Source of the DNA: Candidatus Anstonellales archaeon
Lineage (GTDB): Archaea; Micrarchaeota; Micrarchaeia; Anstonellales; CG1-02-47-40
Direction of reading: 5' to 3'
Assembly (NCBI GenBank): GCA_038869735.1
Contig: JAWCQO010000003.1
Location: 22,353 to 86,352 of the forward strand
DNA: 64,000 nt
Shown: one piece after another, positions 1-64,000 of the stretch
How positions within the stretch are numbered: position 1 is the stretch's first letter
How the letters are laid out: every line of letters begins with the position of its first letter
Made by a program: the position numbers and the translations under genes
Notes under the pieces: model-generated
Told to the model about the DNA's origin: nothing
Seen by the model: only the letters and a program-made list of their open reading frames with translations
Databases searched by the model: none

Positions 1-25
1 AAATATGCTTTCCTTACACTAATCC

Positions 26-2017
26 GTGAAACAAAAAGGCCAGGCATCTCTTGAATACTTGATAATTACTGCCCTTGGAATATCTCTTATAGCTTCTCTT
101 TTCTATTTTGGAATAAATTATTCTACAGATAACATTCGCTCAACACTCGCTAAAACTACAGTTGAGAAGTTGTCTCGAGAAGTCGATTACATACATTCTC
201 TTGGTCCCGGCTCACGAGAAAGCATAAACATATACATTCCGGAAGGAACAACCAAATTTTCCATATCCGGAAATACAATCCATATGCAAATAGCCCTTTC
301 AAGTGGAATCTCAGATGTATTCTCCAACACGCAGGCACAGCTTATAGGCTCACTCCCAACCAATCCAGGAGCTTACAACATAAATCTGTTTCATACAGAT
401 AGCGGAAAGATACTAATCGGAGACTCTTACCTTTCCTGCTATCCTGACTCAATAGTCAAGACTCTTATCCAAGGAGAAAACTCAACAGCTTTGGTCTATC
501 TAACAAACAAAGGAGAAACAAATCTAAGCCAAATACTTGCATCGTTGAGCAGCAACTTGGGGGGCTCTCTAACTATAAGTCGCCAACCAGAAAGTACGCT
601 AGAGCCCGGCAAAAATTCAAGTGTTGAGTTGCTGTTTTCCACTCAAAATCAGCGGGTAGGTGCTTATTCAGGCATGCTAATCGCAAATGCAAGTGGTGGG
701 AGTGAATGCAGCACACTAATAACCCTCTCAGTTACTTCAACTCAGATAGAGGACACACAAGGTCCAGCTGTCACAACACTAAACATATCTCCGCCAAATC
801 CCAATTCAGCGGATAGAATTGTAGTTAGCGCAATGGGAGATGAAACCTCAACAGGCAACAACACAGTATCTTCATGCCTGGCAGATATTGATTATGCAGA
901 AATCTGGAACGCAATGTCTGCCAAAGACGGTTTTTATGATGAAATAAGAGAAGAAGTATTTTATGAGATAGGACTGCTATCTTCTGGACAGCATGTGGTA
1001 AGAGTCAAGTGCCTGGACTCACTCTCAAATGCTGGACAAACAGCCACCCATTCCTTTTTTGTTAATGCAAGCATTTCTGACAACATAGGTCCCTCGATTT
1101 CTTATCTTAACATCACGCCTACTAATCCAAACGAAAGCAGCCAGATAACAGTTGATGCCATAGCTGACGAGCTACTAAGCGGAGGTTCACGCATATCCTC
1201 CTGCGAAATTGGATTGGATTATAATGGAACATGGCAAAATATGACTGCTATAGATGGGGCATACGATGAAGTCGTCGAATCCGTTACCTACAACTTAGGA
1301 AATCTAAGCGCAGGGAGCCACACAATACGCATAAAGTGTACTGATTCCCTCTCCAATACGGGTCCCTCAACCATCTTGGGCTTTATTGTAACACAAAGCG
1401 AAGAATCAAGAAACAAACTACTCCTGCTTTCTGCTTCATCAATCCCAGGCCAAGATGCCGATGAAAACCGCTGGATTGCATGGTTGCAATACTACTCCTC
1501 ATCAAACAGACTAAACTGGAGCTTTGATGTTTTTACATATACTGACGTCACCTCAAACAATTTGAATCTTTCAACCTACAAAGTTGCTATTTTAGTTGGA
1601 GCTCCCTCTTCTGACGATAATTTCTACAATCTTCTGAGAAGCTACAAGAATTCCGGCCATTTCATAATCTTACTGGGGAAAGCCTTTATCTATGGGGGAA
1701 TGAATCTAAATCTCACAACAAGTACTTCATCCTCCATATCCAGAGACGCTTTGATAGTGATAACTTCCCATCCTGTAACCTCAGGATATGCAATCAACAA
1801 TGAATACGCAACAACTACCTCCAATGCCGCAATCTATTACAACACAAGATATAGAGGAACAAATATACTTTCAATTGAAGGATATCCAACAAGAACAGTT
1901 ACTGCAGAGCACGAGCGCGTAATAAGCTTTGGTGTTAGCCGTCCTGACATTCTTACAGCGGACGGTGAAACGTTTGTCAGTAGAATAATCAACTATTCTA
2001 TCGCAAACTCACGATGA
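26..2017 (+). CDS. Large pilin-like/adhesin protein: class III signal peptide, two tandem Ig-like repeats and a C-terminal alpha/beta domain
   Basis: N-terminus KG/QASLEY followed by a hydrophobic helix; two ~109-aa internal repeats (DTQGP..C..C / DNIGP..C..C); about 17 N-x-S/T sequons by manual count. Confidence 0.8.
   Translation: MKQKGQASLEYLIITALGISLIASLFYFGINYSTDNIRSTLAKTTVEKLSREVDYIHSLGPGSRESINIYIPEGTTKFSISGNTIHMQIALSSGISDVFSNTQAQLIGSLPTNPGAYNINLFHTDSGKILIGDSYLSCYPDSIVKTLIQGENSTALVYLTNKGETNLSQILASLSSNLGGSLTISRQPESTLEPGKNSSVELLFSTQNQRVGAYSGMLIANASGGSECSTLITLSVTSTQIEDTQGPAVTTLNISPPNPNSADRIVVSAMGDETSTGNNTVSSCLADIDYAEIWNAMSAKDGFYDEIREEVFYEIGLLSSGQHVVRVKCLDSLSNAGQTATHSFFVNASISDNIGPSISYLNITPTNPNESSQITVDAIADELLSGGSRISSCEIGLDYNGTWQNMTAIDGAYDEVVESVTYNLGNLSAGSHTIRIKCTDSLSNTGPSTILGFIVTQSEESRNKLLLLSASSIPGQDADENRWIAWLQYYSSSNRLNWSFDVFTYTDVTSNNLNLSTYKVAILVGAPSSDDNFYNLLRSYKNSGHFIILLGKAFIYGGMNLNLTTSTSSSISRDALIVITSHPVTSGYAINNEYATTTSNAAIYYNTRYRGTNILSIEGYPTRTVTAEHERVISFGVSRPDILTADGETFVSRIINYSIANSR
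752..1400 (+). repeat. Two diverged tandem ~327-nt (109-aa) domain repeats inside the first ORF
   Basis: Units start at 752 and 1079; shared D..GP....LNI.P.NPN, SSC, M.A.DG.YDE..E, G.H..R.KC.DSLSN.G. Confidence 0.85.
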
Positions 2018-2026
2018 GGTAGAGAT

Positions 2027-2434
2027 ATGAAAAAAAAGAAGGCTCATGCGGGAATTGAGTTTCTTATAATGTTCTTTTTTGTCCTGTCAGCGTTTGCATT
2101 TGTAGTTTCTCTTCACTCACTCTATACTGAAGAAGCATCAAAAATAGTAACTTCAGTCAAATCAAACGAGATGTGTCTTGCAATATCCGGCGCGTTTAAT
2201 GCGCTTTATCCTCTTGGAGAGGGTTCTTCATATCTTCTAAATCTCTCAACTTACCCCCGGGCCCAGAACCACAGTGTCTGGATATCAATCGAGCAGCAGC
2301 GTATAGTGGTAGACAAGGTTTCCTGTCCCTTAAGCTTTCCTATGCTTTCAAGTATCACTAATTCATCTTTTTTTCAGATTGAAAGAAATTTGTTTTTAAG
2401 AAATTCAGGCGGAGTGATGGTAATTGAGCAATAA
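2027..2434 (+). CDS. Minor pilin-like protein (class III signal peptide)
   Basis: MKKKKA/HAGIEF then hydrophobic helix; E at +5; 3 sequons; operonic with neighbours. Confidence 0.7.
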   Translation: MKKKKAHAGIEFLIMFFFVLSAFAFVVSLHSLYTEEASKIVTSVKSNEMCLAISGAFNALYPLGEGSSYLLNLSTYPRAQNHSVWISIEQQRIVVDKVSCPLSFPMLSSITNSSFFQIERNLFLRNSGGVMVIEQ

Positions 2435-2909
2435 AAACCACTATGTCACAGGGCAGCTCATATCCATAGATGCTGTTGTTTCCCTAATCGCGCTTATTTT
2501 TATAATCCTCTTATTTTTGTATCATTGGACAGAAGGTATCAAAATCACAAGCAATCTTGTAAGAAGAAATGGAATGGAGCAGTCAGCAATTGTTGCTTCA
2601 GATATTCTCTTAAAGTCTTCAGGCTATCCCCATAATTGGAATCAGTCAAATGTACAGGCAATCGGGCTTGCTTCCTCACCCCACGTACTTTCAGTAGATA
2701 AGATATTAGCATTCAAGAATATATCATACAACACATCAAAGAAACTCCTTGGCATAGTTGATGAGTTTTATTTTTATATAGACGATATCGAGGGAAATAG
2801 GATACACGAAGTTGGAAATTCCACATCAAGCGAGCTCTCTATCTCTGTTGTGAGGTTCGCGCTTCTTGATGGAAAAATGGTAAGAGTAGGGATGCTGATA
2901 CATGGGTAA
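2424..2909 (+). CDS. Minor pilin-like protein
   Basis: TG/QLISIDAVVSLIAL hydrophobic N-terminus, overlapping operon structure, 3 sequons. Confidence 0.7.
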   Translation: MSNKNHYVTGQLISIDAVVSLIALIFIILLFLYHWTEGIKITSNLVRRNGMEQSAIVASDILLKSSGYPHNWNQSNVQAIGLASSPHVLSVDKILAFKNISYNTSKKLLGIVDEFYFYIDDIEGNRIHEVGNSTSSELSISVVRFALLDGKMVRVGMLIHG

Positions 2910-3333
2910 AGGATTTATATTTACGCTTGATGCCGTTCTTGCGCTATTTTTAGTATTCTTACTCTTACCAACTATGATATACCTGCTCCGAGGCATACAA
3001 CCACCAAATTCTCTGCTTCTATTGGAGAAGAAATCAAATGATGCACTCGCAGTCCTTGGAAAAAACGGCGAGTTGGCAACTCTCAATGCATCGTCTCTCA
3101 ACGCCTCTCTTACCAACCTTCTTAGAGGGCTTTCATGGCATCTTGAGATAAAGTATTACAATTATTCAGGAAGTTTTTTAGAGGCAGGCTCGCTATCTGT
3201 TGGAAGTCAGCCACCAATCGATTCTCCAATAATTGTTTCGTCTAGTCGACTTTTTTTGGTTCCAAATCCTGAAAAAGGGGTAAAATACTACGGCATCGCA
3301 AGGTTATCTATATGGCAGAAAAAAAAGGAGTAG
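2902..3333 (+). CDS. Minor pilin-like protein
   Basis: MGKG/FIFTLDAVLAL motif typical of archaeal minor pilins; 3 sequons. Confidence 0.72.
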   Translation: MGKGFIFTLDAVLALFLVFLLLPTMIYLLRGIQPPNSLLLLEKKSNDALAVLGKNGELATLNASSLNASLTNLLRGLSWHLEIKYYNYSGSFLEAGSLSVGSQPPIDSPIIVSSSRLFLVPNPEKGVKYYGIARLSIWQKKKE

Positions 3334-4142
3334 CCGCAACAGCATCCGTAATTCTTCTTCTTAGTATCCTCCTATATCTTTCTTATTATCTCTCGCTTTA
3401 CTCTTCTTCGCTTTATTCCTCATCCACTTTACTATCAGAGTTTGAGACAGCAGGCGTAAACTTTGACTCAATTGATCAGGCAGTCAGAGAAACGACAAAA
3501 AGAAATGCAATCGATGTTTCACAAAAACAAACTAATTTGTCAATAGCAATCAACTCTTCGCGCCTCCCTACCTACTTTGAGACACTAGGCGCCACTGAAA
3601 AATTCCTGCGGCTACAACCAGAACTAAATTCAAACATAATTACAGACAACCACTCCGTAGTGGTAATATTAACTCCTTTGAACATAACCCTTAACTACTC
3701 CTCTTCCAGATTCCTTGTTGCTCCGACCAACCAACAACAGGACATACCTAACATCTCATTTTATGAAATCTCATTACTTTTGCAATCACCAACGCCATCT
3801 ATTAACTGGAGTTACCTATCAGAGCTTGAGGAAAATGACCCTTCCGCACTCCGCGTTAGAATAGCAATACAGGGAACAAACGGAACCACCTATTCACAAA
3901 AATATGTTAGTAGGACTTTACCTTCAAGAGCCGACCTTCTCAATTCGCAGGGGATTCCTATAATAAACATTAACGTTAATCCCTCCTCTACTCTAAATAT
4001 CACGTGGATTCCAGACACATATATAAAGATTAATGCGGGATTGAATAGTGCCGTTGTAGCTGAGCTAAAAAGTGTTGTCATCAACACAAGCATAAATAAA
4101 TGGGGATATAAGAGTAGGGGCGTGATATTGAGTGAAGATTAA
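3312..4142 (+). CDS. Pilin-like exported protein
   Basis: KKG/VAATAS followed by TM helix; Asn/Ser/Thr-rich beta-type body with about 10 sequons. Confidence 0.6.
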   Translation: MAEKKGVAATASVILLLSILLYLSYYLSLYSSSLYSSSTLLSEFETAGVNFDSIDQAVRETTKRNAIDVSQKQTNLSIAINSSRLPTYFETLGATEKFLRLQPELNSNIITDNHSVVVILTPLNITLNYSSSRFLVAPTNQQQDIPNISFYEISLLLQSPTPSINWSYLSELEENDPSALRVRIAIQGTNGTTYSQKYVSRTLPSRADLLNSQGIPIININVNPSSTLNITWIPDTYIKINAGLNSAVVAELKSVVINTSINKWGYKSRGVILSED

Positions 4143-4794
4143 AGATATCATGAGAAAGGAATTTGTGCTTTTGCGTGCAGATGATAGCTTGGAACACGTA
4201 CTAAAGACCTTTGCAAAGGAAGGGATAACTTCAGCTCCGGTAGTCGATGATGGCATTTTTATTGGCGTAGTAAGCGAGTCAAGTCTTTTAAGATACTTAT
4301 CCCCCCAAAAGTTTCTTTTTTTCTGGAAGAGAGACAAACCAAAATCCATAGATGAGATAAGAAGAATAACAGCTTCAAATCTTGCAAAAAAGGCAACCCT
4401 TACATTAAAACCAGATAATGAGCTTATTCAGGTGATCTGGAAAATAGCTGCAAACCCATATTGTGTCCCAATTTTAGACAAAAACAAGTTAGTCGGCATA
4501 ATAAGAGGGGAGGATATTCTTCAGCTATTTTTGAAAGAACTTGCAGTTTTGGAATCTGAAGCCACTAATTCTAAAAAAGAATGGTCATATTCTGAGACTC
4601 AAATAGATAAAATCTTGGAGATGATAAGAACTAAGGGCTCTGTATCCTGCAATGAGCTTGCGCGGGAACTAAATACCAGCCAGAGAAATATAGAGCGAAT
4701 CTGCTCTTCTCTTCACAAACATCATCTCATCAAGTTTAGATATTCTTTCTTTAGAGGGGCAATAGCTGAAAGGCTGGAGCATGAAACGAAATGA
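4132..4794 (+). CDS. CBS-domain pair protein with C-terminal winged helix-turn-helix
   Basis: KDIM..., SAPVVDDGIFIGVVSE and VPILDKNKLVGII CBS motifs; IDKILEMIRTKGSVSCNELARELNTSQRNIE wHTH pattern. Confidence 0.8.
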   Translation: MKIKDIMRKEFVLLRADDSLEHVLKTFAKEGITSAPVVDDGIFIGVVSESSLLRYLSPQKFLFFWKRDKPKSIDEIRRITASNLAKKATLTLKPDNELIQVIWKIAANPYCVPILDKNKLVGIIRGEDILQLFLKELAVLESEATNSKKEWSYSETQIDKILEMIRTKGSVSCNELARELNTSQRNIERICSSLHKHHLIKFRYSFFRGAIAERLEHETK

Positions 4795-6326
4795 AAAGCA
4801 GAAGATACGAAAGCCAGAATATCATGGATAACTCTGGAAGAATTAAGGAAACAGAACTTGATTCCTATAACCTATGTGACGGAAGCCTCAAGGCCAATGT
4901 AGCAATCAAGAAAAGAGAAGGAGAGTGCATAAAGTCCTATTTTTTGGAAGTACCAAAGTGGAAAGAAGGAACAGAGGCATTTGTTGAGGATATAAAAGCA
5001 GAAATTCTTAAGAAAGTCAAAATAACTACGCAAGAAGCACTTAACATACGAATCCTTGATGAAGTCAGAGGAAAATTTCTTTCGCTTGCTCGTAGCATGA
5101 TTCTTGATGCTCTACCGCACATCTCAGAAGAAGAGGCTGACGCTATTTCACGAAAAATCATACAAGATATGCTTGGCTTAGGAGACATAGAGTTCTTTAT
5201 AAAAGATGATAATATAGAAGAAATCTGTGTCAACGGAGCTTCTCAACCAATCTGGGTTTATCACAGAAAACATGGGTGGCTAAAAACCAACATATCCATT
5301 GCTTCAGAAAACCAAATCTGGAACTATGCAAGCGCCATTGCACGAGGCGCCGGCAGACAAATAAACGTTCTTTCACCTTTTCTGGATGCTTATCTTCCAA
5401 CAGGGGACAGAGTAAATGCAACTCTTTTTCCAATATCTTATTTTGGAAATACAATCACAATAAGAAAATTTGCAAGAAAACCATGGACCATCACAGACTA
5501 TCTAACTACTAAAACACTCTCTTTGGAAGTAGCTGCAATTCTTTGGCTTGCAGTTCAATACGAAACAAATATCCTCATTTCTGGTGGAACGGGTTCAGGA
5601 AAAACTAGCCTACTCAATGTTCTCTCAATGTTTATCCCACCAAATCAAAGAGTTACAAGTATTGAGCAGACAAGAGAACTAACCCTCCCCCCTACCTTTC
5701 AGTGGGTACCTCTCGTCGTGAGAGAGCCGACAAGTGAAGGAATGGGTAAAGTGAGCATGCTAGACTTACTAATAAACTCTCTAAGAATGCGGCCTGATAG
5801 AATACTTGTCGGAGAGATCAGAAGAGAAGAGGAAGCGCAAGTCCTCTTTGAAGCCATACATACTGGCCACTCCGTATGCGCGACAATGCACGCTGAGACG
5901 GTGTCAGAAACCGTCAAGAGGCTTCTCAATCCGCCATTTTCGATACCGCCGGTTATGGTTGAATCTCTCCATCTAATAATACCAATGTACCGTGACAGAA
6001 AAAGTAATATACGAAGAATTTTTGAGATAGGTGAGGTTCTCCCAAGCGAGAGAGAAGGCATAAAGGAAAGAATAATCTACAGGTGGAGACCCTATAAAGA
6101 TGCTATTGTTGCAGTTGAACCAAGCGTCCGCTTTATCGAAGCAATAAAAACCTATACCAACATATCGGACACAGAAATAAAAAGCGACTTAAAAGAAAAG
6201 GAGGAAGTCCTCCAGTTCATGGTCGAAAAGAACATAAACTCAGTCGAGGGAGTTGGAAATATAATATCCGACTATTATGACTCCCAGTCCTCGTTGCTTA
6301 CAAAGATTCGCAAAAAACAAATATAG
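4791..6326 (+). CDS. Type IV pilus assembly ATPase (VirB11/CpaF/TadA family)
   Basis: Walker A GGTGSGKT, RPDRILVGEIR Walker B, TGHS..TMHA His box; followed by two TadC-like genes. Confidence 0.93.
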   Translation: MKSRRYESQNIMDNSGRIKETELDSYNLCDGSLKANVAIKKREGECIKSYFLEVPKWKEGTEAFVEDIKAEILKKVKITTQEALNIRILDEVRGKFLSLARSMILDALPHISEEEADAISRKIIQDMLGLGDIEFFIKDDNIEEICVNGASQPIWVYHRKHGWLKTNISIASENQIWNYASAIARGAGRQINVLSPFLDAYLPTGDRVNATLFPISYFGNTITIRKFARKPWTITDYLTTKTLSLEVAAILWLAVQYETNILISGGTGSGKTSLLNVLSMFIPPNQRVTSIEQTRELTLPPTFQWVPLVVREPTSEGMGKVSMLDLLINSLRMRPDRILVGEIRREEEAQVLFEAIHTGHSVCATMHAETVSETVKRLLNPPFSIPPVMVESLHLIIPMYRDRKSNIRRIFEIGEVLPSEREGIKERIIYRWRPYKDAIVAVEPSVRFIEAIKTYTNISDTEIKSDLKEKEEVLQFMVEKNINSVEGVGNIISDYYDSQSSLLTKIRKKQI

Positions 6327-6348
6327 CCTCTGCAGGTGATGAGCGATA

Positions 6349-7272
6349 ATGATAGATTTTATTCCCTTTCTCCCTTTAAACCCTCGAGGCAGATTAACGA
6401 AAAACATAATAAGACATTTCTATCCCCTTTCGTCTCTTTTTGTAAAACTATTTCCTCACCTTAAAGCAGAGCTTGAAGAATCTGAGATTGCATTTGATGC
6501 ATTAGAATACGTTAGCAGTGCGTTCCTTTCATTTCTTATTTGGCTTATAGCCACCCTCTTAATACTTCTCACTTACATTTATGCAACTGGTATCTACTCA
6601 TATACACTAAAACAACTTTCCATTGCAGGTGTTTTCTCTTTTCTTCTTCCATTAGCTTTGTTCATATATACTATGCTTTATCCGCGCTGGATTGCAAGCA
6701 AAAGAAGATTAGAACTTGAATCTGACTTGCTTTTTGCACTGAGAGGCTTGTTGATACAAACAAGTGCAGGTGTTTCTCTTTACGATGCATTAGCTTTTCT
6801 AAGTGAAGGTTACGAAGACAAGAAAACAGGCTATGGGGAAGTAGGAAGGCAATTCCATCTAATTGTGCAGGAAGTGCGTGGAGGCAAAGAATTCACTCAA
6901 GCCCTTGAAGAAAATGCAGCAAGACACAGATCCCCTTATTATAGACGTGTGTTATGGCAACTTGCAAACGCAAACAAATCTGGAGCTAATATAAGCAGAG
7001 TTCTTCAAGAGATCGTTTATTCACTCTCAGATGAGCAGAGAATCCTAATTCGCAACTATGGTTCAAAGCTAAACCTTCTCGCTCTCCTGTATATGATTTT
7101 TTGCATAATTGCTCCTACTATGGCAATCATTTTCCTTTCAATAGCAAGTTCCTTTGTTGAGACATCTTTTTTTAACGAGATAACACTTGGGACCATGCTT
7201 CTTGCACTTGTACTCTTTCAGATACTTTTCATGGGGCTTATAAAGACCAGCCGGCCAGTGGTGGCGCTATGA
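6349..7272 (+). CDS. Type IV pilus membrane platform protein (TadC/T2SS-F family)
   Basis: LESDLLFALR..GVSLYDAL..YGEVGRQF..GG pattern, multi-TM, downstream of ATPase. Confidence 0.88.
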   Translation: MIDFIPFLPLNPRGRLTKNIIRHFYPLSSLFVKLFPHLKAELEESEIAFDALEYVSSAFLSFLIWLIATLLILLTYIYATGIYSYTLKQLSIAGVFSFLLPLALFIYTMLYPRWIASKRRLELESDLLFALRGLLIQTSAGVSLYDALAFLSEGYEDKKTGYGEVGRQFHLIVQEVRGGKEFTQALEENAARHRSPYYRRVLWQLANANKSGANISRVLQEIVYSLSDEQRILIRNYGSKLNLLALLYMIFCIIAPTMAIIFLSIASSFVETSFFNEITLGTMLLALVLFQILFMGLIKTSRPVVAL

Positions 7273-8228
7273 GCTACTTAGAAAAATTGTACGACAACAT
7301 AACCTCTCTCCTTTATGTCTGTGACATCAAATACACTACTTCAGAATTCATTCTCCGGATGTTTGCCTATGGAATTGTGCTAAGTCTAGTCATTTTTGCG
7401 GTGCTATCTGCTTATTCAACATCCCTGTCATTTTTCGGGTCTCTATTTATATTTGCTATCTTTGAGATATCAATTTACTTTTTCCTACTTGTCAGTGCAA
7501 ATAAAAGAACTGCTCAATTAGAAGAGTCTCTGCCGGACTTTCTTGCTTTTATGGCAAGCAACATACGGTCAGGGATTACATATGACAGGGCTCTTCTGCT
7601 GTCTGCAAAGAAGGAGTTCGGTTACCTTTCACGTGAAATAGACTATGCCGCAAAGGAATCTCTTGCTGGCAAGCCATTACAAGAAGTTCTTCTGGGGCTG
7701 GGAAGGAGAAGCCGTTCCGTGGCACTTTCCAAGTCAATGCGCCTTATAGTTCAAGGGTTTAATTCGGGGGGGAATCTTGCAAGCCTCTTGGACCAAACGG
7801 CCATCGAAATCCGCCGCTTCTCACTAATCAGAAAAGAAGTCCAATCTTCGATTTTAGTCTATAAACTTTTCATCTTTGCTGCAATTGCTCTGGGTGCTCC
7901 TCTTCTATATTCGGTTGCGAGTTTTCTAATAGAACTGATCTATGAAAGCAAACAAAGGATTTTCACTGAGGCATTTTTTGAGGGCGTTTCTTATCTTCAA
8001 CTCACCCCTTCTTACAATCCAATAACTCCCTCTCTAGTATTCTCGTTTTCTCTTCTCGCAATCTTAATAACGTCATTTTTTGGTTCACTTACCTCAGGAA
8101 TAATCTCAAAAGGAGAAGAATCGGAAGGCATTGCTTATTTTCCACTAGTAATCACAATATCTATCGCCGTTTTCTTTTTAAGCAGATTCTTGTTGGAATC
8201 ATTTGTTAAAAAGATTTTCCTCTTGTAG
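7269..8228 (+). CDS. Type IV pilus membrane platform protein (TadC/T2SS-F family)
   Basis: LEESLPDFL.FMASNIRSG, FG.LSREI, SGG.LA.LL pattern. Confidence 0.88.
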   Translation: MSYLEKLYDNITSLLYVCDIKYTTSEFILRMFAYGIVLSLVIFAVLSAYSTSLSFFGSLFIFAIFEISIYFFLLVSANKRTAQLEESLPDFLAFMASNIRSGITYDRALLLSAKKEFGYLSREIDYAAKESLAGKPLQEVLLGLGRRSRSVALSKSMRLIVQGFNSGGNLASLLDQTAIEIRRFSLIRKEVQSSILVYKLFIFAAIALGAPLLYSVASFLIELIYESKQRIFTEAFFEGVSYLQLTPSYNPITPSLVFSFSLLAILITSFFGSLTSGIISKGEESEGIAYFPLVITISIAVFFLSRFLLESFVKKIFLL

Positions 8229-8337
8229 TAAAATTAGTTTATCATTAGACCATTAATTTTTTCATCGTCCCCACATCAAAATCGATGTAGCAACTTGTAG
8301 AGTGAAACTTGTAGTAGAAATTAGTTTATCATTAGCC
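8222..8337. repeat. Near-perfect ~28-30 bp direct repeat, two copies (8222-8251 and 8308-8337), period 86
   Basis: CTTGTAGTA-AAATTAGTTTATCATTAG versus CTTGTAGTAGAAATTAGTTTATCATTAG, read directly. Confidence 0.85.
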
Positions 8338-8355
8338 TACCAACTGCCTATCACT

Positions 8356-8817
8356 TCACCCTACTCTCCCAGTAAGAGTTCCGGAATCCACATACACAAA
8401 TCCACTTACAAGGTCTCGATAAGTAATTTCAACCTTCAAGCTGTAACCCCCTCCCTTTGCAGGCGCTCCTGGCAACGTTCCAACACTTATCGTACTTGAT
8501 GTTCTCCCAGCAGAGATATTCATTGGAGTGGCATACACCACTGAGTTTCCTCTAAACGTTGCATTTATCTTTACTACTTCTATATCTGACCCAACGGCAT
8601 TTCTAAGCTGTATGCTCATAGCTCCTCCTTCTTCAATTCTCCACGCCGATACTCCCACTTGAGTAAACCCTATGGCCTTACTTCCTATAAAGTTCTCCAT
8701 ATCAAAAACGCCAAGAGCAAAAAGAGCCCCTACGACAAGTACTATCAAAAGGAGAGCCCATCCATACGTCATCAAAAAATCAAGTCCTGCTTGTGCTCTT
8801 AGAATACGCATAAACAC
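8356..8817 (-). CDS. Probable major type IV pilin (start may be 8811)
   Basis: RA/QAGLDFLMTYGWALLLIV: class III signal with the FLMTYGWA motif common in DPANN pilins; D in place of E at +5; 2 sequons. Confidence 0.82.
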   Translation of the reverse strand: MFMRILRAQAGLDFLMTYGWALLLIVLVVGALFALGVFDMENFIGSKAIGFTQVGVSAWRIEEGGAMSIQLRNAVGSDIEVVKINATFRGNSVVYATPMNISAGRTSSTISVGTLPGAPAKGGGYSLKVEITYRDLVSGFVYVDSGTLTGRVG

Positions 8818-8840
8818 ACAGCCTACTAATCACAATATGA

Positions 8841-8850
8841 ATTTATAAAT
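8841..8850. promoter_or_regulatory. Palindromic ATTTATAAAT, candidate shared TATA box for divergent pilin and membrane-protein genes
   Basis: Perfect palindrome gives TTTATA on both strands within an 81-nt divergent intergenic region. Confidence 0.5.
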
Positions 8851-8898
8851 ATTATTACTGTATTGAAACTCAAACCTACAATCCAAGCGGCAGGTTAG

Positions 8899-9219
8899 GT
8901 GTTTATGATTTGGCACGTCCTCCTATTTATCCTATACTTCTTGACACTTCTCATTTCTCTTCACATAGGCAAAAAAATGCACGGCGGTCCATTCACTTCG
9001 GTATTGCCATTCTTTATATCTGCAGTTGGCATTTTGGCTGCAAAGCACTTTTTTGAGCTTATATTCGTGCTTTTTTCTTTTCAAGTAGAAAAAGACTTAG
9101 ATTCTCTGAGATTTTCAACACAAGCTCTCCAGCTTGTTGCAGGCATAATGCTAATGACTGCCCTCTATCATTTTTACCATATGGGCCATATTTTTAGTGA
9201 GTGGAAGAAGGTGCGCTAG
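8899..9219 (+). CDS. Small 3-TM membrane protein, His-rich (start may be ATG 8905)
   Basis: Three hydrophobic segments; 7 His; abuts next gene. Confidence 0.7.
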   Translation: MFMIWHVLLFILYFLTLLISLHIGKKMHGGPFTSVLPFFISAVGILAAKHFFELIFVLFSFQVEKDLDSLRFSTQALQLVAGIMLMTALYHFYHMGHIFSEWKKVR

Positions 9220-9531
9220 ATGGGGGAAGAAACATTAATTGGACTTGCAATTGGAGTAAAACTTGCAGTCTTCTTGGCAATTTTCTTTTATTCCCTTCTA
9301 ATAGCAGAGCTTGGCAGGTTAAGGGAATTCTGGCTTTTTATTGTCTTTGGTGCAGCCTATGCCATTGTAGCCTCCCTTGAATTTATAGCTGTCTTTTCAT
9401 CATTTTCTCAAGGACTTGTGCTATCCTTGGATAGTATACAGACAGCAATATACATTCTTGAAGGAATCGGCGCTATCTCCCTTTTGGCAATCCTCTACTC
9501 GATTGACAAAAATATAAAGAACTACAAATAG
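9220..9531 (+). CDS. Small 3-TM membrane protein, apparent paralog of upstream gene
   Basis: Hydrophobic pattern and shared E(L/F)I.V..SF / L..LY motifs. Confidence 0.7.
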   Translation: MGEETLIGLAIGVKLAVFLAIFFYSLLIAELGRLREFWLFIVFGAAYAIVASLEFIAVFSSFSQGLVLSLDSIQTAIYILEGIGAISLLAILYSIDKNIKNYK

Positions 9532-9545
9532 GGGATAGAAGGTAG

Positions 9546-10094
9546 ATGTCAAAACATTTCTCTCTCTCTTATCTCAAGCCGAACTCAGTTACTCTTTTTA
9601 TTGTTCCTGCAAGCAGGTACATAAATATAAACAATAAAATTTTGAAGCACTTCATAAATAAGCTTAAGTTTTTCTGCATTTACGTATCTGTCAGTAGGTC
9701 TGCGGTTGAAATAGAAAAAATACTCAAAAAAGCAAGTATCCAGACAAAGAATATCTTTTACATAGACGCAATCTCACGCTCGCCAATAGGAATTCAGCGA
9801 ATAGGCAATGCCATATTGTTAGAAAACCCTAAAGATTTAACACATATAAGCATAGCACTCTCAAAAGCGGTCTCCTCCTCTCCCGGAAACAAAAGAACAC
9901 TTATTTTTGTAGACAGCCTCTCAACTCTAGTTATATATAACGGCATCGATACTGTTACTAAATTTATGCATTATCTAATAAATCAATCAAAAAGGTGGGG
10001 GGTATCAGGAGCCTTCATATCTGTAGAAGAAGAAGCTAATACTGCGCTTCTCTCAAAACTTGAAAATCTCGTTGATCATTACATTAAGGTCTGA
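9546..10094 (+). CDS. Degenerate KaiC/RecA-like domain (DUF835/DUF7504-like), no Walker A
   Basis: CIYVSVSRS, IFYIDAIS, IFVDSLSTL.IYN, D..I.V C-terminus; P-loop position reads IVPASRY. Confidence 0.7.
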   Translation: MSKHFSLSYLKPNSVTLFIVPASRYININNKILKHFINKLKFFCIYVSVSRSAVEIEKILKKASIQTKNIFYIDAISRSPIGIQRIGNAILLENPKDLTHISIALSKAVSSSPGNKRTLIFVDSLSTLVIYNGIDTVTKFMHYLINQSKRWGVSGAFISVEEEANTALLSKLENLVDHYIKV

Positions 10095-10111
10095 CTACTT
10101 TTCGAGTTCAC

Positions 10112-10897
10112 TTAAAAAACTTCTGCATCAGGATAAATCTCTATCCCCTTTTCTGTTATCTCCATTGGGATAAGTCTAATCTCGTGTTTGCTTTCAGTCA
10201 TCTTTCTTACAAATATTGTTCTTACAAATGTTCCGCTTTCCTTCTTTTCGGTGAGGCTAAAGACGATCACTCCATCAGCTACAAACTCTTCAAAGCCTGT
10301 TGAAGAAAACCCATGGGCGCCTTCTTTTATATCCGTAATTGCAAGCAAGGTTATCTTAAGCGATTTTATCTGTCGCCTTATATCTGAAAGGGCTTTTCGA
10401 ATATCATAAACATTTTCAAAGTAAGCTGTAATTAGACTAAAAGGATCGATAACAATCCGTTTTACCCCATAACGCTCAGTATGGTCCTCTATTATCTCTT
10501 TTAGCACATCGAATCTATAAACTTCAGGTTTGACAACAACAAGTTTGTTTTCTTGGATGAGTCGAGAGGCAGCCTTGCAAATTCTTTTTGCCTTGTTTAT
10601 AATTTCTATTGGTTCATCTTCTAACGTGATATATAATCCAGGCTCACCCTTTGTCGCCCCCCAGCAAAGGAACTGCAAGGCAAAGGTCGATTTTCCAGTT
10701 CCGCAAGTCCCAGACAAGAGTGTGAGGCTTGAAGCCGGGATTCCGCCACCGACAATTCTATCAAACTCAGGAATGCCAGACTCAATTCTACTTGTATCCT
10801 TGACCAATATTCTAAAATTACCTCTCCTATCTATTCTCTTAAGTCTCTTTTCTTTACCACCAATCCTTTTTCTATTCCTCGTTGATGCCATAAACAA
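10112..10897 (-). CDS. KaiC/GvpD/RAD55-family ATPase
   Basis: SGIPEFDRIVGGGIP, Walker A GTCGTGKS, YITLED, RIVIDP, EEFVADGVI, VRKM. Confidence 0.92.
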   Translation of the reverse strand: MFMASTRNRKRIGGKEKRLKRIDRRGNFRILVKDTSRIESGIPEFDRIVGGGIPASSLTLLSGTCGTGKSTFALQFLCWGATKGEPGLYITLEDEPIEIINKAKRICKAASRLIQENKLVVVKPEVYRFDVLKEIIEDHTERYGVKRIVIDPFSLITAYFENVYDIRKALSDIRRQIKSLKITLLAITDIKEGAHGFSSTGFEEFVADGVIVFSLTEKKESGTFVRTIFVRKMTESKHEIRLIPMEITEKGIEIYPDAEVF

Positions 10898-11127
10898 ATA
10901 ATTCTTCTGAAAAGCTTATAAAGTAAAAAGAATGGCCATTTTATTGTCTGGACGTGCAGGAGGGAGAAGCAAGGCAAACCAGTTCATCAAATTCGAGGCA
11001 GTCGAAGAATTGCTCAAAATCATCCATCTGTTGTGCACTTCAAACCCCTTCCTGCTTTTCTCCTTCCGCGCAAGGGCATTATTTGTGTTCGCGCCAAATT
11101 TGGTTAGTGCTTAGTACGTGGGTAAAG

Positions 11128-11245
11128 TGCAGGAGGAGGGATTTGAACCCACGAAGGCCTAAGCCACGGGATTTCAAATTAAACTGTTTTTGTTACAGCA
11201 TTAATCTTAAGTCCCGCCCATTTGACCAGGCTCTGGTACTCCTGC
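11128..11245 (-). tRNA. trnL: tRNA-Leu(TAA) with 33-nt intron at 37/38 (intron 11173-11205); CCA not encoded
   Basis: Acceptor GCAGGAG/CTCCTGC + A73, D-loop AGCCTGGTCAAA, anticodon arm CGGGA-CTTAAGA-TCCCG after intron removal, long variable arm, GGTTCAAATCCC T-arm. Confidence 0.95.
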
Positions 11246-11268
11246 AGAAATAATTTTTGTAAAAAGAT

Positions 11269-11282
11269 GTTTATAGATTTTT
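11269..11282 (-). promoter_or_regulatory. BRE/TATA promoter of tRNA-Leu
   Basis: AAAAAT-CTATAAAC on minus strand, 24-37 nt upstream of G1. Confidence 0.55.
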
Positions 11283-11339
11283 ATATTGGTGTCTTTAGCG
11301 CTTTCAAATCAACTTCTCATAACTCAACCATTCGTTAGT

Positions 11340-12092
11340 CTAACCATACATACTTCCTATGCCGTAATCCTTTCCCTCAGCTTCTTTATATTTATTATGA
11401 ACTGATTTTGCTTTTTCTATTAATTCCTTCATCTTGTCTTGGATTTCGGTAGCTTCTCTCTCCAATTCCGAGGTATCTACATTTATCCCGACAAGTTTAT
11501 TTAATGCTTCGATAACCATTGCAGCACCCTTGGGATCCATAAATTCAGCGTGAGCTTCTGCAAGTAGAGAACTTACGGGATATCCAAGGCCAGCTCCGAT
11601 TGAGAGGAGAACGGCAGCAACGCCTGTAGTCGCACCTTCCTTTATAACAGACACCCCTTTTATCTGCGATAATCTTTTTACAAGTGAAGGTGTGCTTGCA
11701 ATTGCATAAACAGTATCCTGTTCTCCTTTTATTGTAATTCCACCAAGTGAAATAATCTCCCTTGCCTTCTTCTCTTTTGCGTACTCAAAGATTACCTCTG
11801 CTAGGTTTCTTACTTTTATCATAGGAATTACAAATTCCGAGAGTATTACAATAATTCTTTTACTAGGCGAAGCATAGACCCTTGCAGGGTGCATTGGCAA
11901 ATAATTGTGCACTGCCGCCAAAGGTGGAAATGCGCGGCTTGTTACATACCCTACTTGTTCCATCTTGAGCTTCTCAACAAGATACGATGCGGCAACTGTT
12001 CCAACCAAACCTATTCCCGGAAATCCTTCGACTATAATAGAGTTTTTTATAGAATACTTTTTCGTTTCAACTATCTTTACGTCATCTATCAT
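11340..12092 (-). CDS. PAC2-family proteasome assembly chaperone
   Basis: IIVEGFPGIGLVGTVAASYL, P.R.Y, IISLGG, PDP-like MDPKGAA, VD..ELE.EA, acidic ..MYG tail. Confidence 0.9.
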   Translation of the reverse strand: MIDDVKIVETKKYSIKNSIIVEGFPGIGLVGTVAASYLVEKLKMEQVGYVTSRAFPPLAAVHNYLPMHPARVYASPSKRIIVILSEFVIPMIKVRNLAEVIFEYAKEKKAREIISLGGITIKGEQDTVYAIASTPSLVKRLSQIKGVSVIKEGATTGVAAVLLSIGAGLGYPVSSLLAEAHAEFMDPKGAAMVIEALNKLVGINVDTSELEREATEIQDKMKELIEKAKSVHNKYKEAEGKDYGIGSMYG

Positions 12093-12115
12093 ACAATGAA
12101 TTATCTGAGTAAAAA

Positions 12116-13825
12116 TTAAAAACCTACTTTAAGTGGATTTGCGTCCATGGCAAAAGAGAACAAGAAAAGAGAGGAAGCAGCCATCAGCAAAAAATATGGA
12201 AAAAATTTGGATTTGTCCCCTTCAATATGTCCAACCATAAGAGATGAGAAGAGACAGCATATTACTAAATAAATGCGATTTGCCAGAGGAAGAGCATTTT
12301 TTATTTCAGCCCCACCCAAACTACTCTCTCTCCCCAAGAAGTTCGTTTTCCCAATATCAAGCGAGTTTGCCATAGACAACACACTTCCAAGAATAAGGGG
12401 CACTAAAACTCCTCCCCCAATAATAATAGTGTATTTTTGAACAGCCAGGAGACTGGCTCTTTCTCTTAGCAGAGAGAGAAACAAAAAGACATTCTCTGCA
12501 CCCTCACGCAAAGCTCTTCGAACTTCACCACCGCTTTTGTACCCGTGTAACATAAGAAAGTTTACTCTTTCAAGAAGCTTGGAGCTGTTTCTTTCAGCCA
12601 TGTCTGAAAGAGCAGAAGATACGCTCATCCCAGCCCTTATCTGATTGCTTGCTGCAGAAAATTCCTTTGAAAGTTCTCCATAGCCTCCTTGGGCAATAGC
12701 CTCAATTATTTTTTCTTCTTTTGCAATATTCTGAAGAGACGCCGCATGAAATAGCGCGTCAGGTATAGCGTTTTCAATTTCCTGGTTTCGCCTGCTTTCG
12801 ACATATTCAAAAATCCAATAAGCGCAGATTGGAAAAATAATTAAAAGACAACCCAGATAAAGAAGAGGAGCCCAAAAAATTCCACTTATGAGCAGCAAAA
12901 CACCTATAACGATAGACGCAGCAGCTGCCATAAATGCAACCTGAGGCTCTACTCTCATCCTTTTCAAGTATCCTCTAATATCAAACTTCTTAGTTCCTGT
13001 CTTGGCGGGGGGCATCATCTTCCATACTAAAATAAGAACCAAGAGGTTAATCAAAGGAAATACTATCAAAAAACCAATCCATAACTGATAAAGCGAAATA
13101 TCAAACTGAGGCAAGGAGGAAAAAACAACTAACATTACCTGAAAAAAAGCCGGTAACAAGGCAGATACTGCTATAAAAAAAAGTCCAACGAAAGATAATC
13201 TTGAAGAATACTCCCTATTCCTTGTTTTCTGGATATCCACAAGGTCATCTGCAAGCCTACGTAAATTTTCACCCTTCGTCCCATACTCATATGCGGAGAC
13301 AAGCAAATTTACTGCCCTGAGTACATGGCGAGAGTCTACTCTAGTTGCAATGTTGGATATTGCAGAAATTGCAGATGAACCCCCTCTTATCTCCCCCATG
13401 GCACGTCTAAACTCCTCTGATACCGCATACTTCCCTTCTGAAATTTTTTCTAATGCCTTCTCAAACGGCATCCCCAAATCAATAAAAAGTGCAATCTCCC
13501 TTAGCACAAACGCAAGCTCAGATTCAATTACCTCCGCCCTTTTTTTTGCAAGCACCGCTGGAAAATGCAGACATCCATAAAGCGCAATTCCAAAGAAAAC
13601 AAGAACACTTCCAACTACAAAAATAATCTCTCCTGTAATTGTAATCGCAATCAAAAAAACAAAAATCAAAACAAGAATTGAGAACAGAACAGAGAATAAA
13701 AGATATCTCCTAACATTTATTCCAATTGCGGACTTTTTAAGAAGTGCGCTAATCCTTGCCTCTGTTTTCTGGGAAAATATCCCGAGTTCAGGCAGAAAGT
13801 TACCTACAGTTTCAATCAAACCCAA
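12116..13825 (-). CDS. Double-domain TadC/T2SS-F membrane platform protein
   Basis: Two T2SS-F-like units (IESELAFVLRE..G.PFEKAL and IENAIPDALF..YGELSKEF) joined by TM helices. Confidence 0.88.
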   Translation of the reverse strand: MGLIETVGNFLPELGIFSQKTEARISALLKKSAIGINVRRYLLFSVLFSILVLIFVFLIAITITGEIIFVVGSVLVFFGIALYGCLHFPAVLAKKRAEVIESELAFVLREIALFIDLGMPFEKALEKISEGKYAVSEEFRRAMGEIRGGSSAISAISNIATRVDSRHVLRAVNLLVSAYEYGTKGENLRRLADDLVDIQKTRNREYSSRLSFVGLFFIAVSALLPAFFQVMLVVFSSLPQFDISLYQLWIGFLIVFPLINLLVLILVWKMMPPAKTGTKKFDIRGYLKRMRVEPQVAFMAAAASIVIGVLLLISGIFWAPLLYLGCLLIIFPICAYWIFEYVESRRNQEIENAIPDALFHAASLQNIAKEEKIIEAIAQGGYGELSKEFSAASNQIRAGMSVSSALSDMAERNSSKLLERVNFLMLHGYKSGGEVRRALREGAENVFLFLSLLRERASLLAVQKYTIIIGGGVLVPLILGSVLSMANSLDIGKTNFLGRESSLGGAEIKNALPLANRIYLVICCLFSSLMVGHIEGDKSKFFPYFLLMAASSLFLFSFAMDANPLKVGF

Positions 13826-13827
13826 TA

Positions 13828-15243
13828 TTAGTCATCCCCATAAGTGAATTTTTGAATTAGTGCGAAGCTTTCTTCATAAGTTGGTTTTCTTCTTGCAAGT
13901 TTTCTGATAAATTCCTCTCTTCTACTAATCTCAGACAAAACTTCGTTCTTACTTATTCCTAAAAATGACGCTATCCTGTTAAATGTAGTAGAATTTAGAT
14001 ACTGTGGAATTAAACAATCCTTCTTTTCATCATATTGAAATAACATCTTAACCCCAATCTCCCCCTCTTTTTTTACTTCTGCAATCTCAGTTATCCTTCT
14101 TTTTTCACCGACCCTCTTTGTTTTTGCATCATAAAAAGAAATTCTCCTCTGGCATATAGTAAGGTCAAGGGATCTACAGTCCATATCCGAGACACCCAAA
14201 TTCTTCATCCTCTGGATGGCTTCCTGGGAACTTTGGGCGTGCATAGTCGCATAACTCCCTTTTGCTTGTCCGGAAAGCATTGTCTCAACTAGTCCGCTCA
14301 CTTCCTCACGGGTTCTTACTTCTCCAACAATAACCCTATCTGGTCTCATGCGCAAGCTGTCCCAAACCATCTCCTTTATTCCGATTCCAAGTTCCTCGTT
14401 TGCAATCATTCTTACAAAATGAGGTTGTAATACCCTAATCTCAGGAGTATCCTCAAATGCAACAACTCTTTCATTTTTTGGTACAAATGAAAAAAGCGCA
14501 TTTAGAGTAGTAGTTTTTCCGCTGGCGGTATTGCCGCACACAAGCATTCTCAAGTCAAACTGCATTGCACACCAGAGAAATGATAACGCTTCAAAAGTCA
14601 GTGTTCCATTGAGCGCAAGCTCCCAGGGAGCAAACGGTGAGCTCGAAAACTTTCGTATTGTAAGCTCCCCTTGAGAAAGGGGCGGGATGCTTGCATGAAT
14701 TCTCGAGCCTCCTGGAAGAATAGCGTTTAATTTTGGTTTTTGGTACGTTACTCTTCTTCCCATTTCACGACCCATCTTATTTATGACTTCAATCAACAAT
14801 TCCTCGTCGCTGAAAACTAGATTCGTTCTTTTCCACCCCGAATTTCTAAGATAGATATAAACAGGCTTTCCAAGACCAATAACTGATACCTCCTCAACAT
14901 CACTGTCAGATATAGGACATTCGAGCCCGCAAAATCCGCTTATATGAGAAAGGCATGCCTCCAGAATATCCCTATACTGGTCTTCTCCAAGCTCTATCTG
15001 ATTCTCGCGGCAATTTTGTTCTATAATCTCTCCAATAGCCCTCTCAATCTCCTCTTTCTCAATCGTTTCGTGTTCTCGTGAATATTCCGAAAATTTTGTG
15101 ATTATCTCTTTTGCAAACTCTCTTTCCTCATTAGAAAGTGGAGGTAAGGGAATTTGATACTCTGCCTTTACGGGTAATATCCGCCAGCCAATGTCTGTTG
15201 TTTTTTGTTCTCCCACTAAACTACCGATATTTTCTCTCCACAT
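13828..15243 (-). CDS. Second type IV pilus ATPase (CpaF/VirB11 family)
   Basis: Walker A GNTASGKTT, EDTPE, RPDRVIVGEVR; His box reads SGQ..TMHA. Confidence 0.92.
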   Translation of the reverse strand: MWRENIGSLVGEQKTTDIGWRILPVKAEYQIPLPPLSNEEREFAKEIITKFSEYSREHETIEKEEIERAIGEIIEQNCRENQIELGEDQYRDILEACLSHISGFCGLECPISDSDVEEVSVIGLGKPVYIYLRNSGWKRTNLVFSDEELLIEVINKMGREMGRRVTYQKPKLNAILPGGSRIHASIPPLSQGELTIRKFSSSPFAPWELALNGTLTFEALSFLWCAMQFDLRMLVCGNTASGKTTTLNALFSFVPKNERVVAFEDTPEIRVLQPHFVRMIANEELGIGIKEMVWDSLRMRPDRVIVGEVRTREEVSGLVETMLSGQAKGSYATMHAQSSQEAIQRMKNLGVSDMDCRSLDLTICQRRISFYDAKTKRVGEKRRITEIAEVKKEGEIGVKMLFQYDEKKDCLIPQYLNSTTFNRIASFLGISKNEVLSEISRREEFIRKLARRKPTYEESFALIQKFTYGDD

Positions 15244-15569
15244 TTTATTTTAAATTTTCTTGCAAAACCCGCAGGCATTTCAAGCAGAAATCGACACTTT
15301 CTCCGAGGTCTTATATAAAGAGTAAATGGCTTGACCGACTGAAAAACATCCACCACAACGTAATTAGCATCTAGAAATACTGCGTCAAATGAAAAAAATA
15401 CAAAAAGCGAATGTATAGCCCAACGCTTATCTTCTTCAAACTCAAACAGGATAGGGGCTGCTTTTTTTCTGAACATCAATCCTAACACTTTACTAATGGA
15501 ACTTGCAGCGACTTCAGCGTTCTTTGCTATTGTCTGTCTTCCCTTCTTTATTTTAACCATGAGGTACAT
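15216..15569 (-). CDS. DUF192-family protein
   Basis: VA.S..SK..GLMFR, IH..FVFF..D.VFLD, LE.PAG motifs. Confidence 0.85.
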   Translation of the reverse strand: MYLMVKIKKGRQTIAKNAEVAASSISKVLGLMFRKKAAPILFEFEEDKRWAIHSLFVFFSFDAVFLDANYVVVDVFQSVKPFTLYIRPRRKCRFLLEMPAGFARKFKIKCGEKISVV

Positions 15570-15577
15570 TCACGTCT

Positions 15578-16255
15578 TTATTTTCCAAATCTCCTCTTTC
15601 TTTTCGAATACTCTAGGAGTGCCTTCTTAAACTCTCGTTTATCAAATTCCGGCCATAATTTTTTTGAAAAATAAAATTCCGAGTATGCTGATTGATATGG
15701 CATAAATCCAGAAGTTCTTATCTCTCCAGAAGTTCTTATAATTAAATCGGGGTCAGGTAAGTCATTTGTATAAAGAAGCTTCTGAAAGCTTTTTTCATTT
15801 ACTCGGATCCCCAATTCAACCGCCTTATTAACCGCATCCACAATCTCTTGTCTGCCCCCATACCCAAAAAATAGATTCAGGAAATATTTTTTGTTTTTTG
15901 AAGTCCTCTGCTCTATCTCAGCCATCTTCTTTTGAATACTCTGCGGAAAAATCTCCCTTCTTCCATAGAATCTTACCCTTATTTTGTATTTTGAATAGTC
16001 TTTCTCCTTTTCCCCTTCTTTGAGCTTTTCTTCGAATAACCTAAAGAGATAATTCACCTCCTCTTTGCTTCTTGTAATGTTTTCAGTTGAGAATCCCCAA
16101 AGAGAGACCATCTTAACTCCCAATTCCCTGCACCACTCGAGGGTTTTTTTCATATTTTCTATTCCCTTTTTGTGACCTTCAAGCGTTGGCAGACCATTTT
16201 TTCTTGCCCACCTGCGGTTTCCGTCAGGAATTATTGCAACGTGGTATGGTTTCAT
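15578..16255 (-). CDS. uppS: cis-prenyltransferase (polyprenyl/undecaprenyl diphosphate synthase)
   Basis: HVAIIPDGNRRWA, FSTEN, YGGRQEI, PDPDLIIRTSGE.R.SGF, RRFG. Confidence 0.96.
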   Translation of the reverse strand: MKPYHVAIIPDGNRRWARKNGLPTLEGHKKGIENMKKTLEWCRELGVKMVSLWGFSTENITRSKEEVNYLFRLFEEKLKEGEKEKDYSKYKIRVRFYGRREIFPQSIQKKMAEIEQRTSKNKKYFLNLFFGYGGRQEIVDAVNKAVELGIRVNEKSFQKLLYTNDLPDPDLIIRTSGEIRTSGFMPYQSAYSEFYFSKKLWPEFDKREFKKALLEYSKRKRRFGK

Positions 16256-16264
16256 AAAAACAAC

Positions 16265-17344
16265 TCAACCGAAAGCAATCATCTTGATATAATCAATTAG
16301 CTTTTCTTTTTCAATCATTTTGGTTGGCATATCCATATGCCCATGCTTTTCCAAAAAGCGGTCTGTTTTTAATCCCTTTACAATTCTGAAGCCCATTTCA
16401 AGTGCACCATCCCCAATATTGTTGAGAAAGCAACGCACAATATTGTGGATAGCGAGGTCAGCTTCATATCTTTTTCGCCATTCAGCCTCATATAATTTAG
16501 GCTTCTCCACACATCTTCCAGCTATTTTTCCACACAGGCAACCAAAAACAATCCCCCCTCCAGTACTTGCCTTTACTTGGCCAGCAGCATCTCCAACTAG
16601 CATCACGTTTCTGCCTTCAAATGTACCTGAAGTTTTTTTCCTAACCTCAAGAGGAATGAGCGCTGACGACGTATTCCTCCTCTTCATGTCCTTAACCCCA
16701 AGTTTGCTTATGAATCTATCAAAAAATTTCTTGCTGTTATTTGGAAGACCAACTCCAACCCCTATTCTTGAATAGCCGTCACATGCTGGCACGACCCAAC
16801 CAAAAAATCCTGGAAAGTCCTTTTGAGATAAGTACACATATACTCTGTCTTTTTCGGGTGCGAAATCAACCTCTTGCTGATAAGTGTTCACAAAACGCCT
16901 TATTCTCGGAAAACGAAAATAATCTGCCACAAATGAATTCGGCCCATCAGCTCCCACAATCTCTCTTTTTGATGCAATATCACTTTTAGAGACTCTTTTT
17001 CCGTAGATAATTTTTACTCCCTCTTTCTCTGCCCTTTCGGCACATAAAACATCAAAATGCGCTCTGTCAATTACATATGCTGCTGTACTTTTACACTTTA
17101 TTGCAATCTCTTCTTTTCCTGCAAAGATGCGAGCCCCGCTTATCTGAGAGAGAACACACTTTCTGTAATCTATAAACTCTGAAAGCTCGTCCAAACCTGT
17201 CTTTGAAACAAGACCGGTGCAATTAACGGGATTTCCTATTTGTCTATGCTCTTCATAAACTACTACATCATGTCCACTCATCGCTGCCGAAATTGCGCAA
17301 AAAAGCCCTGCAGGCCCTCCCCCCACGACGTCCAGTTTTGCCAT
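16265..17344 (-). CDS. Geranylgeranyl reductase family FAD oxidoreductase
   Basis: VVGGGPAG, C.G.VS, IDRAHFD, GADG, FFGWV.P, LVGDAAGQVK..TGGGI. Confidence 0.88.
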   Translation of the reverse strand: MAKLDVVGGGPAGLFCAISAAMSGHDVVVYEEHRQIGNPVNCTGLVSKTGLDELSEFIDYRKCVLSQISGARIFAGKEEIAIKCKSTAAYVIDRAHFDVLCAERAEKEGVKIIYGKRVSKSDIASKREIVGADGPNSFVADYFRFPRIRRFVNTYQQEVDFAPEKDRVYVYLSQKDFPGFFGWVVPACDGYSRIGVGVGLPNNSKKFFDRFISKLGVKDMKRRNTSSALIPLEVRKKTSGTFEGRNVMLVGDAAGQVKASTGGGIVFGCLCGKIAGRCVEKPKLYEAEWRKRYEADLAIHNIVRCFLNNIGDGALEMGFRIVKGLKTDRFLEKHGHMDMPTKMIEKEKLIDYIKMIAFG

Positions 17345-17407
17345 GTCCTAGCTAAGTAGCATTTAAAGTTAAAAAACAATACAATAACAATAAAACCGTT
17401 TGATTGT

Positions 17408-18934
17408 ATGCTTCAGAGAGAAAGTGCAAGAAGTGTGATTTTAATACTGCTCTTTTCATTACTTATCCGACTTGCTCTCTTTCTCATTGTTCCTATAACT
17501 GGCGACGCTGTCTTTCACTATAATTTTACCAAATTCATTGCTTCAAATCTTTATATCCCTTCATTTGAGATTGAAGTCGGAGCAGGTGCACTCCCTTATT
17601 TCCATCCGCCTCTACACCACTTGCTCGGTGTTCCGCTTTACTGGATAGACCCTAAACTACCATTTCTTGCACCCCTCGTCTATGGGGTAATCGGCCTATT
17701 CTTTGGCTATAGGTTACTAACATTACTTTTTGGCAAGGAGATTGCGTTCTACTCGCTTATTTCTGCTGCTATCCTCCCACCGCTTCTCTATTACTCAGCC
17801 ATAAATTATACTGATTCGCTTATGTTTTTGACGATAACAGGAGCTCTTTATTTTTACTTCAAATATTCTAAAGAACACCTAAAAAGACACTTCATCTATT
17901 CAATAATATTCTCAGCTTTCTCACTCTTAACCCATTATCATGGCATCGCAGTACCATTAGGTATTGCCTTTCACTCTATTTTTTCAAGGAAAAACAAAAC
18001 AGACGCAATTCTATCCCTAGTCGTCCCTCTTCTCCTCTCTTCCCCATGGTATGTCCGCAACTATCTTCTCTATGGTAACCCAGTTTTCCCAGTATTTGAT
18101 TTAGGTTTTTATCCAGGAGCACAATATGATGTTCCAACTTTTTTTGACTCCACAACGCGCCTTATTTCTCCTATCTTTTGGTTAAACATGCTTCTTGAAT
18201 TTATGATTGGTGCTCCTAATTCTGGAGATTCTTATTCTTATATCTCACAAAACCAATCAGTATCTCCCCTTTTGCCCGCCCCCTTTGTTCCGGCTGCACT
18301 TGTTTTTTGGTTACTAGCTTGGGGGTACGTCCTATTAATAATGCTTTATGGCCTCCATTCTCTTCTTTCAAAAGAAAAACATCTAGCAACATTATTTATC
18401 TTTCTTTTTTTACTTTCTCTATTTTTTTCTATTCAGACCCCATATCCTCGAATGTTTTTTTCTACTTTTCCATTTCTAATCGCTGGAGCAGGATTCGGAA
18501 TAAATCATCTTTTGGTCCGCTTTAAGATAAAAGCATTAATCAGTCTTGTAATTGCAGGGCTTTTAATTGTCGCCGTTCCATTTGCCTATGCGGTTACTTA
18601 CAAGAAACTTTTTGAAAAACACCTCGAGTATTATTCCCTTATCAAAGAAAAAATCCCAAAAGATTCAATTATCCTTTCGACCTCTCCAGAAAGAATAATC
18701 TTCTATTCTGGAATACTCTCAAACTATTTTGGTAATGTAAAAGGGCGAATCCCAGCTGACATTCTCTACTCCAAAAACTATCCTGCACTAAAAGAGTACA
18801 ACATAACTCACATATGCGAGACTACTCTTCTTCACCTAAGTCCAGTTGAAAAGGAATTTTTTGATAGCATAGAACAAGAGCCACTCTTCATATACAAGAG
18901 CAATGGATACTTCGGCAAATGCTGGAAAATCTAG
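17408..18934 (+). CDS. GT-C fold glycosyltransferase (GT39/ArnT/PMT_2-like)
   Basis: IRL...TGDAVFH, YFHPPL, YTDSL, SPWYVRNY..YGNPVFP; ~12 TM. Confidence 0.8.
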   Translation: MLQRESARSVILILLFSLLIRLALFLIVPITGDAVFHYNFTKFIASNLYIPSFEIEVGAGALPYFHPPLHHLLGVPLYWIDPKLPFLAPLVYGVIGLFFGYRLLTLLFGKEIAFYSLISAAILPPLLYYSAINYTDSLMFLTITGALYFYFKYSKEHLKRHFIYSIIFSAFSLLTHYHGIAVPLGIAFHSIFSRKNKTDAILSLVVPLLLSSPWYVRNYLLYGNPVFPVFDLGFYPGAQYDVPTFFDSTTRLISPIFWLNMLLEFMIGAPNSGDSYSYISQNQSVSPLLPAPFVPAALVFWLLAWGYVLLIMLYGLHSLLSKEKHLATLFIFLFLLSLFFSIQTPYPRMFFSTFPFLIAGAGFGINHLLVRFKIKALISLVIAGLLIVAVPFAYAVTYKKLFEKHLEYYSLIKEKIPKDSIILSTSPERIIFYSGILSNYFGNVKGRIPADILYSKNYPALKEYNITHICETTLLHLSPVEKEFFDSIEQEPLFIYKSNGYFGKCWKI

Positions 18935-18988
18935 CACTGTCATGTTTTTTATACTTAAAGCTCAAAGTATCTCAGGAGGTTTATTCTC

Positions 18989-21900
18989 ATGTTTCAGTTT
19001 GACGCAATAAAATTGCTAGCTATAATACTATTGACATCATTTTTTCCAGCTCTCCCTCTTACATTTGCCATCCTTAGAAAAACACACTTCCATATAATTG
19101 AAAAGTTGCTCTTTGCCTTTACAATAGGTTTCTGTCTTATACCGCTCCTTTCTTTTTTTGAATTCTTCTTTTTTGGAATCAGTTTCTCAATTTGGCTGAT
19201 TTACACAAACATCCTACTCACATTCCTAGTTGGGCTGTTAGCATGTTGGAAAATAGGTATTTTTTCAGATATAAAAATCAATCCCTCTCTTATTAAAACA
19301 TCAAATGAATTCCGTATTCAGAATGTAGCACCACATTTATTTCCGCATCTTGCTCCAGCTTCAATACTCGTTCTTTCATTTATTGCCTTTTGGATACGGT
19401 TACAATCATACACTCCAATATACCAGGAACTTGATCCCTATTTTTATATGTATGGCGCACGACAAATTATAACTGATGGAGCAGCTCCCCTTTTTGACGA
19501 TACTGCCTGGTATCCTTTTGGAAAGCCAAACCACCGTACGGCCCCTCTTACAAGCTATCTCGAGGCTCAGTGGTATTTGCTTTACACAAATTCGTCGGAA
19601 TATTATAACTACCTTCTATCCGTAGTCTCATCCTTTTATCCACCCATTGTTGCCGGCTTGTTAGTATTTTTTGTCTATCTACTCATATCTCAAGAATATG
19701 GAAGGAGGTATGGCCTTGTTGCTGGCGCTTTATCCGCCTTTTTGCCGGCTACTATAATAAAAATGGCTGCAGGTGTAAATGAGATACAACCTTTCAATTT
19801 CTTTGCAATCTTTTTCCTATTCTCATCTTATTCCCTTGCAATAAAATACAAAGAAAATTGGGTTTACTACCTCCTTACCGCCTTTGCTGTTGTAGTTCTT
19901 CTTTTCGGATCAAATGCAAACCAAATAATGGTTTTGGTAATCCCCTCCTTCACTATTATCTATTCGCTGTTTCTCATTTACAAAAAAGAGAATATATACT
20001 ACTTTATGATTCTTTCACTCCTTTATTCGTTTATTGCCCTTGTGTCGACATTAATGTTTGACTTATATCAACTTGGTAAGATATCTGATATCCCTTACCA
20101 ATACCTCTTTTCTCTTGCAATTTCTGTTTTATTTTGTGCAATCCCCTACTATCTCCAAAACTATGTGAAGGACAAGGAGTTTCGTATATATGTGGTTGGA
20201 GGTATTGTGTTAGTCGCCCTTGTTGGTGTTGCTTTTACTCCACTCTTCTCAAAATTCCTAGAGGCTGGAAGAGGAGCGGTCTCAACAATATCATTTGAAC
20301 AGCCACTAACTCGTACAATACAGGAACAAGGTATTGCTGGCGGTTCATTTGAAGGTGAGGCAGGACTTCTAGCAGCCAACCCTAGAAGCGTTAAGATCCC
20401 CTACCTCTCCTTTCTTGATAATTTTGTTCAGACACTAGTACTCTTATTTGCTGTTCCGTCGACACAAGCTATCAACACGCTCCTTTCAATTTTGGATTTT
20501 GCAGTTGGAGTTGTCTTTGGTTTGCAAACTAAGACCATTCAAAAAGATGTTAGCCTTGGAATGTTCTTTCTTTTTGGTTCTTTCCTTGCAATTCTGTTTG
20601 CATTTGTTAGATCAGTTCAGAGGGGATACAATACACATCGATCAGATTTGTTTGCTCTCTACGCCCTTATAATCTTTCCAATATCCTATGTAGGACTAAA
20701 TAGGACAAAATATACTATCTTCTTTGCATTGATGCTAGTCCTTGCTGCAACTATTTTAATTGCTGAATTTGAAATATTTCTGGGCTATTTAGTAAACCAT
20801 TTTGCTAAACTAAGGAGTTGGCCAGAGGAGAAAAGAAGCAAGGCTCTTAAAACTATTCTCTTTGGCATGTTTTGTTTTGCGTTTTTATTTGCACTCTACA
20901 GTGCTTTTTCACCAACCCCCCTTGCCTCTTCTATATTGCTAGAATCATCAAAGGTCCGATATCAAGACAACCCAATTGCGATTTCATCCAAGTTCCAAGA
21001 GATATGTGGTCGGTTAAAACTGGTTGGTCAGTACGATGAAGAAATATGTAAGGCTGGAGCTTTGGATGAAGCATTTCTCTCTGATATAAACAACCAGTTT
21101 TCTTCACGCCTATGCTTCCTTTCTTTAGTTTCTGACATTTTTAGGGGGCCAACAGAATCAGAAAGATATGCCGCTTCGTTTCGTTGTACTCGCATTTCTC
21201 CTTACTGGATAGAAGTTATGGACTGGATTGAGCATAACGTTTCCGATAGCGATAGAATTACTTCATGGTGGGATTACGGGCACTGGACAAACTTTTTTGG
21301 TAACAAAAAAACCGTCCTTAGAAACGAACACACCTCGCCAAAAATGATTGGAATGATAGCAAGCGCATTCATTGCAGAGTCGCCGGAGGATCTAGCTAAA
21401 AAGATGCAATTCTTTGATTCGCGATACTTGATGTTAGACCAGGAGATAATAAGTGGAGGGGGCTACTCCTTCGGAGGAAAGTTTGGAGCTCTAAATTATC
21501 TTTCGTGCGCAAACCTCAATCAGACCGACGTCTCCCGTTATCCTGGAGAGTCAGACTGTGAATTTGAACATACTTGGGAGTCAGTATACGTCCCTCGAAA
21601 CCCCTCTTGGCAAGAAAAATGCACCATATCCTTCTCCCAGAACATTAGAGGCACAACTGCGTATGTGCCAATTCGCCAGAAAACATCAACCGGTACTCAG
21701 ACGATACTTGCTCCCAGGTATTGCATAGGACAAGCTAAGATGGCTGACGGGTCCATCAATCCACTTGCGACATATAAACTTGACACAAAAACCCAAAGTG
21801 GAGACCTCGTCCTAAACAAGGCCCTACTTTTTCAACCAGTGGAACAAACTGAAAACTTTTACATTTTTCATTCCTTTTATACAAAGGACAATATCTGGCC

Positions 21901-22078
21901 TGGCCAAAACGGAACAGCTGCGAGTGGGTGGGAAGACAGAAAAGGAAAATTCTATGACTCAGTCCTTTATCAAGGCTTCTACTTAAAAGAACTACCGGGT
22001 TTCGAATTAGTCTATGAGACAAAGGAGGGGGAAGTGAAAATTTACAGATTGATAAACTTTACAAGCCCATTTAAGTGA
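18989..22078 (+). CDS. aglB: Oligosaccharyltransferase STT3/AglB, long form
   Basis: ELDPYFY (ExD), TIQE (TIxE), WWDYG at 21266, D..I-like motif, C-terminal ELVYE..EVKIYRL. Confidence 0.93.
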   Translation: MFQFDAIKLLAIILLTSFFPALPLTFAILRKTHFHIIEKLLFAFTIGFCLIPLLSFFEFFFFGISFSIWLIYTNILLTFLVGLLACWKIGIFSDIKINPSLIKTSNEFRIQNVAPHLFPHLAPASILVLSFIAFWIRLQSYTPIYQELDPYFYMYGARQIITDGAAPLFDDTAWYPFGKPNHRTAPLTSYLEAQWYLLYTNSSEYYNYLLSVVSSFYPPIVAGLLVFFVYLLISQEYGRRYGLVAGALSAFLPATIIKMAAGVNEIQPFNFFAIFFLFSSYSLAIKYKENWVYYLLTAFAVVVLLFGSNANQIMVLVIPSFTIIYSLFLIYKKENIYYFMILSLLYSFIALVSTLMFDLYQLGKISDIPYQYLFSLAISVLFCAIPYYLQNYVKDKEFRIYVVGGIVLVALVGVAFTPLFSKFLEAGRGAVSTISFEQPLTRTIQEQGIAGGSFEGEAGLLAANPRSVKIPYLSFLDNFVQTLVLLFAVPSTQAINTLLSILDFAVGVVFGLQTKTIQKDVSLGMFFLFGSFLAILFAFVRSVQRGYNTHRSDLFALYALIIFPISYVGLNRTKYTIFFALMLVLAATILIAEFEIFLGYLVNHFAKLRSWPEEKRSKALKTILFGMFCFAFLFALYSAFSPTPLASSILLESSKVRYQDNPIAISSKFQEICGRLKLVGQYDEEICKAGALDEAFLSDINNQFSSRLCFLSLVSDIFRGPTESERYAASFRCTRISPYWIEVMDWIEHNVSDSDRITSWWDYGHWTNFFGNKKTVLRNEHTSPKMIGMIASAFIAESPEDLAKKMQFFDSRYLMLDQEIISGGGYSFGGKFGALNYLSCANLNQTDVSRYPGESDCEFEHTWESVYVPRNPSWQEKCTISFSQNIRGTTAYVPIRQKTSTGTQTILAPRYCIGQAKMADGSINPLATYKLDTKTQSGDLVLNKALLFQPVEQTENFYIFHSFYTKDNIWPGQNGTAASGWEDRKGKFYDSVLYQGFYLKELPGFELVYETKEGEVKIYRLINFTSPFK

Positions 22079-22114
22079 GTTTATACCTCAAACATATCCG
22101 CGCAGGTAGTCGAG

Positions 22115-23365
22115 GTGAAATTACTACAATATAAAAAACTAAAATTCTTTTTTGATAGTGGGATTACATTTGCTGGGGTAGTAATCCTAACTTTCTTTGC
22201 TTATCTATATCATTTTCTTATGGTTAGATTCTTATCTCCAAGAGATTACGGCGAACTCTCAGTTTTAATCGGAACATTCGCTATAATTACATTTCCAGCA
22301 ACAAGCATACAATCTCTCCTTTCCACTGAAGTCTCCCGTCTTCATTTAAAAAGAGAAGAAGAAAAAATGACGTATTTTATTTTTAAGCATCTTGGACTTT
22401 TTGCGTTTATATGTTCAATACCTTTTTTTCTTTCTCTCATTTTTATTTTTCTATTTAAGGATGCAGCAGTTCCTTATGTTCTAATGCTCCTTGGCACTAT
22501 TATTATCTATCTCATAGCAATTCCCAGTGCTTACTTTCAAGGAACAGAAAACATAGTCATAGCCTCATTTATTCAAGGCTTTATAGCTTTTATAAGATTC
22601 ATAGTATCTGGAATAATGGTAATTCTCGGGTTAGGCTTATTCGGAGCGATTCTTGCCTTTCCGCTGTCCTCATTATTTGTCCTCTCACTTCTGCTTATAC
22701 CATTCATTGGCAAAAAAAGAATCGAGAAGTATAGCATAAACTTTAATTATCGCATAGGTTATGTATTTGTAACGGGCATGCTTTTTACTATCTTTATGTA
22801 TCTTGATTTGTTTGCTACAAAACTTTTTATTGGTGCCGAAGCGGCAGGAATATACAACGCAGCTGCGATAACTGCAAGAATATTATACTTTCTTTCTAGC
22901 GGGCTTGTACTAGTTTTCATGCCAACAAGCTCAAAATTATCAAAAAAGGAACCCCCCGGAAAAAGACATCTCATCCTACTTGGAAAGTCTGCTTTCATGT
23001 TGTTGTTGCCACTCCTATTCTTTCTTGCCGTTCCTTCTCAGATACTTTCTTTTTTCTACACACCGCAGTTTTCATCTCCTCTTGTCTTTTCCATCCTTTC
23101 TATAGGCGCCTTTTTCTTTTCACTATTCTTTCTTTCTATAAACATATTCTGGTCATATGGAGATGAAAAAACGCCCTTCCTTCTATCCCTCCTCGGAGTA
23201 TTCTTACACTTTCTTATCCTATGTTTTTTGGGGTTTTATTATCCTTCTATTGAGAACTTTTCGCTTGCAACGTTGTTGTCCAGCATAACACTATTCTCTC
23301 TTTCTTTTCTCTTTCTCTTTGGATATCCAAAAAGCCTTTTGGGTTATCACACATCAGAATTTTAA
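22115..23365 (+). CDS. Oligosaccharide flippase (Wzx/MOP family)
   Basis: RFLSPRDYGELS, YLDLF..K..G...AG.Y.AA pattern; multi-TM. Confidence 0.85.
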   Translation: MKLLQYKKLKFFFDSGITFAGVVILTFFAYLYHFLMVRFLSPRDYGELSVLIGTFAIITFPATSIQSLLSTEVSRLHLKREEEKMTYFIFKHLGLFAFICSIPFFLSLIFIFLFKDAAVPYVLMLLGTIIIYLIAIPSAYFQGTENIVIASFIQGFIAFIRFIVSGIMVILGLGLFGAILAFPLSSLFVLSLLLIPFIGKKRIEKYSINFNYRIGYVFVTGMLFTIFMYLDLFATKLFIGAEAAGIYNAAAITARILYFLSSGLVLVFMPTSSKLSKKEPPGKRHLILLGKSAFMLLLPLLFFLAVPSQILSFFYTPQFSSPLVFSILSIGAFFFSLFFLSINIFWSYGDEKTPFLLSLLGVFLHFLILCFLGFYYPSIENFSLATLLSSITLFSLSFLFLFGYPKSLLGYHTSEF

Positions 23366-23410
23366 TTTTATCTAGCAAATTCTTTTCATTTGAAATAAGG
23401 CGATTTTTCT

Positions 23411-24406
23411 ATGGAAGTCCTTGTGGTTGGAGCCGGAGAGTGGGGGAGAAATCATATAAGAAACTACCTCAAACTTCCGTCGATTAATGTCACTGTGTGC
23501 GAACCAAATTCCCGCAATGCAGAAATTGCAAAGAAAATGTTTGGAGTTGAGATAATTTCAGATTACACTAAAACCTCGCCTGACGCAGTTTCTATCTGCA
23601 CTCCAGCTTCCACACATTCACAGATAGCTGCTTACTTTCTTTTAAAAGGCATCCCTACTCTAGTTGAAAAGCCGCTTTCTCTGAAATGGATCGAGGCTCA
23701 GAAGCTTGTTGATATTGCAAAAAAACAACACGCTGTTCTGATGGTCGGTCACACTTTTCGTTTTGATGGGGGAATAACTTGGTTAGCAAAGAAGGTCAAA
23801 GAGAATTATTTCGGGAAAGTCGCCTTTGTTTCTCTCTCAAGAATGGGTTTCAAAAACCCTCGCGAAGATTGCGGTGTGATATTTAATTATGCAGTCCATG
23901 ATTTTGATATAATGTGTAATCTATTCTCATCCAGGTTTCCAGATGAGGTTTCAACCATTATGACCCATCCGCTCGGAAGGCAAAACTTTGAAGATTTTGC
24001 AATAGTTTCTGCCGTTTTTGGAGAATCTTTTGCTTATTCACAAGTTAGCTGGCTGACTCCTATTAAGATGCGGGAAATTATTGTAGTGGGTGAGAAAAGA
24101 AGCGCAGTTCTGGATCCCTTAAAATTTGAAGTTGAGGTTTTCGAACAAGGAATCTACCCCGAATACGACAGCTTCGGAAAATATAGATTAATAAAACATG
24201 AAGGAAAAAAATTAACTTTTAAAGTAGATGCAAAAGAACCTCTAAGGTTAGAGCTTGAACATTTTCTTGAGTGTGCTAAAACAAACTCTGAGCCAATAAC
24301 AAACGGTCAACTTGGAGCGGATATAGTGAAAATATGTGAAGCTGCGATTGAAGCCGGAAAGAGAAAAAAATCAATCTTCTTTGATAAAAATGGAGATTGG
24401 AGATGA
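23411..24406 (+). CDS. Gfo/Idh/MocA oxidoreductase (WbpB/WlbA-like sugar 3-dehydrogenase)
   Basis: VVGAGEWG..H, TPASTH, LVEKP, VGHTFRF, AVHDFD, EPL..ELEHF. Confidence 0.85.
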   Translation: MEVLVVGAGEWGRNHIRNYLKLPSINVTVCEPNSRNAEIAKKMFGVEIISDYTKTSPDAVSICTPASTHSQIAAYFLLKGIPTLVEKPLSLKWIEAQKLVDIAKKQHAVLMVGHTFRFDGGITWLAKKVKENYFGKVAFVSLSRMGFKNPREDCGVIFNYAVHDFDIMCNLFSSRFPDEVSTIMTHPLGRQNFEDFAIVSAVFGESFAYSQVSWLTPIKMREIIVVGEKRSAVLDPLKFEVEVFEQGIYPEYDSFGKYRLIKHEGKKLTFKVDAKEPLRLELEHFLECAKTNSEPITNGQLGADIVKICEAAIEAGKRKKSIFFDKNGDWR

Positions 24407-24412
24407 AATAAA

Positions 24413-26170
24413 ATGATTTCAAAAGAAAAGCTTCCAAAAAACGTGAAAGTTGGAAGCGAAGGGTTTATAGATAATAATGTAGTTCTGGGAGTCATGCCTG
24501 CAAATACAAAAGATACACTAACTCTTGAGATAGGTAAAAACTGCTACATACGCTCAGGCACAGTTATATATGCTGGCACAAAAATCGGCGACAACTTTCA
24601 GACAGGCCACGGTGCAACGATTCGTGAACGTTGTCTTATTGGGAATAACGTAAGTATAGGGACAAACGCCGTCGTTGAACGGGATACTATCATAAAAGAT
24701 AATGTGAGGATACATTCAGGCGCGTTCATACCCGAGTATGCTTTTTTAGATGAGGGTGCTTGGATAGGTCCTAACGTCGTACTTACAAATGCTCCATATC
24801 CTACTTCACCTTATGCAAAAAGCCACATGATGGGACCAAAAATTGGGAAATATGCAAAAGTTGGTGCAAACTCTACAATCCTTCCGTACGTTTTTGTAGG
24901 TGAGAATTCAATAGTTGGAGCCGGTTCAGTGGTAGTCTCAGACGTACCTCGAAATTCGGTCGTAGTTGGAAACCCTGCCCGAAAAATAAAAACAGTTCAC
25001 GATTTAAAAATACCAGGAGGTCTTCATGCTTATCCTGAACTACTATCAGCCAATATCTCCTCACCTCCAAAGTTACAGATACCTCGTTCGTATCCATTTA
25101 TAGATGGAGAAGAGCGCAGAGCAGTTCTTGAAGTACTTGCAAGTCGTCAGTTTGTAAAAGGCCAGAAAGTAAGACTTTTGGAAGAGGAGTTTGCAAAGTA
25201 CTGCGGAGTAAAGTATGCTATCGGAGTGAACTCCGGTACTTCTGCTCTTCTTATCTCACTAATGGCAATAGGCATAAAGGGAAAAGAAGTTATTACCCCT
25301 TCCAATTCCTTTCTTGCGTCTGCAAATGCAATTGAACTTGCAGGGGGAAAAGCAGTATTTGTCGAGCCTGATCCAAAGACATTCACTATTGACGTAGAAA
25401 AAATAAGAGAAAAAATAACAGATAAAACAGCAGCGATAATGCCTGTCCACCTCTATGGCCAACCCGCGGACATGGACAAAATAAACTCGCTTGCCAAAGA
25501 ATATTCATTAACGGTGATTGAGGATGCATGTCAGGCTCATGGCGCACTCTATAAGAGAAAGAAGACCGGGAGTTTGGGCGAGGTCGGCTGTTTCTCATTC
25601 TATCCAACAAAAAATATGATGTGTGCAGGTGATGGAGGGATAATAACTACTAACAATGAGGATATTGCAAAGTGTGCAATCATGCTTCGTGATGCAGGAA
25701 GGGAAGGCAATAATCCAGACAATTGTAGTATTTTTGGATTTAACATGCGCCTTGGAGAGATACAGGCAGTCGTTGCCTTAGCCCAGCTAAAAAGGCTTGA
25801 TTCATGGAATGAGAAGAGAAGAACCTTTGCAAAGATTTATACGGAAGAGCTCTCCTCATTAGTTGATACGCCTTATGAGGCCGATTATGCATATCACATC
25901 TATCACCTCTACACCATTAAGACAAAGAAAAGGGACAAATTGAAGAACTTCTTAAAAGAACGCGGTATAGAAACAAGTGTAAGCTACAGTATCCCTCTCC
26001 CCTTAACGGATGCATACGCAAAAAAATACGGATATAGAAAAGGAGATTTTCAGGTCACTGAGAAGCTGTGCAGTGAGATTTTGTCTCTTCCAATGTTCCC
26101 TCAGCTTTCAGAAGAAGAGGTTAGACTTGTCTGTTCGTCAATCAAAGACTTTTTTAGGGATGAGGTATGA
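24413..26170 (+). CDS. Fusion: hexapeptide-repeat N-acetyltransferase (WbpD/WlbB-like, aa ~1-200) + DegT/DnrJ PLP aminotransferase (WbpE/WlbC-like)
   Basis: LbH repeats ending VVVGNPAR; then [30 protein letters not shown] in one uninterrupted ORF. Confidence 0.9.
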   Translation: MISKEKLPKNVKVGSEGFIDNNVVLGVMPANTKDTLTLEIGKNCYIRSGTVIYAGTKIGDNFQTGHGATIRERCLIGNNVSIGTNAVVERDTIIKDNVRIHSGAFIPEYAFLDEGAWIGPNVVLTNAPYPTSPYAKSHMMGPKIGKYAKVGANSTILPYVFVGENSIVGAGSVVVSDVPRNSVVVGNPARKIKTVHDLKIPGGLHAYPELLSANISSPPKLQIPRSYPFIDGEERRAVLEVLASRQFVKGQKVRLLEEEFAKYCGVKYAIGVNSGTSALLISLMAIGIKGKEVITPSNSFLASANAIELAGGKAVFVEPDPKTFTIDVEKIREKITDKTAAIMPVHLYGQPADMDKINSLAKEYSLTVIEDACQAHGALYKRKKTGSLGEVGCFSFYPTKNMMCAGDGGIITTNNEDIAKCAIMLRDAGREGNNPDNCSIFGFNMRLGEIQAVVALAQLKRLDSWNEKRRTFAKIYTEELSSLVDTPYEADYAYHIYHLYTIKTKKRDKLKNFLKERGIETSVSYSIPLPLTDAYAKKYGYRKGDFQVTEKLCSEILSLPMFPQLSEEEVRLVCSSIKDFFRDEV

Positions 26171-27108
26171 AGAAAAAAGAAATTTCAATAATAATTCCTG
26201 CATGCAATGAAGAGTCAAATCTTCCTGTCTTGGTTGAACGCATCGATGAGACATTTAAGAAAAACAACATAAAAGGAGAAGTTATAATAGTCGATGATGG
26301 AAGCACCGACAACACATGGCGCACTCTAGAAGCTCTCAAAAAGCGCTATTCGTATCTCTATCCACTTAAGCACCCCCACAAGTTAGGTATAACCGCTGCT
26401 CTAAATACTGCAACTTCTGCTTCAAAAAACGATATTTTAATTTTCTTACCCGCAGATCTACAATCAGATCCACGGGAGGATGTACCCAAACTTCTTTCAA
26501 AAATGAATGAGGGTAATTATGACATAGTTGTTGGAAGACGAGACGCCTGGAATCGCCCTCTTACAAAGATTATAGAATCAAAAATCTACAGCTTAATCCT
26601 TCGCTTCTTATTTCGTGTCCCCATCAATGACTTTAATTGGGTTCGCGTCTTTAAGCGAGAAACAGCCAAACACCTTCACCTAAGAAAAGACTGGCACAGG
26701 TATTTTGTTGTGATTGCTTCAAAAATGGGTTTTAAAGTGGGTGAAGTAGGCGTGAACGAATATCCGCGAATCTCTGGAAAATCAAAATTTAATTTTTTGA
26801 GAGTTATCACCGGCTTCTTAGATCTTCTTGTAATATGGTTCTACTTACACTTTACCAAGAAACCAATGTTATTTTTCGGAACAATAGGCATTCTCAGTTT
26901 TGCAATAGGTTCTGTTCTTGGCCTTCTACTAATCTATCTCTATCTAATTGGAAGCCAAGAAGTTACAACGCGACCTATCCTATTCCTACTAACAATACTC
27001 ATACTTGGCGGTATCCAGTCCTTCATTTTTGGTTTTCTTGCAGAATTGCATGCAACTACCCAAGACGAGATACACTCACTCTTTGAGCAACTTCGAAAAA
27101 AGGGCTGA
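26167..27108 (+). CDS. GT2 polyprenol-phosphate glycosyltransferase (DPM1/ArnC/GtrB-like) with two C-terminal TMs
   Basis: SIIIPACNEE, VDDGSTD, ADLQ.DP, HRY, R..G.SKF; C-terminal TM pair. Confidence 0.88.
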   Translation: MKKKEISIIIPACNEESNLPVLVERIDETFKKNNIKGEVIIVDDGSTDNTWRTLEALKKRYSYLYPLKHPHKLGITAALNTATSASKNDILIFLPADLQSDPREDVPKLLSKMNEGNYDIVVGRRDAWNRPLTKIIESKIYSLILRFLFRVPINDFNWVRVFKRETAKHLHLRKDWHRYFVVIASKMGFKVGEVGVNEYPRISGKSKFNFLRVITGFLDLLVIWFYLHFTKKPMLFFGTIGILSFAIGSVLGLLLIYLYLIGSQEVTTRPILFLLTILILGGIQSFIFGFLAELHATTQDEIHSLFEQLRKKG

Positions 27109-27113
27109 TTTTC

Positions 27114-28166
27114 TTGAAGGTTGCAACTTTTATAGGCACCAGACCAAACATAAGCAAAGAATTTGCAATGCATCGAGCATTTTCAAAATTAGGAATAGAG
27201 GAAGTTTTAGTCCACACAGGTCAGCATTACGATTACGAAATGTCGGGCATCTTTTTTAAGGAGTTTGAGCTTCCAACGCCTTCATATCACTTAGGGGTTC
27301 GAAAGGGTAGCGAATGCGAACAGATGTCAAAAATAATAAAAACATCAGAAAAGGTTTTAACCAAAGAAAAACCCGACATGGCGGTAGTTTATGGAGATGT
27401 AACCTCAACATCAGCGCCGGCAATATCTGCCGTAAAGTGCAGGATACCAGTAGCTCACATAGAAGCAGGCATCAGAGACAGAAACTTATATAATTCTGAA
27501 GAATCAAATCGACGCATTGCAGACACGCTATCCGACCTTCTTTTTCCTCCTACAAAGGAAGCATATCAAAACCTTGTAAATGAAGGCTTTTCAGAAGAGC
27601 GAATTAAAAATTGCGGTGACGTTATGCTCGACTGCATGAATCTCATTCTAAAAAAAATGAATATTAAACCAAAAAGAGGAGATTATATCCTCTCAACTAT
27701 CCATAGACAAGAAAATGCAGACAATATGCAACGCCTTTCTGAAATTTTTGAAGCTTTCTCTGAATGCGGACAAAAAGTAATAATACCACTTCATCCAAGA
27801 ACACGAAAAAATCTAAAGCGCTTTGGGCTTTTGAATCATATCCAAAACTCTGAAAATATAGAAGTACTCCCTCCTCTTGGTTATTTTGAATTTGTTTCAC
27901 TTCTCGCAGGGGCAGATAAAGTTGTAACTGATTCGGGGGGTGTAAGAAGAGAAGCTTATTTTCTCCACAAACCAGTCATTGTGCCTATCAACATAGTCTG
28001 GTTTCCTGAGCTAGTAGAAGCTGGCTGGATGAAAGTAGCAATTACTAAAAAAGAAATTTTAGATGCACTAACTTCGTTTGAGCTCCCATCTGCTCACCCA
28101 GAACTTTTTGGTGATGGTCACGCTGCCGAAAAAATTGCAAATGAAATTTTAAATTTCGAAGGTTGA
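27114..28166 (+). CDS. wecB: UDP-N-acetylhexosamine 2-epimerase, non-hydrolysing (WecB/WbpI-like)
   Basis: GTRPN, HTGQHYD, VYGD, HIEAG.R, TIHRQEN, TDSGG. Confidence 0.88.
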   Translation: MKVATFIGTRPNISKEFAMHRAFSKLGIEEVLVHTGQHYDYEMSGIFFKEFELPTPSYHLGVRKGSECEQMSKIIKTSEKVLTKEKPDMAVVYGDVTSTSAPAISAVKCRIPVAHIEAGIRDRNLYNSEESNRRIADTLSDLLFPPTKEAYQNLVNEGFSEERIKNCGDVMLDCMNLILKKMNIKPKRGDYILSTIHRQENADNMQRLSEIFEAFSECGQKVIIPLHPRTRKNLKRFGLLNHIQNSENIEVLPPLGYFEFVSLLAGADKVVTDSGGVRREAYFLHKPVIVPINIVWFPELVEAGWMKVAITKKEILDALTSFELPSAHPELFGDGHAAEKIANEILNFEG

Positions 28167-28171
28167 TATCA

Positions 28172-30052
28172 ATGTGCGGAATAGCTGGTTTTTATCTTCC
28201 AAAAAATCTAAGAGCTCAACCTTCCATACTCAAAAAGATGGCAGATGCCCTTGTCCATCGTGGGCCTGATGCCGAAGGCTTCTTTCTAGAAGGTCCAGTA
28301 GGACTTGCAAGCAGACGTCTATCCATTATAGATATAAAAGGCGGAAATCAGCCAATTTATTCCGCTGATAAGAACTATGTTATTATTTATAACGGCGAGG
28401 TGTATAACTTTCGTGAAATACGCAAAGAACTCGAGAGGGATGGAGTAGCTTTTGCTACTAACTCGGATACAGAAGTGATTCTTCAGTCTCACGCATTTTG
28501 GGGGGATGACGCCGTAAAAAAATTTAATGGAATGTTTGCTTATGCCCTTTACGAACGCATGTCTTCAAGACTCCTTCTTGCTCGAGATAGACTCGGTATA
28601 AAACCTCTCCATTATTCTCACCAAGAAAACGGCATTTTCTTTGCTTCTGAAATAAAATCACTTCTTGCAAGTGGCGCAGTGGAACCTAAACCCAACTATC
28701 AAGCTATTCTTGAATATCTCGCTTTTCAAAACATTTTTTCAGACAAGACCTTTTTTGATGGAGTAAAAAATCTCCCTCCAGGCCATATAGCTATCATTGA
28801 ACACGGAAAGATTCAACTAAAGAAATATTTTGAACCCTCGTTTTTTTATGCAAACAGGACCGTTGAAGAGGACGCATCCCTTTTTTTAAAGACTGCAAGA
28901 GAAGCTGTAAAACGCCATATGATTGCAGATGTCCCCGTAGGTTGCTACCTATCAGGTGGATTTGATTCTACAACTGTAACTGCACTTGCATGCGAAGTTG
29001 GAAAAAGCAGAATAAACTCGTTTACAGGCTATTTTGGAGATAAGCGATACGATGAAATTGACTGTGCTGAGGCAGTTGCAAAAAAATCAGGAGCAAAAAT
29101 GCACAAAATAAAAATCACTCCGAAAGATTTTGTGGAGGATATCGAGAAAATCGTTTATTATATGGATGAACCAATTGCAGCAATGACTGCATTTTCCCAC
29201 TATGAAGTAGCAAAAGCAGTGTCAAAACACGTAAAAGTTATTCTAACTGGACATGGAGGAGATGAGTTTTTTGCTGGCTATCCAATTTACAAATTATGTC
29301 TATACAACACTCTTGTAAAAAAATCCCCACTTTCGCTAATTACGGCGCTAGTAGAGGGCTTTGATTTAAGAGAAATACCAAGACTTTTTTATTTTCTTTT
29401 TTTTCCTCTTCTCTCTCCTGAGGCCTCAACAGGTCTATTCGTTCTTTTTGATGAAAACGAGCGGCGTCTCCTCTTAACAAATGACTTTTATGAAAAAACT
29501 AAGAATTTTTCCCCAAAAAAAGAGCTTGAAAAAGAGGTTGGAAAAGCAGACTTATACGACCCCGAATATCTAACCAGACTTTATATAAAATGTTATTTAC
29601 CTTCCCTGTTTTTCGTTGAAGACAGAGTAGGAATGGCTCACTCTATAGAATCTAGAACCCCTCTCTGTGACAATGAATTAGTGGCCCTCTCCTGTAGTAT
29701 TCCAATTGAAAGAAAACTTCACAAAAACCGGCTCAAATACATAGTAAAAGAGGCAATGAAAGGAATTCTACCGGAAATTCTTTACAGGCAATCTAAAAAG
29801 GGATTCCCAACTCCACTTGCTGATTGGTTCAGGCGCAGTCCTATCAAGGATTATGTCTATTCAATCTTTACAAGCGATAAATTTAAGTCACGAGGTATCT
29901 TTAACCCAGATTATTGTCTACATCTTCTCAATTCTCACTGCAAATCAAAACCACTTTTTCTGGATTCAGAACTTGTAACTGCCAATAAGCTTTGGTCAAT
30001 TCTTATGGTGGAGTTGTGGTTTAGAACCTTTATAGATAAACCTTCAACCTAA
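28172..30052 (+). CDS. asnB: Asparagine synthase (glutamine-hydrolysing) family amidotransferase, probably glycan-modifying
   Basis: True start ATG 28172 gives N-terminal MCGIAG; HRGPD, YNGE, LSGG.DS, TGHGGDE.F.GY. Confidence 0.9.
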   Translation: MCGIAGFYLPKNLRAQPSILKKMADALVHRGPDAEGFFLEGPVGLASRRLSIIDIKGGNQPIYSADKNYVIIYNGEVYNFREIRKELERDGVAFATNSDTEVILQSHAFWGDDAVKKFNGMFAYALYERMSSRLLLARDRLGIKPLHYSHQENGIFFASEIKSLLASGAVEPKPNYQAILEYLAFQNIFSDKTFFDGVKNLPPGHIAIIEHGKIQLKKYFEPSFFYANRTVEEDASLFLKTAREAVKRHMIADVPVGCYLSGGFDSTTVTALACEVGKSRINSFTGYFGDKRYDEIDCAEAVAKKSGAKMHKIKITPKDFVEDIEKIVYYMDEPIAAMTAFSHYEVAKAVSKHVKVILTGHGGDEFFAGYPIYKLCLYNTLVKKSPLSLITALVEGFDLREIPRLFYFLFFPLLSPEASTGLFVLFDENERRLLLTNDFYEKTKNFSPKKELEKEVGKADLYDPEYLTRLYIKCYLPSLFFVEDRVGMAHSIESRTPLCDNELVALSCSIPIERKLHKNRLKYIVKEAMKGILPEILYRQSKKGFPTPLADWFRRSPIKDYVYSIFTSDKFKSRGIFNPDYCLHLLNSHCKSKPLFLDSELVTANKLWSILMVELWFRTFIDKPST

Positions 30053-30922
30053 CTCCTCACTAATACTTCTGATAGTTGCTATCACTTTTTCCCTTAGTTC
30101 AGGTCTTTTTAGTGCAAGTCGAAGGGTTGCATTAATATAATCCGCTTTATCCCCCAAATCATATCTTTTTCCAGAAAACTCATAAGCATAAATCTCTTTT
30201 TTATCTGAAATCATCATGCTTAATGCATCAGCCAGCTGAATCTCACCATCTAATCCCGGTTTAGTTCTTTTTAGATAATCAAAGATATCAGGTGTAAATA
30301 TGTACCTCCCGATTACTGCTAAATTTGAAGGAGCTTCGTTGTGCTTCGGTTTTTCAATAAGATTTTTTATACGCTTCACCCTCCCTTCTCCTTCTACAGT
30401 CACTATTCCGTACTTTGAAACGTCTGAAAAGGGCACAGCCGTTACTGCAATTATGGGCTTATTCATCCTTTCAAACTCCTTTGCTAATTGGAGTATGCAG
30501 GGCATTTCTGAGTCAACTACTATATCATCTCCAAGGAGTACAGCAAATGGTTCATTCCCGACGAATTTTTTGGCGCAACTTATTGCATGACCAAGTCCTC
30601 TTGGAAAACTTTGCTTCGCATACCTTATATCCGCAATTTTATTTAAGCCGTTAAGATCATTAATTACTTCGGCTTTTCCTCTCTTTTCAAGTAACCTTAT
30701 AACCCTTTTATTAGCAGTCCTAAAATGTTCCCTTATAGCCCGTTTCCCTTCACCAGTTATTATGAGTACTTTTCTTATCCCCGAACATGCAGCTTCCTCT
30801 ACTACATACTGAATAGCCGGTTTGTCTATTACTGGAAGCATTTCTTTTGGCATTGCCTTTGTTGCTGGGAGAAATCGCGTTCCAAGACCCGCGGCAGGAA
30901 TGACTGCTTTCTTAATCCTCAC
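30044..30922 (-). CDS. galU: UTP-glucose-1-phosphate uridylyltransferase
   Basis: KAVIPAAGLGTRFLPATKAMPKEMLP, GLGHAI, LLGDD, EKP; GTG start with GGTGA SD. Confidence 0.95.
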   Translation of the reverse strand: MRIKKAVIPAAGLGTRFLPATKAMPKEMLPVIDKPAIQYVVEEAACSGIRKVLIITGEGKRAIREHFRTANKRVIRLLEKRGKAEVINDLNGLNKIADIRYAKQSFPRGLGHAISCAKKFVGNEPFAVLLGDDIVVDSEMPCILQLAKEFERMNKPIIAVTAVPFSDVSKYGIVTVEGEGRVKRIKNLIEKPKHNEAPSNLAVIGRYIFTPDIFDYLKRTKPGLDGEIQLADALSMMISDKKEIYAYEFSGKRYDLGDKADYINATLRLALKRPELREKVIATIRSISEELG

Positions 30923-31001
30923 AACTATCACCCAACTTTAAAAAACTTATAATCAGCTATTATCAACTTTCCTTAAAAATAATACCTAATATAATAATCA
31001 C

Positions 31002-32261
31002 ATGAAAATTGCAATATTCGGGGCGGGATATGTTGGCCTAGTAACAGGTGCATGTCTTGCAGATATGGGCAATAAAGTTCAATTTATAGACGTATCTAAA
31101 GAAAAAGTAGCCCAGATAAATTCATACTGCTCTCCTGTCTATGAACCAAAACTTCCAGAACTTCTCAAAAAGAATAAAGCAAGGATATCCGCAACTACAG
31201 ATCCACAAAAAGCGTTATCTGACTCGGAGATTATTTTTATTTGCGTTGGAACTCCATCCTTATCAAATGGGACAACTGATATGAGCTATCTTATCTCCGT
31301 TTGCAGAGAGGTCGGAAAGGCAATATCAAATATCAATCACGTACCATTAATAATTCTTAAAAGCACTACCCCCCCACAGCAAATAGATTTTCTTATATCC
31401 ATCATTGAAAAAGAAAGTGGAAAAAGCGAGGGAGAAGGCTTCTATTTCTGCACAAATCCAGAATTCCTTCGCGAAGGAAGTGCAGTGACGGACTTTATGA
31501 ATCCTGACAGAATAGTTGTTGGATGTAAAAAAACAAAACCGAAAACTATTTTTAGTTCTCTCTACAAGTCCATCAAGGCACCCCTCCTCTTTTTTGACCC
31601 AAAAACTGCAATGATGATAAAATACGCTTCAAACGCCTTTCTTGCAACTAAAATTTCTTTTGCAAACGAAATTGGAAACATCTGCAAGAAACTTGGAATA
31701 GATTCTTACGAAGTTGCAGAAGGCATGGGCTATGATAAACGCATAGGACGCCAATTCTTAAATTCAGGATGTGGATTTGGAGGAAGCTGCTTCTCAAAAG
31801 ATATCCTTTCACTTATTTCGCAAGCTAAACAGTTAAATATAAATCCGAGAATCCTTATTTCAACGCTCGAAGTCAATCGCTATCAGCCAGCCGTCTTAAT
31901 ATCAATTCTGCAAGAGCGTATAGGTTCACTAAAGGGAAAAAGAATAGGGCTTCTCGGGCTATCATTTAAACCAAACACGGATGACATCAGAGAAAGTCCG
32001 GCTATAGCTGTCTCAAAAATGCTCCTGTCATCAGGTGCGAACGTTATTGCTTATGACCCAGCTGCGAGTGAGAACTTCAAAAAAGCAGTGCCGGAGGTCA
32101 AATGCTCCAAATCAAAGGAGGAAGTTATCCAAAACTCAGACGCTATCCTTATATTGTCTGATTGGAAGGAATTCGAAGACATAGACACTGACAAATATGT
32201 GCTTGAGGGAAAACGCATATTAAAGAAAAAAAAGAATAATTACGAAGGCATTTGCTGGTAG
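31002..32261 (+). CDS. ugd: UDP-glucose/GDP-mannose dehydrogenase family
   Basis: GAGYVG, ICVGTP, NPEFLREG, KYASNAFLA.KISF.NE, GFGGSCF.KD, FKPNTDD.RESP. Confidence 0.92.
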   Translation: MKIAIFGAGYVGLVTGACLADMGNKVQFIDVSKEKVAQINSYCSPVYEPKLPELLKKNKARISATTDPQKALSDSEIIFICVGTPSLSNGTTDMSYLISVCREVGKAISNINHVPLIILKSTTPPQQIDFLISIIEKESGKSEGEGFYFCTNPEFLREGSAVTDFMNPDRIVVGCKKTKPKTIFSSLYKSIKAPLLFFDPKTAMMIKYASNAFLATKISFANEIGNICKKLGIDSYEVAEGMGYDKRIGRQFLNSGCGFGGSCFSKDILSLISQAKQLNINPRILISTLEVNRYQPAVLISILQERIGSLKGKRIGLLGLSFKPNTDDIRESPAIAVSKMLLSSGANVIAYDPAASENFKKAVPEVKCSKSKEEVIQNSDAILILSDWKEFEDIDTDKYVLEGKRILKKKKNNYEGICW

Positions 32262-33745
32262 CTATTCAATTGATTATGCGCCTTAAGCAAAATCAGAACT
32301 GCCCCGCTAAACACAAAAAATCCGCTCAAGAGCGTATTGAGTGTTTTTATCAAATAGCTGTGTATTGTCTCAACACCAAAACTTGCATCAGGAACAAGAA
32401 TGGAAATCAGAGGTTTTAGTACGTATAAGGGACTTGCGTCATTTACTGCAAAAAGAGAACAACCCAAAACAAATATGGATATCCCAGACGCAAAACCAGT
32501 TTTTCTAAAAACGCTATAAGTCCCAACAACAGCTAAGACTACAAACATGGCAAATAAACTTCCCTCAATGAGATTTTGCGGAGCCCGCTCCCTATAAAAC
32601 AACGAAAAAATAATTATTGCCATCATTATGATGCCAAAATACGCAATTTCTGACCTTCTATACTCAAATTCCTCCAAATCTTTTTTTAACGAAGCAATTA
32701 GAATAGTCAACGCCGGTATAGCGTATAAAAATAATAAGTCAGTCAAAACTTTCGATGAGAGAAGAGAAAAAAATATCAAGAAAACTATGTTTCTAAAAAG
32801 TTCAATCTCCGGATTCTTCATCTTAAATAGATAGGCATAAATTACAAAAGCCAAAAAAGACAAATAAAATAGAGGTTTAGATAAAAAAACAAAAAAATCG
32901 TTTACAGGAGTCTTATTAGTAGTTTTTAGTGGGTTTTTTTCAAAGGGGATAAATTCTCCGTTTTCTAAATAAAATAAGACGTTCTCCATCCCCCCCGCAA
33001 CAATCCTTCCGAGGTTTATTGGAGCAATCCCTCCAGCACCAAAATACTCAAAATTTACTGTTAACGTGTAAGGTACAAGTGCACGTTCGCCAGATTCAAG
33101 ATAAAATGGAACTAATATTATCAAAAATGTTAGAGCCGAAATAATTCCAAACTTTACTGCATCCGAAATCCCCCTCTTCCTATAAACATAATACATAATA
33201 AGCGGAGCCATAGCTATTGGAACAGGTTTAAAGCCAGAAGCCAGTCCTACAAGGACCCCACTGAGAGCAATTCTATGTTCAATAGCCATAAAAATCCCGC
33301 ATAATAGAAAAAACATAAATATATGGTCGTCATTTCCCAATGCTCCTGAGGAAATGAGAACAAGATAAAATGATGCGTAAAAGAAAGAAGCGTACTCAGC
33401 CTTTAGCCTTCCAATAATATTTTTTGCGATGAAATAAATCACCACTATTGCAGCCAAATCAAACACTATTGGCATAATCTTTAGAGACAAAAAGTCACTT
33501 CCAGCAATTTTGCTCCAACCCCAGTAAAACACAAGAGTTGCAGGACCATAAACTACGGGAAGCTTATTACTTTGGATTTTGTCATAAGGCTTCCCTTCGT
33601 CAAAAAATTTTGCATATTCAACGTAGTACCCCATATCGTGAGGTATAGTTGGTTCTTCAATGAAAAGAAAAGCAGCTAACAATCTTACAATTAGGGAAAT
33701 CACAAGAAGCGGTGCCAAAAACAAAACGTCATTTCTGTCCATCAA
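32240..33745 (-). CDS. GT-C fold membrane glycosyltransferase (GT87/GT39-like)
   Basis: VRL...HDMGYY, VYGP, GNDDH, K..P; ~13 TM. Confidence 0.72.
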   Translation of the reverse strand: MMDRNDVLFLAPLLVISLIVRLLAAFLFIEEPTIPHDMGYYVEYAKFFDEGKPYDKIQSNKLPVVYGPATLVFYWGWSKIAGSDFLSLKIMPIVFDLAAIVVIYFIAKNIIGRLKAEYASFFYASFYLVLISSGALGNDDHIFMFFLLCGIFMAIEHRIALSGVLVGLASGFKPVPIAMAPLIMYYVYRKRGISDAVKFGIISALTFLIILVPFYLESGERALVPYTLTVNFEYFGAGGIAPINLGRIVAGGMENVLFYLENGEFIPFEKNPLKTTNKTPVNDFFVFLSKPLFYLSFLAFVIYAYLFKMKNPEIELFRNIVFLIFFSLLSSKVLTDLLFLYAIPALTILIASLKKDLEEFEYRRSEIAYFGIIMMAIIIFSLFYRERAPQNLIEGSLFAMFVVLAVVGTYSVFRKTGFASGISIFVLGCSLFAVNDASPLYVLKPLISILVPDASFGVETIHSYLIKTLNTLLSGFFVFSGAVLILLKAHNQLNSYQQMPS

Positions 33746-33824
33746 AAAGCACCCGTTAGCCTAAATTAAGAAGCTTACGTTTTAAACCATTAAAAACTTA
33801 ATAGACGGTAAAACTGCGCTAGGG

Positions 33825-34574
33825 GTGTTTTGTATAAAAAAAACAGTTTCAATAATCCTCCCAACAAAAAACGAATCAGAGACTCTCGAACAGATTTTAT
33901 TATCTATACTTTTCGAATTCTCAAACTCCAACTATACTCCACAAATAATTATAGCCGATGACAACAGCACAGATGGAACAAAAGAGATTATGGAAAAGTT
34001 TGCAACACGATATCCTAACAAGATAATCCCTCTTCACCGTTCTCCACCATACGGATTTGGCTTATCTGTTGCCGAAGCTATCAACAAAGCTTCAGGCTTT
34101 GCAACTATCATCATGATGGCCGATTTCTCAGACAGGCCTTCTGATGCAATTAAAATGGCAGAAAAAATAGAGGAAGGATTTGATATAGTATTCTCCACGA
34201 GATTCTCAAAAGGGGGCAAAGCACACAAGTATCCTCTCTTAAAATACCTTGCAAATCGATCTTTTAACAATGTACTTCGCATTCTATTCCTTATCCCCTA
34301 CTCTGATACGTCCAATGCCTTTAAAGCGTATAAAACAGAACTCATAAAATCACTTACCCCCACATCTAAGGGTTTTGAGATTACAATTGAGTTACCACTT
34401 CTTGCGATTATGAACGGAGCTAAGGCATGTGAGATTCCGGTTTTTTGGTCAAACAGGGACAGAGGTGTACCCAAATGGAATATTCTGAATGCATTTATCA
34501 GATATTCAACAAAACTCACAGAACTTTTTTTTCTGCGATTCGTCTCTTCAAAGACAAAAATTAGTCGATCCTAA
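33825..34574 (+). CDS. GT2 dolichol-phosphate sugar synthase-like (DPM1 family, soluble)
   Basis: SIILPTKNE, ADDNSTDGT, MADFSD, SNAFKAY, FEI..EL, R..G..KW. Confidence 0.85.
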   Translation: MFCIKKTVSIILPTKNESETLEQILLSILFEFSNSNYTPQIIIADDNSTDGTKEIMEKFATRYPNKIIPLHRSPPYGFGLSVAEAINKASGFATIIMMADFSDRPSDAIKMAEKIEEGFDIVFSTRFSKGGKAHKYPLLKYLANRSFNNVLRILFLIPYSDTSNAFKAYKTELIKSLTPTSKGFEITIELPLLAIMNGAKACEIPVFWSNRDRGVPKWNILNAFIRYSTKLTELFFLRFVSSKTKISRS

Positions 34575-36030
34575 AAATATACCATCTGCTATCGCCAAAA
34601 ACTACTCTATCTTGCTCTTTCAGTAGTTTATTCTCTTCAGCCTTCTGCACCATATATTTAATCCCATATTTTTTTGCAGTTTCCATAACTTTTTGGTTAT
34701 TTTCATGTGGAGTTATAAAGCAAGTTCTACCCGTATAAAAGGAAATTTCAAGGCAGTCTTTTGACATTATCCTCTCTTCCATCCCAACATTTTTTTCAAT
34801 CCACGCAACTATACCTGGTTTTTCAGTAGGCCTGCCCAAAAATACCACAAACTGCAATAAGAGACAAATCAATACTATCATAATCAAAATAATCCTCCTT
34901 CTTTTATCCTCCTCCAAAATTCTTCTCGTTCCAAGAATAATAATAAGAAATGAGACTCCAAATAGAAAGGAGTAAGTGTAAGCTGCTGGAAAGTGCGCAG
35001 CTAGTGTAGCAACTATTAATCCTCCAGCAGAGAGACAGCAAAACAATTTTTCTCCTTCCTCAAGTTTCTTTTTCCACCTTGCCCGAATCCATAGTAAGGC
35101 CAGAACCAGTAGTACGATAGTCGTTACTGAAGAAAGAGAATTGTAATTTAAATTAGGATTATTAATAAAGTCAAAATTTAATCTAACCAAACCATCTTCT
35201 CCTCTGGAAAGGGGCAGTGGCAACACGCTTCTAACTATATTCTGAACCGTATTGCTTACAGCAGATTTAAAGTCAAACTCAAATAGGTTTGGAGGTTCAA
35301 GTTTTTCCATCTGTTCCCATTCTGTTATAAAAGGAACATACACAGACGCAGAGCTTGTAAAATTAAATAAAAATAAAATTATGAGAGCCAACAGAGACGA
35401 CGAGAAAAAAAGAAGGAATCTTCTAATATTCAGAAAAGCGCCGTCCTTCTCAAGAAGCATCATAATTCCAAAGCCGACAGCAAGTGCAAATCCCATCTGG
35501 TGAGTTAGAATTGCAATCCCACAAAAAATTCCAGAAATATCCTTCTTTTTGCAGATCCAGAAGTAAACAGACAAAAGAAAAATTACAGCAAAGAACATTC
35601 TACTCTCACCGCCAATAGAAAGCGAAATAAAAATAGGATTAATCGCTGCGAATAATCCAGCCAATATGGCAGTTGGTTCTCCATACATCTTTTTTGATAT
35701 TAAATACAAAATCCAAACAGCTATAGTCCCCGCAACTACATTAACGATTTGCATTACATAAAATGAGTTTCCAAAAAAATCCATAACCGCGCCGGCAATT
35801 ACTACAAATAATGGTGGCCTATAAGTTGCAGGAAAAGGTACTCTGACCTCACCCCAATAATTATCAACATAAGGGGAAGAAAACCCTAAACCAGACGCAA
35901 AATTTTTAGCTGCCAAAAAATGCCACATCTCGTCTCCTGACAGGGGAAGAGAAAACAAAAAGGAGAACACTAATCTTATAACAAATGCAAATAAGACTAC
36001 AAAGACAATTTTTTTGTTGATTGCAAGCAT
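34561..36030 (-). CDS. GT-C fold glycosyltransferase (GT39/ArnT-like)
   Basis: IRL...GDEMWH..AAKN, YRPPL, ESR; ATG at 36030 with GAGGAG SD. Confidence 0.8.
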   Translation of the reverse strand: MLAINKKIVFVVLFAFVIRLVFSFLFSLPLSGDEMWHFLAAKNFASGLGFSSPYVDNYWGEVRVPFPATYRPPLFVVIAGAVMDFFGNSFYVMQIVNVVAGTIAVWILYLISKKMYGEPTAILAGLFAAINPIFISLSIGGESRMFFAVIFLLSVYFWICKKKDISGIFCGIAILTHQMGFALAVGFGIMMLLEKDGAFLNIRRFLLFFSSSLLALIILFLFNFTSSASVYVPFITEWEQMEKLEPPNLFEFDFKSAVSNTVQNIVRSVLPLPLSRGEDGLVRLNFDFINNPNLNYNSLSSVTTIVLLVLALLWIRARWKKKLEEGEKLFCCLSAGGLIVATLAAHFPAAYTYSFLFGVSFLIIILGTRRILEEDKRRRIILIMIVLICLLLQFVVFLGRPTEKPGIVAWIEKNVGMEERIMSKDCLEISFYTGRTCFITPHENNQKVMETAKKYGIKYMVQKAEENKLLKEQDRVVFGDSRWYIFRID

Positions 36031-36109
36031 TCTCTCCTCTAAACCTATAAATACCTTAACTTTTAAACATCTAACCTTTATAATCAACCCTTACGTGGGT
36101 GATTCTTAC

Positions 36110-37330
36110 ATGCGAATATCTGTTATCGGAATTGGCAGAGTAGGTCTACCTCTAGCACTGGCATTTGCATCAAAGGGTGTGCAAGTAATAGGTATGGATA
36201 TAAATGAAAAATATCTTCAGATTCTGCGCTCAAAGAAAATGCCATTCATGGAAGAAGGAGCAGAAGAAATACTCGTTAAAGAATTAGGTAAAAATTTTAC
36301 CGTAACTTCAAACCTCGCTGATGCAATGGTCTCTGAAAATATAATTTTAACTCTCGGAACCCCTGTAGATGAACACATGAATCCAGATTTTTCTCAGATA
36401 GATTCCGTCCTCGAAAAGATGCTTCCCTATTTAAGAAAGGGGCACCTCATAATCCTGAGAAGCACCGTTTCTCCTGGCACTATAGACTACATCACAGCCT
36501 ATATAGAAGAAAATTCTCCCTTTAAGGTAGGAAAGGATATTTTTCTTGCATTTTGTCCAGAAAGGCTTGCAGAGGGCAAAGCTATAAAAGAGCTTTTTTC
36601 ACTTCCAGAAATAGTTGGCGCAAATGATAATAAGAGTAAGGAGCGGGCAGTCGAGATATTTAAAAGAATAAAAAAGGAGATTTACACGACTACTGCTATA
36701 AATGCGGAACTGTTAAAACTATTTACTAACATGTACCGCTACATAAACTTTGCAATAGCAAATGAATTTATGATAATCGCCGAGCAGTTTGGAGCCGATA
36801 TCTACCAAATAGTAGAACTTTCAAACAAAAATTACCCACGCGGAGGCCCAAAAAACCCGGGTCTTACCGCAGGTCCGTGTCTGTTTAAAGACGGTTTTTT
36901 TCTCACCAGTAAAATAGCGTTTCCTGAGCTAATTGCAGCCGCTTGGAAAATAAACGAAACTATCCCCTCCTACCTAGTGGAAAGAATAAAGGACTTTACT
37001 ACCATTAGAGGTAAGAAAGTGGCGCTGCTGGGACTTACATTTAAGGCAGATTCAGACGATACACGAGAATCTCTTTCTTTCAAATTAATAAAAATACTAA
37101 AACGGGAAAGAGCAAAGGTCGTTTTGCATGACCCATTTGTAAAAAATGACGAGTCAATCGACTCTGTGATAAGTGGAGCAGACGTTTTAATAATCGCAAC
37201 AGCTCATTCACAATACTCTAAACTTGGTTTTCAATATTTCAAATCCAAGATAAAACCCAACTGCATTATTGCAGATATATGGAACATGTTTGGAAAATCA
37301 TCTATTGTATACCAATGTCCTGTGGGATGA
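36110..37330 (+). CDS. Nucleotide-sugar dehydrogenase (WecC/WbpA-like)
   Basis: ATG 36110 with GGTGA SD; IGIGRVG, LGTP, CPERLAEG, N.YRY..FA..NE, AGPCL.KD, FKA.SDD.RES. Confidence 0.9.
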   Translation: MRISVIGIGRVGLPLALAFASKGVQVIGMDINEKYLQILRSKKMPFMEEGAEEILVKELGKNFTVTSNLADAMVSENIILTLGTPVDEHMNPDFSQIDSVLEKMLPYLRKGHLIILRSTVSPGTIDYITAYIEENSPFKVGKDIFLAFCPERLAEGKAIKELFSLPEIVGANDNKSKERAVEIFKRIKKEIYTTTAINAELLKLFTNMYRYINFAIANEFMIIAEQFGADIYQIVELSNKNYPRGGPKNPGLTAGPCLFKDGFFLTSKIAFPELIAAAWKINETIPSYLVERIKDFTTIRGKKVALLGLTFKADSDDTRESLSFKLIKILKRERAKVVLHDPFVKNDESIDSVISGADVLIIATAHSQYSKLGFQYFKSKIKPNCIIADIWNMFGKSSIVYQCPVG

Positions 37331-37333
37331 AAA

Positions 37334-38305
37334 ATGGCTAACGTCCTTGTTACCGGCGGTGCTGGCTTTATCGGAAGCGCAGTTGTAAGGCGTCTTGTTG
37401 CTCTTGGACACTCAATTAGGGTTGCTGACAATCTTTCAAAAGGGGACGTTTCAAACATAGATACAAATATCGTAGAATTTATGAAGGTTGATTTACTGAA
37501 GCCAGAAGAGGCTAAAGCCGCACTTAGCGATATTGACTATTGCTTCCATTTTGCTGCAAAAATAGGGGGAATAGGCTACTTCAACAAATACCCTGCAGAC
37601 ATCTTACGCGACAACACAGCTATCCTTTCTAATGTGCTTGAAGCCGCAAGGTCTTCGAAAACAATCAGAAAAGTGGTCTATATTTCTTCCTCAATGGTTT
37701 TTGAGCGTACCACTAAATTTCCTTCCGCAGAAGAAGACGTCTTTTCATCACCACCGCCGATAACTCATTATGGTTTTTCAAAGTTGGTTGGAGAGTATTT
37801 TTGCAAAGCCTATTTTGAACAATATGGCCTTAAATATTCCATCTTTAGGCCGTTCAACGCTTATGGTCCTGGTGAGGTCCCAGAGAATGAGGTTGGAATA
37901 GCCCATGTAATTCCAGATCTAATAAAAAAAATATATATAGACAAGCAATACCCTGTTGAGATACTTGGTGACGGTAATCAGATCCGCGCATATACTTTTG
38001 TTGCTGACCTTGCAGATGCAATATCCACATGCGGTCTTGACAGCAGATCCGACAACGAAGACTTTAACGTAGCAGATCCGCATCCAATTTCGGTGAGAGA
38101 ACTTGTCCAAAAGATATGGAATTTAAAAAAACACGACAAACCGCTTAGGCTTGTCCATCTTCCTCCTTTTAAGGACGATGTTCAGAAGCGCATCCCCGAT
38201 ACAAAAAAAATTCGCTCTGTATTTGGCTGGAAGCCAAGCGTATGTTTAGATGACGGATTAAAACTCACGGCAGATTGGATAATAAAAAAGAAGGGTGTGC
38301 AATGA
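37334..38305 (+). CDS. NAD-dependent epimerase/dehydratase (extended SDR)
   Basis: TGGAGFIG, HFAAKIGGI, YGFSK, FRPFNAYGP. Confidence 0.9.
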   Translation: MANVLVTGGAGFIGSAVVRRLVALGHSIRVADNLSKGDVSNIDTNIVEFMKVDLLKPEEAKAALSDIDYCFHFAAKIGGIGYFNKYPADILRDNTAILSNVLEAARSSKTIRKVVYISSSMVFERTTKFPSAEEDVFSSPPPITHYGFSKLVGEYFCKAYFEQYGLKYSIFRPFNAYGPGEVPENEVGIAHVIPDLIKKIYIDKQYPVEILGDGNQIRAYTFVADLADAISTCGLDSRSDNEDFNVADPHPISVRELVQKIWNLKKHDKPLRLVHLPPFKDDVQKRIPDTKKIRSVFGWKPSVCLDDGLKLTADWIIKKKGVQ

Positions 38306-39726
38306 GAGACAAAATAATTGAGCTGGCAAGAAAAAGCGGAGGACTCTTTTTTGCAAGCTCGATTGCTACTTTTTTCAACTTCCTCTTCGTTTTTTCCCTT
38401 GCACGCCTTCTTGGAGCAGCCGAATATGGATATATCCCCCTTGCGCGGGGAAGCCAACTCTTTATCGAAGCCTTTTTGGAGCTTGGACTTGCAGCAGCAT
38501 TAATAAAACGAATTTCAGAAAAACCAGCTTCGCTGGAAAAAGTAGTCGGTACTTCTCTTTCACTCAAACTGTTACTAGGGCTTTTTTCATCGCTCATCTT
38601 GATTTTTCTTTCCACGAAGCTATCCTCACCCTTAGACCTGTATATCCTTGCCATTTCCCCCTTTCCTCTTTTTTCATTTGCTTTTTCTAATATGCGTAGC
38701 ATTTATTCAGCGAAGATGGACCTTTTCAAAACTTCAATTCTTACAATATTACCTGATGCCCTCCGTTTTTTTCTTGGTCTTCTACTTTTTTTTGCAGGAT
38801 TTGGGGTCCTCTCAGGAATTCTTGGCTTTACATTCAGCGCTGCCGTTTCATTTGCAGTAGCTCTGCTCATCCTCTGGCGAGATAAATTACTGTCCTTTTC
38901 ATTTGATACGGAAGAGGCAAAACGCCAGCTTGCGATTGGCCTTTTTCTAAATACTCAGCAAATCTCAAACTACTTCTTTCCATCATTTGTTACGATTCTC
39001 TGTGCCCTCCTGCTTTCAATAGCAGACCTAAGTGTAGTTGCAGTCTCCATTTCTTTTGCATCACTTATTTATTTTTTCATATCCCCTCTTACTTCATTTT
39101 TTTACCCGTTTGCCTGCCAAAATAACCAAGAAGAGGGATTTTATCGATTTCTTAGCTTCCTCCTTAGATATTGGTTCTCATTCGTTATACTTTCAATTCT
39201 TGTGGTGTCTTTTGCGGCTGAGTTCATTTTTTCACTCCTTGGAAAGTCGTTTCTTTATGGAAGCAGAGTGTTTTTCTTGATTGCTATTGCCGTTTTTCTT
39301 GATTCCTTTAAATCTATATCTGATTACTACTTTTCAGCAATAGATAAATCAAAATTAATTGTTTTGGCAGAAGCCTCAAAGTTCGTATCATTCTTTGTCA
39401 TATTGCTCGCTCTCCTGTTTACTGGTGCTTCATTATCCATCTCAGATATTGCCTTGGCGATTCTTTTGTCTTTTGTATTGTCATTCCTAATTAGACTGTT
39501 TTGGATGTACAGCTCAACGCAAATTGAGCTAAGCCTAATAATAAAATCAGTTGCTATTTTCTTTGTTTTTGCGCTTATAGCCCTACATATACGCGACGTA
39601 AAAGTTGGTCTAATCTCATTAATAGCGGCCGCACTTGTTCTTTATCTTTCCGGCCTCATTACTAAAAAAGATTTTAGATACGCATTAGAAATTGCTGGAA
39701 TAAGAACATTTAAGCATGGAAGATAA
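38302..39726 (+). CDS. Second oligosaccharide flippase (Wzx/MOP family)
   Basis: ARLLGAAEYG, multi-TM; ATGA overlap with upstream stop. Confidence 0.83.
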   Translation: MRDKIIELARKSGGLFFASSIATFFNFLFVFSLARLLGAAEYGYIPLARGSQLFIEAFLELGLAAALIKRISEKPASLEKVVGTSLSLKLLLGLFSSLILIFLSTKLSSPLDLYILAISPFPLFSFAFSNMRSIYSAKMDLFKTSILTILPDALRFFLGLLLFFAGFGVLSGILGFTFSAAVSFAVALLILWRDKLLSFSFDTEEAKRQLAIGLFLNTQQISNYFFPSFVTILCALLLSIADLSVVAVSISFASLIYFFISPLTSFFYPFACQNNQEEGFYRFLSFLLRYWFSFVILSILVVSFAAEFIFSLLGKSFLYGSRVFFLIAIAVFLDSFKSISDYYFSAIDKSKLIVLAEASKFVSFFVILLALLFTGASLSISDIALAILLSFVLSFLIRLFWMYSSTQIELSLIIKSVAIFFVFALIALHIRDVKVGLISLIAAALVLYLSGLITKKDFRYALEIAGIRTFKHGR

Positions 39727-39728
39727 AC

Positions 39729-40463
39729 ATGAGGACAAAGCAAGCAGCAATCCTGGCAGGTGGCCTTGGAACACGCCTCAGGCCATTAACCCACAAAATA
39801 CCAAAGCCAATGATAGAAATTCACGGGAAGCCATTTTTGGAATACCAGCTCAAATATCTCAAAAAAGAAGGAATTAAAAAAGTTGTATTGCTAACCGGCT
39901 ACCTTCATGAGCAAATACGTTCATATTTTGGAGATTATTTTGAAGGTATAAAACTTACATATTCAATAGAGCAAAAACAGCTTGGAACAGCTGGTGCACT
40001 CAAAAAAGCAGAAAAGCTCCTTGAACAGACCTTCTTTGTTCTAAACGGAGACACCTATTTTCCGCTAAAACTTCATCGTCTTGAATCGTTCTTTCTCAAA
40101 AAGCCAAATGCAATAGGCGCTCTTTCTGCCTACTCTGGGAGAAGTAGAGTTGCTACCTACAACCTTCTAATTGAAAAATCTGGTTTGGTTCTTGCATATT
40201 CAAAAAATTCACCATCGACCAACTTTAATTCAGTGGATGCAGGAGCTTCCATCTTCAAAAAAGAGCTCTTGTCGTTTATAACCCACACTCCATGCTCGCT
40301 TGAAGATGAAATTTACCCAAAGCTTATTCACGACGGGTTGCTTTATGCAATCAAAACGTCTCTACGCTTCTATGATATAGGGACATTTAAGAGATTGGAC
40401 ATGGCAAAAAAATTCTTTAAAAGAAGTGTGATGGAACGTGATAATTTCAACAGCTCCCCTTAG
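39729..40463 (+). CDS. Sugar-1-phosphate nucleotidyltransferase, HddC-like (heptose-1-P guanylyltransferase by context)
   Basis: ILAGGLGTRLRP..PKPM, LGTAGAL, VLNGDTY, FYDIG; directly upstream of hddA/gmhA. Confidence 0.8.
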   Translation: MRTKQAAILAGGLGTRLRPLTHKIPKPMIEIHGKPFLEYQLKYLKKEGIKKVVLLTGYLHEQIRSYFGDYFEGIKLTYSIEQKQLGTAGALKKAEKLLEQTFFVLNGDTYFPLKLHRLESFFLKKPNAIGALSAYSGRSRVATYNLLIEKSGLVLAYSKNSPSTNFNSVDAGASIFKKELLSFITHTPCSLEDEIYPKLIHDGLLYAIKTSLRFYDIGTFKRLDMAKKFFKRSVMERDNFNSSP

Positions 40464-41427
40464 AATATCGCTCGGGGGAGGCGGAACGGACCTTCGTTCA
40501 TATTATTCGAAATTTGGAGGATTTGTATTAAGTGCAGCAATAAACAAATACGTTTATCTCCTTGTCCACAATCGATTTGACGGTATGATAAAAGCAAGCT
40601 ATGCAAAAATGGAAATTGTAGATTCTCCCAATAAGATTGAGCACCCTATAATTCGTGAAGCACTCAAAATGACTGGCATCAACAATTCAATTGAGATATT
40701 CTCTATGGCAGACATCCCTGCAAATTCAGGCCTTGGTTCCTCTTCCTCTTATACCGTCGCGCTCTTAAATGGTCTCTATGCTTTTAGAAAAAAGGAACTT
40801 ACTCCAGAAGAGCTTGCAGAAAAAGCATGCAAGTTAGAGATAGACATTCTTGGCCAGCCTATTGGAAAGCAAGACCAGTACATAGCTGCTTTTGGTAGTC
40901 TTTGTTCCTTTGAGTTTCTTCCTGATGAGTCGGTCAAAATTCAGAGACTCAACATCAGTACATCTACTCTGGAAGAGTTAGAAAAAAACCTTTGTCTTTT
41001 TTATACAGGCATCCAGCGAACCTCCACCGATATTCTATCCGAACAAAATAGCCAAACCGCAAAAAATGATCCGAAAGTACTTGCAAATCTTCACGAGATA
41101 AAAAACATCGGCTATGCACTTCGTGATTCAATACTTAGCGGAGACTTAGATTTTGTTGGTCGAGCCTTAGCTTTAAACTGGGAAAAAAAGCGGAATCTCT
41201 CAACAAAAATATCAAATGACCGCATAGATAAATGGTACGACATCGCCATCTCAGCAGGCGCCATGGGAGGAAAGCTTCTTGGGGCGGGAGGAGGCGGCTT
41301 TCTCCTTTTTTACTGTCATCAACAAAAACAGCCATCTCTTAAGAAAAGAATGAGAGCTGCAGGGCTTCGGGAGGTTAAGTTTAGTTTTTCAAGAATAGGG
41401 GCAAAACTATTTAGAAACTTCATATAA
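40438..41427 (+). CDS. hddA: GHMP kinase, heptose-7-phosphate 1-kinase-like
   Basis: APLRISLGGGGTD, P.NSGLGSSSS, GKQDQY, GGKLLGAGGGGF. Confidence 0.87.
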   Translation: MIISTAPLRISLGGGGTDLRSYYSKFGGFVLSAAINKYVYLLVHNRFDGMIKASYAKMEIVDSPNKIEHPIIREALKMTGINNSIEIFSMADIPANSGLGSSSSYTVALLNGLYAFRKKELTPEELAEKACKLEIDILGQPIGKQDQYIAAFGSLCSFEFLPDESVKIQRLNISTSTLEELEKNLCLFYTGIQRTSTDILSEQNSQTAKNDPKVLANLHEIKNIGYALRDSILSGDLDFVGRALALNWEKKRNLSTKISNDRIDKWYDIAISAGAMGGKLLGAGGGGFLLFYCHQQKQPSLKKRMRAAGLREVKFSFSRIGAKLFRNFI

Positions 41428-41438
41428 AACTAAATTAT

Positions 41439-42068
41439 ATGGCCATACCCTCAGATTCAGCTCAATTCAACTCAGAACAGTCTGCACTTCACTTCTTTAG
41501 CGAGCTAAAAAAAGCCCTAGATGGAGTTTCTCTATCAAGTTTGTTAGCAACTTGTGACGAGATTTTTAACTGTTGGAAGCGTGGGGGAGTCGTTTATGTG
41601 ATGGGGAATGGTGGGTCTGGCGCAACAGCAAGTCATTTTGTTTGCGATTTATCCAAATGGACAGCGTCAGAAGGAAAACTGCGTATAAAAGCGATATCCC
41701 TGAATGAAAACATGCCATTAATATCTGCAATCTCAAACGATATTGGATTTGATGCTGTCTATGTAGAACAGCTAAAGAACTATGACGTCGGAAAAAACGA
41801 TATCTTAATAGGATTCAGCACTCTTGGCTCAAGCCGCAGAGACAAACGTACTATCAGATCGAATAATCTTATAGAAGCACTAAAGTATGCAAAGTCAAAA
41901 GGGGCAAAAACTATTGGATTTATTGGCTTTGACGGTGGACTTATGAAAGATTTCTGTGACATTTCAATAATAGTTCCAGTAAATTCTGTGATTCATACTG
42001 AATCAGTTCACGTCTGTCTTTGTCATTTTATAGCACAAAATCTAAAACAAAGAATAAATAGTCTTTAG
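41439..42068 (+). CDS. gmhA: SIS-domain phosphoheptose isomerase-like, divergent
   Basis: GNGGSGATASHF, ISND.G.D, GF.GG, E..H...H; altered STSGNS motif with insertion. Confidence 0.75.
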   Translation: MAIPSDSAQFNSEQSALHFFSELKKALDGVSLSSLLATCDEIFNCWKRGGVVYVMGNGGSGATASHFVCDLSKWTASEGKLRIKAISLNENMPLISAISNDIGFDAVYVEQLKNYDVGKNDILIGFSTLGSSRRDKRTIRSNNLIEALKYAKSKGAKTIGFIGFDGGLMKDFCDISIIVPVNSVIHTESVHVCLCHFIAQNLKQRINSL

Positions 42069-43208
42069 TTACTCCCTCCCAAATTTATCGCTTTTCTTTT
42101 TTGTAACTTGCATATAAACATCCAAGTACTGCTTAGCACATTCATCCCATGAATAACTCTCCGCCACTCTTCTTCCCTCAATCCCCATTAACCTTGCCTT
42201 ATGCGGATTTGCAATCATCCACGTAATGCATCTTGCAAGTTCATGTGGAGTCGGTTTGCATAAAAGACCGGTAATGCCATTCCTAACCATTTCAGATACG
42301 CCGCCTACATCCGTAGCAACAACAGCTTTTCTTGAAGCCATAGCTTCCCATACAACTAAGCCAAGAGGCTCCTCTCTGGAAGGAAGAACAAAAATAGTGC
42401 ACTCTCTAAAAAGCTGACGTAACATCTCTCTCTTAACAAATCCTGGCATTTCTACCTTATCCTTAATTCCGAGTTTTTCTGCAAGAGAGATACATCTCTG
42501 CCTCTCCGGCCCATCACCAGTAATTATTAACTTAACATCAGGTGGTATATCCGCCAACGCAAAGGCTTTCAAAAGCAAATCAAATCCTTTTTTGTAGACA
42601 AACCTTCCTGTGGAATAAATAAACCTTTCAGGAAGCTTATGATTGGTAAAAGGTGCAGAATCAAACTCGGTTACATCTATCGCACTCCTTATTGGAAGTG
42701 CTCCATCTGTAAACCCCTCTTCATCAAGAAGCTTCTTTGCTATAAACTCCGAAACCGCAGTAACGGCCGAAGCGTTTCTTATAAGATATGTTCCAAAAAA
42801 CCACGATATCCACGAGCGCTTCATAAAAACAGCATCATTTCCATGAAAGGTAACTACAAAAGGAATATCTCTAAATAAGCTTATTGCAACGCAACTTGCA
42901 AGGGCATTTGAATGTGGAAAATGCACATTGATAACATCTGGATTTTCTTCCTTGATTATTTTTATTAGGGCAGGGATTGCCGTAAGTCCAAGTAACCATT
43001 TTGGGTTCAGCTGTGGCCTTATAAAAAAGAGCCGCTTTACTCGGATACCCCTAATCGTTTCCTCCTTAGGAAGTGTCGGTGGATTTCTTGCTGCAACAAC
43101 TAGCACTTCATGGCCCATCTTTTGAATATGTGACATTATTCTTTCAAGGCTATCCTCAAGCCCTCCAATTCTTGGAGCATACAGATCCGTAATGGCTATC
43201 ACTTTCAT
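42069..43208 (-). CDS. GT4 glycosyltransferase
   Basis: IGGLE, TFHG, GRFVYKKG, PSREEPLGLV.WEAMA, GG..E. Confidence 0.92.
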   Translation of the reverse strand: MKVIAITDLYAPRIGGLEDSLERIMSHIQKMGHEVLVVAARNPPTLPKEETIRGIRVKRLFFIRPQLNPKWLLGLTAIPALIKIIKEENPDVINVHFPHSNALASCVAISLFRDIPFVVTFHGNDAVFMKRSWISWFFGTYLIRNASAVTAVSEFIAKKLLDEEGFTDGALPIRSAIDVTEFDSAPFTNHKLPERFIYSTGRFVYKKGFDLLLKAFALADIPPDVKLIITGDGPERQRCISLAEKLGIKDKVEMPGFVKREMLRQLFRECTIFVLPSREEPLGLVVWEAMASRKAVVATDVGGVSEMVRNGITGLLCKPTPHELARCITWMIANPHKARLMGIEGRRVAESYSWDECAKQYLDVYMQVTKKKSDKFGRE

Positions 43209-43296
43209 AGTCTACACAACCATTCTTAATCAATGAAATAATCCTCCTTCATATAAAAACATAATCTATAAAATAACTTCATCCCAAAGACACCAT

Positions 43297-44262
43297 ATGC
43301 GAATTATTGTTATCGGAGGGGCAGGTTTTATAGGAAGCGAAATGGCAGGCTTCCTTATAGATAAAGGCCACCATGTCTCCGTAATTGACAATCTAAGGAC
43401 AGGAAAAGAAAGATATATTACTGAGGCAGGAAAAGGAAAGATAAATTTCATTTATGGGGATATCCTGAATTTACAAAAAGTTAGAGAAGCTATACGAGAA
43501 GTTGATGCTGTGTTTCACTTTGCGGCAAATGCAGACATACGAGGGGGAATGGAAAACACGTTTCTTGACCTAGAACAAAACCTAATCGGCACATATAATG
43601 TCTTAGAAGCTATGAGGCAGGAAGGGGTAAAAAAAATAGTTTTTGCATCTTCTTCTGGAATATATGGAGAACCTGAAAAAATTCCAACTCCAGAATCATA
43701 CGGACCTCTTTTTCCTACCTCTCTATATGGCGCAAGCAAACTCGGAGCCGAAGGCTACATTTCTGCGTTTTGTGAAGCATTCGGAATTCAAGCTTGGATC
43801 TTCCGTCTTGTAAACATAGTAGGCGCAAGAAACAGCCATGGAGTAATCGGAGATTTCATAAGAAAACTGAGAAAGAATCCACATAAACTTGAAATACTAG
43901 GAAACGGTAAACAGCAAAAATCTTATCTCCACGTAAGCGATTGCATTTCTGCAATATACTTCGCGTTTAACAAAGCTAATAACAAAATAAACGTCTTCAA
44001 TCTTGGGAATGAAGACACAATAAGCGTAAAGGAAGTTGCAGACATAGTATGCGAAGAAATGGGACTTAAAGATGTAACCTACTCCTATACAGGAGGTGAA
44101 CGAGGCTGGATTGGAGATGCTCCGACAGTCTTACTTTCAGTAGAAAAGTTAAAGCAACTCGGCTTTAAGTTCTCTGGAAACTCAGCAAGCGCCGTGAGAC
44201 GCGCAACAAGAGAAATGCTAAAAGAAACAGAGATATATGACAAAAAGAGAAGTGAAAGTTAA
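43297..44262 (+). CDS. NAD-dependent epimerase (archaeal GalE-like SDR)
   Basis: IGGAGFIG, FHFAAN, FASSS, YGASK, KSYLHV.D. Confidence 0.9.
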   Translation: MRIIVIGGAGFIGSEMAGFLIDKGHHVSVIDNLRTGKERYITEAGKGKINFIYGDILNLQKVREAIREVDAVFHFAANADIRGGMENTFLDLEQNLIGTYNVLEAMRQEGVKKIVFASSSGIYGEPEKIPTPESYGPLFPTSLYGASKLGAEGYISAFCEAFGIQAWIFRLVNIVGARNSHGVIGDFIRKLRKNPHKLEILGNGKQQKSYLHVSDCISAIYFAFNKANNKINVFNLGNEDTISVKEVADIVCEEMGLKDVTYSYTGGERGWIGDAPTVLLSVEKLKQLGFKFSGNSASAVRRATREMLKETEIYDKKRSES

Positions 44263-45216
44263 TTACACAAGTTTTTCCCACCATTCCCTATTTTTCTCAT
44301 ACCACTTTACAGTATCCGCCATTCCTTCCTCAAATCCTATTTTTCTCCTCCACCCTATTTTCTTTATCTTTTCAGAAGAAAGCGCATACCTAAAATCATG
44401 TCCCTTCCTATCAGCCACAGATTCTATCCATGTTTCGTCAAATCCCATCAATTGCGCCACCATCCGTGCCACTTCAATGTTTCTTCTCTCACACTCGCCC
44501 CCAATATTATAAATCTCACCTTTCTTTCCTTTTCTAATAACAAGCTCTATAGCTTCGCAGTTGTCATATACATGAATCCAGTCTCTTATCTGCTCTCCGC
44601 TTCCATAAAGAGGAATTTTTTTTCGTTGCAACAAATTAGTAATCATCTTTGGTATAAATTTCTCCGGATGCTGATAAGGTCCATAATTGTTTGAGCTCCT
44701 TGTAATAATCGTAAATAGACCGTACGTCCTATTGTAAGCTCTCACCAACATGTCCGCTGCAGCTTTGCTTGCAGAATATGGCGAATTTGGAAGAAGCGGA
44801 CTATCCTCGTTGAAGACTCCTTTATCTATGCTGCCATATACCTCGTCACTACTAATCTGCACAAATTTTTCTACATCCAATAACCTACAAGCTTCAAGAA
44901 GGCGTTGCGTACCAAGAACATCAGTCCTAACAAACTTCTCAGGGTCTTCTATACTTCTGTCTACATGGGTTTCAGCCGCAAAATTTACGGCGATGTTACA
45001 ATCCTTTAGTAACTTCTTTACAAGCCCAAAGTTGCAAATATCTCCACGTACAAACGAATAATTTTTGTTTTTCTCAAAATCCTTGCAGTTTTCCAAATTT
45101 CCTGCATAGGTCAGCTTATCAAGGTTTATAATCTCCCAGTCTCCGTGCTTTGCAAGTACTTTTCGTATGAAATTACTACCTATAAATCCAGCACCGCCAC
45201 TTACGAGAATCTTCAT
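44263..45216 (-). CDS. rfbB: dTDP-glucose 4,6-dehydratase
   Basis: Start ATG 45216 (MKILVSGGAGFIG); DKLTYAG, NFAAETHVDRS, SSDEVYG, YSASKA, SNNYGP.Q.PEK. Confidence 0.95.
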   Translation of the reverse strand: MKILVSGGAGFIGSNFIRKVLAKHGDWEIINLDKLTYAGNLENCKDFEKNKNYSFVRGDICNFGLVKKLLKDCNIAVNFAAETHVDRSIEDPEKFVRTDVLGTQRLLEACRLLDVEKFVQISSDEVYGSIDKGVFNEDSPLLPNSPYSASKAAADMLVRAYNRTYGLFTIITRSSNNYGPYQHPEKFIPKMITNLLQRKKIPLYGSGEQIRDWIHVYDNCEAIELVIRKGKKGEIYNIGGECERRNIEVARMVAQLMGFDETWIESVADRKGHDFRYALSSEKIKKIGWRRKIGFEEGMADTVKWYEKNREWWEKLV

Positions 45217-45288
45217 CTCAATGCCCAAGATATCTTTCTTATGAAAGTTATTAAAAATGCAAATGCCCCTAATTAAGAGGTTTTCTTT

Positions 45289-46371
45289 ATGAAAGGCGTG
45301 ATACTTGCCGGAGGGAAGGGCACGCGCCTTCGTCCTCTCACTCACAGTGGCGCCAAGCAGCTCATTCCTGTTGCAAATAAACCAATCATCTATTATGCGA
45401 TAGAAGATTTAGTCTCAGCAGGTATAACTGATATTGGAATAATTGTAGGCCACAGCCCAGAACGAATCCAGAGTATAAAAGATGGAATAGGGGACGAGTC
45501 AAAGTTTGGCGCAAGAATAACTTATATAGAACAAGAAGCACCTCTTGGTCTTGCCCATGCCGTTTTGTGCGCAAAAGATTTTGTCTCTGATGACCCCTTT
45601 GTAGTTTATCTTGGAGATAACATGCTTGAAAATGGTATCTCCCCATTTGTCAAGGCGTTTGAGAACTCTGACTCGGATGCCTCAATCCTCATCACTCCGG
45701 TTCAGGAACCAGAACTTTATGGTATAGCCTATCTTAACAGTAATGGAAACCTTATTAGAGTAGAGGAAAAACCAAAAAACCCCTCCTCAAATATGGCCAT
45801 AATCGGAGTCTACTTTTTTACAAAATCTATCTTTGAGGTTATCCCAAGAATAAAGCCTTCCAAAAGAGGTGAGCTTGAGATAACGGATGCAATACAAGAA
45901 CTAATAATGGCTGGTAAAAAGGTTACCTCATATATTGTAGACGGTTGGTGGGACGATACAGGTACGCCCAAATCAATTCTTTTGGTAAATAGCAAAGTCC
46001 TTGAAAGCGACAAGATTAAGTCAAAGAATGAAGGGGACGTAGACAAAGAAGCAATAATCGAAGGAAAAGTCTCTATCGGAAAAGGAACGAGAATAGGCCC
46101 GGGGTGCATCATAAAAGGGCCAACCGTAATAGGAGAAAACTGCCATATACACAACGCAAAGATAGGACCATACGTTAGCATAGGCAACGCATGCAGAATT
46201 GAGAACGCAAAGTTGTCCTGGTCCCTTATCCTTGACGGCGTTGAATTAGTCACAAATATCACATTTATAGATACTATAGTCGGAAAACATACTAGAATTG
46301 TTTCAAGATCCAAATCACCTCACCAACCGGCGCAGGTGATTATAGGAGAAAACTCAACAATCATATTATGA
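45289..46371 (+). CDS. rfbA: Glucose-1-phosphate thymidylyltransferase, long form
   Basis: ILAGG.GTRLRPLT...KQL, PLGLAHA, YLGDN, EEKP, RGELEITD, WW.DTG; LbH tail. Confidence 0.93.
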   Translation: MKGVILAGGKGTRLRPLTHSGAKQLIPVANKPIIYYAIEDLVSAGITDIGIIVGHSPERIQSIKDGIGDESKFGARITYIEQEAPLGLAHAVLCAKDFVSDDPFVVYLGDNMLENGISPFVKAFENSDSDASILITPVQEPELYGIAYLNSNGNLIRVEEKPKNPSSNMAIIGVYFFTKSIFEVIPRIKPSKRGELEITDAIQELIMAGKKVTSYIVDGWWDDTGTPKSILLVNSKVLESDKIKSKNEGDVDKEAIIEGKVSIGKGTRIGPGCIIKGPTVIGENCHIHNAKIGPYVSIGNACRIENAKLSWSLILDGVELVTNITFIDTIVGKHTRIVSRSKSPHQPAQVIIGENSTIIL

Positions 46372-46401
46372 AAATAATTTTTTTATAGGGGAGATATACT
46401 C

Positions 46402-47637
46402 ATGCGCGTCTGCATGTTCACAAGGACAGTGGCTCAGCAAGGCAAAGGAGGAGTAGAAGACCACATAAATATGCTTTGCCAAGGCCTTTCAAAAGAAGGG
46501 ATAGAGGTTGAAGTTATTACTACAAGCCATCCCAACAGCTTAGTATACGAAGAGATAAATGGCGTAAAATATCATTATGTGCCGGGTAGCCAACCAAAGC
46601 GGTATTCTCGGCAATGGTGGAAAAACTCCGCGAAGAAGTTTCTTGAACTCCACCTAAAAGAGCCATTTGACATTGTTCATTCTCAATCTGCAGGCGGTCT
46701 TGGCTTTGTTCTTGATAGTCAGTGCAGCTCACTTAAACTTCCTTTTGTCACTTCTCTTCATGGAACCACATATGATGAAATTCAGACGCAGTTAAATAAA
46801 CTTAAGAATCTATTAGAAGTTCGCACCATCTCTGATTTTTTTGATACATTAAAAATTTTTCCAAAACTTCTGTTTCAGCTTTATAATTACTTTTTTCTAG
46901 ATCCAAAATACCTCTCTAAATCAGACATAATAATCGCGACAAGCAATGAACAGAAAAAAATCCTTATAGAGACATTTGCGTTAGATACAAAAAAGATAAG
47001 GCTGGTTTACAATGCAGTAGATGAAAATCTTTTCTCTCCGTTGCCACGCCACTTAGCAGTACAAAAGACAGATTTACTTGGCTCACCTGTCCTTCTTTGC
47101 GTTGCTCGACTCGAGCGTGAAAAAGGAGTCCAAAACGCAATAATGGGATTGCATTCAATAATAAAAGAATACCCTACTGCATTACTCGTAGTAGTCGGAG
47201 ACGGAAGTTATCGTCCACGTTTAGAGTCTCTTGCAAGAGACTTAAACATCAATCATAATGTTAAATTCACCGGATTTGTTCCATATGAATCCCTTCCCTA
47301 TTATTTTTCATCCTGCGATATTTTTCTCAATCCAACCATACGCCAGAATGGTTATGATCTAACTGTTCTTGAAGCAATGTCCTGTGAACGACCAGTCATT
47401 GCATCGAATATAGGAAGCATGCCTACAGCTATATCAAATGGAATTGACGGCATCCTCATAAAACCAGGCTCGGCATCTGACCTTGCTCTTGCGGTGCTAG
47501 ACTTGCTAAAAAATAAAGAGAAGGCAGACAAAATAGGAAAAAATGCGCGCCAAAAAGTTCTTTCGCTCTTTTCATTAAAAAGCATGGTCTCAAGTACGGT
47601 TGCTATATATAAAGATGCTTTAGCGCAAGTGAGATAA
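46402..47637 (+). CDS. GT4 glycosyltransferase
   Basis: GGVE, SLHG, ARLEREKG, LEAMSC..PVI. Confidence 0.9.
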   Translation: MRVCMFTRTVAQQGKGGVEDHINMLCQGLSKEGIEVEVITTSHPNSLVYEEINGVKYHYVPGSQPKRYSRQWWKNSAKKFLELHLKEPFDIVHSQSAGGLGFVLDSQCSSLKLPFVTSLHGTTYDEIQTQLNKLKNLLEVRTISDFFDTLKIFPKLLFQLYNYFFLDPKYLSKSDIIIATSNEQKKILIETFALDTKKIRLVYNAVDENLFSPLPRHLAVQKTDLLGSPVLLCVARLEREKGVQNAIMGLHSIIKEYPTALLVVVGDGSYRPRLESLARDLNINHNVKFTGFVPYESLPYYFSSCDIFLNPTIRQNGYDLTVLEAMSCERPVIASNIGSMPTAISNGIDGILIKPGSASDLALAVLDLLKNKEKADKIGKNARQKVLSLFSLKSMVSSTVAIYKDALAQVR

Positions 47638-47641
47638 TAAT

Positions 47642-48310
47642 ATGGTCAACGGCCCTACCCTTTCCATCCCACCTTACTCAAATTATGGTTATAAGCACCC
47701 AGATGAAGCTGAAAGCACAACAAACAGGTTTGAATACCCTATAATTGTTAGTATGGTTAAGGAGGGCTCAACAGTTTTAGATATCGGATGTGGAGATGGC
47801 TCTCTTGGAAAGCTTTTGATTACTAAGGGATGCAAGGTCTTTGGTCTTGAGATAGATCCTAATGGCGTGGCTCAATCACAAAGAAAAGGGGTGGATGCAA
47901 AAATTTGCGATATTGAAAGCGGCTTACCCTATCCCGACAACTCGTTTGACTATGCAATAATAAACGTAACTCTTCAGATGCTTTATCGTCCACTATACGT
48001 TCTAGAAGAAGCAGTCAGAGTTTCTCAGAAGCAAGTTGTCAGCTTTCCAAATTTTGCTCACCTTCCCGCAAGAATTGAGATGCTTATCTACGGAAGGATG
48101 CCAAAAACAGCGCTCTTTGGTTATGAATGGTATAACACTAGACATATCCATCACATAACTTACAATGATTTCGTCTCCACCATCAAGAAACTAGGTTTAA
48201 AAATTTTAAAAGTAAAAACACTTGATCTTCGTGGCAGAAAGGAAGATTGGCTTTCGCGCTTCTTCCCCTCACTTTTCTGCGGAACAGCCATATTCCTTTT
48301 GGAGAAATGA
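47642..48310 (+). CDS. SAM-dependent methyltransferase, MetW-like
   Basis: VLDIGCGDG, D..I...TLQ, VSFPNFAH, WY.T..IH. Confidence 0.85.
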   Translation: MVNGPTLSIPPYSNYGYKHPDEAESTTNRFEYPIIVSMVKEGSTVLDIGCGDGSLGKLLITKGCKVFGLEIDPNGVAQSQRKGVDAKICDIESGLPYPDNSFDYAIINVTLQMLYRPLYVLEEAVRVSQKQVVSFPNFAHLPARIEMLIYGRMPKTALFGYEWYNTRHIHHITYNDFVSTIKKLGLKILKVKTLDLRGRKEDWLSRFFPSLFCGTAIFLLEK

Positions 48311-49302
48311 ATATGTACAGCTTCGCTGACTTTTACAGGGGAAAGCGCATCCTTATAACAGGAGGACTTGGCTTCATAGGAAGCAACCTGTCTATCCGTC
48401 TCTGCCAGTTTGGTTCAAAGGTACATATACTAAACAAAAAACCGACAAATCCTTCTCAGGCCGCATTCAACATAGAACCCGTGAAAAACCAGGTGATAGT
48501 GACCTATTCCGATACAAATGATTTCCAGACGCTTGATGAATGCGTTCAGGAGAAGGATATAATCTTTCATCTTGCCGGAAGAGGGAGCCACGTTGATAGT
48601 ATACTTGACCCAATCGGAGACGCAAGTGCAAACGCGCTGTCTGCACTTTATCTTCTCAAATCAATAATCAAAAAAGAAAAAAAACCAAAGATAATATACT
48701 CCGGTACAAGAGGGCAGTACGGTAACGCCAAAACCTTACCTGTTAACGAGGACCATCCAAAACAACCTGTCGACATTAACGGAATAAACAAGCAGGCAGC
48801 CGAAGATTATCTCCTTCTTTATTCTAGAATTGGTGCCATACGCGCGTGTTCACTTAGAATGGGCAACATATATGGGCCGCGAATGCAGATGCAAAATCCA
48901 AACCAAGGATTTATATCCTGGTTTATACGTCTTGCGATAGACAACAAATGTTTAAATGTTTTTGGTTCCGGGTCTCAGAGGAGAGACTTTACATACATAG
49001 ATGACTTAATTGATGCTCTACTACTTTGTGGAATGAGTGATAGCACCGACTCTGAAGCTTATAACGTCGGTGGCGACGTTTATAGTGTTCTAGAAGTAGC
49101 AAAACTCATCGTAGAAGTTGCAGGAAGCGGTTCTGTTAGCATAACCCCCTACGCCGAAGGGCACAAAAAGGTGGAAGTTGGAGATTTTGTTCCTGACGTC
49201 TCAAAAATTAATAAGCTTGGCTGGAAACCTAAAACACCTTTCAAGGAGGGGTTAAAAATGACAATTGATTACTATAGAAAATATAAAGAGTTTTATTGGT
49301 GA
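48307..49302 (+). CDS. Extended SDR epimerase/dehydratase with atypical active site (NxxxK)
   Basis: TGGLGFIG, FHLAG, NGINK where YxxxK is expected, NIYGP, RDF.YIDD. Confidence 0.85.
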   Translation: MNMYSFADFYRGKRILITGGLGFIGSNLSIRLCQFGSKVHILNKKPTNPSQAAFNIEPVKNQVIVTYSDTNDFQTLDECVQEKDIIFHLAGRGSHVDSILDPIGDASANALSALYLLKSIIKKEKKPKIIYSGTRGQYGNAKTLPVNEDHPKQPVDINGINKQAAEDYLLLYSRIGAIRACSLRMGNIYGPRMQMQNPNQGFISWFIRLAIDNKCLNVFGSGSQRRDFTYIDDLIDALLLCGMSDSTDSEAYNVGGDVYSVLEVAKLIVEVAGSGSVSITPYAEGHKKVEVGDFVPDVSKINKLGWKPKTPFKEGLKMTIDYYRKYKEFYW

Positions 49303-49306
49303 CTGA

Positions 49307-50398
49307 ATGGTTCCATACATTGATTTAAAGACAGAATATTTATCAATAAAAAACGAGATAGAAAAAGCAATCTTTTCAGTTCTTGAGAATTCAAAGTTCG
49401 TACTTAGTGACAACGTCTCGAGTTTTGAGCGTGAGTTTTCGTCTTACATAGGAACAAAATATTGTGTTGGGACTGGCAACGGATTGGATGCACTTCGCTT
49501 TGCGCTCCTCTCTATTGGAATAAAAGCAGGCGATGAAGTCATCTGCGTTTCTAATTCTGCATTTGCCTCAGCGCTGTGTGTTTCAACAATAGGTGCCAAA
49601 CCAATCTTTGCAGATGTAGAATACGACACGCATAATATGGACCCCTCCGATATACGGAGAAGAATAACCAAAAAGACAAAAGCGATCGTCCCCGTTCATC
49701 TTTATGGACAAACCGCAGATATGGACCCTATACTGGAGATTGCAGATGAGCACAACCTCCTAGTGGTTGAGGATGCATGCCAAGCTCATGGAGCAGAGTA
49801 CAAAGGAAAAAAGGCCGGTTCAATTGGACAGGTAGGGTGCTTTTCGTTTTACCCTACAAAAAACCTTGGTTGTTATGGGGACGGAGGAGCTGTACTAACT
49901 AACGATTACGAGATTGCAGAAAAAGTAAAAATGTTACGCAATTATGGACAGATAAATCGCTATGAGCACGAGATAGAAGGTTTTAACTCACGTCTTGACG
50001 AGTTGCAAGCCGCAATCTTAAGGGTAAAACTTAGACACCTTGACAGGTGGAATGAAAAAAGAAGGTCGACTGCACGAAGATACAGCGAGCTTATAAGTCA
50101 CAAAGACATTACTTGTCCAAATGAAAAAGAATACGCAAAGCACGTGTACCACATATACGCTATAAAATCTGCAAAGCGCGATAGTCTTATGGAGCATCTT
50201 AAGCGTGCAGGAATTTCAACCATCATACATTACCCTATTCCTGCTCACCTCCAAAAAGCATATGCACATCTTGAGATTCCAAAAGGCTCACTTCCAGTTA
50301 CAGAGAAGGTCTGTTCAGAGGAGCTTTCACTTCCTATGCACCCATTCTTAACAGATGAGCAAATAGAAGAAGTCTCTTCAGCCATAAATTCTTTCTGA
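49307..50398 (+). CDS. DegT/DnrJ/EryC1/StrS PLP aminotransferase
   Basis: [45 protein letters not shown]. Confidence 0.95.
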
Positions 50399-50401
50399 GC
50401 G

Positions 50402-51538
50402 GTGAATTCGATGAAGATATCCATCCCACTTCGAGCCTTCCACAATTACGGTGGAATATCAAGGTGCATCTGGGAGCTTTCCAAAAATTATTCTCATTCA
50501 CACGAAGTCCACATTTTTTCAAGCCAGTTTGAATCCCCTCCATTTAAAGTATCCCACCATCCCGTTTTTTCGTTTTCGTCTCCCCCCTTCCTTGCTGAGC
50601 TTTCTTTTGCAATCAACTCTCAAAAGGCTTTGGATTCATTTTTTTCCGATATTGTGTATTCTCCAGCTACAGCATGCTATAAAGCAGATGTCTTTACTGC
50701 AAACTCTTGCCATAAGGCAGCAGTCGAGCTCTTTTCACAACAAAGAGGCCATATGTACTCTTTTTTAAAGGCGCTTGAACCAAAATCTCGCATTGTTATT
50801 GAAATAGAAAAACGCAATTATCAACAAGATAACTACCAAAAAATAACTGCCATATCAAAGCGCACAAAAGAGGAACTGATGCAATACTATAACGTTCCCG
50901 CAGATGACATAGTCGTGATCTATCCTGGAGTAGATACAGACATCTTTAAGCCATCGACAAAAAGTCGCATTTTGATACGCAAAAAATATTCCATTCCAGC
51001 CAACATCCCCATCCTTCTTTTTTGCGGTCATGAGTTCAAGAGAAAAGGCCTTGCTCAGCTAATAACCGCACTTGCAAAAGTAAAGCGAGACTGGAGGCTT
51101 ATAGTAATTGGTGGCGACAAAAAAGACTACTATGAAAATCTTGCTCGGAAACATAAGATTTTAGACAAAATACTATTCTTAGGCTTTGTTAAAAGCCTTG
51201 CAGACGTTTTCAATGGTTCTGATGTTTTTGTTTTTCCTACAACCTATGAACCTTATGGAATGGTAATAACAGAGGCACTATCCTCCGGCCTTCCAGTTGT
51301 TACTTCAAAAATTGCAGGAGCGGCTGAGCTTATGACTCATGGCAAAGAAGGCTTTCTTCTTGACGATCCCTTTGATATCTTAGGCATTTCAGAATACATA
51401 GACACCCTTCTAGCTGACGAGAAATTAAGAAAAAGAATGGGAAAATATGCCAGGAATACGGCTACAAAATATAACTGGAAGAAAATATCTATGCAAATGA
51501 TGAGCGTTTTTGAAAAAGTAATAAATGAAAAAAGGTGA
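50402..51538 (+). CDS. GT4 glycosyltransferase
   Basis: GG.SR, RKGL, PTTYEPYGMV..EALSSG.PV. Confidence 0.92.
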   Translation: MNSMKISIPLRAFHNYGGISRCIWELSKNYSHSHEVHIFSSQFESPPFKVSHHPVFSFSSPPFLAELSFAINSQKALDSFFSDIVYSPATACYKADVFTANSCHKAAVELFSQQRGHMYSFLKALEPKSRIVIEIEKRNYQQDNYQKITAISKRTKEELMQYYNVPADDIVVIYPGVDTDIFKPSTKSRILIRKKYSIPANIPILLFCGHEFKRKGLAQLITALAKVKRDWRLIVIGGDKKDYYENLARKHKILDKILFLGFVKSLADVFNGSDVFVFPTTYEPYGMVITEALSSGLPVVTSKIAGAAELMTHGKEGFLLDDPFDILGISEYIDTLLADEKLRKRMGKYARNTATKYNWKKISMQMMSVFEKVINEKR

Positions 51539-51547
51539 CAAAGGCTT

Positions 51548-52708
51548 TCAACCATTTGTCTTCTTCTTAATTAAATCTAGACATACCTCCTCGTATCTTT
51601 TCATAAATAAATCCCAGTTGAATCTTTTGTAGCAAAACTCTTTTCCCTCCCTTCCCATCTTCTTTGCCATCTCACTGTTGGTAGCAAGCAGTTCCATTTT
51701 TCTGCTCATTTCTTCTTCATTTTCAACTAGAAAACCAGTCTTTCCGTCGATTATGGTTTCTGTTGGTCCACCTTCCTTTACGGCGATGCAAGGTTTAAGA
51801 GAAGCTGCGCTCTCTACTGGAATAAGTCCAAAATCCTCATTTAGCGGGGTATAGAGAGTTGCCGTACAGTTTGCATACAACTCATAAATCTCACTGTCTT
51901 CGACATTTAGCTTTATCTCTCCCGCGTTGCCTAAGAGGTTTTTGATTTTCTCGTAGTATCTGACATGCTCTTCTCTGTTTTGCAGAAGCGAGCCGGCAAT
52001 TATTAACCTCCATTCAGGATGCTTTTCCCTAAATTTGAGAAATGCCTTAATTGCAAATTCATATCTTTTTTCAGGGGTAATCCTTGAAGGATAAAGAAAG
52101 TATGGTTCAAAGTTCTTACAACTGTATCTTTCAAATTGTACGCCAGAGTACAAAACTTCACTATCCCTATGAAGATACTTTCTAATTCTTTCCTTTACAG
52201 CTTTACTATTTGCAAACACGTGCTCTATTTTAGGAACAATCGAAGATTCGACCGACCTAAAAACAGCAGCGCTTCCTGCAAAAAGCATTTTTTGCCATAT
52301 ATCCCGTTGTCTCATCCTCCATTCATACAAATCGTAAATTTCTCGTGCAGGGGAGTGACAATACCAGACCATTGGAAAGTTATGTCTTCGTCCCCATTCG
52401 GAAGGAGAACTCGAAGCTCCAAAAACGTCAAATTCTCCTTTTTTTAATTTTAAATTGTAAAAGGTAACCCCCGAAGAAAAACCGTCATACAACCTTTTTG
52501 GGAGTACCTTGCTCCACAGAGGCCTCTTACCTTTAAGAGGCCTTATATCTACTTTTTCGAGTTCTGGAAAGGTAGATTCTCGGTTATATGAAATACAAAA
52601 GATAGTGGCATCAAATCTCTCAGCAATCCTCAACATGCATTTTTCAGCACCACCTTTAACTTCAAAAAAAGGGTGAAAGATTGCCAATGAAAACTTTTTA
52701 ACAGCCAT
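51548..52708 (-). CDS. GT4 glycosyltransferase, ALG2/WbaZ-like
   Basis: FHP...KGGAE, WYCHSP, SRI...KR, LYTPLNEDFGL.P.E, GGP.ET. Confidence 0.88.
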   Translation of the reverse strand: MAVKKFSLAIFHPFFEVKGGAEKCMLRIAERFDATIFCISYNRESTFPELEKVDIRPLKGKRPLWSKVLPKRLYDGFSSGVTFYNLKLKKGEFDVFGASSSPSEWGRRHNFPMVWYCHSPAREIYDLYEWRMRQRDIWQKMLFAGSAAVFRSVESSIVPKIEHVFANSKAVKERIRKYLHRDSEVLYSGVQFERYSCKNFEPYFLYPSRITPEKRYEFAIKAFLKFREKHPEWRLIIAGSLLQNREEHVRYYEKIKNLLGNAGEIKLNVEDSEIYELYANCTATLYTPLNEDFGLIPVESAASLKPCIAVKEGGPTETIIDGKTGFLVENEEEMSRKMELLATNSEMAKKMGREGKEFCYKRFNWDLFMKRYEEVCLDLIKKKTNG

Positions 52709-52725
52709 CTAAAAAACCTCATTCT

Positions 52726-53274
52726 CTAATTGCGGCCAGTAATTTTTTTTGCAGCTTCAAGTAGGCTACTTGCTTCCATATGGGGTTTTATCTTGTATGC
52801 TCCGTCCCTTCCTCCAAGACCTGTCCTAACAAGCACAGTGATGCATCCGGCATCGCGCCCCATCTTTATATCCTTGGTGCTATCGCCTATAACATATGAA
52901 TGTTTCAAGTCGATGTCAAATTCTCGCGCAGCATCTAAAATAAAGTGGGTTTTTGGTTTTCTACATTTGCAATTATCAGATTCAAGATGGAGACAATAAT
53001 AAATGCGTTGAACATTTATTCCATTGTTTTTAAATGTCTCTTCCATATGCTTATCAATTTCTTTAAGATTCTCCAATTTAACTTCCCCCTTTGGAACTCC
53101 TTGCTGGTTGCTTACAATAAAGAGAAGATAGCCGCATTGATAAAGCATCCTCATTGCTCGCAACGACCCTGGAATAAAGTAGAACTCATCTCGGCTTTTT
53201 ACATATCCTTCCCTATTCTCGTTTATGACACCATCCCTGTCAAGAAAAACAGCAACTCTTTTTTTTACTCTCAC
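52726..53274 (-). CDS. gmhB: Heptose-1,7-bisphosphate phosphatase (HAD, GmhB/HisB-N family)
   Basis: FLDRDGVIN, SNQ.G, C.H....C.CRKP zinc motif, IGD...D. Confidence 0.9.
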   Translation of the reverse strand: MRVKKRVAVFLDRDGVINENREGYVKSRDEFYFIPGSLRAMRMLYQCGYLLFIVSNQQGVPKGEVKLENLKEIDKHMEETFKNNGINVQRIYYCLHLESDNCKCRKPKTHFILDAAREFDIDLKHSYVIGDSTKDIKMGRDAGCITVLVRTGLGGRDGAYKIKPHMEASSLLEAAKKITGRN

Positions 53275-53844
53275 TCAGAGGTCACCCTCAACAATTTCGC
53301 ATATTACATGCCCTATAAATATATGCATTTCTTGAATTCTTTGTGTGTCAGTTGACGGGACATGTATGCACAGATCGCAGATTGTATCCATCTTTCCTTT
53401 CCTCTGACCAGTGAGACCTATACAAAAGCACCCGATTTCCTTTGCCTTTTCCAGACCTAAAATAACATTTTGTGACTCCCCTGACGTTGAGATTCCTATA
53501 ACTACATCTCCTTTTTTTGCCAGCCCTTCGAGTTGGCGAGAAAAGACATTGTCGTATCCAAAATCATTGGCAATAGCTGTAAGCGACGGAACATTTGACA
53601 CAAGAGCCATAGCCGGAAGAGCATGTCTATTTTTGGTAAATCTCCCTACAAATTCGGCTGCGATATGTTGAGCGTCGGAAGCACTTCCTCCATTTCCAAA
53701 TAAAAAAACCCTCCCGCCTTTTTTTATACGTTCTGATATTCTTTTTCCAGCTTCCATCACAACGTCAGAAAGTCCGTTGCTTTCTTGGCGGACAACAATA
53801 CTCTCCCGAAGCCTTTTTAGGTATAGGGTGTCTAAGTCTCCCAT
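53275..53844 (-). CDS. gmhA: Phosphoheptose isomerase (canonical)
   Basis: GNGGSASDAQHIAAE, TAIANDFG, FSRQ, ISTSG.S.N, RIQEMH...H. Confidence 0.93.
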   Translation of the reverse strand: MGDLDTLYLKRLRESIVVRQESNGLSDVVMEAGKRISERIKKGGRVFLFGNGGSASDAQHIAAEFVGRFTKNRHALPAMALVSNVPSLTAIANDFGYDNVFSRQLEGLAKKGDVVIGISTSGESQNVILGLEKAKEIGCFCIGLTGQRKGKMDTICDLCIHVPSTDTQRIQEMHIFIGHVICEIVEGDL

Positions 53845-54857
53845 GTTTCCAATCCCCCAAAGTCAAACCTTATCCATTTCGGCTCCAATCCAAGCCCCTT
53901 TAGTCTTTCTGCTACTTTATGCTCTTTGTTTGGTTCGCAATAAAAAAACATAAACCCTCCTCCACCAGCACCGGAGATTTTCCCTCCAAGTGCACCAGCC
54001 TTCTTCGCTTCTTCATATATCTTATCCACTCTCCTGTTCGTTATAAGCGGACTAAACATCTTTTTTATTTTCCAGCTCTCATCAAGAAGTTTTCCAAATT
54101 CGTTTAAATCCCCTTTCTCAAGAACCTTTCTCATTTCAAGTGCAGTTTCCTTTGCTTTATCCAGCGCCCATACCGTCTCACTTTTTCCATCCGAGTATCT
54201 CTTTATTTGGTCAGCTATTATATCTCCAGAAGACTTTCTTTTAGCTACATAAACCATAACAAGACTTTTCTCGAGTTCAAAAACATGCGCTCGGCTTATT
54301 CTCACCTTATTTACTCTTACTCTTCCTTCTCCAAATTCAAGAAAATTTATTCCCCCAAAAGCTGAAGCGTACTGATCTTGCCTCCCTCCAAAATTTCCAA
54401 GCTCTTCCCTTTCTAACTTTACAGCAAGTTCTGCGATCTCCTGCCTGCTTAATTCGACCCCATTCATACTGTTGAAAAGGCCTATAAGGGCAACAAACGC
54501 GCTTGCTGAACTACCAAGACCTGACTTCGGAGGAACATCGCTTCTAATGTATAACTCGACGCCCCTTTTCCCTCTATTCATTTTTCTTATTACTGCATTT
54601 ACAAGCTCCATTCTGCCATCCATTGCCATTTCATTCTTGTCAGGATGAAAAAGAAGAAGCTCTTGAGCGTATTCCCCATCTTCAATTACAATCCTTTCAT
54701 CCGTTCTAAAAGAACCCGCGGCGTAATTATACCTACTTATAGCTGCGTTTATTACACACCCGCCTTTCTCTTCAGCGTAGGGAGAAACGTCAGTTCCTCC
54801 ACCACCAAAACTTATTCTGACAGGTGCTCTACTTCTATAAGCAATCACGCAGTTCAC
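53832..54857 (-). CDS. hddA: Second heptose-7-phosphate kinase-like GHMP kinase (start may be GTG 54848)
   Basis: APVRISFGGGGTD, PPKSGLGSS, GGRQDQY, GGK.SGAGGGGF. Confidence 0.88.
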   Translation of the reverse strand: MNCVIAYRSRAPVRISFGGGGTDVSPYAEEKGGCVINAAISRYNYAAGSFRTDERIVIEDGEYAQELLLFHPDKNEMAMDGRMELVNAVIRKMNRGKRGVELYIRSDVPPKSGLGSSASAFVALIGLFNSMNGVELSRQEIAELAVKLEREELGNFGGRQDQYASAFGGINFLEFGEGRVRVNKVRISRAHVFELEKSLVMVYVAKRKSSGDIIADQIKRYSDGKSETVWALDKAKETALEMRKVLEKGDLNEFGKLLDESWKIKKMFSPLITNRRVDKIYEEAKKAGALGGKISGAGGGGFMFFYCEPNKEHKVAERLKGLGLEPKWIRFDFGGLETWET

Positions 54858-54859
54858 CG

Positions 54860-55507
54860 CTATGTCTTAACTGTTTTTTTCCAATCATCCAAAAACCTGG
54901 TTATTCCGTCGTCAGTCATCTTGTGCATGAATAGTTTTTCGAATACTTCGGGAGGGACAGTGCAAGCGTCGGCTCCTAACAGCGCTGCTTCTACCACGTG
55001 CATAGGATGTCTCACGCTTGCCACAAGGACTTGTGTCTCAAAATCGTAGTTTGAATAAATTCCCAATATTTCCTCAACAACCCTCATTCCGCTTTCACCC
55101 ATGTCATCCAGTCTTCCAACAAATGGGCTTACGTAAGTAGCACCAGCCTTTGCTGCTATAAGCGCCTGGGCTGCAGAAAACACAAGAGTCACATTTGTGT
55201 CTATCCCTTCACTTTGCAGCTTTTTGACAGCTTTCATCCCTTCAAGGCTCATCGGAACCTTTACCACTACGTTTTTTGCCCACGAGGCAAATAATCTTCC
55301 TTCTTTGACTATCTCCTCACTCTTCATCCCAATACCCTCTACACTAACCGGCCCCTTTACGATGGAGCAAATCTCCTTAACTGCCTTTTCGTGCTCAACA
55401 CCTGCCTTTGCAATCAGCGTCGGGTTTGTTGTAATTCCATCTACCAAACCACTGTTGGCAAGTTTTCTTATTTTTTCTATATCAGCAGTATCTAGAAATA
55501 TCCTCAT
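54860..55507 (-). CDS. tal: Transaldolase (small TalC/MipB type)
   Basis: FLDTA, GITTNP, Schiff-base K83 (VVKVP); E57 and F129 (SPFVGR) match transaldolase rather than FSA (Q/Y). Confidence 0.88.
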
Positions 55508-55553
55508 ACGCTACACACCTCCCTACATTCCTTCTTTTTCTGACAAACCAGCT

Positions 55554-56741
55554 TTACGACGCGCTCTTCATGCCTTCTTTTTTCTTAATCAAACTCTTAT
55601 AAACTTTGATATATTCTTTTGCAATGTGTTGCCACGAATACTTCTCCTCTGCTTTCTTTCTGTTTTCTTTTCCAATGCGCAAGCGAAGGTTTTCATCTAG
55701 AAGAAGCGTTTCTATTCCCTCTACCATCTCCTCTGGAGTTGAGAAAAGAATCGCATTCTTTCCATGCTCTAACAGCTCCTCTATCCAAGAAAGCTTTGTT
55801 GCTACAATAGGCTTTCCTGCACCCATATATTCTAATATTTTTATCGGGCAGAACCCGTACGGCTCAGCTGGGTTTAATGCTTCATGAAAAGGAGCAAGGC
55901 AAATATCTGCCATTCCCAGATACAGCGGCAGTTCTTTGTCAGCGATTCTTCCGGCAAAAATTACGTTTGACGGAGCTTTGCTCTTAATCCTTTCAATGTA
56001 GTCTATATATTTTTCAATTCCTCCAACAATCACAAACCTTGCCTCAGGAAATTCCTTTTCAATCCTCGTGGCAGAATAGACTATGCTATCAAGGCCATGT
56101 CTCGGGCCAAGGCCTCCCACAATCTCAATTACGGGTCCTGTGATATCAAGCGATTTTTTTAGCTTCTCAACAGCTCTCTTGCTACTCATACCAAATCTTT
56201 TGACATCCACACCGTTTGGGATAACATAAAAGTTCTTTTTTATTCCATGCCTTTCTAATGCCTTTTTGGTAACTTCTGATACACAACATATTGCATCGGC
56301 TCTTGAGAGAAAGAACTTTGCCCACAATATTCTGGGGTAGTACTGCACTGCCGGCTTCACTGCGTCTGTAAGTATTCCTCCCCTCCTCTCAAATGAGAAT
56401 GGATTAAAATTTATTTCAGCAACAAGCGGAACACCGGCTTTCTTTGCTGCAAAAGTTGAAAAGCCGCTCCCTGGGTCCATTCTCTTGTGGATTACATCTA
56501 TCCCCTCTTTCTTGCAGATTTCAACTATCTTCCAAATGGTATTATATGAAAGGAGGGGTCTGGGGAATTTCGTATTAACTGGATGCACCTTTGCGCCTCC
56601 GATGCTTTTTTCTGTGCTATCCGCAATGATATGTACCTCAACTCCAGCTTCGGTTAGAGCCTTTGCAAATTCCATGTGATGAGCTGCAGCTCCTTCAAAA
56701 CCAGGTATCTTAACCCATTGGGCTACAATAAGAACCTTCAT
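55554..56741 (-). CDS. GT4 glycosyltransferase
   Basis: G...H, PNGVD, CPIKILEYMGAG.P.V. Confidence 0.9.
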   Translation of the reverse strand: MKVLIVAQWVKIPGFEGAAAHHMEFAKALTEAGVEVHIIADSTEKSIGGAKVHPVNTKFPRPLLSYNTIWKIVEICKKEGIDVIHKRMDPGSGFSTFAAKKAGVPLVAEINFNPFSFERRGGILTDAVKPAVQYYPRILWAKFFLSRADAICCVSEVTKKALERHGIKKNFYVIPNGVDVKRFGMSSKRAVEKLKKSLDITGPVIEIVGGLGPRHGLDSIVYSATRIEKEFPEARFVIVGGIEKYIDYIERIKSKAPSNVIFAGRIADKELPLYLGMADICLAPFHEALNPAEPYGFCPIKILEYMGAGKPIVATKLSWIEELLEHGKNAILFSTPEEMVEGIETLLLDENLRLRIGKENRKKAEEKYSWQHIAKEYIKVYKSLIKKKEGMKSAS

Positions 56742-56813
56742 AATAGACTTAATTCAAAAAGATCAAATTTAAACCATTATCCTACAAATAAATCGGCATC
56801 TAAGGTGCTATTA

Positions 56814-58205
56814 ATGGCCAAATATTTTGGGACTAATGGCATACGTGGTCTTTACGACTTTCTGACTCCACATTTTGCGCTAAAGGCAGCTTTTGCTTTC
56901 TCACAGTGGACCAAAGAAAAAATCAGCAGTAGAGCAAAAAAAGTCAGGATTGGTATAGGGAGAGACATGCGCATTACTTCTCCATCTCTTCACTCCGCTT
57001 GCATAGCAGGTATTCTTGCTTCAGGTTCAGATGCAATCAACATGGGCTTAGTTTCCTCTCCAACAGCAGAATTAATGATTAAACGCCTCAATTTGTCCGG
57101 TCTAATAATAGTGACTGCTTCTCACAATCCGGCAGAATGGAATGCACTCAAATTTGTTGATTGGAACGGAGTAGCAATCTCAAAAGAGCGCGGAGCTGAA
57201 ATAGAATATTTGATAGACAAATACAACACGATTCCGGCTACTCCCCAATCTGGAAAAATGTTCGACTACAAAGCTGCAACAGAGCAGCACATCTCCCTTG
57301 CCTTGAAGAAAATAAACACTAAGTCTATACAAAAACGAACTCCTCACATAATAGTTGATTGTGGAAACGGTACTGCCGCCTTAATTGCACCACGGCTTTT
57401 TACTCTCCTTGGTTGCCAAGTACACACTATAAATGGAAAAATTGATGGGACCTTTCCAGGACGCCAATCCGAGCCGACCCAAGAAAACATTCGAGGCCTC
57501 CTTTTAGAGGTAAAAGAAAAGAAGGCAGATATTGGAATTGCATATGATGGAGATGCTGACAGAGTGATATTTGTAGATGAGAAGGGAATTTTTGTATCAG
57601 GTGACATGAGCTTTGCTCTTTCCGCAAGGCTTGCTTTGGAACAGAGCAGCTCAAAATCTAGTAAGGTTGTAGTTACGACAGTGGCTACAACCAACGCAGT
57701 CCGTGATATCTGCGTACAATATGGAGCCAAGCTCCACTACACCAAAGTTGGAGCGCCGTATCTTTCAGAAGAGACGTATAAGACAGCCGCCATTTCCGCA
57801 GGAGAGGAAGTTGGCGGCATCATCTGGCCATCATTCTCATTAGCAAAAGATGGAATTTTTGCTGCAGCAAAAATAATAGAGGCTATATGTGAGAAGGAGA
57901 CTACCCTTTCAGCACTTCTAAAACAGATTCCGATATATTATAGCTCAAAAACAAAAGTGCCCTGCAAGCCAGGAATAAACAAAACAAAAGTTATAGAAGA
58001 GATTGCTACGTACTTTCAGCTTCAACATTTCACTCCCAACACCCTCGATGGAGTTCGAATTGATTATAAAGATTCTTGGTCAATTATAAGGGCCTCTGGA
58101 ACCGAAAACTATTTTCGCGTGTTTGCAGAGGCAAAAAGCCAAAAAGAAGCAGATGAACTGATGGAAAGACACAAGAAATTACTTCAGGAATTAATCAACA
58201 AGTGA
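56814..58205 (+). CDS. Phosphohexomutase (PMM/PGM/GlmM family)
   Basis: Start ATG 56814 (YFGTNGIRG); TASHNP phosphoserine loop, DGDADR metal loop, GEE.GG, RASGTE. Confidence 0.93.
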   Translation: MAKYFGTNGIRGLYDFLTPHFALKAAFAFSQWTKEKISSRAKKVRIGIGRDMRITSPSLHSACIAGILASGSDAINMGLVSSPTAELMIKRLNLSGLIIVTASHNPAEWNALKFVDWNGVAISKERGAEIEYLIDKYNTIPATPQSGKMFDYKAATEQHISLALKKINTKSIQKRTPHIIVDCGNGTAALIAPRLFTLLGCQVHTINGKIDGTFPGRQSEPTQENIRGLLLEVKEKKADIGIAYDGDADRVIFVDEKGIFVSGDMSFALSARLALEQSSSKSSKVVVTTVATTNAVRDICVQYGAKLHYTKVGAPYLSEETYKTAAISAGEEVGGIIWPSFSLAKDGIFAAAKIIEAICEKETTLSALLKQIPIYYSSKTKVPCKPGINKTKVIEEIATYFQLQHFTPNTLDGVRIDYKDSWSIIRASGTENYFRVFAEAKSQKEADELMERHKKLLQELINK

Positions 58206-58216
58206 GTGGCGATTAT

Positions 58217-59359
58217 ATGAAAATAGCACTTGGTTTCGGCACAAGGGCCTGCTCAATAAAGATGGCTCCTCTTATTCGAGAATCTCAAAAAAGGGGACAC
58301 GAAACATTAATCCTTTACACCGGACAACATTACTCACCAAACCTCTACGAAGATCTTTTTGATGATTTGGAAATACCGCGACCGACTCTGGATATAATGG
58401 CAAGGGGTGAACCAGAAGAGCTTGGAGCAAAAATAATCCCTTCAACCGTTAGTTTTTGCAGGAGATACAAACCAGATGTCCTTCTTACTCATGGCGACAC
58501 ATTTAGTGCAATGTACCTCTCCATAGGAGCGGCATTAGCTCTAACTCCTGTTGGTCACGTAGAAGCTGGCTTGAGAACTTACTCCTGGGAACCATATCCC
58601 GAGCAAATATGTACAAAAACAGCAGACGCCTGCTCTTCGCTTTTTTTTGCTCCAACCGAAAAAAATAGGCAAGACCTACTTTCAGAGCATCAGCCTGATG
58701 AGAGAATTTTTGTTGTTGGGAATACTGTAGTTGATGCCGCACTTCAACATTCAGAGCTAGCAATGAAAAAGAGCAGGATTGTTGAGAAGTTCAAGCCAAA
58801 GCATCCGTTTGTTTTTTGGTCATGCCACCGAAAAGAAAATTTGCTTCACGAGCAGCGGATGAGGGGAATCTTTGAATCAATTTTAGAGCTTACTGATGTG
58901 CATTTTTTTTGCTCAGTCCTTCCAAGCACGCAGATAGCAGCAGAAAAATGGGGCTATGCAAAGAAGCTTGAAACGGCTTCCCATATATTTTGGGAACCTT
59001 GCTTGCCAAAGTATACTGACTCGCTTCGCCTAATGCTGGAGTCAGACCTTATACTAACTGACTCTGGAGGAATGCAGGAAGAAGCCGCCTCCCTACACAT
59101 ACCTTGTCTAACGTTGAGGTATGTTACTGATCGCCCAGAGTCCGTCCAAGCAGGCGCCAACAAATGCATCGGCTGTGAAAAAAAAACCATAAAAGAAGAG
59201 GTTAAAAACGTGCTTAAAAACAAGGAAATCGCTGACAGGATGCGCTCCGCCAAGAATCCATATGGAGACGGAAAAAGTAGCGAAAGAATAATAAGAATCA
59301 TTGAGCAATTTGAAGGCAGGATGGATAGATGGGAAAGCAAAATTGTGAACCAGAGCTGA
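58217..59359 (+). CDS. Second UDP-N-acetylhexosamine 2-epimerase-like protein, divergent
   Basis: TGQHY, HGDT, HVEAGLR, HR.EN, TDSGG.QEEA, NPYGDG; GTRAC and PEQICT deviate from GTRPE and PEE.NR. Confidence 0.85.
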   Translation: MKIALGFGTRACSIKMAPLIRESQKRGHETLILYTGQHYSPNLYEDLFDDLEIPRPTLDIMARGEPEELGAKIIPSTVSFCRRYKPDVLLTHGDTFSAMYLSIGAALALTPVGHVEAGLRTYSWEPYPEQICTKTADACSSLFFAPTEKNRQDLLSEHQPDERIFVVGNTVVDAALQHSELAMKKSRIVEKFKPKHPFVFWSCHRKENLLHEQRMRGIFESILELTDVHFFCSVLPSTQIAAEKWGYAKKLETASHIFWEPCLPKYTDSLRLMLESDLILTDSGGMQEEAASLHIPCLTLRYVTDRPESVQAGANKCIGCEKKTIKEEVKNVLKNKEIADRMRSAKNPYGDGKSSERIIRIIEQFEGRMDRWESKIVNQS

Positions 59360-59365
59360 TGTCTT

Positions 59366-60073
59366 ATGAAAAAAGCTTTTGTTTTGTGTGGAGGAAAAGG
59401 AACACGCCTTCGCCCTCTTACTTACGCAGTACCAAAGCCGATGCTTCCTGTTGGAAGAAAACCAATTCTTGAGTTCGTGCTTGCAAACCTCAAGCGAAAC
59501 GGCTTTAATGATGTTACTCTTGCTGTCGGATACCTCAAAGAGCATATAAAAAATTATTTTGGGGATGGCTCGAAGTTCGGCGTCAGAATAGACTATCTGG
59601 AAGAGGCGAGCGAATCGGGCACTGCAGGCTGTATCCTGCCGGCAAAAAGCAAGATAAAGGATACCTTTTTAGTCGTTATGGGGGACCACCTTACAAATGC
59701 AAATCTTCGTGAGTTATATGAACACCACAGGAAGAACAATCCTCTTGCAACCATAGGTCTAAAGCGCCAAGGGATGCCACTTGAATACGGCATTGCAAAA
59801 GTAAATGAAACGAACAACCAGATCCTATCCTTTGAAGAAAAACCTATACTAGAGAATCTTGTTAATGCAGGCATCTATGTATTTGAGCCAGAGATATTTG
59901 ACTATATCTCTCAAGGTTCTGACTTTGCTCGTGACGTTTTTCCTCTACTCTTAAAAAAGAAAAAGAAGCTCTTAGCCTACATTTTTGATGATTACTGGAT
60001 GGATATAGGAAGAATGGAAGACTATGAAAGCGTCCACCGAATAATGAGCATCCTTGAAATAACCAAAGAATAA
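59366..60073 (+). CDS. NDP-sugar synthase / sugar-1-phosphate nucleotidyltransferase (Mpg1/GCD1-like)
   Basis: LCGG.GTRLRPLT..PKP.LP, GTAG, MGD, EKP, NAGIY, W.DIG. Confidence 0.88.
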   Translation: MKKAFVLCGGKGTRLRPLTYAVPKPMLPVGRKPILEFVLANLKRNGFNDVTLAVGYLKEHIKNYFGDGSKFGVRIDYLEEASESGTAGCILPAKSKIKDTFLVVMGDHLTNANLRELYEHHRKNNPLATIGLKRQGMPLEYGIAKVNETNNQILSFEEKPILENLVNAGIYVFEPEIFDYISQGSDFARDVFPLLLKKKKKLLAYIFDDYWMDIGRMEDYESVHRIMSILEITKE

Positions 60074-60174
60074 AAAACGAAAAACGTTGAGCCTTCGTGC
60101 TATCAAAAGCTTTAAATACCTCCAATAATAGAAATTATACCCTCCATAATAAAAGTTATATATAATCAATTAGT

Positions 60175-61725
60175 GTGTATTATATGCAAGTCTACAGATT
60201 CGTTAAACCTGATAGAAAACTCCAGCTCGAGCAAGCGCATAAAGAGCAAAAATTATTTGAAAAGCAACTTTCTGTTAAGCTATCACACGTCGAAACAGCT
60301 GTGAGCTCCTACGACGATCTCTCCATTATTCTAAAAAAAATTGAGCTAATCCTCCCACATGTGATAATCCCATTGTTTAGCTCCCTCGAAGAAGTTGGAA
60401 AAAATCCATCTAAGCGCACTATATCAGATTTACTTGCAATTCTTAAGTCTACTAAAGAAGAAAGAAAAGTACTGTATGGACTCCTAAATGAACTTAATAC
60501 TACCTTTAGTAATCTCAGAATTTCCATAAAAAAACTTAATCAAACCGACTTCAACTGGGTTTCAAACGGCATCTTAGAAGAACTCCCTTCAGATTTAGAG
60601 ATCAAAATAAAAGAAATATACCGTCTAAGCGGCTTTGTAGAGACAATTGGCTCTTTATCAAACACCACTTCAAAAGTTCTTTCTACCTTTGACTCTCCTT
60701 TACCGCCAAACGAGATAAAAAGCATCAGAAAAAAATTAAACAATGATATGCTGAATCTCTCTAAATACAGTTCGATGCTTTCGCATATTATAAATTATTC
60801 ATTGAAAGGTCTAATTCAAGAAACTCTAAACGGCAATTATCAATTTTCACGATTTTTTATATCCGAATTTGAAAAAAAATATGAATGGTTATACTCTGAC
60901 CCAAGAATTCAGAATTTAATCTCTGAATACGAGAGAAGTAATGTAATAATTTATATGGACCTTGTATCAACACTTCTTGAGATAACAAAAGAACAATTCC
61001 TTAAAGAGAACTGGAAAAAACTCCTCTCCAAATTAGCTACCTCTAATATTCGAAATCCCACTTTTCAAAAAGTAAAGCCTCTAGTTGAACGTCCTCTCAT
61101 AACCAACCAAAACACCCCAGCCAAGAACCCCCCAGAAACCTCCACTGAACTTTTCTATCGCCACCTAATTGAAGCCACCCCAGCCAAGAACCCCCCAGAA
61201 ACCTCCACTGAACTTTTCTATCGCCACCTAATTGAAGCAGGAGCAACCCCCCAAGAAGCGCACGAATTACTTAAAATTAAGACTACGCTCAGAAGATTAA
61301 ATTTCTTCAGCCTAGAGGAAGCGGTTAAGTTTATTCGATCAAAACTTGAAAATGGGCTTTCCTTAAACCACGCTGCCCTGAAATTATCCAACCGAGATTC
61401 CTTTAGAACAAGAACAATGGATTTCCTAATCCCTATCTTAAAAGCTGGAGGTATAAGCGATTTTGCTTCTCGCGCGTTGGCCGATTCTTGCATCCATTGC
61501 GCTGCTTCCATCTCTCCTAAATCCATAACGCCGGACAAAATTAGACAGTTTGCCATTCAAAACTCAGAACTTATCGTTCGTGAAGCTTCAGAAAAATGCC
61601 CAGAGATAAACTTAAACGTTGAACATCATCATCGTCTTTTTGTGGATTCCCTTAGCCATAAACCCTCTCAATCGTCCTCTGAAAAAAACAATCAAACAAT
61701 TACATATACGCAGAAAATAAGATGA
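60175..61725 (+). CDS. Hypothetical all-alpha/coiled-coil protein with an exact internal 21-aa duplication (start may be ATG 60184)
   Basis: 516-aa ORF filling the gap between two sugar genes; no recognised motif. Confidence 0.7.
   Translation: MYYMQVYRFVKPDRKLQLEQAHKEQKLFEKQLSVKLSHVETAVSSYDDLSIILKKIELILPHVIIPLFSSLEEVGKNPSKRTISDLLAILKSTKEERKVLYGLLNELNTTFSNLRISIKKLNQTDFNWVSNGILEELPSDLEIKIKEIYRLSGFVETIGSLSNTTSKVLSTFDSPLPPNEIKSIRKKLNNDMLNLSKYSSMLSHIINYSLKGLIQETLNGNYQFSRFFISEFEKKYEWLYSDPRIQNLISEYERSNVIIYMDLVSTLLEITKEQFLKENWKKLLSKLATSNIRNPTFQKVKPLVERPLITNQNTPAKNPPETSTELFYRHLIEATPAKNPPETSTELFYRHLIEAGATPQEAHELLKIKTTLRRLNFFSLEEAVKFIRSKLENGLSLNHAALKLSNRDSFRTRTMDFLIPILKAGGISDFASRALADSCIHCAASISPKSITPDKIRQFAIQNSELIVREASEKCPEINLNVEHHHRLFVDSLSHKPSQSSSEKNNQTITYTQKIR
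61113..61238 (+). repeat. Perfect 63-nt tandem duplication (61113-61175, 61176-61238)
   Basis: Both units read CACCCCAGCCAAGAACCCCCCAGAAACCTCCACTGAACTTTTCTATCGCCACCTAATTGAAGC; encode TPAKNPPETSTELFYRHLIEA twice. Confidence 0.97.
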
Positions 61726-61874
61726 ACGTAAAGAGTGTTTCTAAACCATTATTTCACCAATTTGTTTAGCTATCCATTAAAAAACGAACAACACCCTCTA
61801 AGGAATCTTTCTCAAACAAATGAGAGGGAACGCGCCCTGATGAACTAGTATAACTCTTACTAAGCTAACCTAAG

Positions 61875-62762
61875 CTAAAGCATCCTAAGTCCATCTTCCA
61901 ATGCAATTTTTGCCTCCCACGACAAAAGAAGTTTAGCGTTCCTCACGTCTGCAATGCTATAGCGTATGTCTCCTTTCCGTTCAGGCTCAAAAATAGGTTC
62001 AAGTCCTTCCATATTGCAAGTTTTTATAATCATCTCTGCAAGTCTGATAACACTCGTACCCACACCTGTTCCTATGTTGATGGCGCATCCAGAGACATCT
62101 GAGTCATATGCCTTGATAACCGCGTTACAAACATCCAGAACATGAACAAAATCTCTTACTTGTTTTCCATCACCATATATCACTGGCGGTTTTCCAGACA
62201 TAACCCTACTAAAGAATTTTGTTATTACTCCTGAATAGGAACTCTTACTAGACTGCCCTTTTCCATAAACATTAAAAATCCTAAGCGCAATTGCGCTCAA
62301 TTTGTGGATTTTTGCATAATTGAGCACATATCTCTCAGCTGTAAGCTTTGAAATTCCATATGGCGATATCGGTATAGGCTCTTCATCTTCACTTACAGGA
62401 GCTTGGCGAGGTTGCCCGTAAACTGCAGCAGAAGAAGAATAGACAAATCTTTTAACTCCGAATTTTTTTGCAGCTATAAGGCAATTAAGCGCCCCAATCG
62501 CGTTTTCTTCGAAATCATATAATGGATCCTCAAGCGACTTTCCAACATCAATCTGTGCAGCAAGGTGAATTATTCCATCACATCCAGAAACTGCCCTCTC
62601 AACATCCTCAAGTCTCCTTATGTCGCCCTCTACAAATTCTAATCTGTCATCTTCAAGCGCCATTTCGCGTATATCAAACGCCCGCACCCTTTCGCGCCTC
62701 TCAATCAGACTCCTAACCACATAACTACCTATAAACCCACTTGAGCCGGTTACAAGAATCAT
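61875..62762 (-). CDS. NAD-dependent epimerase (GalE-like SDR)
   Basis: TGSSGFIG, HLAA, SSSAAVYG, YGISK, FNVYG, RDFVHV.D. Confidence 0.92.
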   Translation of the reverse strand: MILVTGSSGFIGSYVVRSLIERRERVRAFDIREMALEDDRLEFVEGDIRRLEDVERAVSGCDGIIHLAAQIDVGKSLEDPLYDFEENAIGALNCLIAAKKFGVKRFVYSSSAAVYGQPRQAPVSEDEEPIPISPYGISKLTAERYVLNYAKIHKLSAIALRIFNVYGKGQSSKSSYSGVITKFFSRVMSGKPPVIYGDGKQVRDFVHVLDVCNAVIKAYDSDVSGCAINIGTGVGTSVIRLAEMIIKTCNMEGLEPIFEPERKGDIRYSIADVRNAKLLLSWEAKIALEDGLRML

Positions 62763-62772
62763 ACTACCATCT

Positions 62773-63762
62773 TCATATCAGCAATGGTTGAAATCCCCTC
62801 GAAAAGATTATTAGCACAGCAACTGCGCATATAACTTCAAACCCTATAAATACAATAACAAGATTTCTTTCGCTTATGCCTCCAGTAATTTTCATAACAA
62901 GCTGTGCAAATCCACGAACCTTTCCCCCATACGGATAAAGCTTTCCGTCCTTCTCCTCACCCCACCAATAATCTGTGGGAAATCTGTTTGCAAGTTTTAT
63001 AAAAAAGTCAATAATATGCGGGATAACAAGAATTGCGCCAGCGCTTTCAAAATTACCTAAAATAACCGCACAAGCAAGCGCACTTCCAATTGAAAGCGTT
63101 CCAATATCCCCCATAAATATCCTTGCAGGATACCAGTTAAAGATTATAAAAGCCAGGAGTGATCCTAACATTGCAAATGAGATAACTGCCGATTCTACTT
63201 TCCCAAGCATAATAGACAATGCAGCAGTACACGCAAACATAACCATTCCCATCCCAGCCTCCATCCCGTTGAATCCTGCAAGCATATTTGTCAGATTAGA
63301 GGCCACTGTAATCCCAAGTGGGATAAACACGACTACATATAAGAGTCCAAAATCAACCTCACCAAAAAACGGAATAAACATTACGGTTGTACCAGCTTTC
63401 ACTGCAACCAAAGGAATCGATGCAAAAATAGGAATAATTGCCTTTATTATCTGCTTCATATTAAATAAGTCATCAAAAACTCCAATAAGAGAGGTTGCAA
63501 GTATCGTTGCAAGCGCTCCAAGAGTGTAGACAAGATGAAACTCAAATCCAAAAAACGTATTCATGCTCACTGCCAATAGAATTCCCGCCCCTACACCCAT
63601 AATTATCATCATACCGCCCATTTCTGCAACTTGTCTTCCACTTTTTTTGTTTACATCCTTGCCTACAATACCAGCGGCCTCAAACTTTCTGATAAGCCTT
63701 GGAGTTGTTATGAACGTAACAAAAAACGAGACTAGAAAAATAGCAGCAATTTCAGCTATCAT
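62773..63762 (-). CDS. aglH: UDP-GlcNAc:dolichol-phosphate GlcNAc-1-phosphotransferase (AglH/Alg7/GPT, MraY-like family)
   Basis: G.D.NK, .EMGG, DD in TM loop, N.TNMLAGFNGME (GPT-type), IFMGDIG. Confidence 0.85.
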   Translation of the reverse strand: MIAEIAAIFLVSFFVTFITTPRLIRKFEAAGIVGKDVNKKSGRQVAEMGGMMIIMGVGAGILLAVSMNTFFGFEFHLVYTLGALATILATSLIGVFDDLFNMKQIIKAIIPIFASIPLVAVKAGTTVMFIPFFGEVDFGLLYVVVFIPLGITVASNLTNMLAGFNGMEAGMGMVMFACTAALSIMLGKVESAVISFAMLGSLLAFIIFNWYPARIFMGDIGTLSIGSALACAVILGNFESAGAILVIPHIIDFFIKLANRFPTDYWWGEEKDGKLYPYGGKVRGFAQLVMKITGGISERNLVIVFIGFEVICAVAVLIIFSRGFQPLLI

Positions 63763-63767
63763 TACAA

Positions 63768-64000
63768 TCAACCCAAACGAAAGACCCTAACTTGGCTATT
63801 GCCATAAATCTTTTTAACACCATCAATTTCATCGAAGAATAACTTAAATGCGTTGGTGTCGTAGATCCCCTGAACCCAAACCATCCTCTGTTTTGGATGA
63901 TAAAACGGCAATGACTCATCAAGAGCAAGTATACTTGAGTAAGGAATAGTACCTATCGGCACTCCAAAAGAATCGAAATACACCGCATCCTCTATAGGAA
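63768..64000 (-). CDS. 3' end of a gene running off the window; C-terminus resembles STT3/AglB
   Basis: Frame stays open to the window edge (..PIEDAVYFDS..); tail IYDTNAFKLFF-DEIDGVKKIYG--NSQVRVFRL aligns by eye with FYDSVLYQGFYLKELPGFELVYETKEGEVKIYRL of AglB at 18989. Confidence 0.6.
   Translation of the reverse strand, partial: PIEDAVYFDSFGVPIGTIPYSSILALDESLPFYHPKQRMVWVQGIYDTNAFKLFFDEIDGVKKIYGNSQVRVFRLG

Follow-up and report, generated by a model that had tools for sequence, protein, structure and literature searches.

KaiC-like ATPases and archaeal type IV pili

KaiC-like ATPases have been proposed as the main native signalling hubs of Archaea and, to our knowledge, almost no chain from input to output has been defined for them. 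In 2017, Makarova, Galperin and Koonin reportedly put forward ‘signal transduction hubs’ of this kind in Archaea, in which KaiC-like proteins have inactivated KaiC (iKaiC) domains or partners. Proteins of the DUF835 family (PF05763) consist of a multi-transmembrane (TM) N-terminal region fused to an iKaiC domain. Attachment of DPANN archaea to their hosts is thought to depend on pili.

Archaeal type IV pilus (T4P) loci are associated with ATPases of the KaiC family, predicted regulators for which a second interacting component is mostly not known, according to a census that hardly covered DPANN genomes (Makarova, Koonin and Albers 2016, PMC4858521). The proposal of KaiC hubs and iKaiC adaptors (Makarova 2017) is cited in PMC5847659. 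Since KaiC–T4P linkage and iKaiC adaptors were both proposed earlier (Makarova 2016, 2017), the theme of the locus described here is not new, contrary to what the original prediction for this DNA had implied. ArlH binds the ArlI ATPase, and its autophosphorylation controls that binding (bioRxiv 10.1101/2021.03.19.436134). CirA, a KaiC-like protein of Haloferax volcanii, lowers transcription of the arl (motility) genes in a pilin-dependent pathway (PMC10983859). In the PilS-PilR system of Pseudomonas aeruginosa, the sensor PilS crosses the membrane six times and lacks a real ectodomain. It is encoded with the pilus genes and senses the pool of major pilin in the membrane by direct intramembrane contact (PMC6058289, citing Kilmury and Burrows 2016).

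The locus and its proteins

In the 64-kb window (the whole stretch of DNA that was analysed), a set of four genes at 8905-10897 encodes two proteins of ~104 aa with three TM helices, a 182-aa KaiC-fold protein devoid of a P-loop and, convergently, an intact single-domain KaiC. The set is flanked on both sides by T4P loci. The four ORFs that the original prediction had delineated are all present, and the features of the locus are as follows.

8356..8817, minus strand: stand-alone type IV pilin gene (ORF; likely start ATG 8811, GTG 8817 also possible)
8842..8849, no strand assigned: palindromic TATA-like element TTTATAAA, within the 87-93 nt divergent pilin/TM1 spacer
8905..9219 (ORF from 8899), plus strand: TM1, 104 aa, three TM helices (ATG 8905 is the public gene call)
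9220..9531, plus strand: TM2, 103 aa, three TM helices (ORF)
9546..10094, plus strand: iKaiC, 182 aa, inactivated KaiC/RecA-fold protein of Pfam DUF7504 (from Pfam, motifs and fold)
10112..10897 (ATG 10891), minus strand: single-domain KaiC-like ATPase (PF06745 match, active-site motifs)
10915..10922, minus strand: TATA-like element TTTATAAG

TM1, TM2 and iKaiC share one orientation and are tightly spaced: the ATG of TM2 directly follows the stop codon of TM1 (TAGATG), and iKaiC starts 14 nt past the end of TM2. From this spacing we infer an operon. The KaiC stop codon is only 17 nt from that of iKaiC, so that the two genes converge; with the PF06745 match, this agrees with the earlier claim of an intact KaiC/RAD55 ATPase converging on the module. 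The TATA-like element ~27 nt upstream of the KaiC ATG suggests a separate, leaderless transcript for this gene. At the other end, the pilin gene diverges from TM1 across the TTTATAAA palindrome, which occurs in three copies in the 64 kb, 8842-8849 among them. On the pilin side, a putative transcription start at the start codon would be ~27 nt from the centre of the palindrome. On the other side, the ATG of TM1 follows after ~56 nt, with AGGTG in front of it. The palindrome may serve as promoter in either direction. In the earlier picture of an operon sharing a TATA with the divergent pilin gene, the palindrome and the divergence are borne out; the operon and the common TATA are readings of the spacing. 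No archaellum genes were seen beside the window KaiC, the window holding T4P ATPase/TadC loci only (ATPase genes at 4791-6326 and 13828-15243), and there were no PADLOC defence matches.

The product of 8356-8817 has the attributes of an archaeal type IV pilin, namely a class III signal peptide (RA/QAGLDFLMTYGW, i.e. R-A/Q-A-G-L-D-F-L), a hydrophobic N-terminal helix and a beta-sandwich head. The AF2 model (pLDDT 86) predicts an N-terminal helix (4-32) and a beta-sandwich, and its best PDB match by Foldseek is 8fk7, an archaeal T4 pilus subunit. Pfam gave no match for the pilin. A Q..LDFL.TYGWA segment is invariant across 13 homologues, and homologues of the window pilin are present in T4P loci of relatives.

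The convergent KaiC (259-261 aa) matches PF06745 with 172.6 bits (cut-off 26.6; E = 1e-50) over model positions 2-230 of 231. The protein can be aligned with KaiC (CI domain) and with PH0186/PH0284. Alignment to the KaiC CI motifs and to orthologues shows that Walker A (GTCGTGKS), the catalytic Glu pair (LEDEP) and Walker B (RIVIDPFS) are kept, and the protein is probably active as an ATPase. Its N-terminal tail is basic, and its C-terminus carries a YPDAEVF motif. With 52.4 bits against a cut-off of 215 for ArlH/FlaH (NF052589), it is not an ArlH equivalog. Neither is it part of a cyanobacterial-type KaiABC oscillator, given its single domain and the lack of KaiB (PF07689) matches anywhere in the genome. 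Orthologues of the window KaiC (E = 1e-50 to 1e-80) adjoin iKaiC in relatives; in three of these the Walker A of the partner KaiC is degenerate (GTGR), so that ATP turnover may not be essential.

The 182-aa protein corresponds to the concept of an iKaiC, with a KaiC/RecA fold and a lost P-loop. As anticipated for a Walker-A-less KaiC-like domain, the GxxxxGK[ST] motif is absent from its sequence; the beta1-alpha1 loop reads VPASRYIN, with no G/K motif. The top Foldseek matches of its AF2 model (pLDDT 92) are PH0284 (2dr3, TM-score 0.73), KaiC, SSO2452, FlaH (4yds) and RecA. The ‘DUF835-type’ label proposed earlier has to be replaced: the protein scores 24.1 bits against DUF835, below the cut-off of 33.1, whereas it reaches 33.1 bits against DUF7504 (PF24336; cut-off 27), which is also its precomputed Pfam label. 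Among 35 aligned family members 34 match DUF7504, no true DUF835 member was found in the control genomes, and the 20.4 bits of iKaiC against Pfam KaiC fall below the cut-off. The family comprises 1480 representative clusters and is marked by the conserved motifs FFID, SPxxLT and DSLSTLxIYN. A word-index search with iKaiC alone returned only the query.

TM1 and TM2 have the same predicted topology, N-out/C-in and without ectodomain, with predicted outside loops of at most 14 and 9 residues. The earlier description of TM1, with three hydrophobic helices and seven histidines, is exact. Five of the histidines (H20, H26, H89, H92 and H95) are close to where the cytoplasmic membrane interface is predicted, and TM2 contains none. 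The seven histidines of TM1 are specific to this genome. Searches of Pfam, NCBIfam and PADLOC with TM1 gave no match, and a word-index search with TM1 alone brought back only the query. TM1 orthologues were found in four relatives (G135, G141, G142 and G143; E = 1e-11 to 1e-14), where TM1 always precedes the TM2 orthologue (E = 1e-6 to 1e-8).

The original prediction regarded TM1 and TM2 as tandem paralogues. Their tandem 3-TM nature stands and firm paralogy does not: BLASTP of one against the other gives E = 0.068, and hhalign comparison of the orthologue profiles gives a probability of 38 % (E = 3e-4), colinear over 91 columns, so that paralogy is only suggested. For the analogous TM pair of genus g10, paralogy is clear (E = 1e-11 to 1e-18). 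Between the four groups of iKaiC-adjacent 3-TM proteins, homology was not demonstrable by profile-profile comparison (probability 12 % for A2 versus A4, and at most 1.3 % each for A3 versus A4 and for A5 versus A2, A3 and A4). By eye only, the groups have in common a motif [RK][RK]F..G.[LF]K after the first TM helix and a C-terminal K-x-[YF]-G-F tail. A 7-TM protein at locus L023 was considered as a TM1+TM2 fusion, and this relation was not detectable.

The number of histidines within the 104 aa of TM1, with five close to the cytoplasmic interface, had raised the idea of a metal- or haem-binding sensor subunit in which they would hold a cofactor reporting redox or metal status. This idea is weak and was rejected since none of the seven positions is conserved in three aligned orthologues, which carry Y, K, Q, L or S instead. 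The histidine-free TM2, and the lack of a match of either protein to a known cofactor-binding family, also speak against it, and we regard it as very improbable.

Recurrence and gene neighbourhoods

Among 176 genomes of the order, full-length iKaiC occurs in about 35 and TM1 orthologues in five only, all five adjoining iKaiC. Only one other genome belongs to the same family, and iKaiC is missing from it, so that the distribution is patchy. The original prediction had taken failure of the four genes to co-occur elsewhere as evidence against itself; they do recur together, both within the order, in at least eight further genomes, and in three more DPANN phyla. TM-TM-iKaiC-KaiC is colinear at loci L016, L018 and L020, and KaiC is divergent from TM-TM-iKaiC at L038, L040, L042 and L043. 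In Nanohaloarchaea the order is 3TM-2/3TM-iKaiC-KaiC. In Aenigmarchaeota, KaiC is divergent from iKaiC-2/3TM (two helices of the latter being above the hydropathy threshold) and adjoins a T2SSF/T2SSE operon. In the iKaiC tree, the window copy clusters with the copies carrying TM1/TM2 orthologues.

The counts that follow cover 29 bona fide iKaiC loci of relatives, which are phylogenetically non-independent: KaiC lies within 3 kb in 15 of them (background ~1.5 %, binomial p ~3e-20), and T4P genes lie within 8 kb in at least 10 (background ~8 %, p ~3e-5), a ~4-fold enrichment. A small multi-TM protein is adjacent in 13 of the 29 and receiver (REC) proteins in eight. Pilin genes directly adjoin the KaiC/iKaiC pair, or form one operon with it, in six other loci, as in iKaiC-KaiC-pilin (L024, gaps of 3 and 15 nt), pilin-KaiC-pilin-pilin (L029), KaiC-pilin (L030) and KaiC-iKaiC-3TM-pilin, all on the same strand (L022).

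Such neighbours bear on whether the output is the pilus at all. The set could be a general KaiC-hub signalling device with another output, its position beside a pilin gene reflecting the clustering of surface and membrane genes. KaiC-like proteins have been proposed as broad hubs (cited in PMC5847659 and PMC10983859), and full sets at L016, L018, L020, L038, L040 and L042 have no T4P gene detected within ~8 kb, although ‘no T4P’ is a lower bound because the window pilin was the sole query for pilin detection in relatives. At L042, L043 and L050-L052, KaiC is followed by rows of small ORFs with one TM helix that resemble pilins, and both the enrichment of T4P genes near iKaiC and the KaiC orthologues within pilin operons (L024, L029 and L030) argue against an output other than the pilus, which we hold to be quite doubtful. 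Full sets without a detectable T4P gene nearby indicate that the pilus link is frequent and not obligatory.

In other iKaiC subfamilies, signalling proteins with REC or Cache-HAMP domains take the place of the membrane proteins; the genes next to iKaiC in relatives code, among others, for Cache-HAMP proteins and for REC proteins (Pfam E = 1e-19). Longer members of the family are fused to REC, class III adenylate cyclase, WD40 or cytidylyltransferase-like domains, and also to KaiB-like plus V4R-like domains (named by eye); no 3TM-iKaiC fusion protein was found among them. The wiring of sister subfamilies to REC, Cache-HAMP and cyclase domains points to regulation rather than to a motor part. 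The latter would be a constitutive structural accessory, with KaiC and iKaiC as an ArlH-like ring beneath the T4P ATPase and with TM1/TM2 as its anchor beside TadC. The position of the set between two T4P motor loci is in line with such an accessory, as is Altiarchaeota locus L056, where KaiC-like, T2SSE and T2SSF genes are interleaved, their order resembling arlH-arlI-arlJ; ArlH is itself a KaiC-fold protein in the archaellum motor, and the fold matches of iKaiC include FlaH (4yds). But the score of the window KaiC is far from the ArlH equivalog cut-off, most T4P loci of the order lack the set, and several genomes carry it without T4P genes nearby. A structural motor accessory is thus unlikely.

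Possible function and relation to known systems

The comparative evidence makes it fairly probable that the type IV pilus has a dedicated regulatory switch in this set, a membrane-tethered iKaiC/KaiC pair. The core of the original prediction, a membrane input joined to a dead-KaiC adaptor and an active KaiC and tied to the pilus, fits the REC, Cache-HAMP and cyclase partners and the pilin neighbours seen elsewhere. TM1 and TM2 would pair as a heterodimer of six helices that exposes almost nothing to the outside, and their short basic cytoplasmic tails would tether the pseudo-ATPase iKaiC to the membrane. There, iKaiC would bind the active KaiC, as a partner or in a mixed ring, and alter its ATP-dependent state (oligomerisation or autophosphorylation), which in turn would set pilus output. 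The target could be the adjacent T4P ATPase/TadC motors, as for ArlH acting on ArlI, or else pilin expression, as for CirA acting on the arl genes. As TM1 and TM2 lack an ectodomain, the signal is most likely sensed inside the membrane.

No HisKA was found in the genome and REC gave one weak match only; with KaiB also missing, the module is one of the few candidate signalling devices of this archaeon. It is a compact set of four genes, conserved and with an obvious candidate target, in a DPANN genome without classical two-component kinases. If the chain were confirmed, the hub hypothesis would become directly testable, and it would be seen how a minimal symbiont controls its main surface appendage.

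By analogy with PilS, it is tempting to propose that the TM1/TM2 heterodimer senses unassembled pilin in the membrane by helix-helix contact, and that the dead KaiC gates the active one, tuning pilin synthesis or assembly. This is speculative and, in our estimate, rather improbable. If true, it would represent a KaiC-based, non-kinase route of pilin autoregulation in an archaeon without histidine kinases, and the first defined path from input to output for the proposed KaiC hubs. The likeness is one of analogy only, with 3 + 3 TM helices devoid of an ectodomain and genes beside (divergent from) a major pilin gene. PilS is a single histidine kinase signalling to a sigma-54 activator, whereas in the module two proteins share the helices, a kinase domain is lacking and a KaiC/iKaiC pair follows downstream, in a genome where HisKA is absent.

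The resemblance to DUF835 proteins lies in the combination of a membrane part with a dead KaiC-like cytoplasmic domain; here, in contrast, the membrane part is made by two separate genes, and iKaiC is under the DUF835 cut-off and over that of DUF7504. With ArlH (FlaH) and CirA, the locus shares a KaiC-fold protein encoded beside a T4P-type machine, which both known proteins modulate. The window KaiC is, however, not an ArlH equivalog (52 versus 215 bits) and has no archaellum genes beside it. We know of no iKaiC or 3-TM partners for either ArlH or CirA.

With the KaiC hubs of Makarova 2017, the locus has in common an active single-domain KaiC and a P-loop-less partner, an iKaiC family joined to REC and other domains, and a role that is predicted. 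It differs in that its iKaiC is a stand-alone DUF7504 protein, in its input, made of two separate ~104-aa 3-TM proteins without family match, and in its setting, a pilus locus within a DPANN genome without histidine kinases. As in the T4P-linked KaiC loci (PMC4858521), T4P operons have a KaiC-like gene within them or next to them, but here candidates for a second and a third component, iKaiC and the 3-TM pair, recur with it.

Gene order and products at the pilin-linked locus

The source genome (884 kb, 97 % complete) is of DPANN size and contains two KaiC genes and three type IV pilus (T4P) ATPases. The features of the locus are the following.

26-8228, forward strand: T4P operon with pilin-like 1-TM proteins, T2SSE ATPase and two TadC halves
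4791-6326, forward: T2SSE ATPase of this first T4P operon
8356-8811/8817, reverse: stand-alone pilin gene
8905-9219, forward: TM1, 104 aa by public gene call
9220-9531, forward: TM2
9546-10094, forward: iKaiC, a KaiC-fold protein of 182 aa
10112-10897, reverse: KaiC, 259-261 aa
10915-10922: TATA-like element, the KaiC gene's own
11127-11245, reverse: tRNA-Leu(UAA) gene whose anticodon loop is interrupted by a 33-nt intron
11340-15243: second T4P motor (PAC2, fused TadC, FlaI-like ATPase)

TM1, TM2 and iKaiC are co-oriented and divergent from the pilin gene, with intergenic gaps of 0 and 14 nt and a GAAGGT/AGGTG motif preceding each start codon. KaiC converges on iKaiC, the stop codons being 17 nt apart. 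The divergent spacer carries TTTATAAA at 8842-8849 (3 copies in the window), ∼27 nt away from a plausible transcription start on either side; it is a candidate promoter element. The tRNA-Leu(UAA) gene, which sits between the KaiC gene and the second T4P operon, is missed by default ARAGORN and by Rfam at the gathering threshold, and only the ARAGORN intron option detects it.

TM1 and TM2 have three hydrophobic helices each and no match in Pfam, NCBIfam or PADLOC. The predicted topology is N-out/C-in, based on a basic loop after helix 1 and a basic tail at the C-terminus; the predicted outside loops comprise only 14 and 9 residues, so that there is no ectodomain. TM1 contains exactly seven histidines and TM2 none, hence the original prediction of possible metal or haem binding. 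In orthologues, all seven positions are occupied by Y, K, Q, L or S (0/7 conserved), which makes a conserved site unlikely. The evidence for the proposed paralogy of TM1 and TM2 is suggestive, and paralogy is clear only for an analogous 3-TM pair of another genus.

The 182-aa protein scores above the cut-off for Pfam DUF7504 and below those for DUF835 and KaiC, and the earlier assignment to DUF835 is replaced accordingly. Because it lacks any P-loop and its AlphaFold model (pLDDT 92) superimposes on PH0284, KaiC, SSO2452, FlaH and RecA, the protein is an inactivated KaiC. Its convergent neighbour is a canonical single-domain KaiC (PF06745, E = 1e-50) with GTCGTGKS, LEDEP and Walker B. KaiC copies adjoining iKaiC belong to a single orthologous lineage, at E = 1e-50 to 1e-80 against the window KaiC; the second KaiC of the source genome reaches only 8e-21.

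Members of this lineage (the window gene at 10112-10897 and relatives' loci L015, L017, L022, L024, L030 and L039) carry an N-terminal tail of 30-45 aa that is basic and of low complexity, and most copies end in Y-P-[DE]-A-E-[VL]-F. Walker A is degenerate in the pilin-linked orthologues of three family f6 relatives (L024:666-1448; L029:10087-10809; L030:6349-7230), in which GTGKS is replaced by GTGR plus M, T or N, and L022 and L039 have GKA. In these lineages, catalysis may be impaired in both KaiC-fold partners.

Recurrence of the gene set and its link to pili

At E ≤ 1e-3, the iKaiC family numbers 1480 representative clusters, most of them stand-alone proteins of ∼180 aa. Full-length members occur in ∼35 of the 176 Anstonellales genomes; ±8 kb around 40 of them were taken and their ORFs annotated.

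Neighbours of iKaiC at 29 bona fide loci, which are not phylogenetically independent (this applies to counts and p values)
KaiC within 3 kb: 15/29; rough background ∼1.5 %; binomial p ∼3e-20
Small multi-TM protein adjoining: 13/29
REC (receiver domain) protein adjoining: 8/29
T4P genes within 8 kb: at least 10/29; rough background ∼8 %; binomial p ∼3e-5

L016, L018 and L020 share the colinear order TM1-TM2-iKaiC-KaiC (E = 1e-11 to 1e-14 to TM1 and 1e-6 to 1e-8 to TM2 of the window). In L038, L040, L042 and L043, KaiC is divergent and iKaiC is preceded by a 3-TM pair of a second sequence type. L013, L014, L017 and L026 represent a third type, in which one 3-TM protein that has a K-x-[YF]-G-F tail is encoded after iKaiC. 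By profile search, TM1 orthologues are found in only 5/176 genomes, always beside iKaiC (5/5).

Outside the order, a nanohaloarchaeal contig shows 3TM-2/3TM-iKaiC-KaiC, and in an aenigmarchaeotal contig KaiC diverges from iKaiC-2/3TM, beside a T2SSF-T2SSF-T2SSE operon; the 2/3TM proteins have only two helices above the hydropathy threshold. In an Altiarchaeota contig (L056), four or five KaiC-like genes are interleaved with T2SSE and T2SSF, which may represent an extreme case with KaiC paralogues built into the pilus locus. The order there is KaiC-iKaiC-2TM-KaiC-x-T2SSE-KaiC-KaiC-T2SSF-T2SSF. Failure of the four genes to co-occur elsewhere had been named as one refutation of the original prediction; the set recurs within the order and in three other DPANN groups.

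The pilin carries the class III motif RA|QAGLDFLMTYGW, and its model, a long N-terminal helix with a beta-sandwich, best matches an archaeal T4 pilus subunit in the PDB. Close homologues (E < 1e-35) directly adjoin the KaiC/iKaiC pair in L022, L024, L029, L030, L033 and L035, including iKaiC-KaiC-pilin in L024 (gaps of 3 and 15 nt) and a run of three pilin genes with KaiC inside in L029.

Probable signalling character of the module

In one clade of the iKaiC tree with good support (98/96), stand-alone receiver proteins (PF00072, E = 1e-19), not 3-TM proteins, are encoded by the two genes upstream of iKaiC. Other arrangements involve a receptor-like protein or fusions, the latter also to REC.

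L028:9179-10735: Cache-HAMP membrane protein that lacks a recognisable output domain and immediately precedes two iKaiC genes and KaiC; it may be a receptor signalling through iKaiC
P0256, P0257, P0261, P0262, P0034, P0061 (iKaiC family proteins), L034:3850-4914 and L049:5487-6554: DUF7504 fused to class III adenylate cyclase, a KaiB-like and V4R-like N-terminus (by eye), WD40 or a cytidylyltransferase-like domain

In the iKaiC tree, the window copy groups with copies carrying TM1/TM2 orthologues, indicating that the adaptor and its input travelled together. The whole source genome contains no HisKA and no KaiB, and a single weak REC match (36.5 bits, C2:77646-77978). Neighbours, fusions, tree grouping and lack of HisKA and KaiB would together favour signalling rather than a purely structural role. 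A nitroreductase-family gene lies directly upstream of iKaiC at L027:8531-9052 and L039:8525-8962, in place of TM or REC.

Proposed mechanism and known systems

Most likely, TM1 and TM2 form a six-helix membrane unit that would tether or control iKaiC, which in turn would modulate active KaiC, whose state would set pilus output. The output could pass through the motor, with ArlH as precedent (bioRxiv 10.1101/2021.03.19.436134), or through transcription, as for CirA (PMC10983859). The missing ectodomain and the adjacent pilin gene liken the module to PilS, which senses the membrane pilin pool (PMC6058289), and would allow the same input here, although we regard such pilin-pool sensing as improbable. 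The proposed relay from the TM1/TM2 unit through iKaiC to KaiC belongs to a theme with precedents: the KaiC-T4P association has been described (PMC4858521), as have iKaiC adaptors (Makarova et al. 2017, cited in PMC5847659). The module is real, conserved and uncharacterised, and is a variant of this proposed theme, not a new category.

Follow-up and report, generated by a model that had tools for sequence, protein, structure and literature searches.

The window analyzed here, a 64-kb stretch of archaeal DNA (64,000 nucleotides), contains on its minus strand a compact, co-directional unit of six genes (56741-51548), in which a transaldolase gene and three heptose-type genes are bracketed by glycosyltransferase genes:

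55554..56741, minus strand, GT4 glycosyltransferase (Pfam Glyco_transf_4 and Glycos_transf_1), first gene of the unit
54860..55507, minus strand, short (subfamily 5) transaldolase (tal), 215 aa, above the TIGR00875 cut-off
53832..54857, minus strand, GHMP kinase of the HddA/WcbL type, 341 or 338 aa (GTG start at 54857 or 54848), best NCBIfam family HddA
53275..53844, minus strand, GmhA-type SIS isomerase (sedoheptulose-7-phosphate), 189 aa, matching TIGR00441 and PDB 1tk9
52726..53274, minus strand, GmhB-type HAD-IIIA heptose 1,7-bisphosphate 7-phosphatase, 182 aa, matching PRK08942, TIGR01656 and TIGR01662
51548..52708, minus strand, GT4 glycosyltransferase (Pfam Glycos_transf_1 and Glyco_transf_4), last gene of the unit

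The first GT4 gene is separated from tal by 46 nt, with GGGAGGTG inside this gap, and tal from the kinase gene by 2 to 11 nt. There is a 13-nt overlap between the kinase gene and gmhA, the GTG start codon of gmhB directly abuts the TGA stop codon of gmhA, and 17 nt lie between gmhB and the downstream GT4 gene. The ORFs lie exactly where the first-pass annotation had placed tal, hddA, gmhA, and gmhB as contiguous, co-oriented genes between GT4 genes. No internal terminator-like site was found in the six-gene unit. With a sigma-70 promoter model, no more sites were predicted than in shuffled sequences, although this bacterial-type model is not meaningful for an archaeal host, and the metatranscriptome from the same study (n = 1) yielded no contig covering positions 50000 to 61000. 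Three NCBI MAGs have the identical gene order, as do several Logan contigs, and a 42-kb contig from an independent run spans positions 50000 to 58300 with zero differences; because independent assemblies have the same order, it is not an assembly artefact. Both bracketing GT4 enzymes are candidate transferases for an activated heptose.

Identity of the transaldolase

The tal product scores 299.7 bits against the NCBIfam model TIGR00875 (cut-off, 245.95) and 204.7 bits against Pfam TAL_FSA, and it is 61% identical to the Tal of M. jannaschii. Its best match in the PDB is the T. maritima Tal (1vpx; 2e-83), and TacTAL (3s0c) is matched at 2.6e-71. Overall, solved transaldolases score from 2e-83 to 1e-62, whereas the E. 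coli fructose-6-phosphate aldolase (FSA) reaches only 1e-32; the solved structures nearest to the window Tal are therefore proven or annotated transaldolases. In an alignment of Tals with E. coli FsaA, the Schiff-base lysine (K83) and the N-terminal aspartate (D6) are invariant, while the Q, A, and Y of FsaA correspond to E57, S127, and F129 in the window Tal and to the same residues in all other aligned Tals. The acid/base residue is accordingly Glu rather than Gln, and the S-P-F motif has Ser and Phe rather than Ala and Tyr, as is typical of Tals. This bears out the Glu/Phe signature reported earlier for this protein. A single Phe-to-Tyr change is known to turn TalB into an FSA-like aldolase (PMC3962226). 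Judged by its sequence, the protein belongs to the true short transaldolases and is not an FSA.

Kinase, isomerase, and phosphatase

The best NCBIfam family of the kinase is HddA (NF049969), at 238 bits against a cut-off of 600 that is not reached, with fucokinase next at 126 bits. The protein has Pfam GHMP_kinases_N and GHMP_kinases_C domains, its relatives are named heptose-7-P kinase at JGI, and its PDB matches are 3k85 (4e-63), WcbL (4usk/4ut4; 6e-60), and 4n3o (1.5e-55), of which 3k85 and WcbL are heptose kinases. GmhA scores 193.4 bits against TIGR00441, under the cut-off of 209.45, but this is still the top family by a wide margin, and 1tk9 (5e-52) and 2xbl (4e-51) are its PDB matches. 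Its DAQH(60), E64, STSG(119-122), Q171, and H179 align to identical residues in the C. jejuni and B. pseudomallei GmhA proteins; from GmhA structures, we take the columns of H60, E64, S119-T120-S121, Q171, and H179 to be catalytic. GmhB scores 173.7 bits against PRK08942 (cut-off, 178) and 117 bits against the alpha-specific model NF050049 (cut-off, 250), and it exceeds the cut-offs of TIGR01656 (141 bits; cut-off, 84) and TIGR01662 (110.6 bits; cut-off, 44.6). It matches the GmhB structures 3l8h, 4pnh, and 2gmw, and its HAD DxD motif (D12-R-D14) and zinc loop (C94-L-H96 and C102-K-C104) are intact. All three proteins thus stay under the NCBIfam equivalog cut-offs, and their best matches and intact motifs suggest a heptose kinase, a phosphoheptose isomerase, and a heptose-bisphosphate phosphatase. 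The kinase-gmhA-gmhB order recurs in dozens of loci and is the usual heptose arrangement in archaea and bacteria. At the family level, profile and PDB matches uphold the identities first given to all four genes.

Nucleotidyltransferases and AglB elsewhere in the window

None of the ORFs between 51548 and 56741 encodes an NTP-transferase, so that the unit is not a complete GmhA-HddA-GmhB-HddC operon. Two HddC-equivalent candidates lie 4 kb and 13 kb away (59366-60073 and 39729-40463), the second of them within a further sugar gene set (module A); an oligosaccharyltransferase gene is also present:

59366..60073, plus strand, sugar-1-phosphate nucleotidyltransferase (ntpB), ManC-like 170 bits, HddC 139.6 bits (cut-off, 300)
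39729..40463, plus strand, HddC-like nucleotidyltransferase of module A (ntpA), HddC 138.9 bits, under the cut-off (300)
40438..41427, plus strand, HddA-like kinase of module A, HddA 188.4 bits, under the cut-off
41439..42068, plus strand, GmhA-like isomerase of module A, GmhA 98.2 bits, under the cut-off
18989..22078, plus strand, AglB/STT3 oligosaccharyltransferase, Pfam STT3 31.7 bits, AglB_core-like 26.4 bits (cut-off, 27)

ntpB is the last gene of a divergent GlmM-like/WecB/NTP-transferase unit, is retained in the related locus L087 at 71% identity, and encodes a protein 35 to 37% identical to operon-embedded HddC-like proteins at two other loci (L179 and L008). L007 to L011 and L089 also have similar genes upstream of the kinase gene and divergent from it. 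Module A (39729..42068) is a second, diverged HddC/HddA/GmhA-like set without a phosphatase gene and without tal, and its proteins are only 33 to 36% identical to those of the tal-linked set (module B). Similarity did not single out the cognate enzyme, since ntpA and ntpB are equally close (35 to 39%) to operon-embedded HddC-like proteins.

The AglB protein has a WWDYG motif (residues 760 to 764), in agreement with the WWDXG consensus, and is encoded in the same glycosylation island. It is a possible user of a heptose-containing lipid-linked glycan. The first-pass annotation had assigned the heptose to an AglB-dependent glycan; what connects the two is proximity, with aglB 31 kb away.

Origin of tal and its linkage to heptose genes

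The nearest Micrarchaeia carry a pentose phosphate pathway (PPP) operon, rpe-tktN-tktC-tal, that ends with tal. The window Tal is 62 to 69% identical to the Tals of such operons and is nested among them in a neighbor-joining tree without bootstrap support; the nearest Tal matches are mostly on contigs matched in size by contigs with TktC matches. In the window and in two related loci, L087 and L088, tal is instead located away from rpe and tkt, between a GT4 gene and the heptose kinase gene. L087 (62 to 78% identity) and L088 (50 to 64%) have an orthologous GT4-tal-kinase-gmhA-(gmhB)-GT4 block, with the first GT4 (71% and 50%, respectively) and the last GT4 (72% and 64%) in the same positions. 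This contrast between a PPP-operon tal in the nearest Micrarchaeia and a conserved heptose block in the window clade supports the earlier notion that tal was "recruited," that is, captured from central metabolism into the heptose unit.

The synteny survey proposed in the first-pass annotation also revealed linkage outside this clade. A Bathyarchaeia MAG and an Aenigmatarchaeota MAG each have a whole PPP operon directly next to heptose genes, in the latter case with an in-frame HddC::TktN fusion. The gene orders are tktN-rpe-tktC-tal-hddA-gmhA-gmhB at L056, hddA-gmhA-gmhB-[HddC::TktN single ORF]-rpiB-rpe-tktC-tal with overlapping genes at L008, and tktC-tal-gmhA at L112. Heptose-linked Tals fall at three places in the Tal tree (neighbor joining, without bootstrap), suggesting repeated linkage events. 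Of 80 species-level kinase loci in the genome scan, 2 showed linkage, and among Tal loci it was 1 of 80. This is about 1 to 3% of the surveyed loci, and since chance alone would be expected to place some PPP gene beside a heptose cluster at roughly 0.5 per 80 loci, these counts by themselves are weak. L112 was the one case added by a Tal-anchored metagenome scan, which was little informative on the window clade because the Tals it brought up were mostly distant (60% identity or less) and lay on short contigs. HddA/GmhA/GmhB clusters as such are a common feature of MAGs from DPANN and other archaea. Taken together, PPP-heptose linkage is a real and recurring arrangement, although a minority one.

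As to the rest of the PPP, tal was the one gene that PPP probes matched by tblastn in the 64-kb window, L087, and L088; neither transketolase nor rpe was found there. When a Micrarchaeial TktC (L095) was used to look for the host transketolase, as had also been suggested earlier, none of the best 120 matches listed could be traced to the host.

Discussion

We propose, with a probability of roughly 0.6, that the six-gene unit is a transaldolase-linked NDP-heptose module within an extensive surface-glycan island, and that its host, a hot-spring archaeon of the DPANN type, is probably a Micrarchaeon. From homology, we infer that Tal would transfer a dihydroxyacetone unit from fructose-6-P to erythrose-4-P, giving sedoheptulose-7-P, which GmhA would isomerize to D-glycero-D-manno-heptose-7-P. 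The GHMP kinase, like HddA and WcbL, would then phosphorylate C1 to give the alpha-anomer, and GmhB would take off the 7-phosphate. One of the nucleotidyltransferases elsewhere in the island (59366-60073 or 39729-40463) would presumably complete the NDP-heptose, with GDP as the expected nucleotide, and the bracketing GT4 pair may add the heptose to a lipid-linked glycan. In evolutionary terms, the ordinary PPP tal of this lineage would have left its terminal place in an rpe-tktN-tktC-tal operon for the heptose unit, and the step that makes the precursor would therefore be co-expressed with the steps that consume it.

Transaldolase needs erythrose-4-P, which is ordinarily a product of transketolase. 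This counts against the proposal: if the host has a transketolase, sedoheptulose-7-P can be made without Tal, and if it has none, Tal would need some other source of erythrose-4-P. The operon had been described as self-sufficient, a description that is not supported, as it contains no nucleotidyltransferase gene and Tal depends on erythrose-4-P, with transketolase and rpe not found in the 64-kb window. Of the earlier interpretation as a whole, the gene identities, the true transaldolase, and its capture stand, while self-sufficiency, the link to AglB, and the extent of the novelty are unsupported or overstated.

An alternative is that the heptose pathway is a standard one and that tal, as the only housekeeping PPP transaldolase of the genome, provides no dedicated precursor supply, having been left beside the heptose genes by a rearrangement or by the break-up of a PPP-heptose super-operon like that of L056. 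The window Tal is indeed unremarkable and lineage typical in its identity to (61 to 69%), and nesting among, PPP-operon Tals, and a single Tal cluster is present on the 547-kb contig. L056 would serve as the intermediate architecture, in which tal and hddA are about 215 nt apart and a separate promoter could fit between them, and the low frequency of linkage also agrees with this view. However, the GT4-tal-kinase block with its 2- to 11-nt spacing has been kept although the kinases of the relatives are only 57 to 69% identical, linkage has arisen in at least three Tal lineages, and the overlaps between PPP and heptose genes at L008, together with the HddC::TktN fusion, are difficult to account for unless co-expression was selected. 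We consider this alternative unlikely.

To our knowledge, the lincosamide octose pathway is the only characterized cluster of a transaldolase with GmhA, HddA, GmhB, and HddC homologues. As set out in one published account, it employs the LmbR transaldolase, LmbN isomerase, LmbP kinase, LmbK phosphatase, and LmbO guanylyltransferase (PMC4351081). In its described gene content, it shares all five enzyme families with the window and likewise has a clustered transaldolase; it differs in being an actinomycete secondary-metabolite cluster that makes a C8 sugar, whereas the window Tal is a lineage-typical PPP enzyme, and archaeal loci related to that of the window also link transketolase, rpe, and rpiB. 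By analogy, in a route that seems quite improbable here, Tal might transfer its C3 unit to ribose-5-P to form octulose-8-P, and the GmhA/HddA/GmhB-like enzymes might go on to octose-1-P and NDP-octose while module A makes ordinary heptose. The route would be consistent with the lincosamide-like gene content, with the universality of ribose-5-P as opposed to erythrose-4-P, whose source, transketolase, was not found for the host in the 64-kb window or among the best 120 TktC relatives, and with the two deeply diverged kinase/isomerase sets (33 to 36% identity), one of which would be superfluous if heptose were the product of both. Yet the Tal forms no specialized clade, the heptose-linked transketolase, rpe, and rpiB of L008, L056, and L112 would have no role in an LmbR-type route, and the active-site residues of GmhA are identical to those of sedoheptulose-7-P isomerases. 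The PPP operons adjoining heptose genes favor sedoheptulose-7-P supply over an octose route, as such a role predicts the transketolase linkage seen in other archaea. There is thus only a slim chance that this clade lacks transketolase and uses an LmbR-like Tal on ribose-5-P to make NDP-octose for a cell-surface glycan, with heptose made by module A; an octose pathway would then, for the first time, be found beyond actinomycete antibiotics and for a glycan of an archaeon. Least credible is an FSA that interconverts F6P with dihydroxyacetone and glyceraldehyde-3-P and has no tie to sedoheptulose-7-P supply, for although the TIGR00875 model and many relatives carry the name "fructose-6-phosphate aldolase," the residue signature, which includes the very Phe of the TalB switch, and the PDB ranking lead us to reject this reading.

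The tal-heptose unit that we propose is a modest variant of a well-known sugar pathway, with no new enzyme family and no new chemistry; the pathway, its enzymes, and archaeal heptose glycans are already known. The novelty is smaller than first claimed, since archaeal HddA/GmhA/GmhB clusters are common and heptose has already been found in the N-glycan of Thermoplasma acidophilum (PMC11407970). That glycan is likewise an archaeal surface N-glycan, and the window island has AglB with WWDYG, but T. acidophilum belongs to a different phylum, and it is proximity that connects the window operon with AglB. Archaeal pathways from sedoheptulose-7-P to heptose nucleotides have also been shown to be functional in work on NDP-beta-D-manno-heptose enzymes across kingdoms (Tang et al. 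2024, as summarized in PMC11461863). According to the summary of that work, which does not mention PPP linkage, those enzymes are HldE/HldA-type kinases and HENase nucleotidyltransferases making the beta-anomer, in contrast to the GHMP HddA-type kinase and expected alpha-anomer here. Among the papers searched, none joined transaldolase, hddA, and gmhA, and two that mention a transaldolase and GmhA deal with unrelated matters.

If the proposal is correct, sedoheptulose-7-P supply is in some archaea coupled directly to the use of this sugar phosphate for surface-glycan heptose, in three forms: whole PPP operons adjoining heptose genes, the HddC::TktN fusion, and, in the window, tal alone. It would be a clean case of a central-metabolism gene drawn into a glycan operon and would give genome surveys of uncultured DPANN archaea a marker for surfaces that bear heptose. 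It would also raise the question of whether the non-oxidative PPP of small-genome archaea is partly kept for glycan synthesis.

The known systems closest in gene content differ from the window in specific ways. The GmhA-HddA-GmhB-HddC heptose pathway has the same three enzyme families, kinase-isomerase-phosphatase order, motifs, and glycosyltransferase neighbors; unlike it, the window has its nucleotidyltransferase genes elsewhere, three enzymes under the equivalog cut-offs, and an archaeal host. The Micrarchaeial rpe-tktN-tktC-tal operon encodes Tals akin to that of the window, but the window, L087, and L088 have their tal apart from rpe and tkt. A full HddC-HddA-GmhA-GmhB operon is present in relatives such as L179, where HddC lies directly upstream of the kinase, the slot held by tal in the window clade. 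A kinase fragment 67% identical to the window kinase was also seen at L178, where it ends at the contig edge.

Organization of the six-gene unit

Six co-directional ORFs fill positions 56741 to 51548 of the minus strand.

56741-55554, minus strand: GT4 glycosyltransferase, first gene of the unit
55507-54860, minus strand: TAL_FSA protein (tal), 215 amino acids
54857 or 54848 to 53832, minus strand: GHMP kinase
53844-53275, minus strand: SIS-domain isomerase (gmhA)
53274-52726, minus strand: HAD-IIIA phosphatase (gmhB)
52708-51548, minus strand: second GT4 glycosyltransferase, last gene of the unit

The first GT4 gene is followed by a 46-nt gap, which includes GGGAGGTG, and tal and the kinase gene are separated by 2 to 11 nt. 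The kinase and gmhA ORFs share a 13-nt overlap, the GTG start of gmhB directly abuts the TGA stop of gmhA, and 17 nt lie between gmhB and the second GT4 gene. No terminator-like hairpin was found within the unit, and the interval proposed in the first-pass annotation fits the four central genes exactly. Three NCBI MAGs show the identical gene order, as do several Logan contigs (hot-spring metagenomes), and an independent run yielded a 42-kb contig that matches positions 50000 to 58300 with zero differences; the arrangement is therefore real.

Enzyme identities and proposed pathway

The aldolase scored 299.7 bits against TIGR00875 (cutoff, 245.95), and its best solved relatives are two transaldolases, 1vpx from Thermotoga maritima (2e-83) and 3s0c from Thermoplasma acidophilum (2.6e-71), versus only 1e-32 for the structure of the E. 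coli fructose-6-phosphate aldolase (FSA). In an alignment with E. coli FsaA (from NC_000913.3), D6 and the Schiff-base lysine K83 are invariant, whereas E57, S127, and F129, which the window protein shares with every other Tal, are Q, A, and Y in FsaA. The Glu/Phe transaldolase signature noted previously is correct, and a Phe-to-Tyr substitution is known to make TalB an FSA-like aldolase (PMC3962226).

Judged by sequence, the remaining three enzymes are clear members of heptose-enzyme families, and none of them reaches its NCBI equivalog threshold. HddA is the top family for the kinase (238 bits; cutoff, 600), with the heptose kinases 3k85, WcbL (4usk/4ut4), and 4n3o as top structures. The isomerase scored 193.4 against TIGR00441 (cutoff, 209.45), and H60, E64, S119-T-S121, Q171, and H179 are identical in the aligned GmhA proteins of C. 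jejuni and B. pseudomallei. In the phosphatase (PRK08942, 173.7; cutoff, 178), two features of GmhB are present, the DxD nucleophile motif and a C-x-H...C-x-C loop.

Of the readings considered, a transaldolase-linked NDP-heptose module has the best support, with every enzymatic step predicted from homology. Tal would convert fructose-6-phosphate and erythrose-4-phosphate to sedoheptulose-7-phosphate, from which GmhA, the GHMP kinase, and GmhB would produce heptose-1-phosphate, expected to be the alpha-anomer by analogy with HddA and WcbL. Activation would then fall to a nucleotidyltransferase encoded outside the unit, and transfer of the activated heptose probably to the flanking, co-conserved GT4s. 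The two candidates for activation, 59366-60073 and 39729-40463, both score approximately 139 bits with the HddC model (cutoff, 300), and neither is closer than the other to the HddCs embedded in operons; genes like the former lie divergently upstream of the kinase gene in several DPANN loci.

The first-pass annotation had described the operon as self-sufficient, a description that fails on two counts. The six-gene unit lacks a nucleotidyltransferase, and transaldolase requires erythrose-4-phosphate: transketolase, rpe, and rpi genes are absent from the 64-kb window, and among the best 120 relatives of a Micrarchaeial TktC query, no match was traced to contigs of this organism. If a transketolase is present, sedoheptulose-7-phosphate would already be made from pentose phosphates, and the placement of tal would amount to co-regulation.

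Position of tal in relatives

The nearest named relatives of the window Tal are from Micrarchaeia (60 to 69% identity), among whose Tals it nests in a neighbor-joining (NJ) tree. The organism is archaeal and, on this placement, probably a Micrarchaeon. In three Micrarchaeia (L091/L092, L093, and L095/L096), tal ends an rpe-tktN-tktC-tal operon with conserved surroundings (RIO1, eIF-1A, and DUF1858, then AAA_18, PadR, and purF). At least 15 of the nearest Tal matches come from a contig equal in length to that of a TktC match, which suggests that these relatives share the tktC-tal linkage.

The two closest relatives of the kinase are encoded at loci that share the arrangement of the window: L087 (GT4-tal-kinase-SIS-HAD-GT4), with all six genes 62 to 78% identical and matching flanks, and L088 (GT4-tal-kinase-SIS-GT4), with 50 to 64% identity. 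Two slightly more distant loci have canonical operons without tal. In L179 (GT4-GT4-HddC-HddA-GmhA-GmhB), HddC occupies the slot taken by tal in the window's clade, and L089 has a GmhB::HddC fusion, a 429-aa HAD (GmhB-like)::NTP_transferase protein (L089:11589-12878). Another heptose-pathway fusion is P0026, a 556-aa SIS::GHMP-kinase protein.

Directly downstream of the block in L087, the closest relative, an N6_N4 methyltransferase and a Tsp45I-like endonuclease form a restriction-modification pair (L087:14431-16317), at the position of which the window has more glycosyltransferase genes. The region downstream of the L088 block (L088:7376-12830) encodes what may be a further sugar-phosphate pathway: a HAD hydrolase, a 528-aa protein carrying a pair of NTP_transferase domains, a class II aldolase, and a PRK-family kinase of 701 aa.

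Linkage of pentose-phosphate and heptose genes

Clusters of heptose kinase, isomerase, and phosphatase genes abound in MAGs of DPANN and other archaea. A search with the kinase gave 7,988 proteins at an E value of ≤1e-20 out of 8,000 candidates scored, and many of the relatives listed bear the JGI label "heptose-7-P kinase." Heptose is present in the N-glycan of Thermoplasma acidophilum (PMC11407970), functional archaeal NDP-heptose enzymes have been reported (PMC11461863), and transketolase and transaldolase were reported in ~20 to 40% of DPANN genomes (PMC8407392). Our literature search found no report of heptose operons with pentose-phosphate pathway (PPP) genes inside them or fused to them; hence, the finding varies a known pathway. 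Its main interest, which is moderate, lies in the wider PPP-heptose linkage brought out by comparison.

A kinase-anchored scan of genome collections returned 80 loci from distinct archaeal and bacterial species, commonly with kinase-gmhA-gmhB and often with an HddC-like gene. PPP genes lie within 10 kb of only 2 of the 80 kinase loci, each a striking case. One is L056 (5640-13132), from a Bathyarchaeia MAG, in which PfkB-tktN-rpe-tktC-tal-hddA-gmhA-gmhB is followed on the same strand by a GDP-mannose-4,6-dehydratase-like gene, which hints at a 6-deoxy-heptose product, and a GT2 gene. The other, L008, from an Aenigmatarchaeota MAG, reads hddA-gmhA-gmhB-[HddC-like::transketolase-N]-rpiB-rpe-tktC-tal, with successive genes overlapping; its fusion is a single in-frame 494-aa ORF (L008:12257-13741) in one assembly only, joining an HddC-like nucleotidyltransferase (residues 2 to 226) to a transketolase N-terminal subunit (residues 236 to 489). 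The sole addition from a Tal-anchored metagenome scan was tktC-tal-gmhA on a 2.7-kb contig (L112).

By a rough estimate, chance alone would place a PPP gene of any kind beside a heptose cluster in ~0.5 of 80 loci, versus 2 observed, and the raw counts are weak evidence for linkage. A functional link is argued instead by three features: the block is conserved in diverged relatives, the genes are tightly spaced or overlap, and an HddC-like::transketolase-N fusion exists. Since heptose-linked Tals fall at three separate places in the NJ tree, which is without support values (window and L087; L088; L056), repeated linkage is suggested rather than the spread of one specialized gene.

These super-operons also bear on whether the window enzymes might make an octose rather than a heptose. 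PMC4351081 describes a lincomycin-type route to GDP-octose via LmbR transaldolase, LmbN isomerase, LmbP kinase, LmbK phosphatase, and LmbO guanylyltransferase. We retain this low-probability alternative because it is the only characterized cluster known to have this enzyme set, because ribose-5-phosphate, unlike erythrose-4-phosphate, is always available, and because the window holds two diverged kinase/isomerase sets. However, the transketolase, rpe, and rpiB genes of the related super-operons are predicted by sedoheptulose-7-phosphate supply and not by the octose route.

Glycosylation island around the unit

The heptose module lies in a large glycosylation island with many GT2 and GT4 genes, nucleotide-sugar enzymes, two Wzx-like flippases, a cis-prenyltransferase, and the following proteins.

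18989-22078: AglB, with WWDYG at residues 760 to 764
17408-18934, 32240-33745, and 34561-36087: three PMT_2-family (GT-C, dolichyl-phosphate-mannose-type) membrane glycosyltransferases

The previously proposed feeding of heptose into an AglB-dependent glycan reflects proximity and nothing further. Since the three PMT_2 proteins share this island, the sugars may be destined for non-Asn glycan acceptors or for lipid-linked intermediates.

The second set, an HddC/HddA/GmhA-like trio at 39729-42068, is deeply diverged, with only 33 to 36% identity to the proteins of the tal-containing set. About 10 residues are inserted in its SIS protein, which in a pairwise alignment has Asp and Glu at the positions of the conserved GmhA residues Glu64 and Gln171. 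Similar paralogues adjoin canonical gmhA in two Chloroflexota loci (L053 and L071), and this SIS protein may therefore differ in substrate.

A 63-bp perfect tandem duplication (61113-61238; 2.0 copies, 100% match) lies inside ORF 60175-61725 and repeats 21 amino acids (…PAKNPPETSTELFYRHLIEA…) in a 516-aa protein without a Pfam match. Just upstream (59909-60642), the Logan contigs of metagenome run X1 break, with depth falling from ~9.7 to 5.4. Upstream of the island are two type IV pilus/archaellum-like gene sets (4791-8228 and 12116-15243; T2SSE ATPase and T2SSF membrane proteins), a KaiC-like ATPase (10112-10897), and a PAC2 protein (11340-12092).
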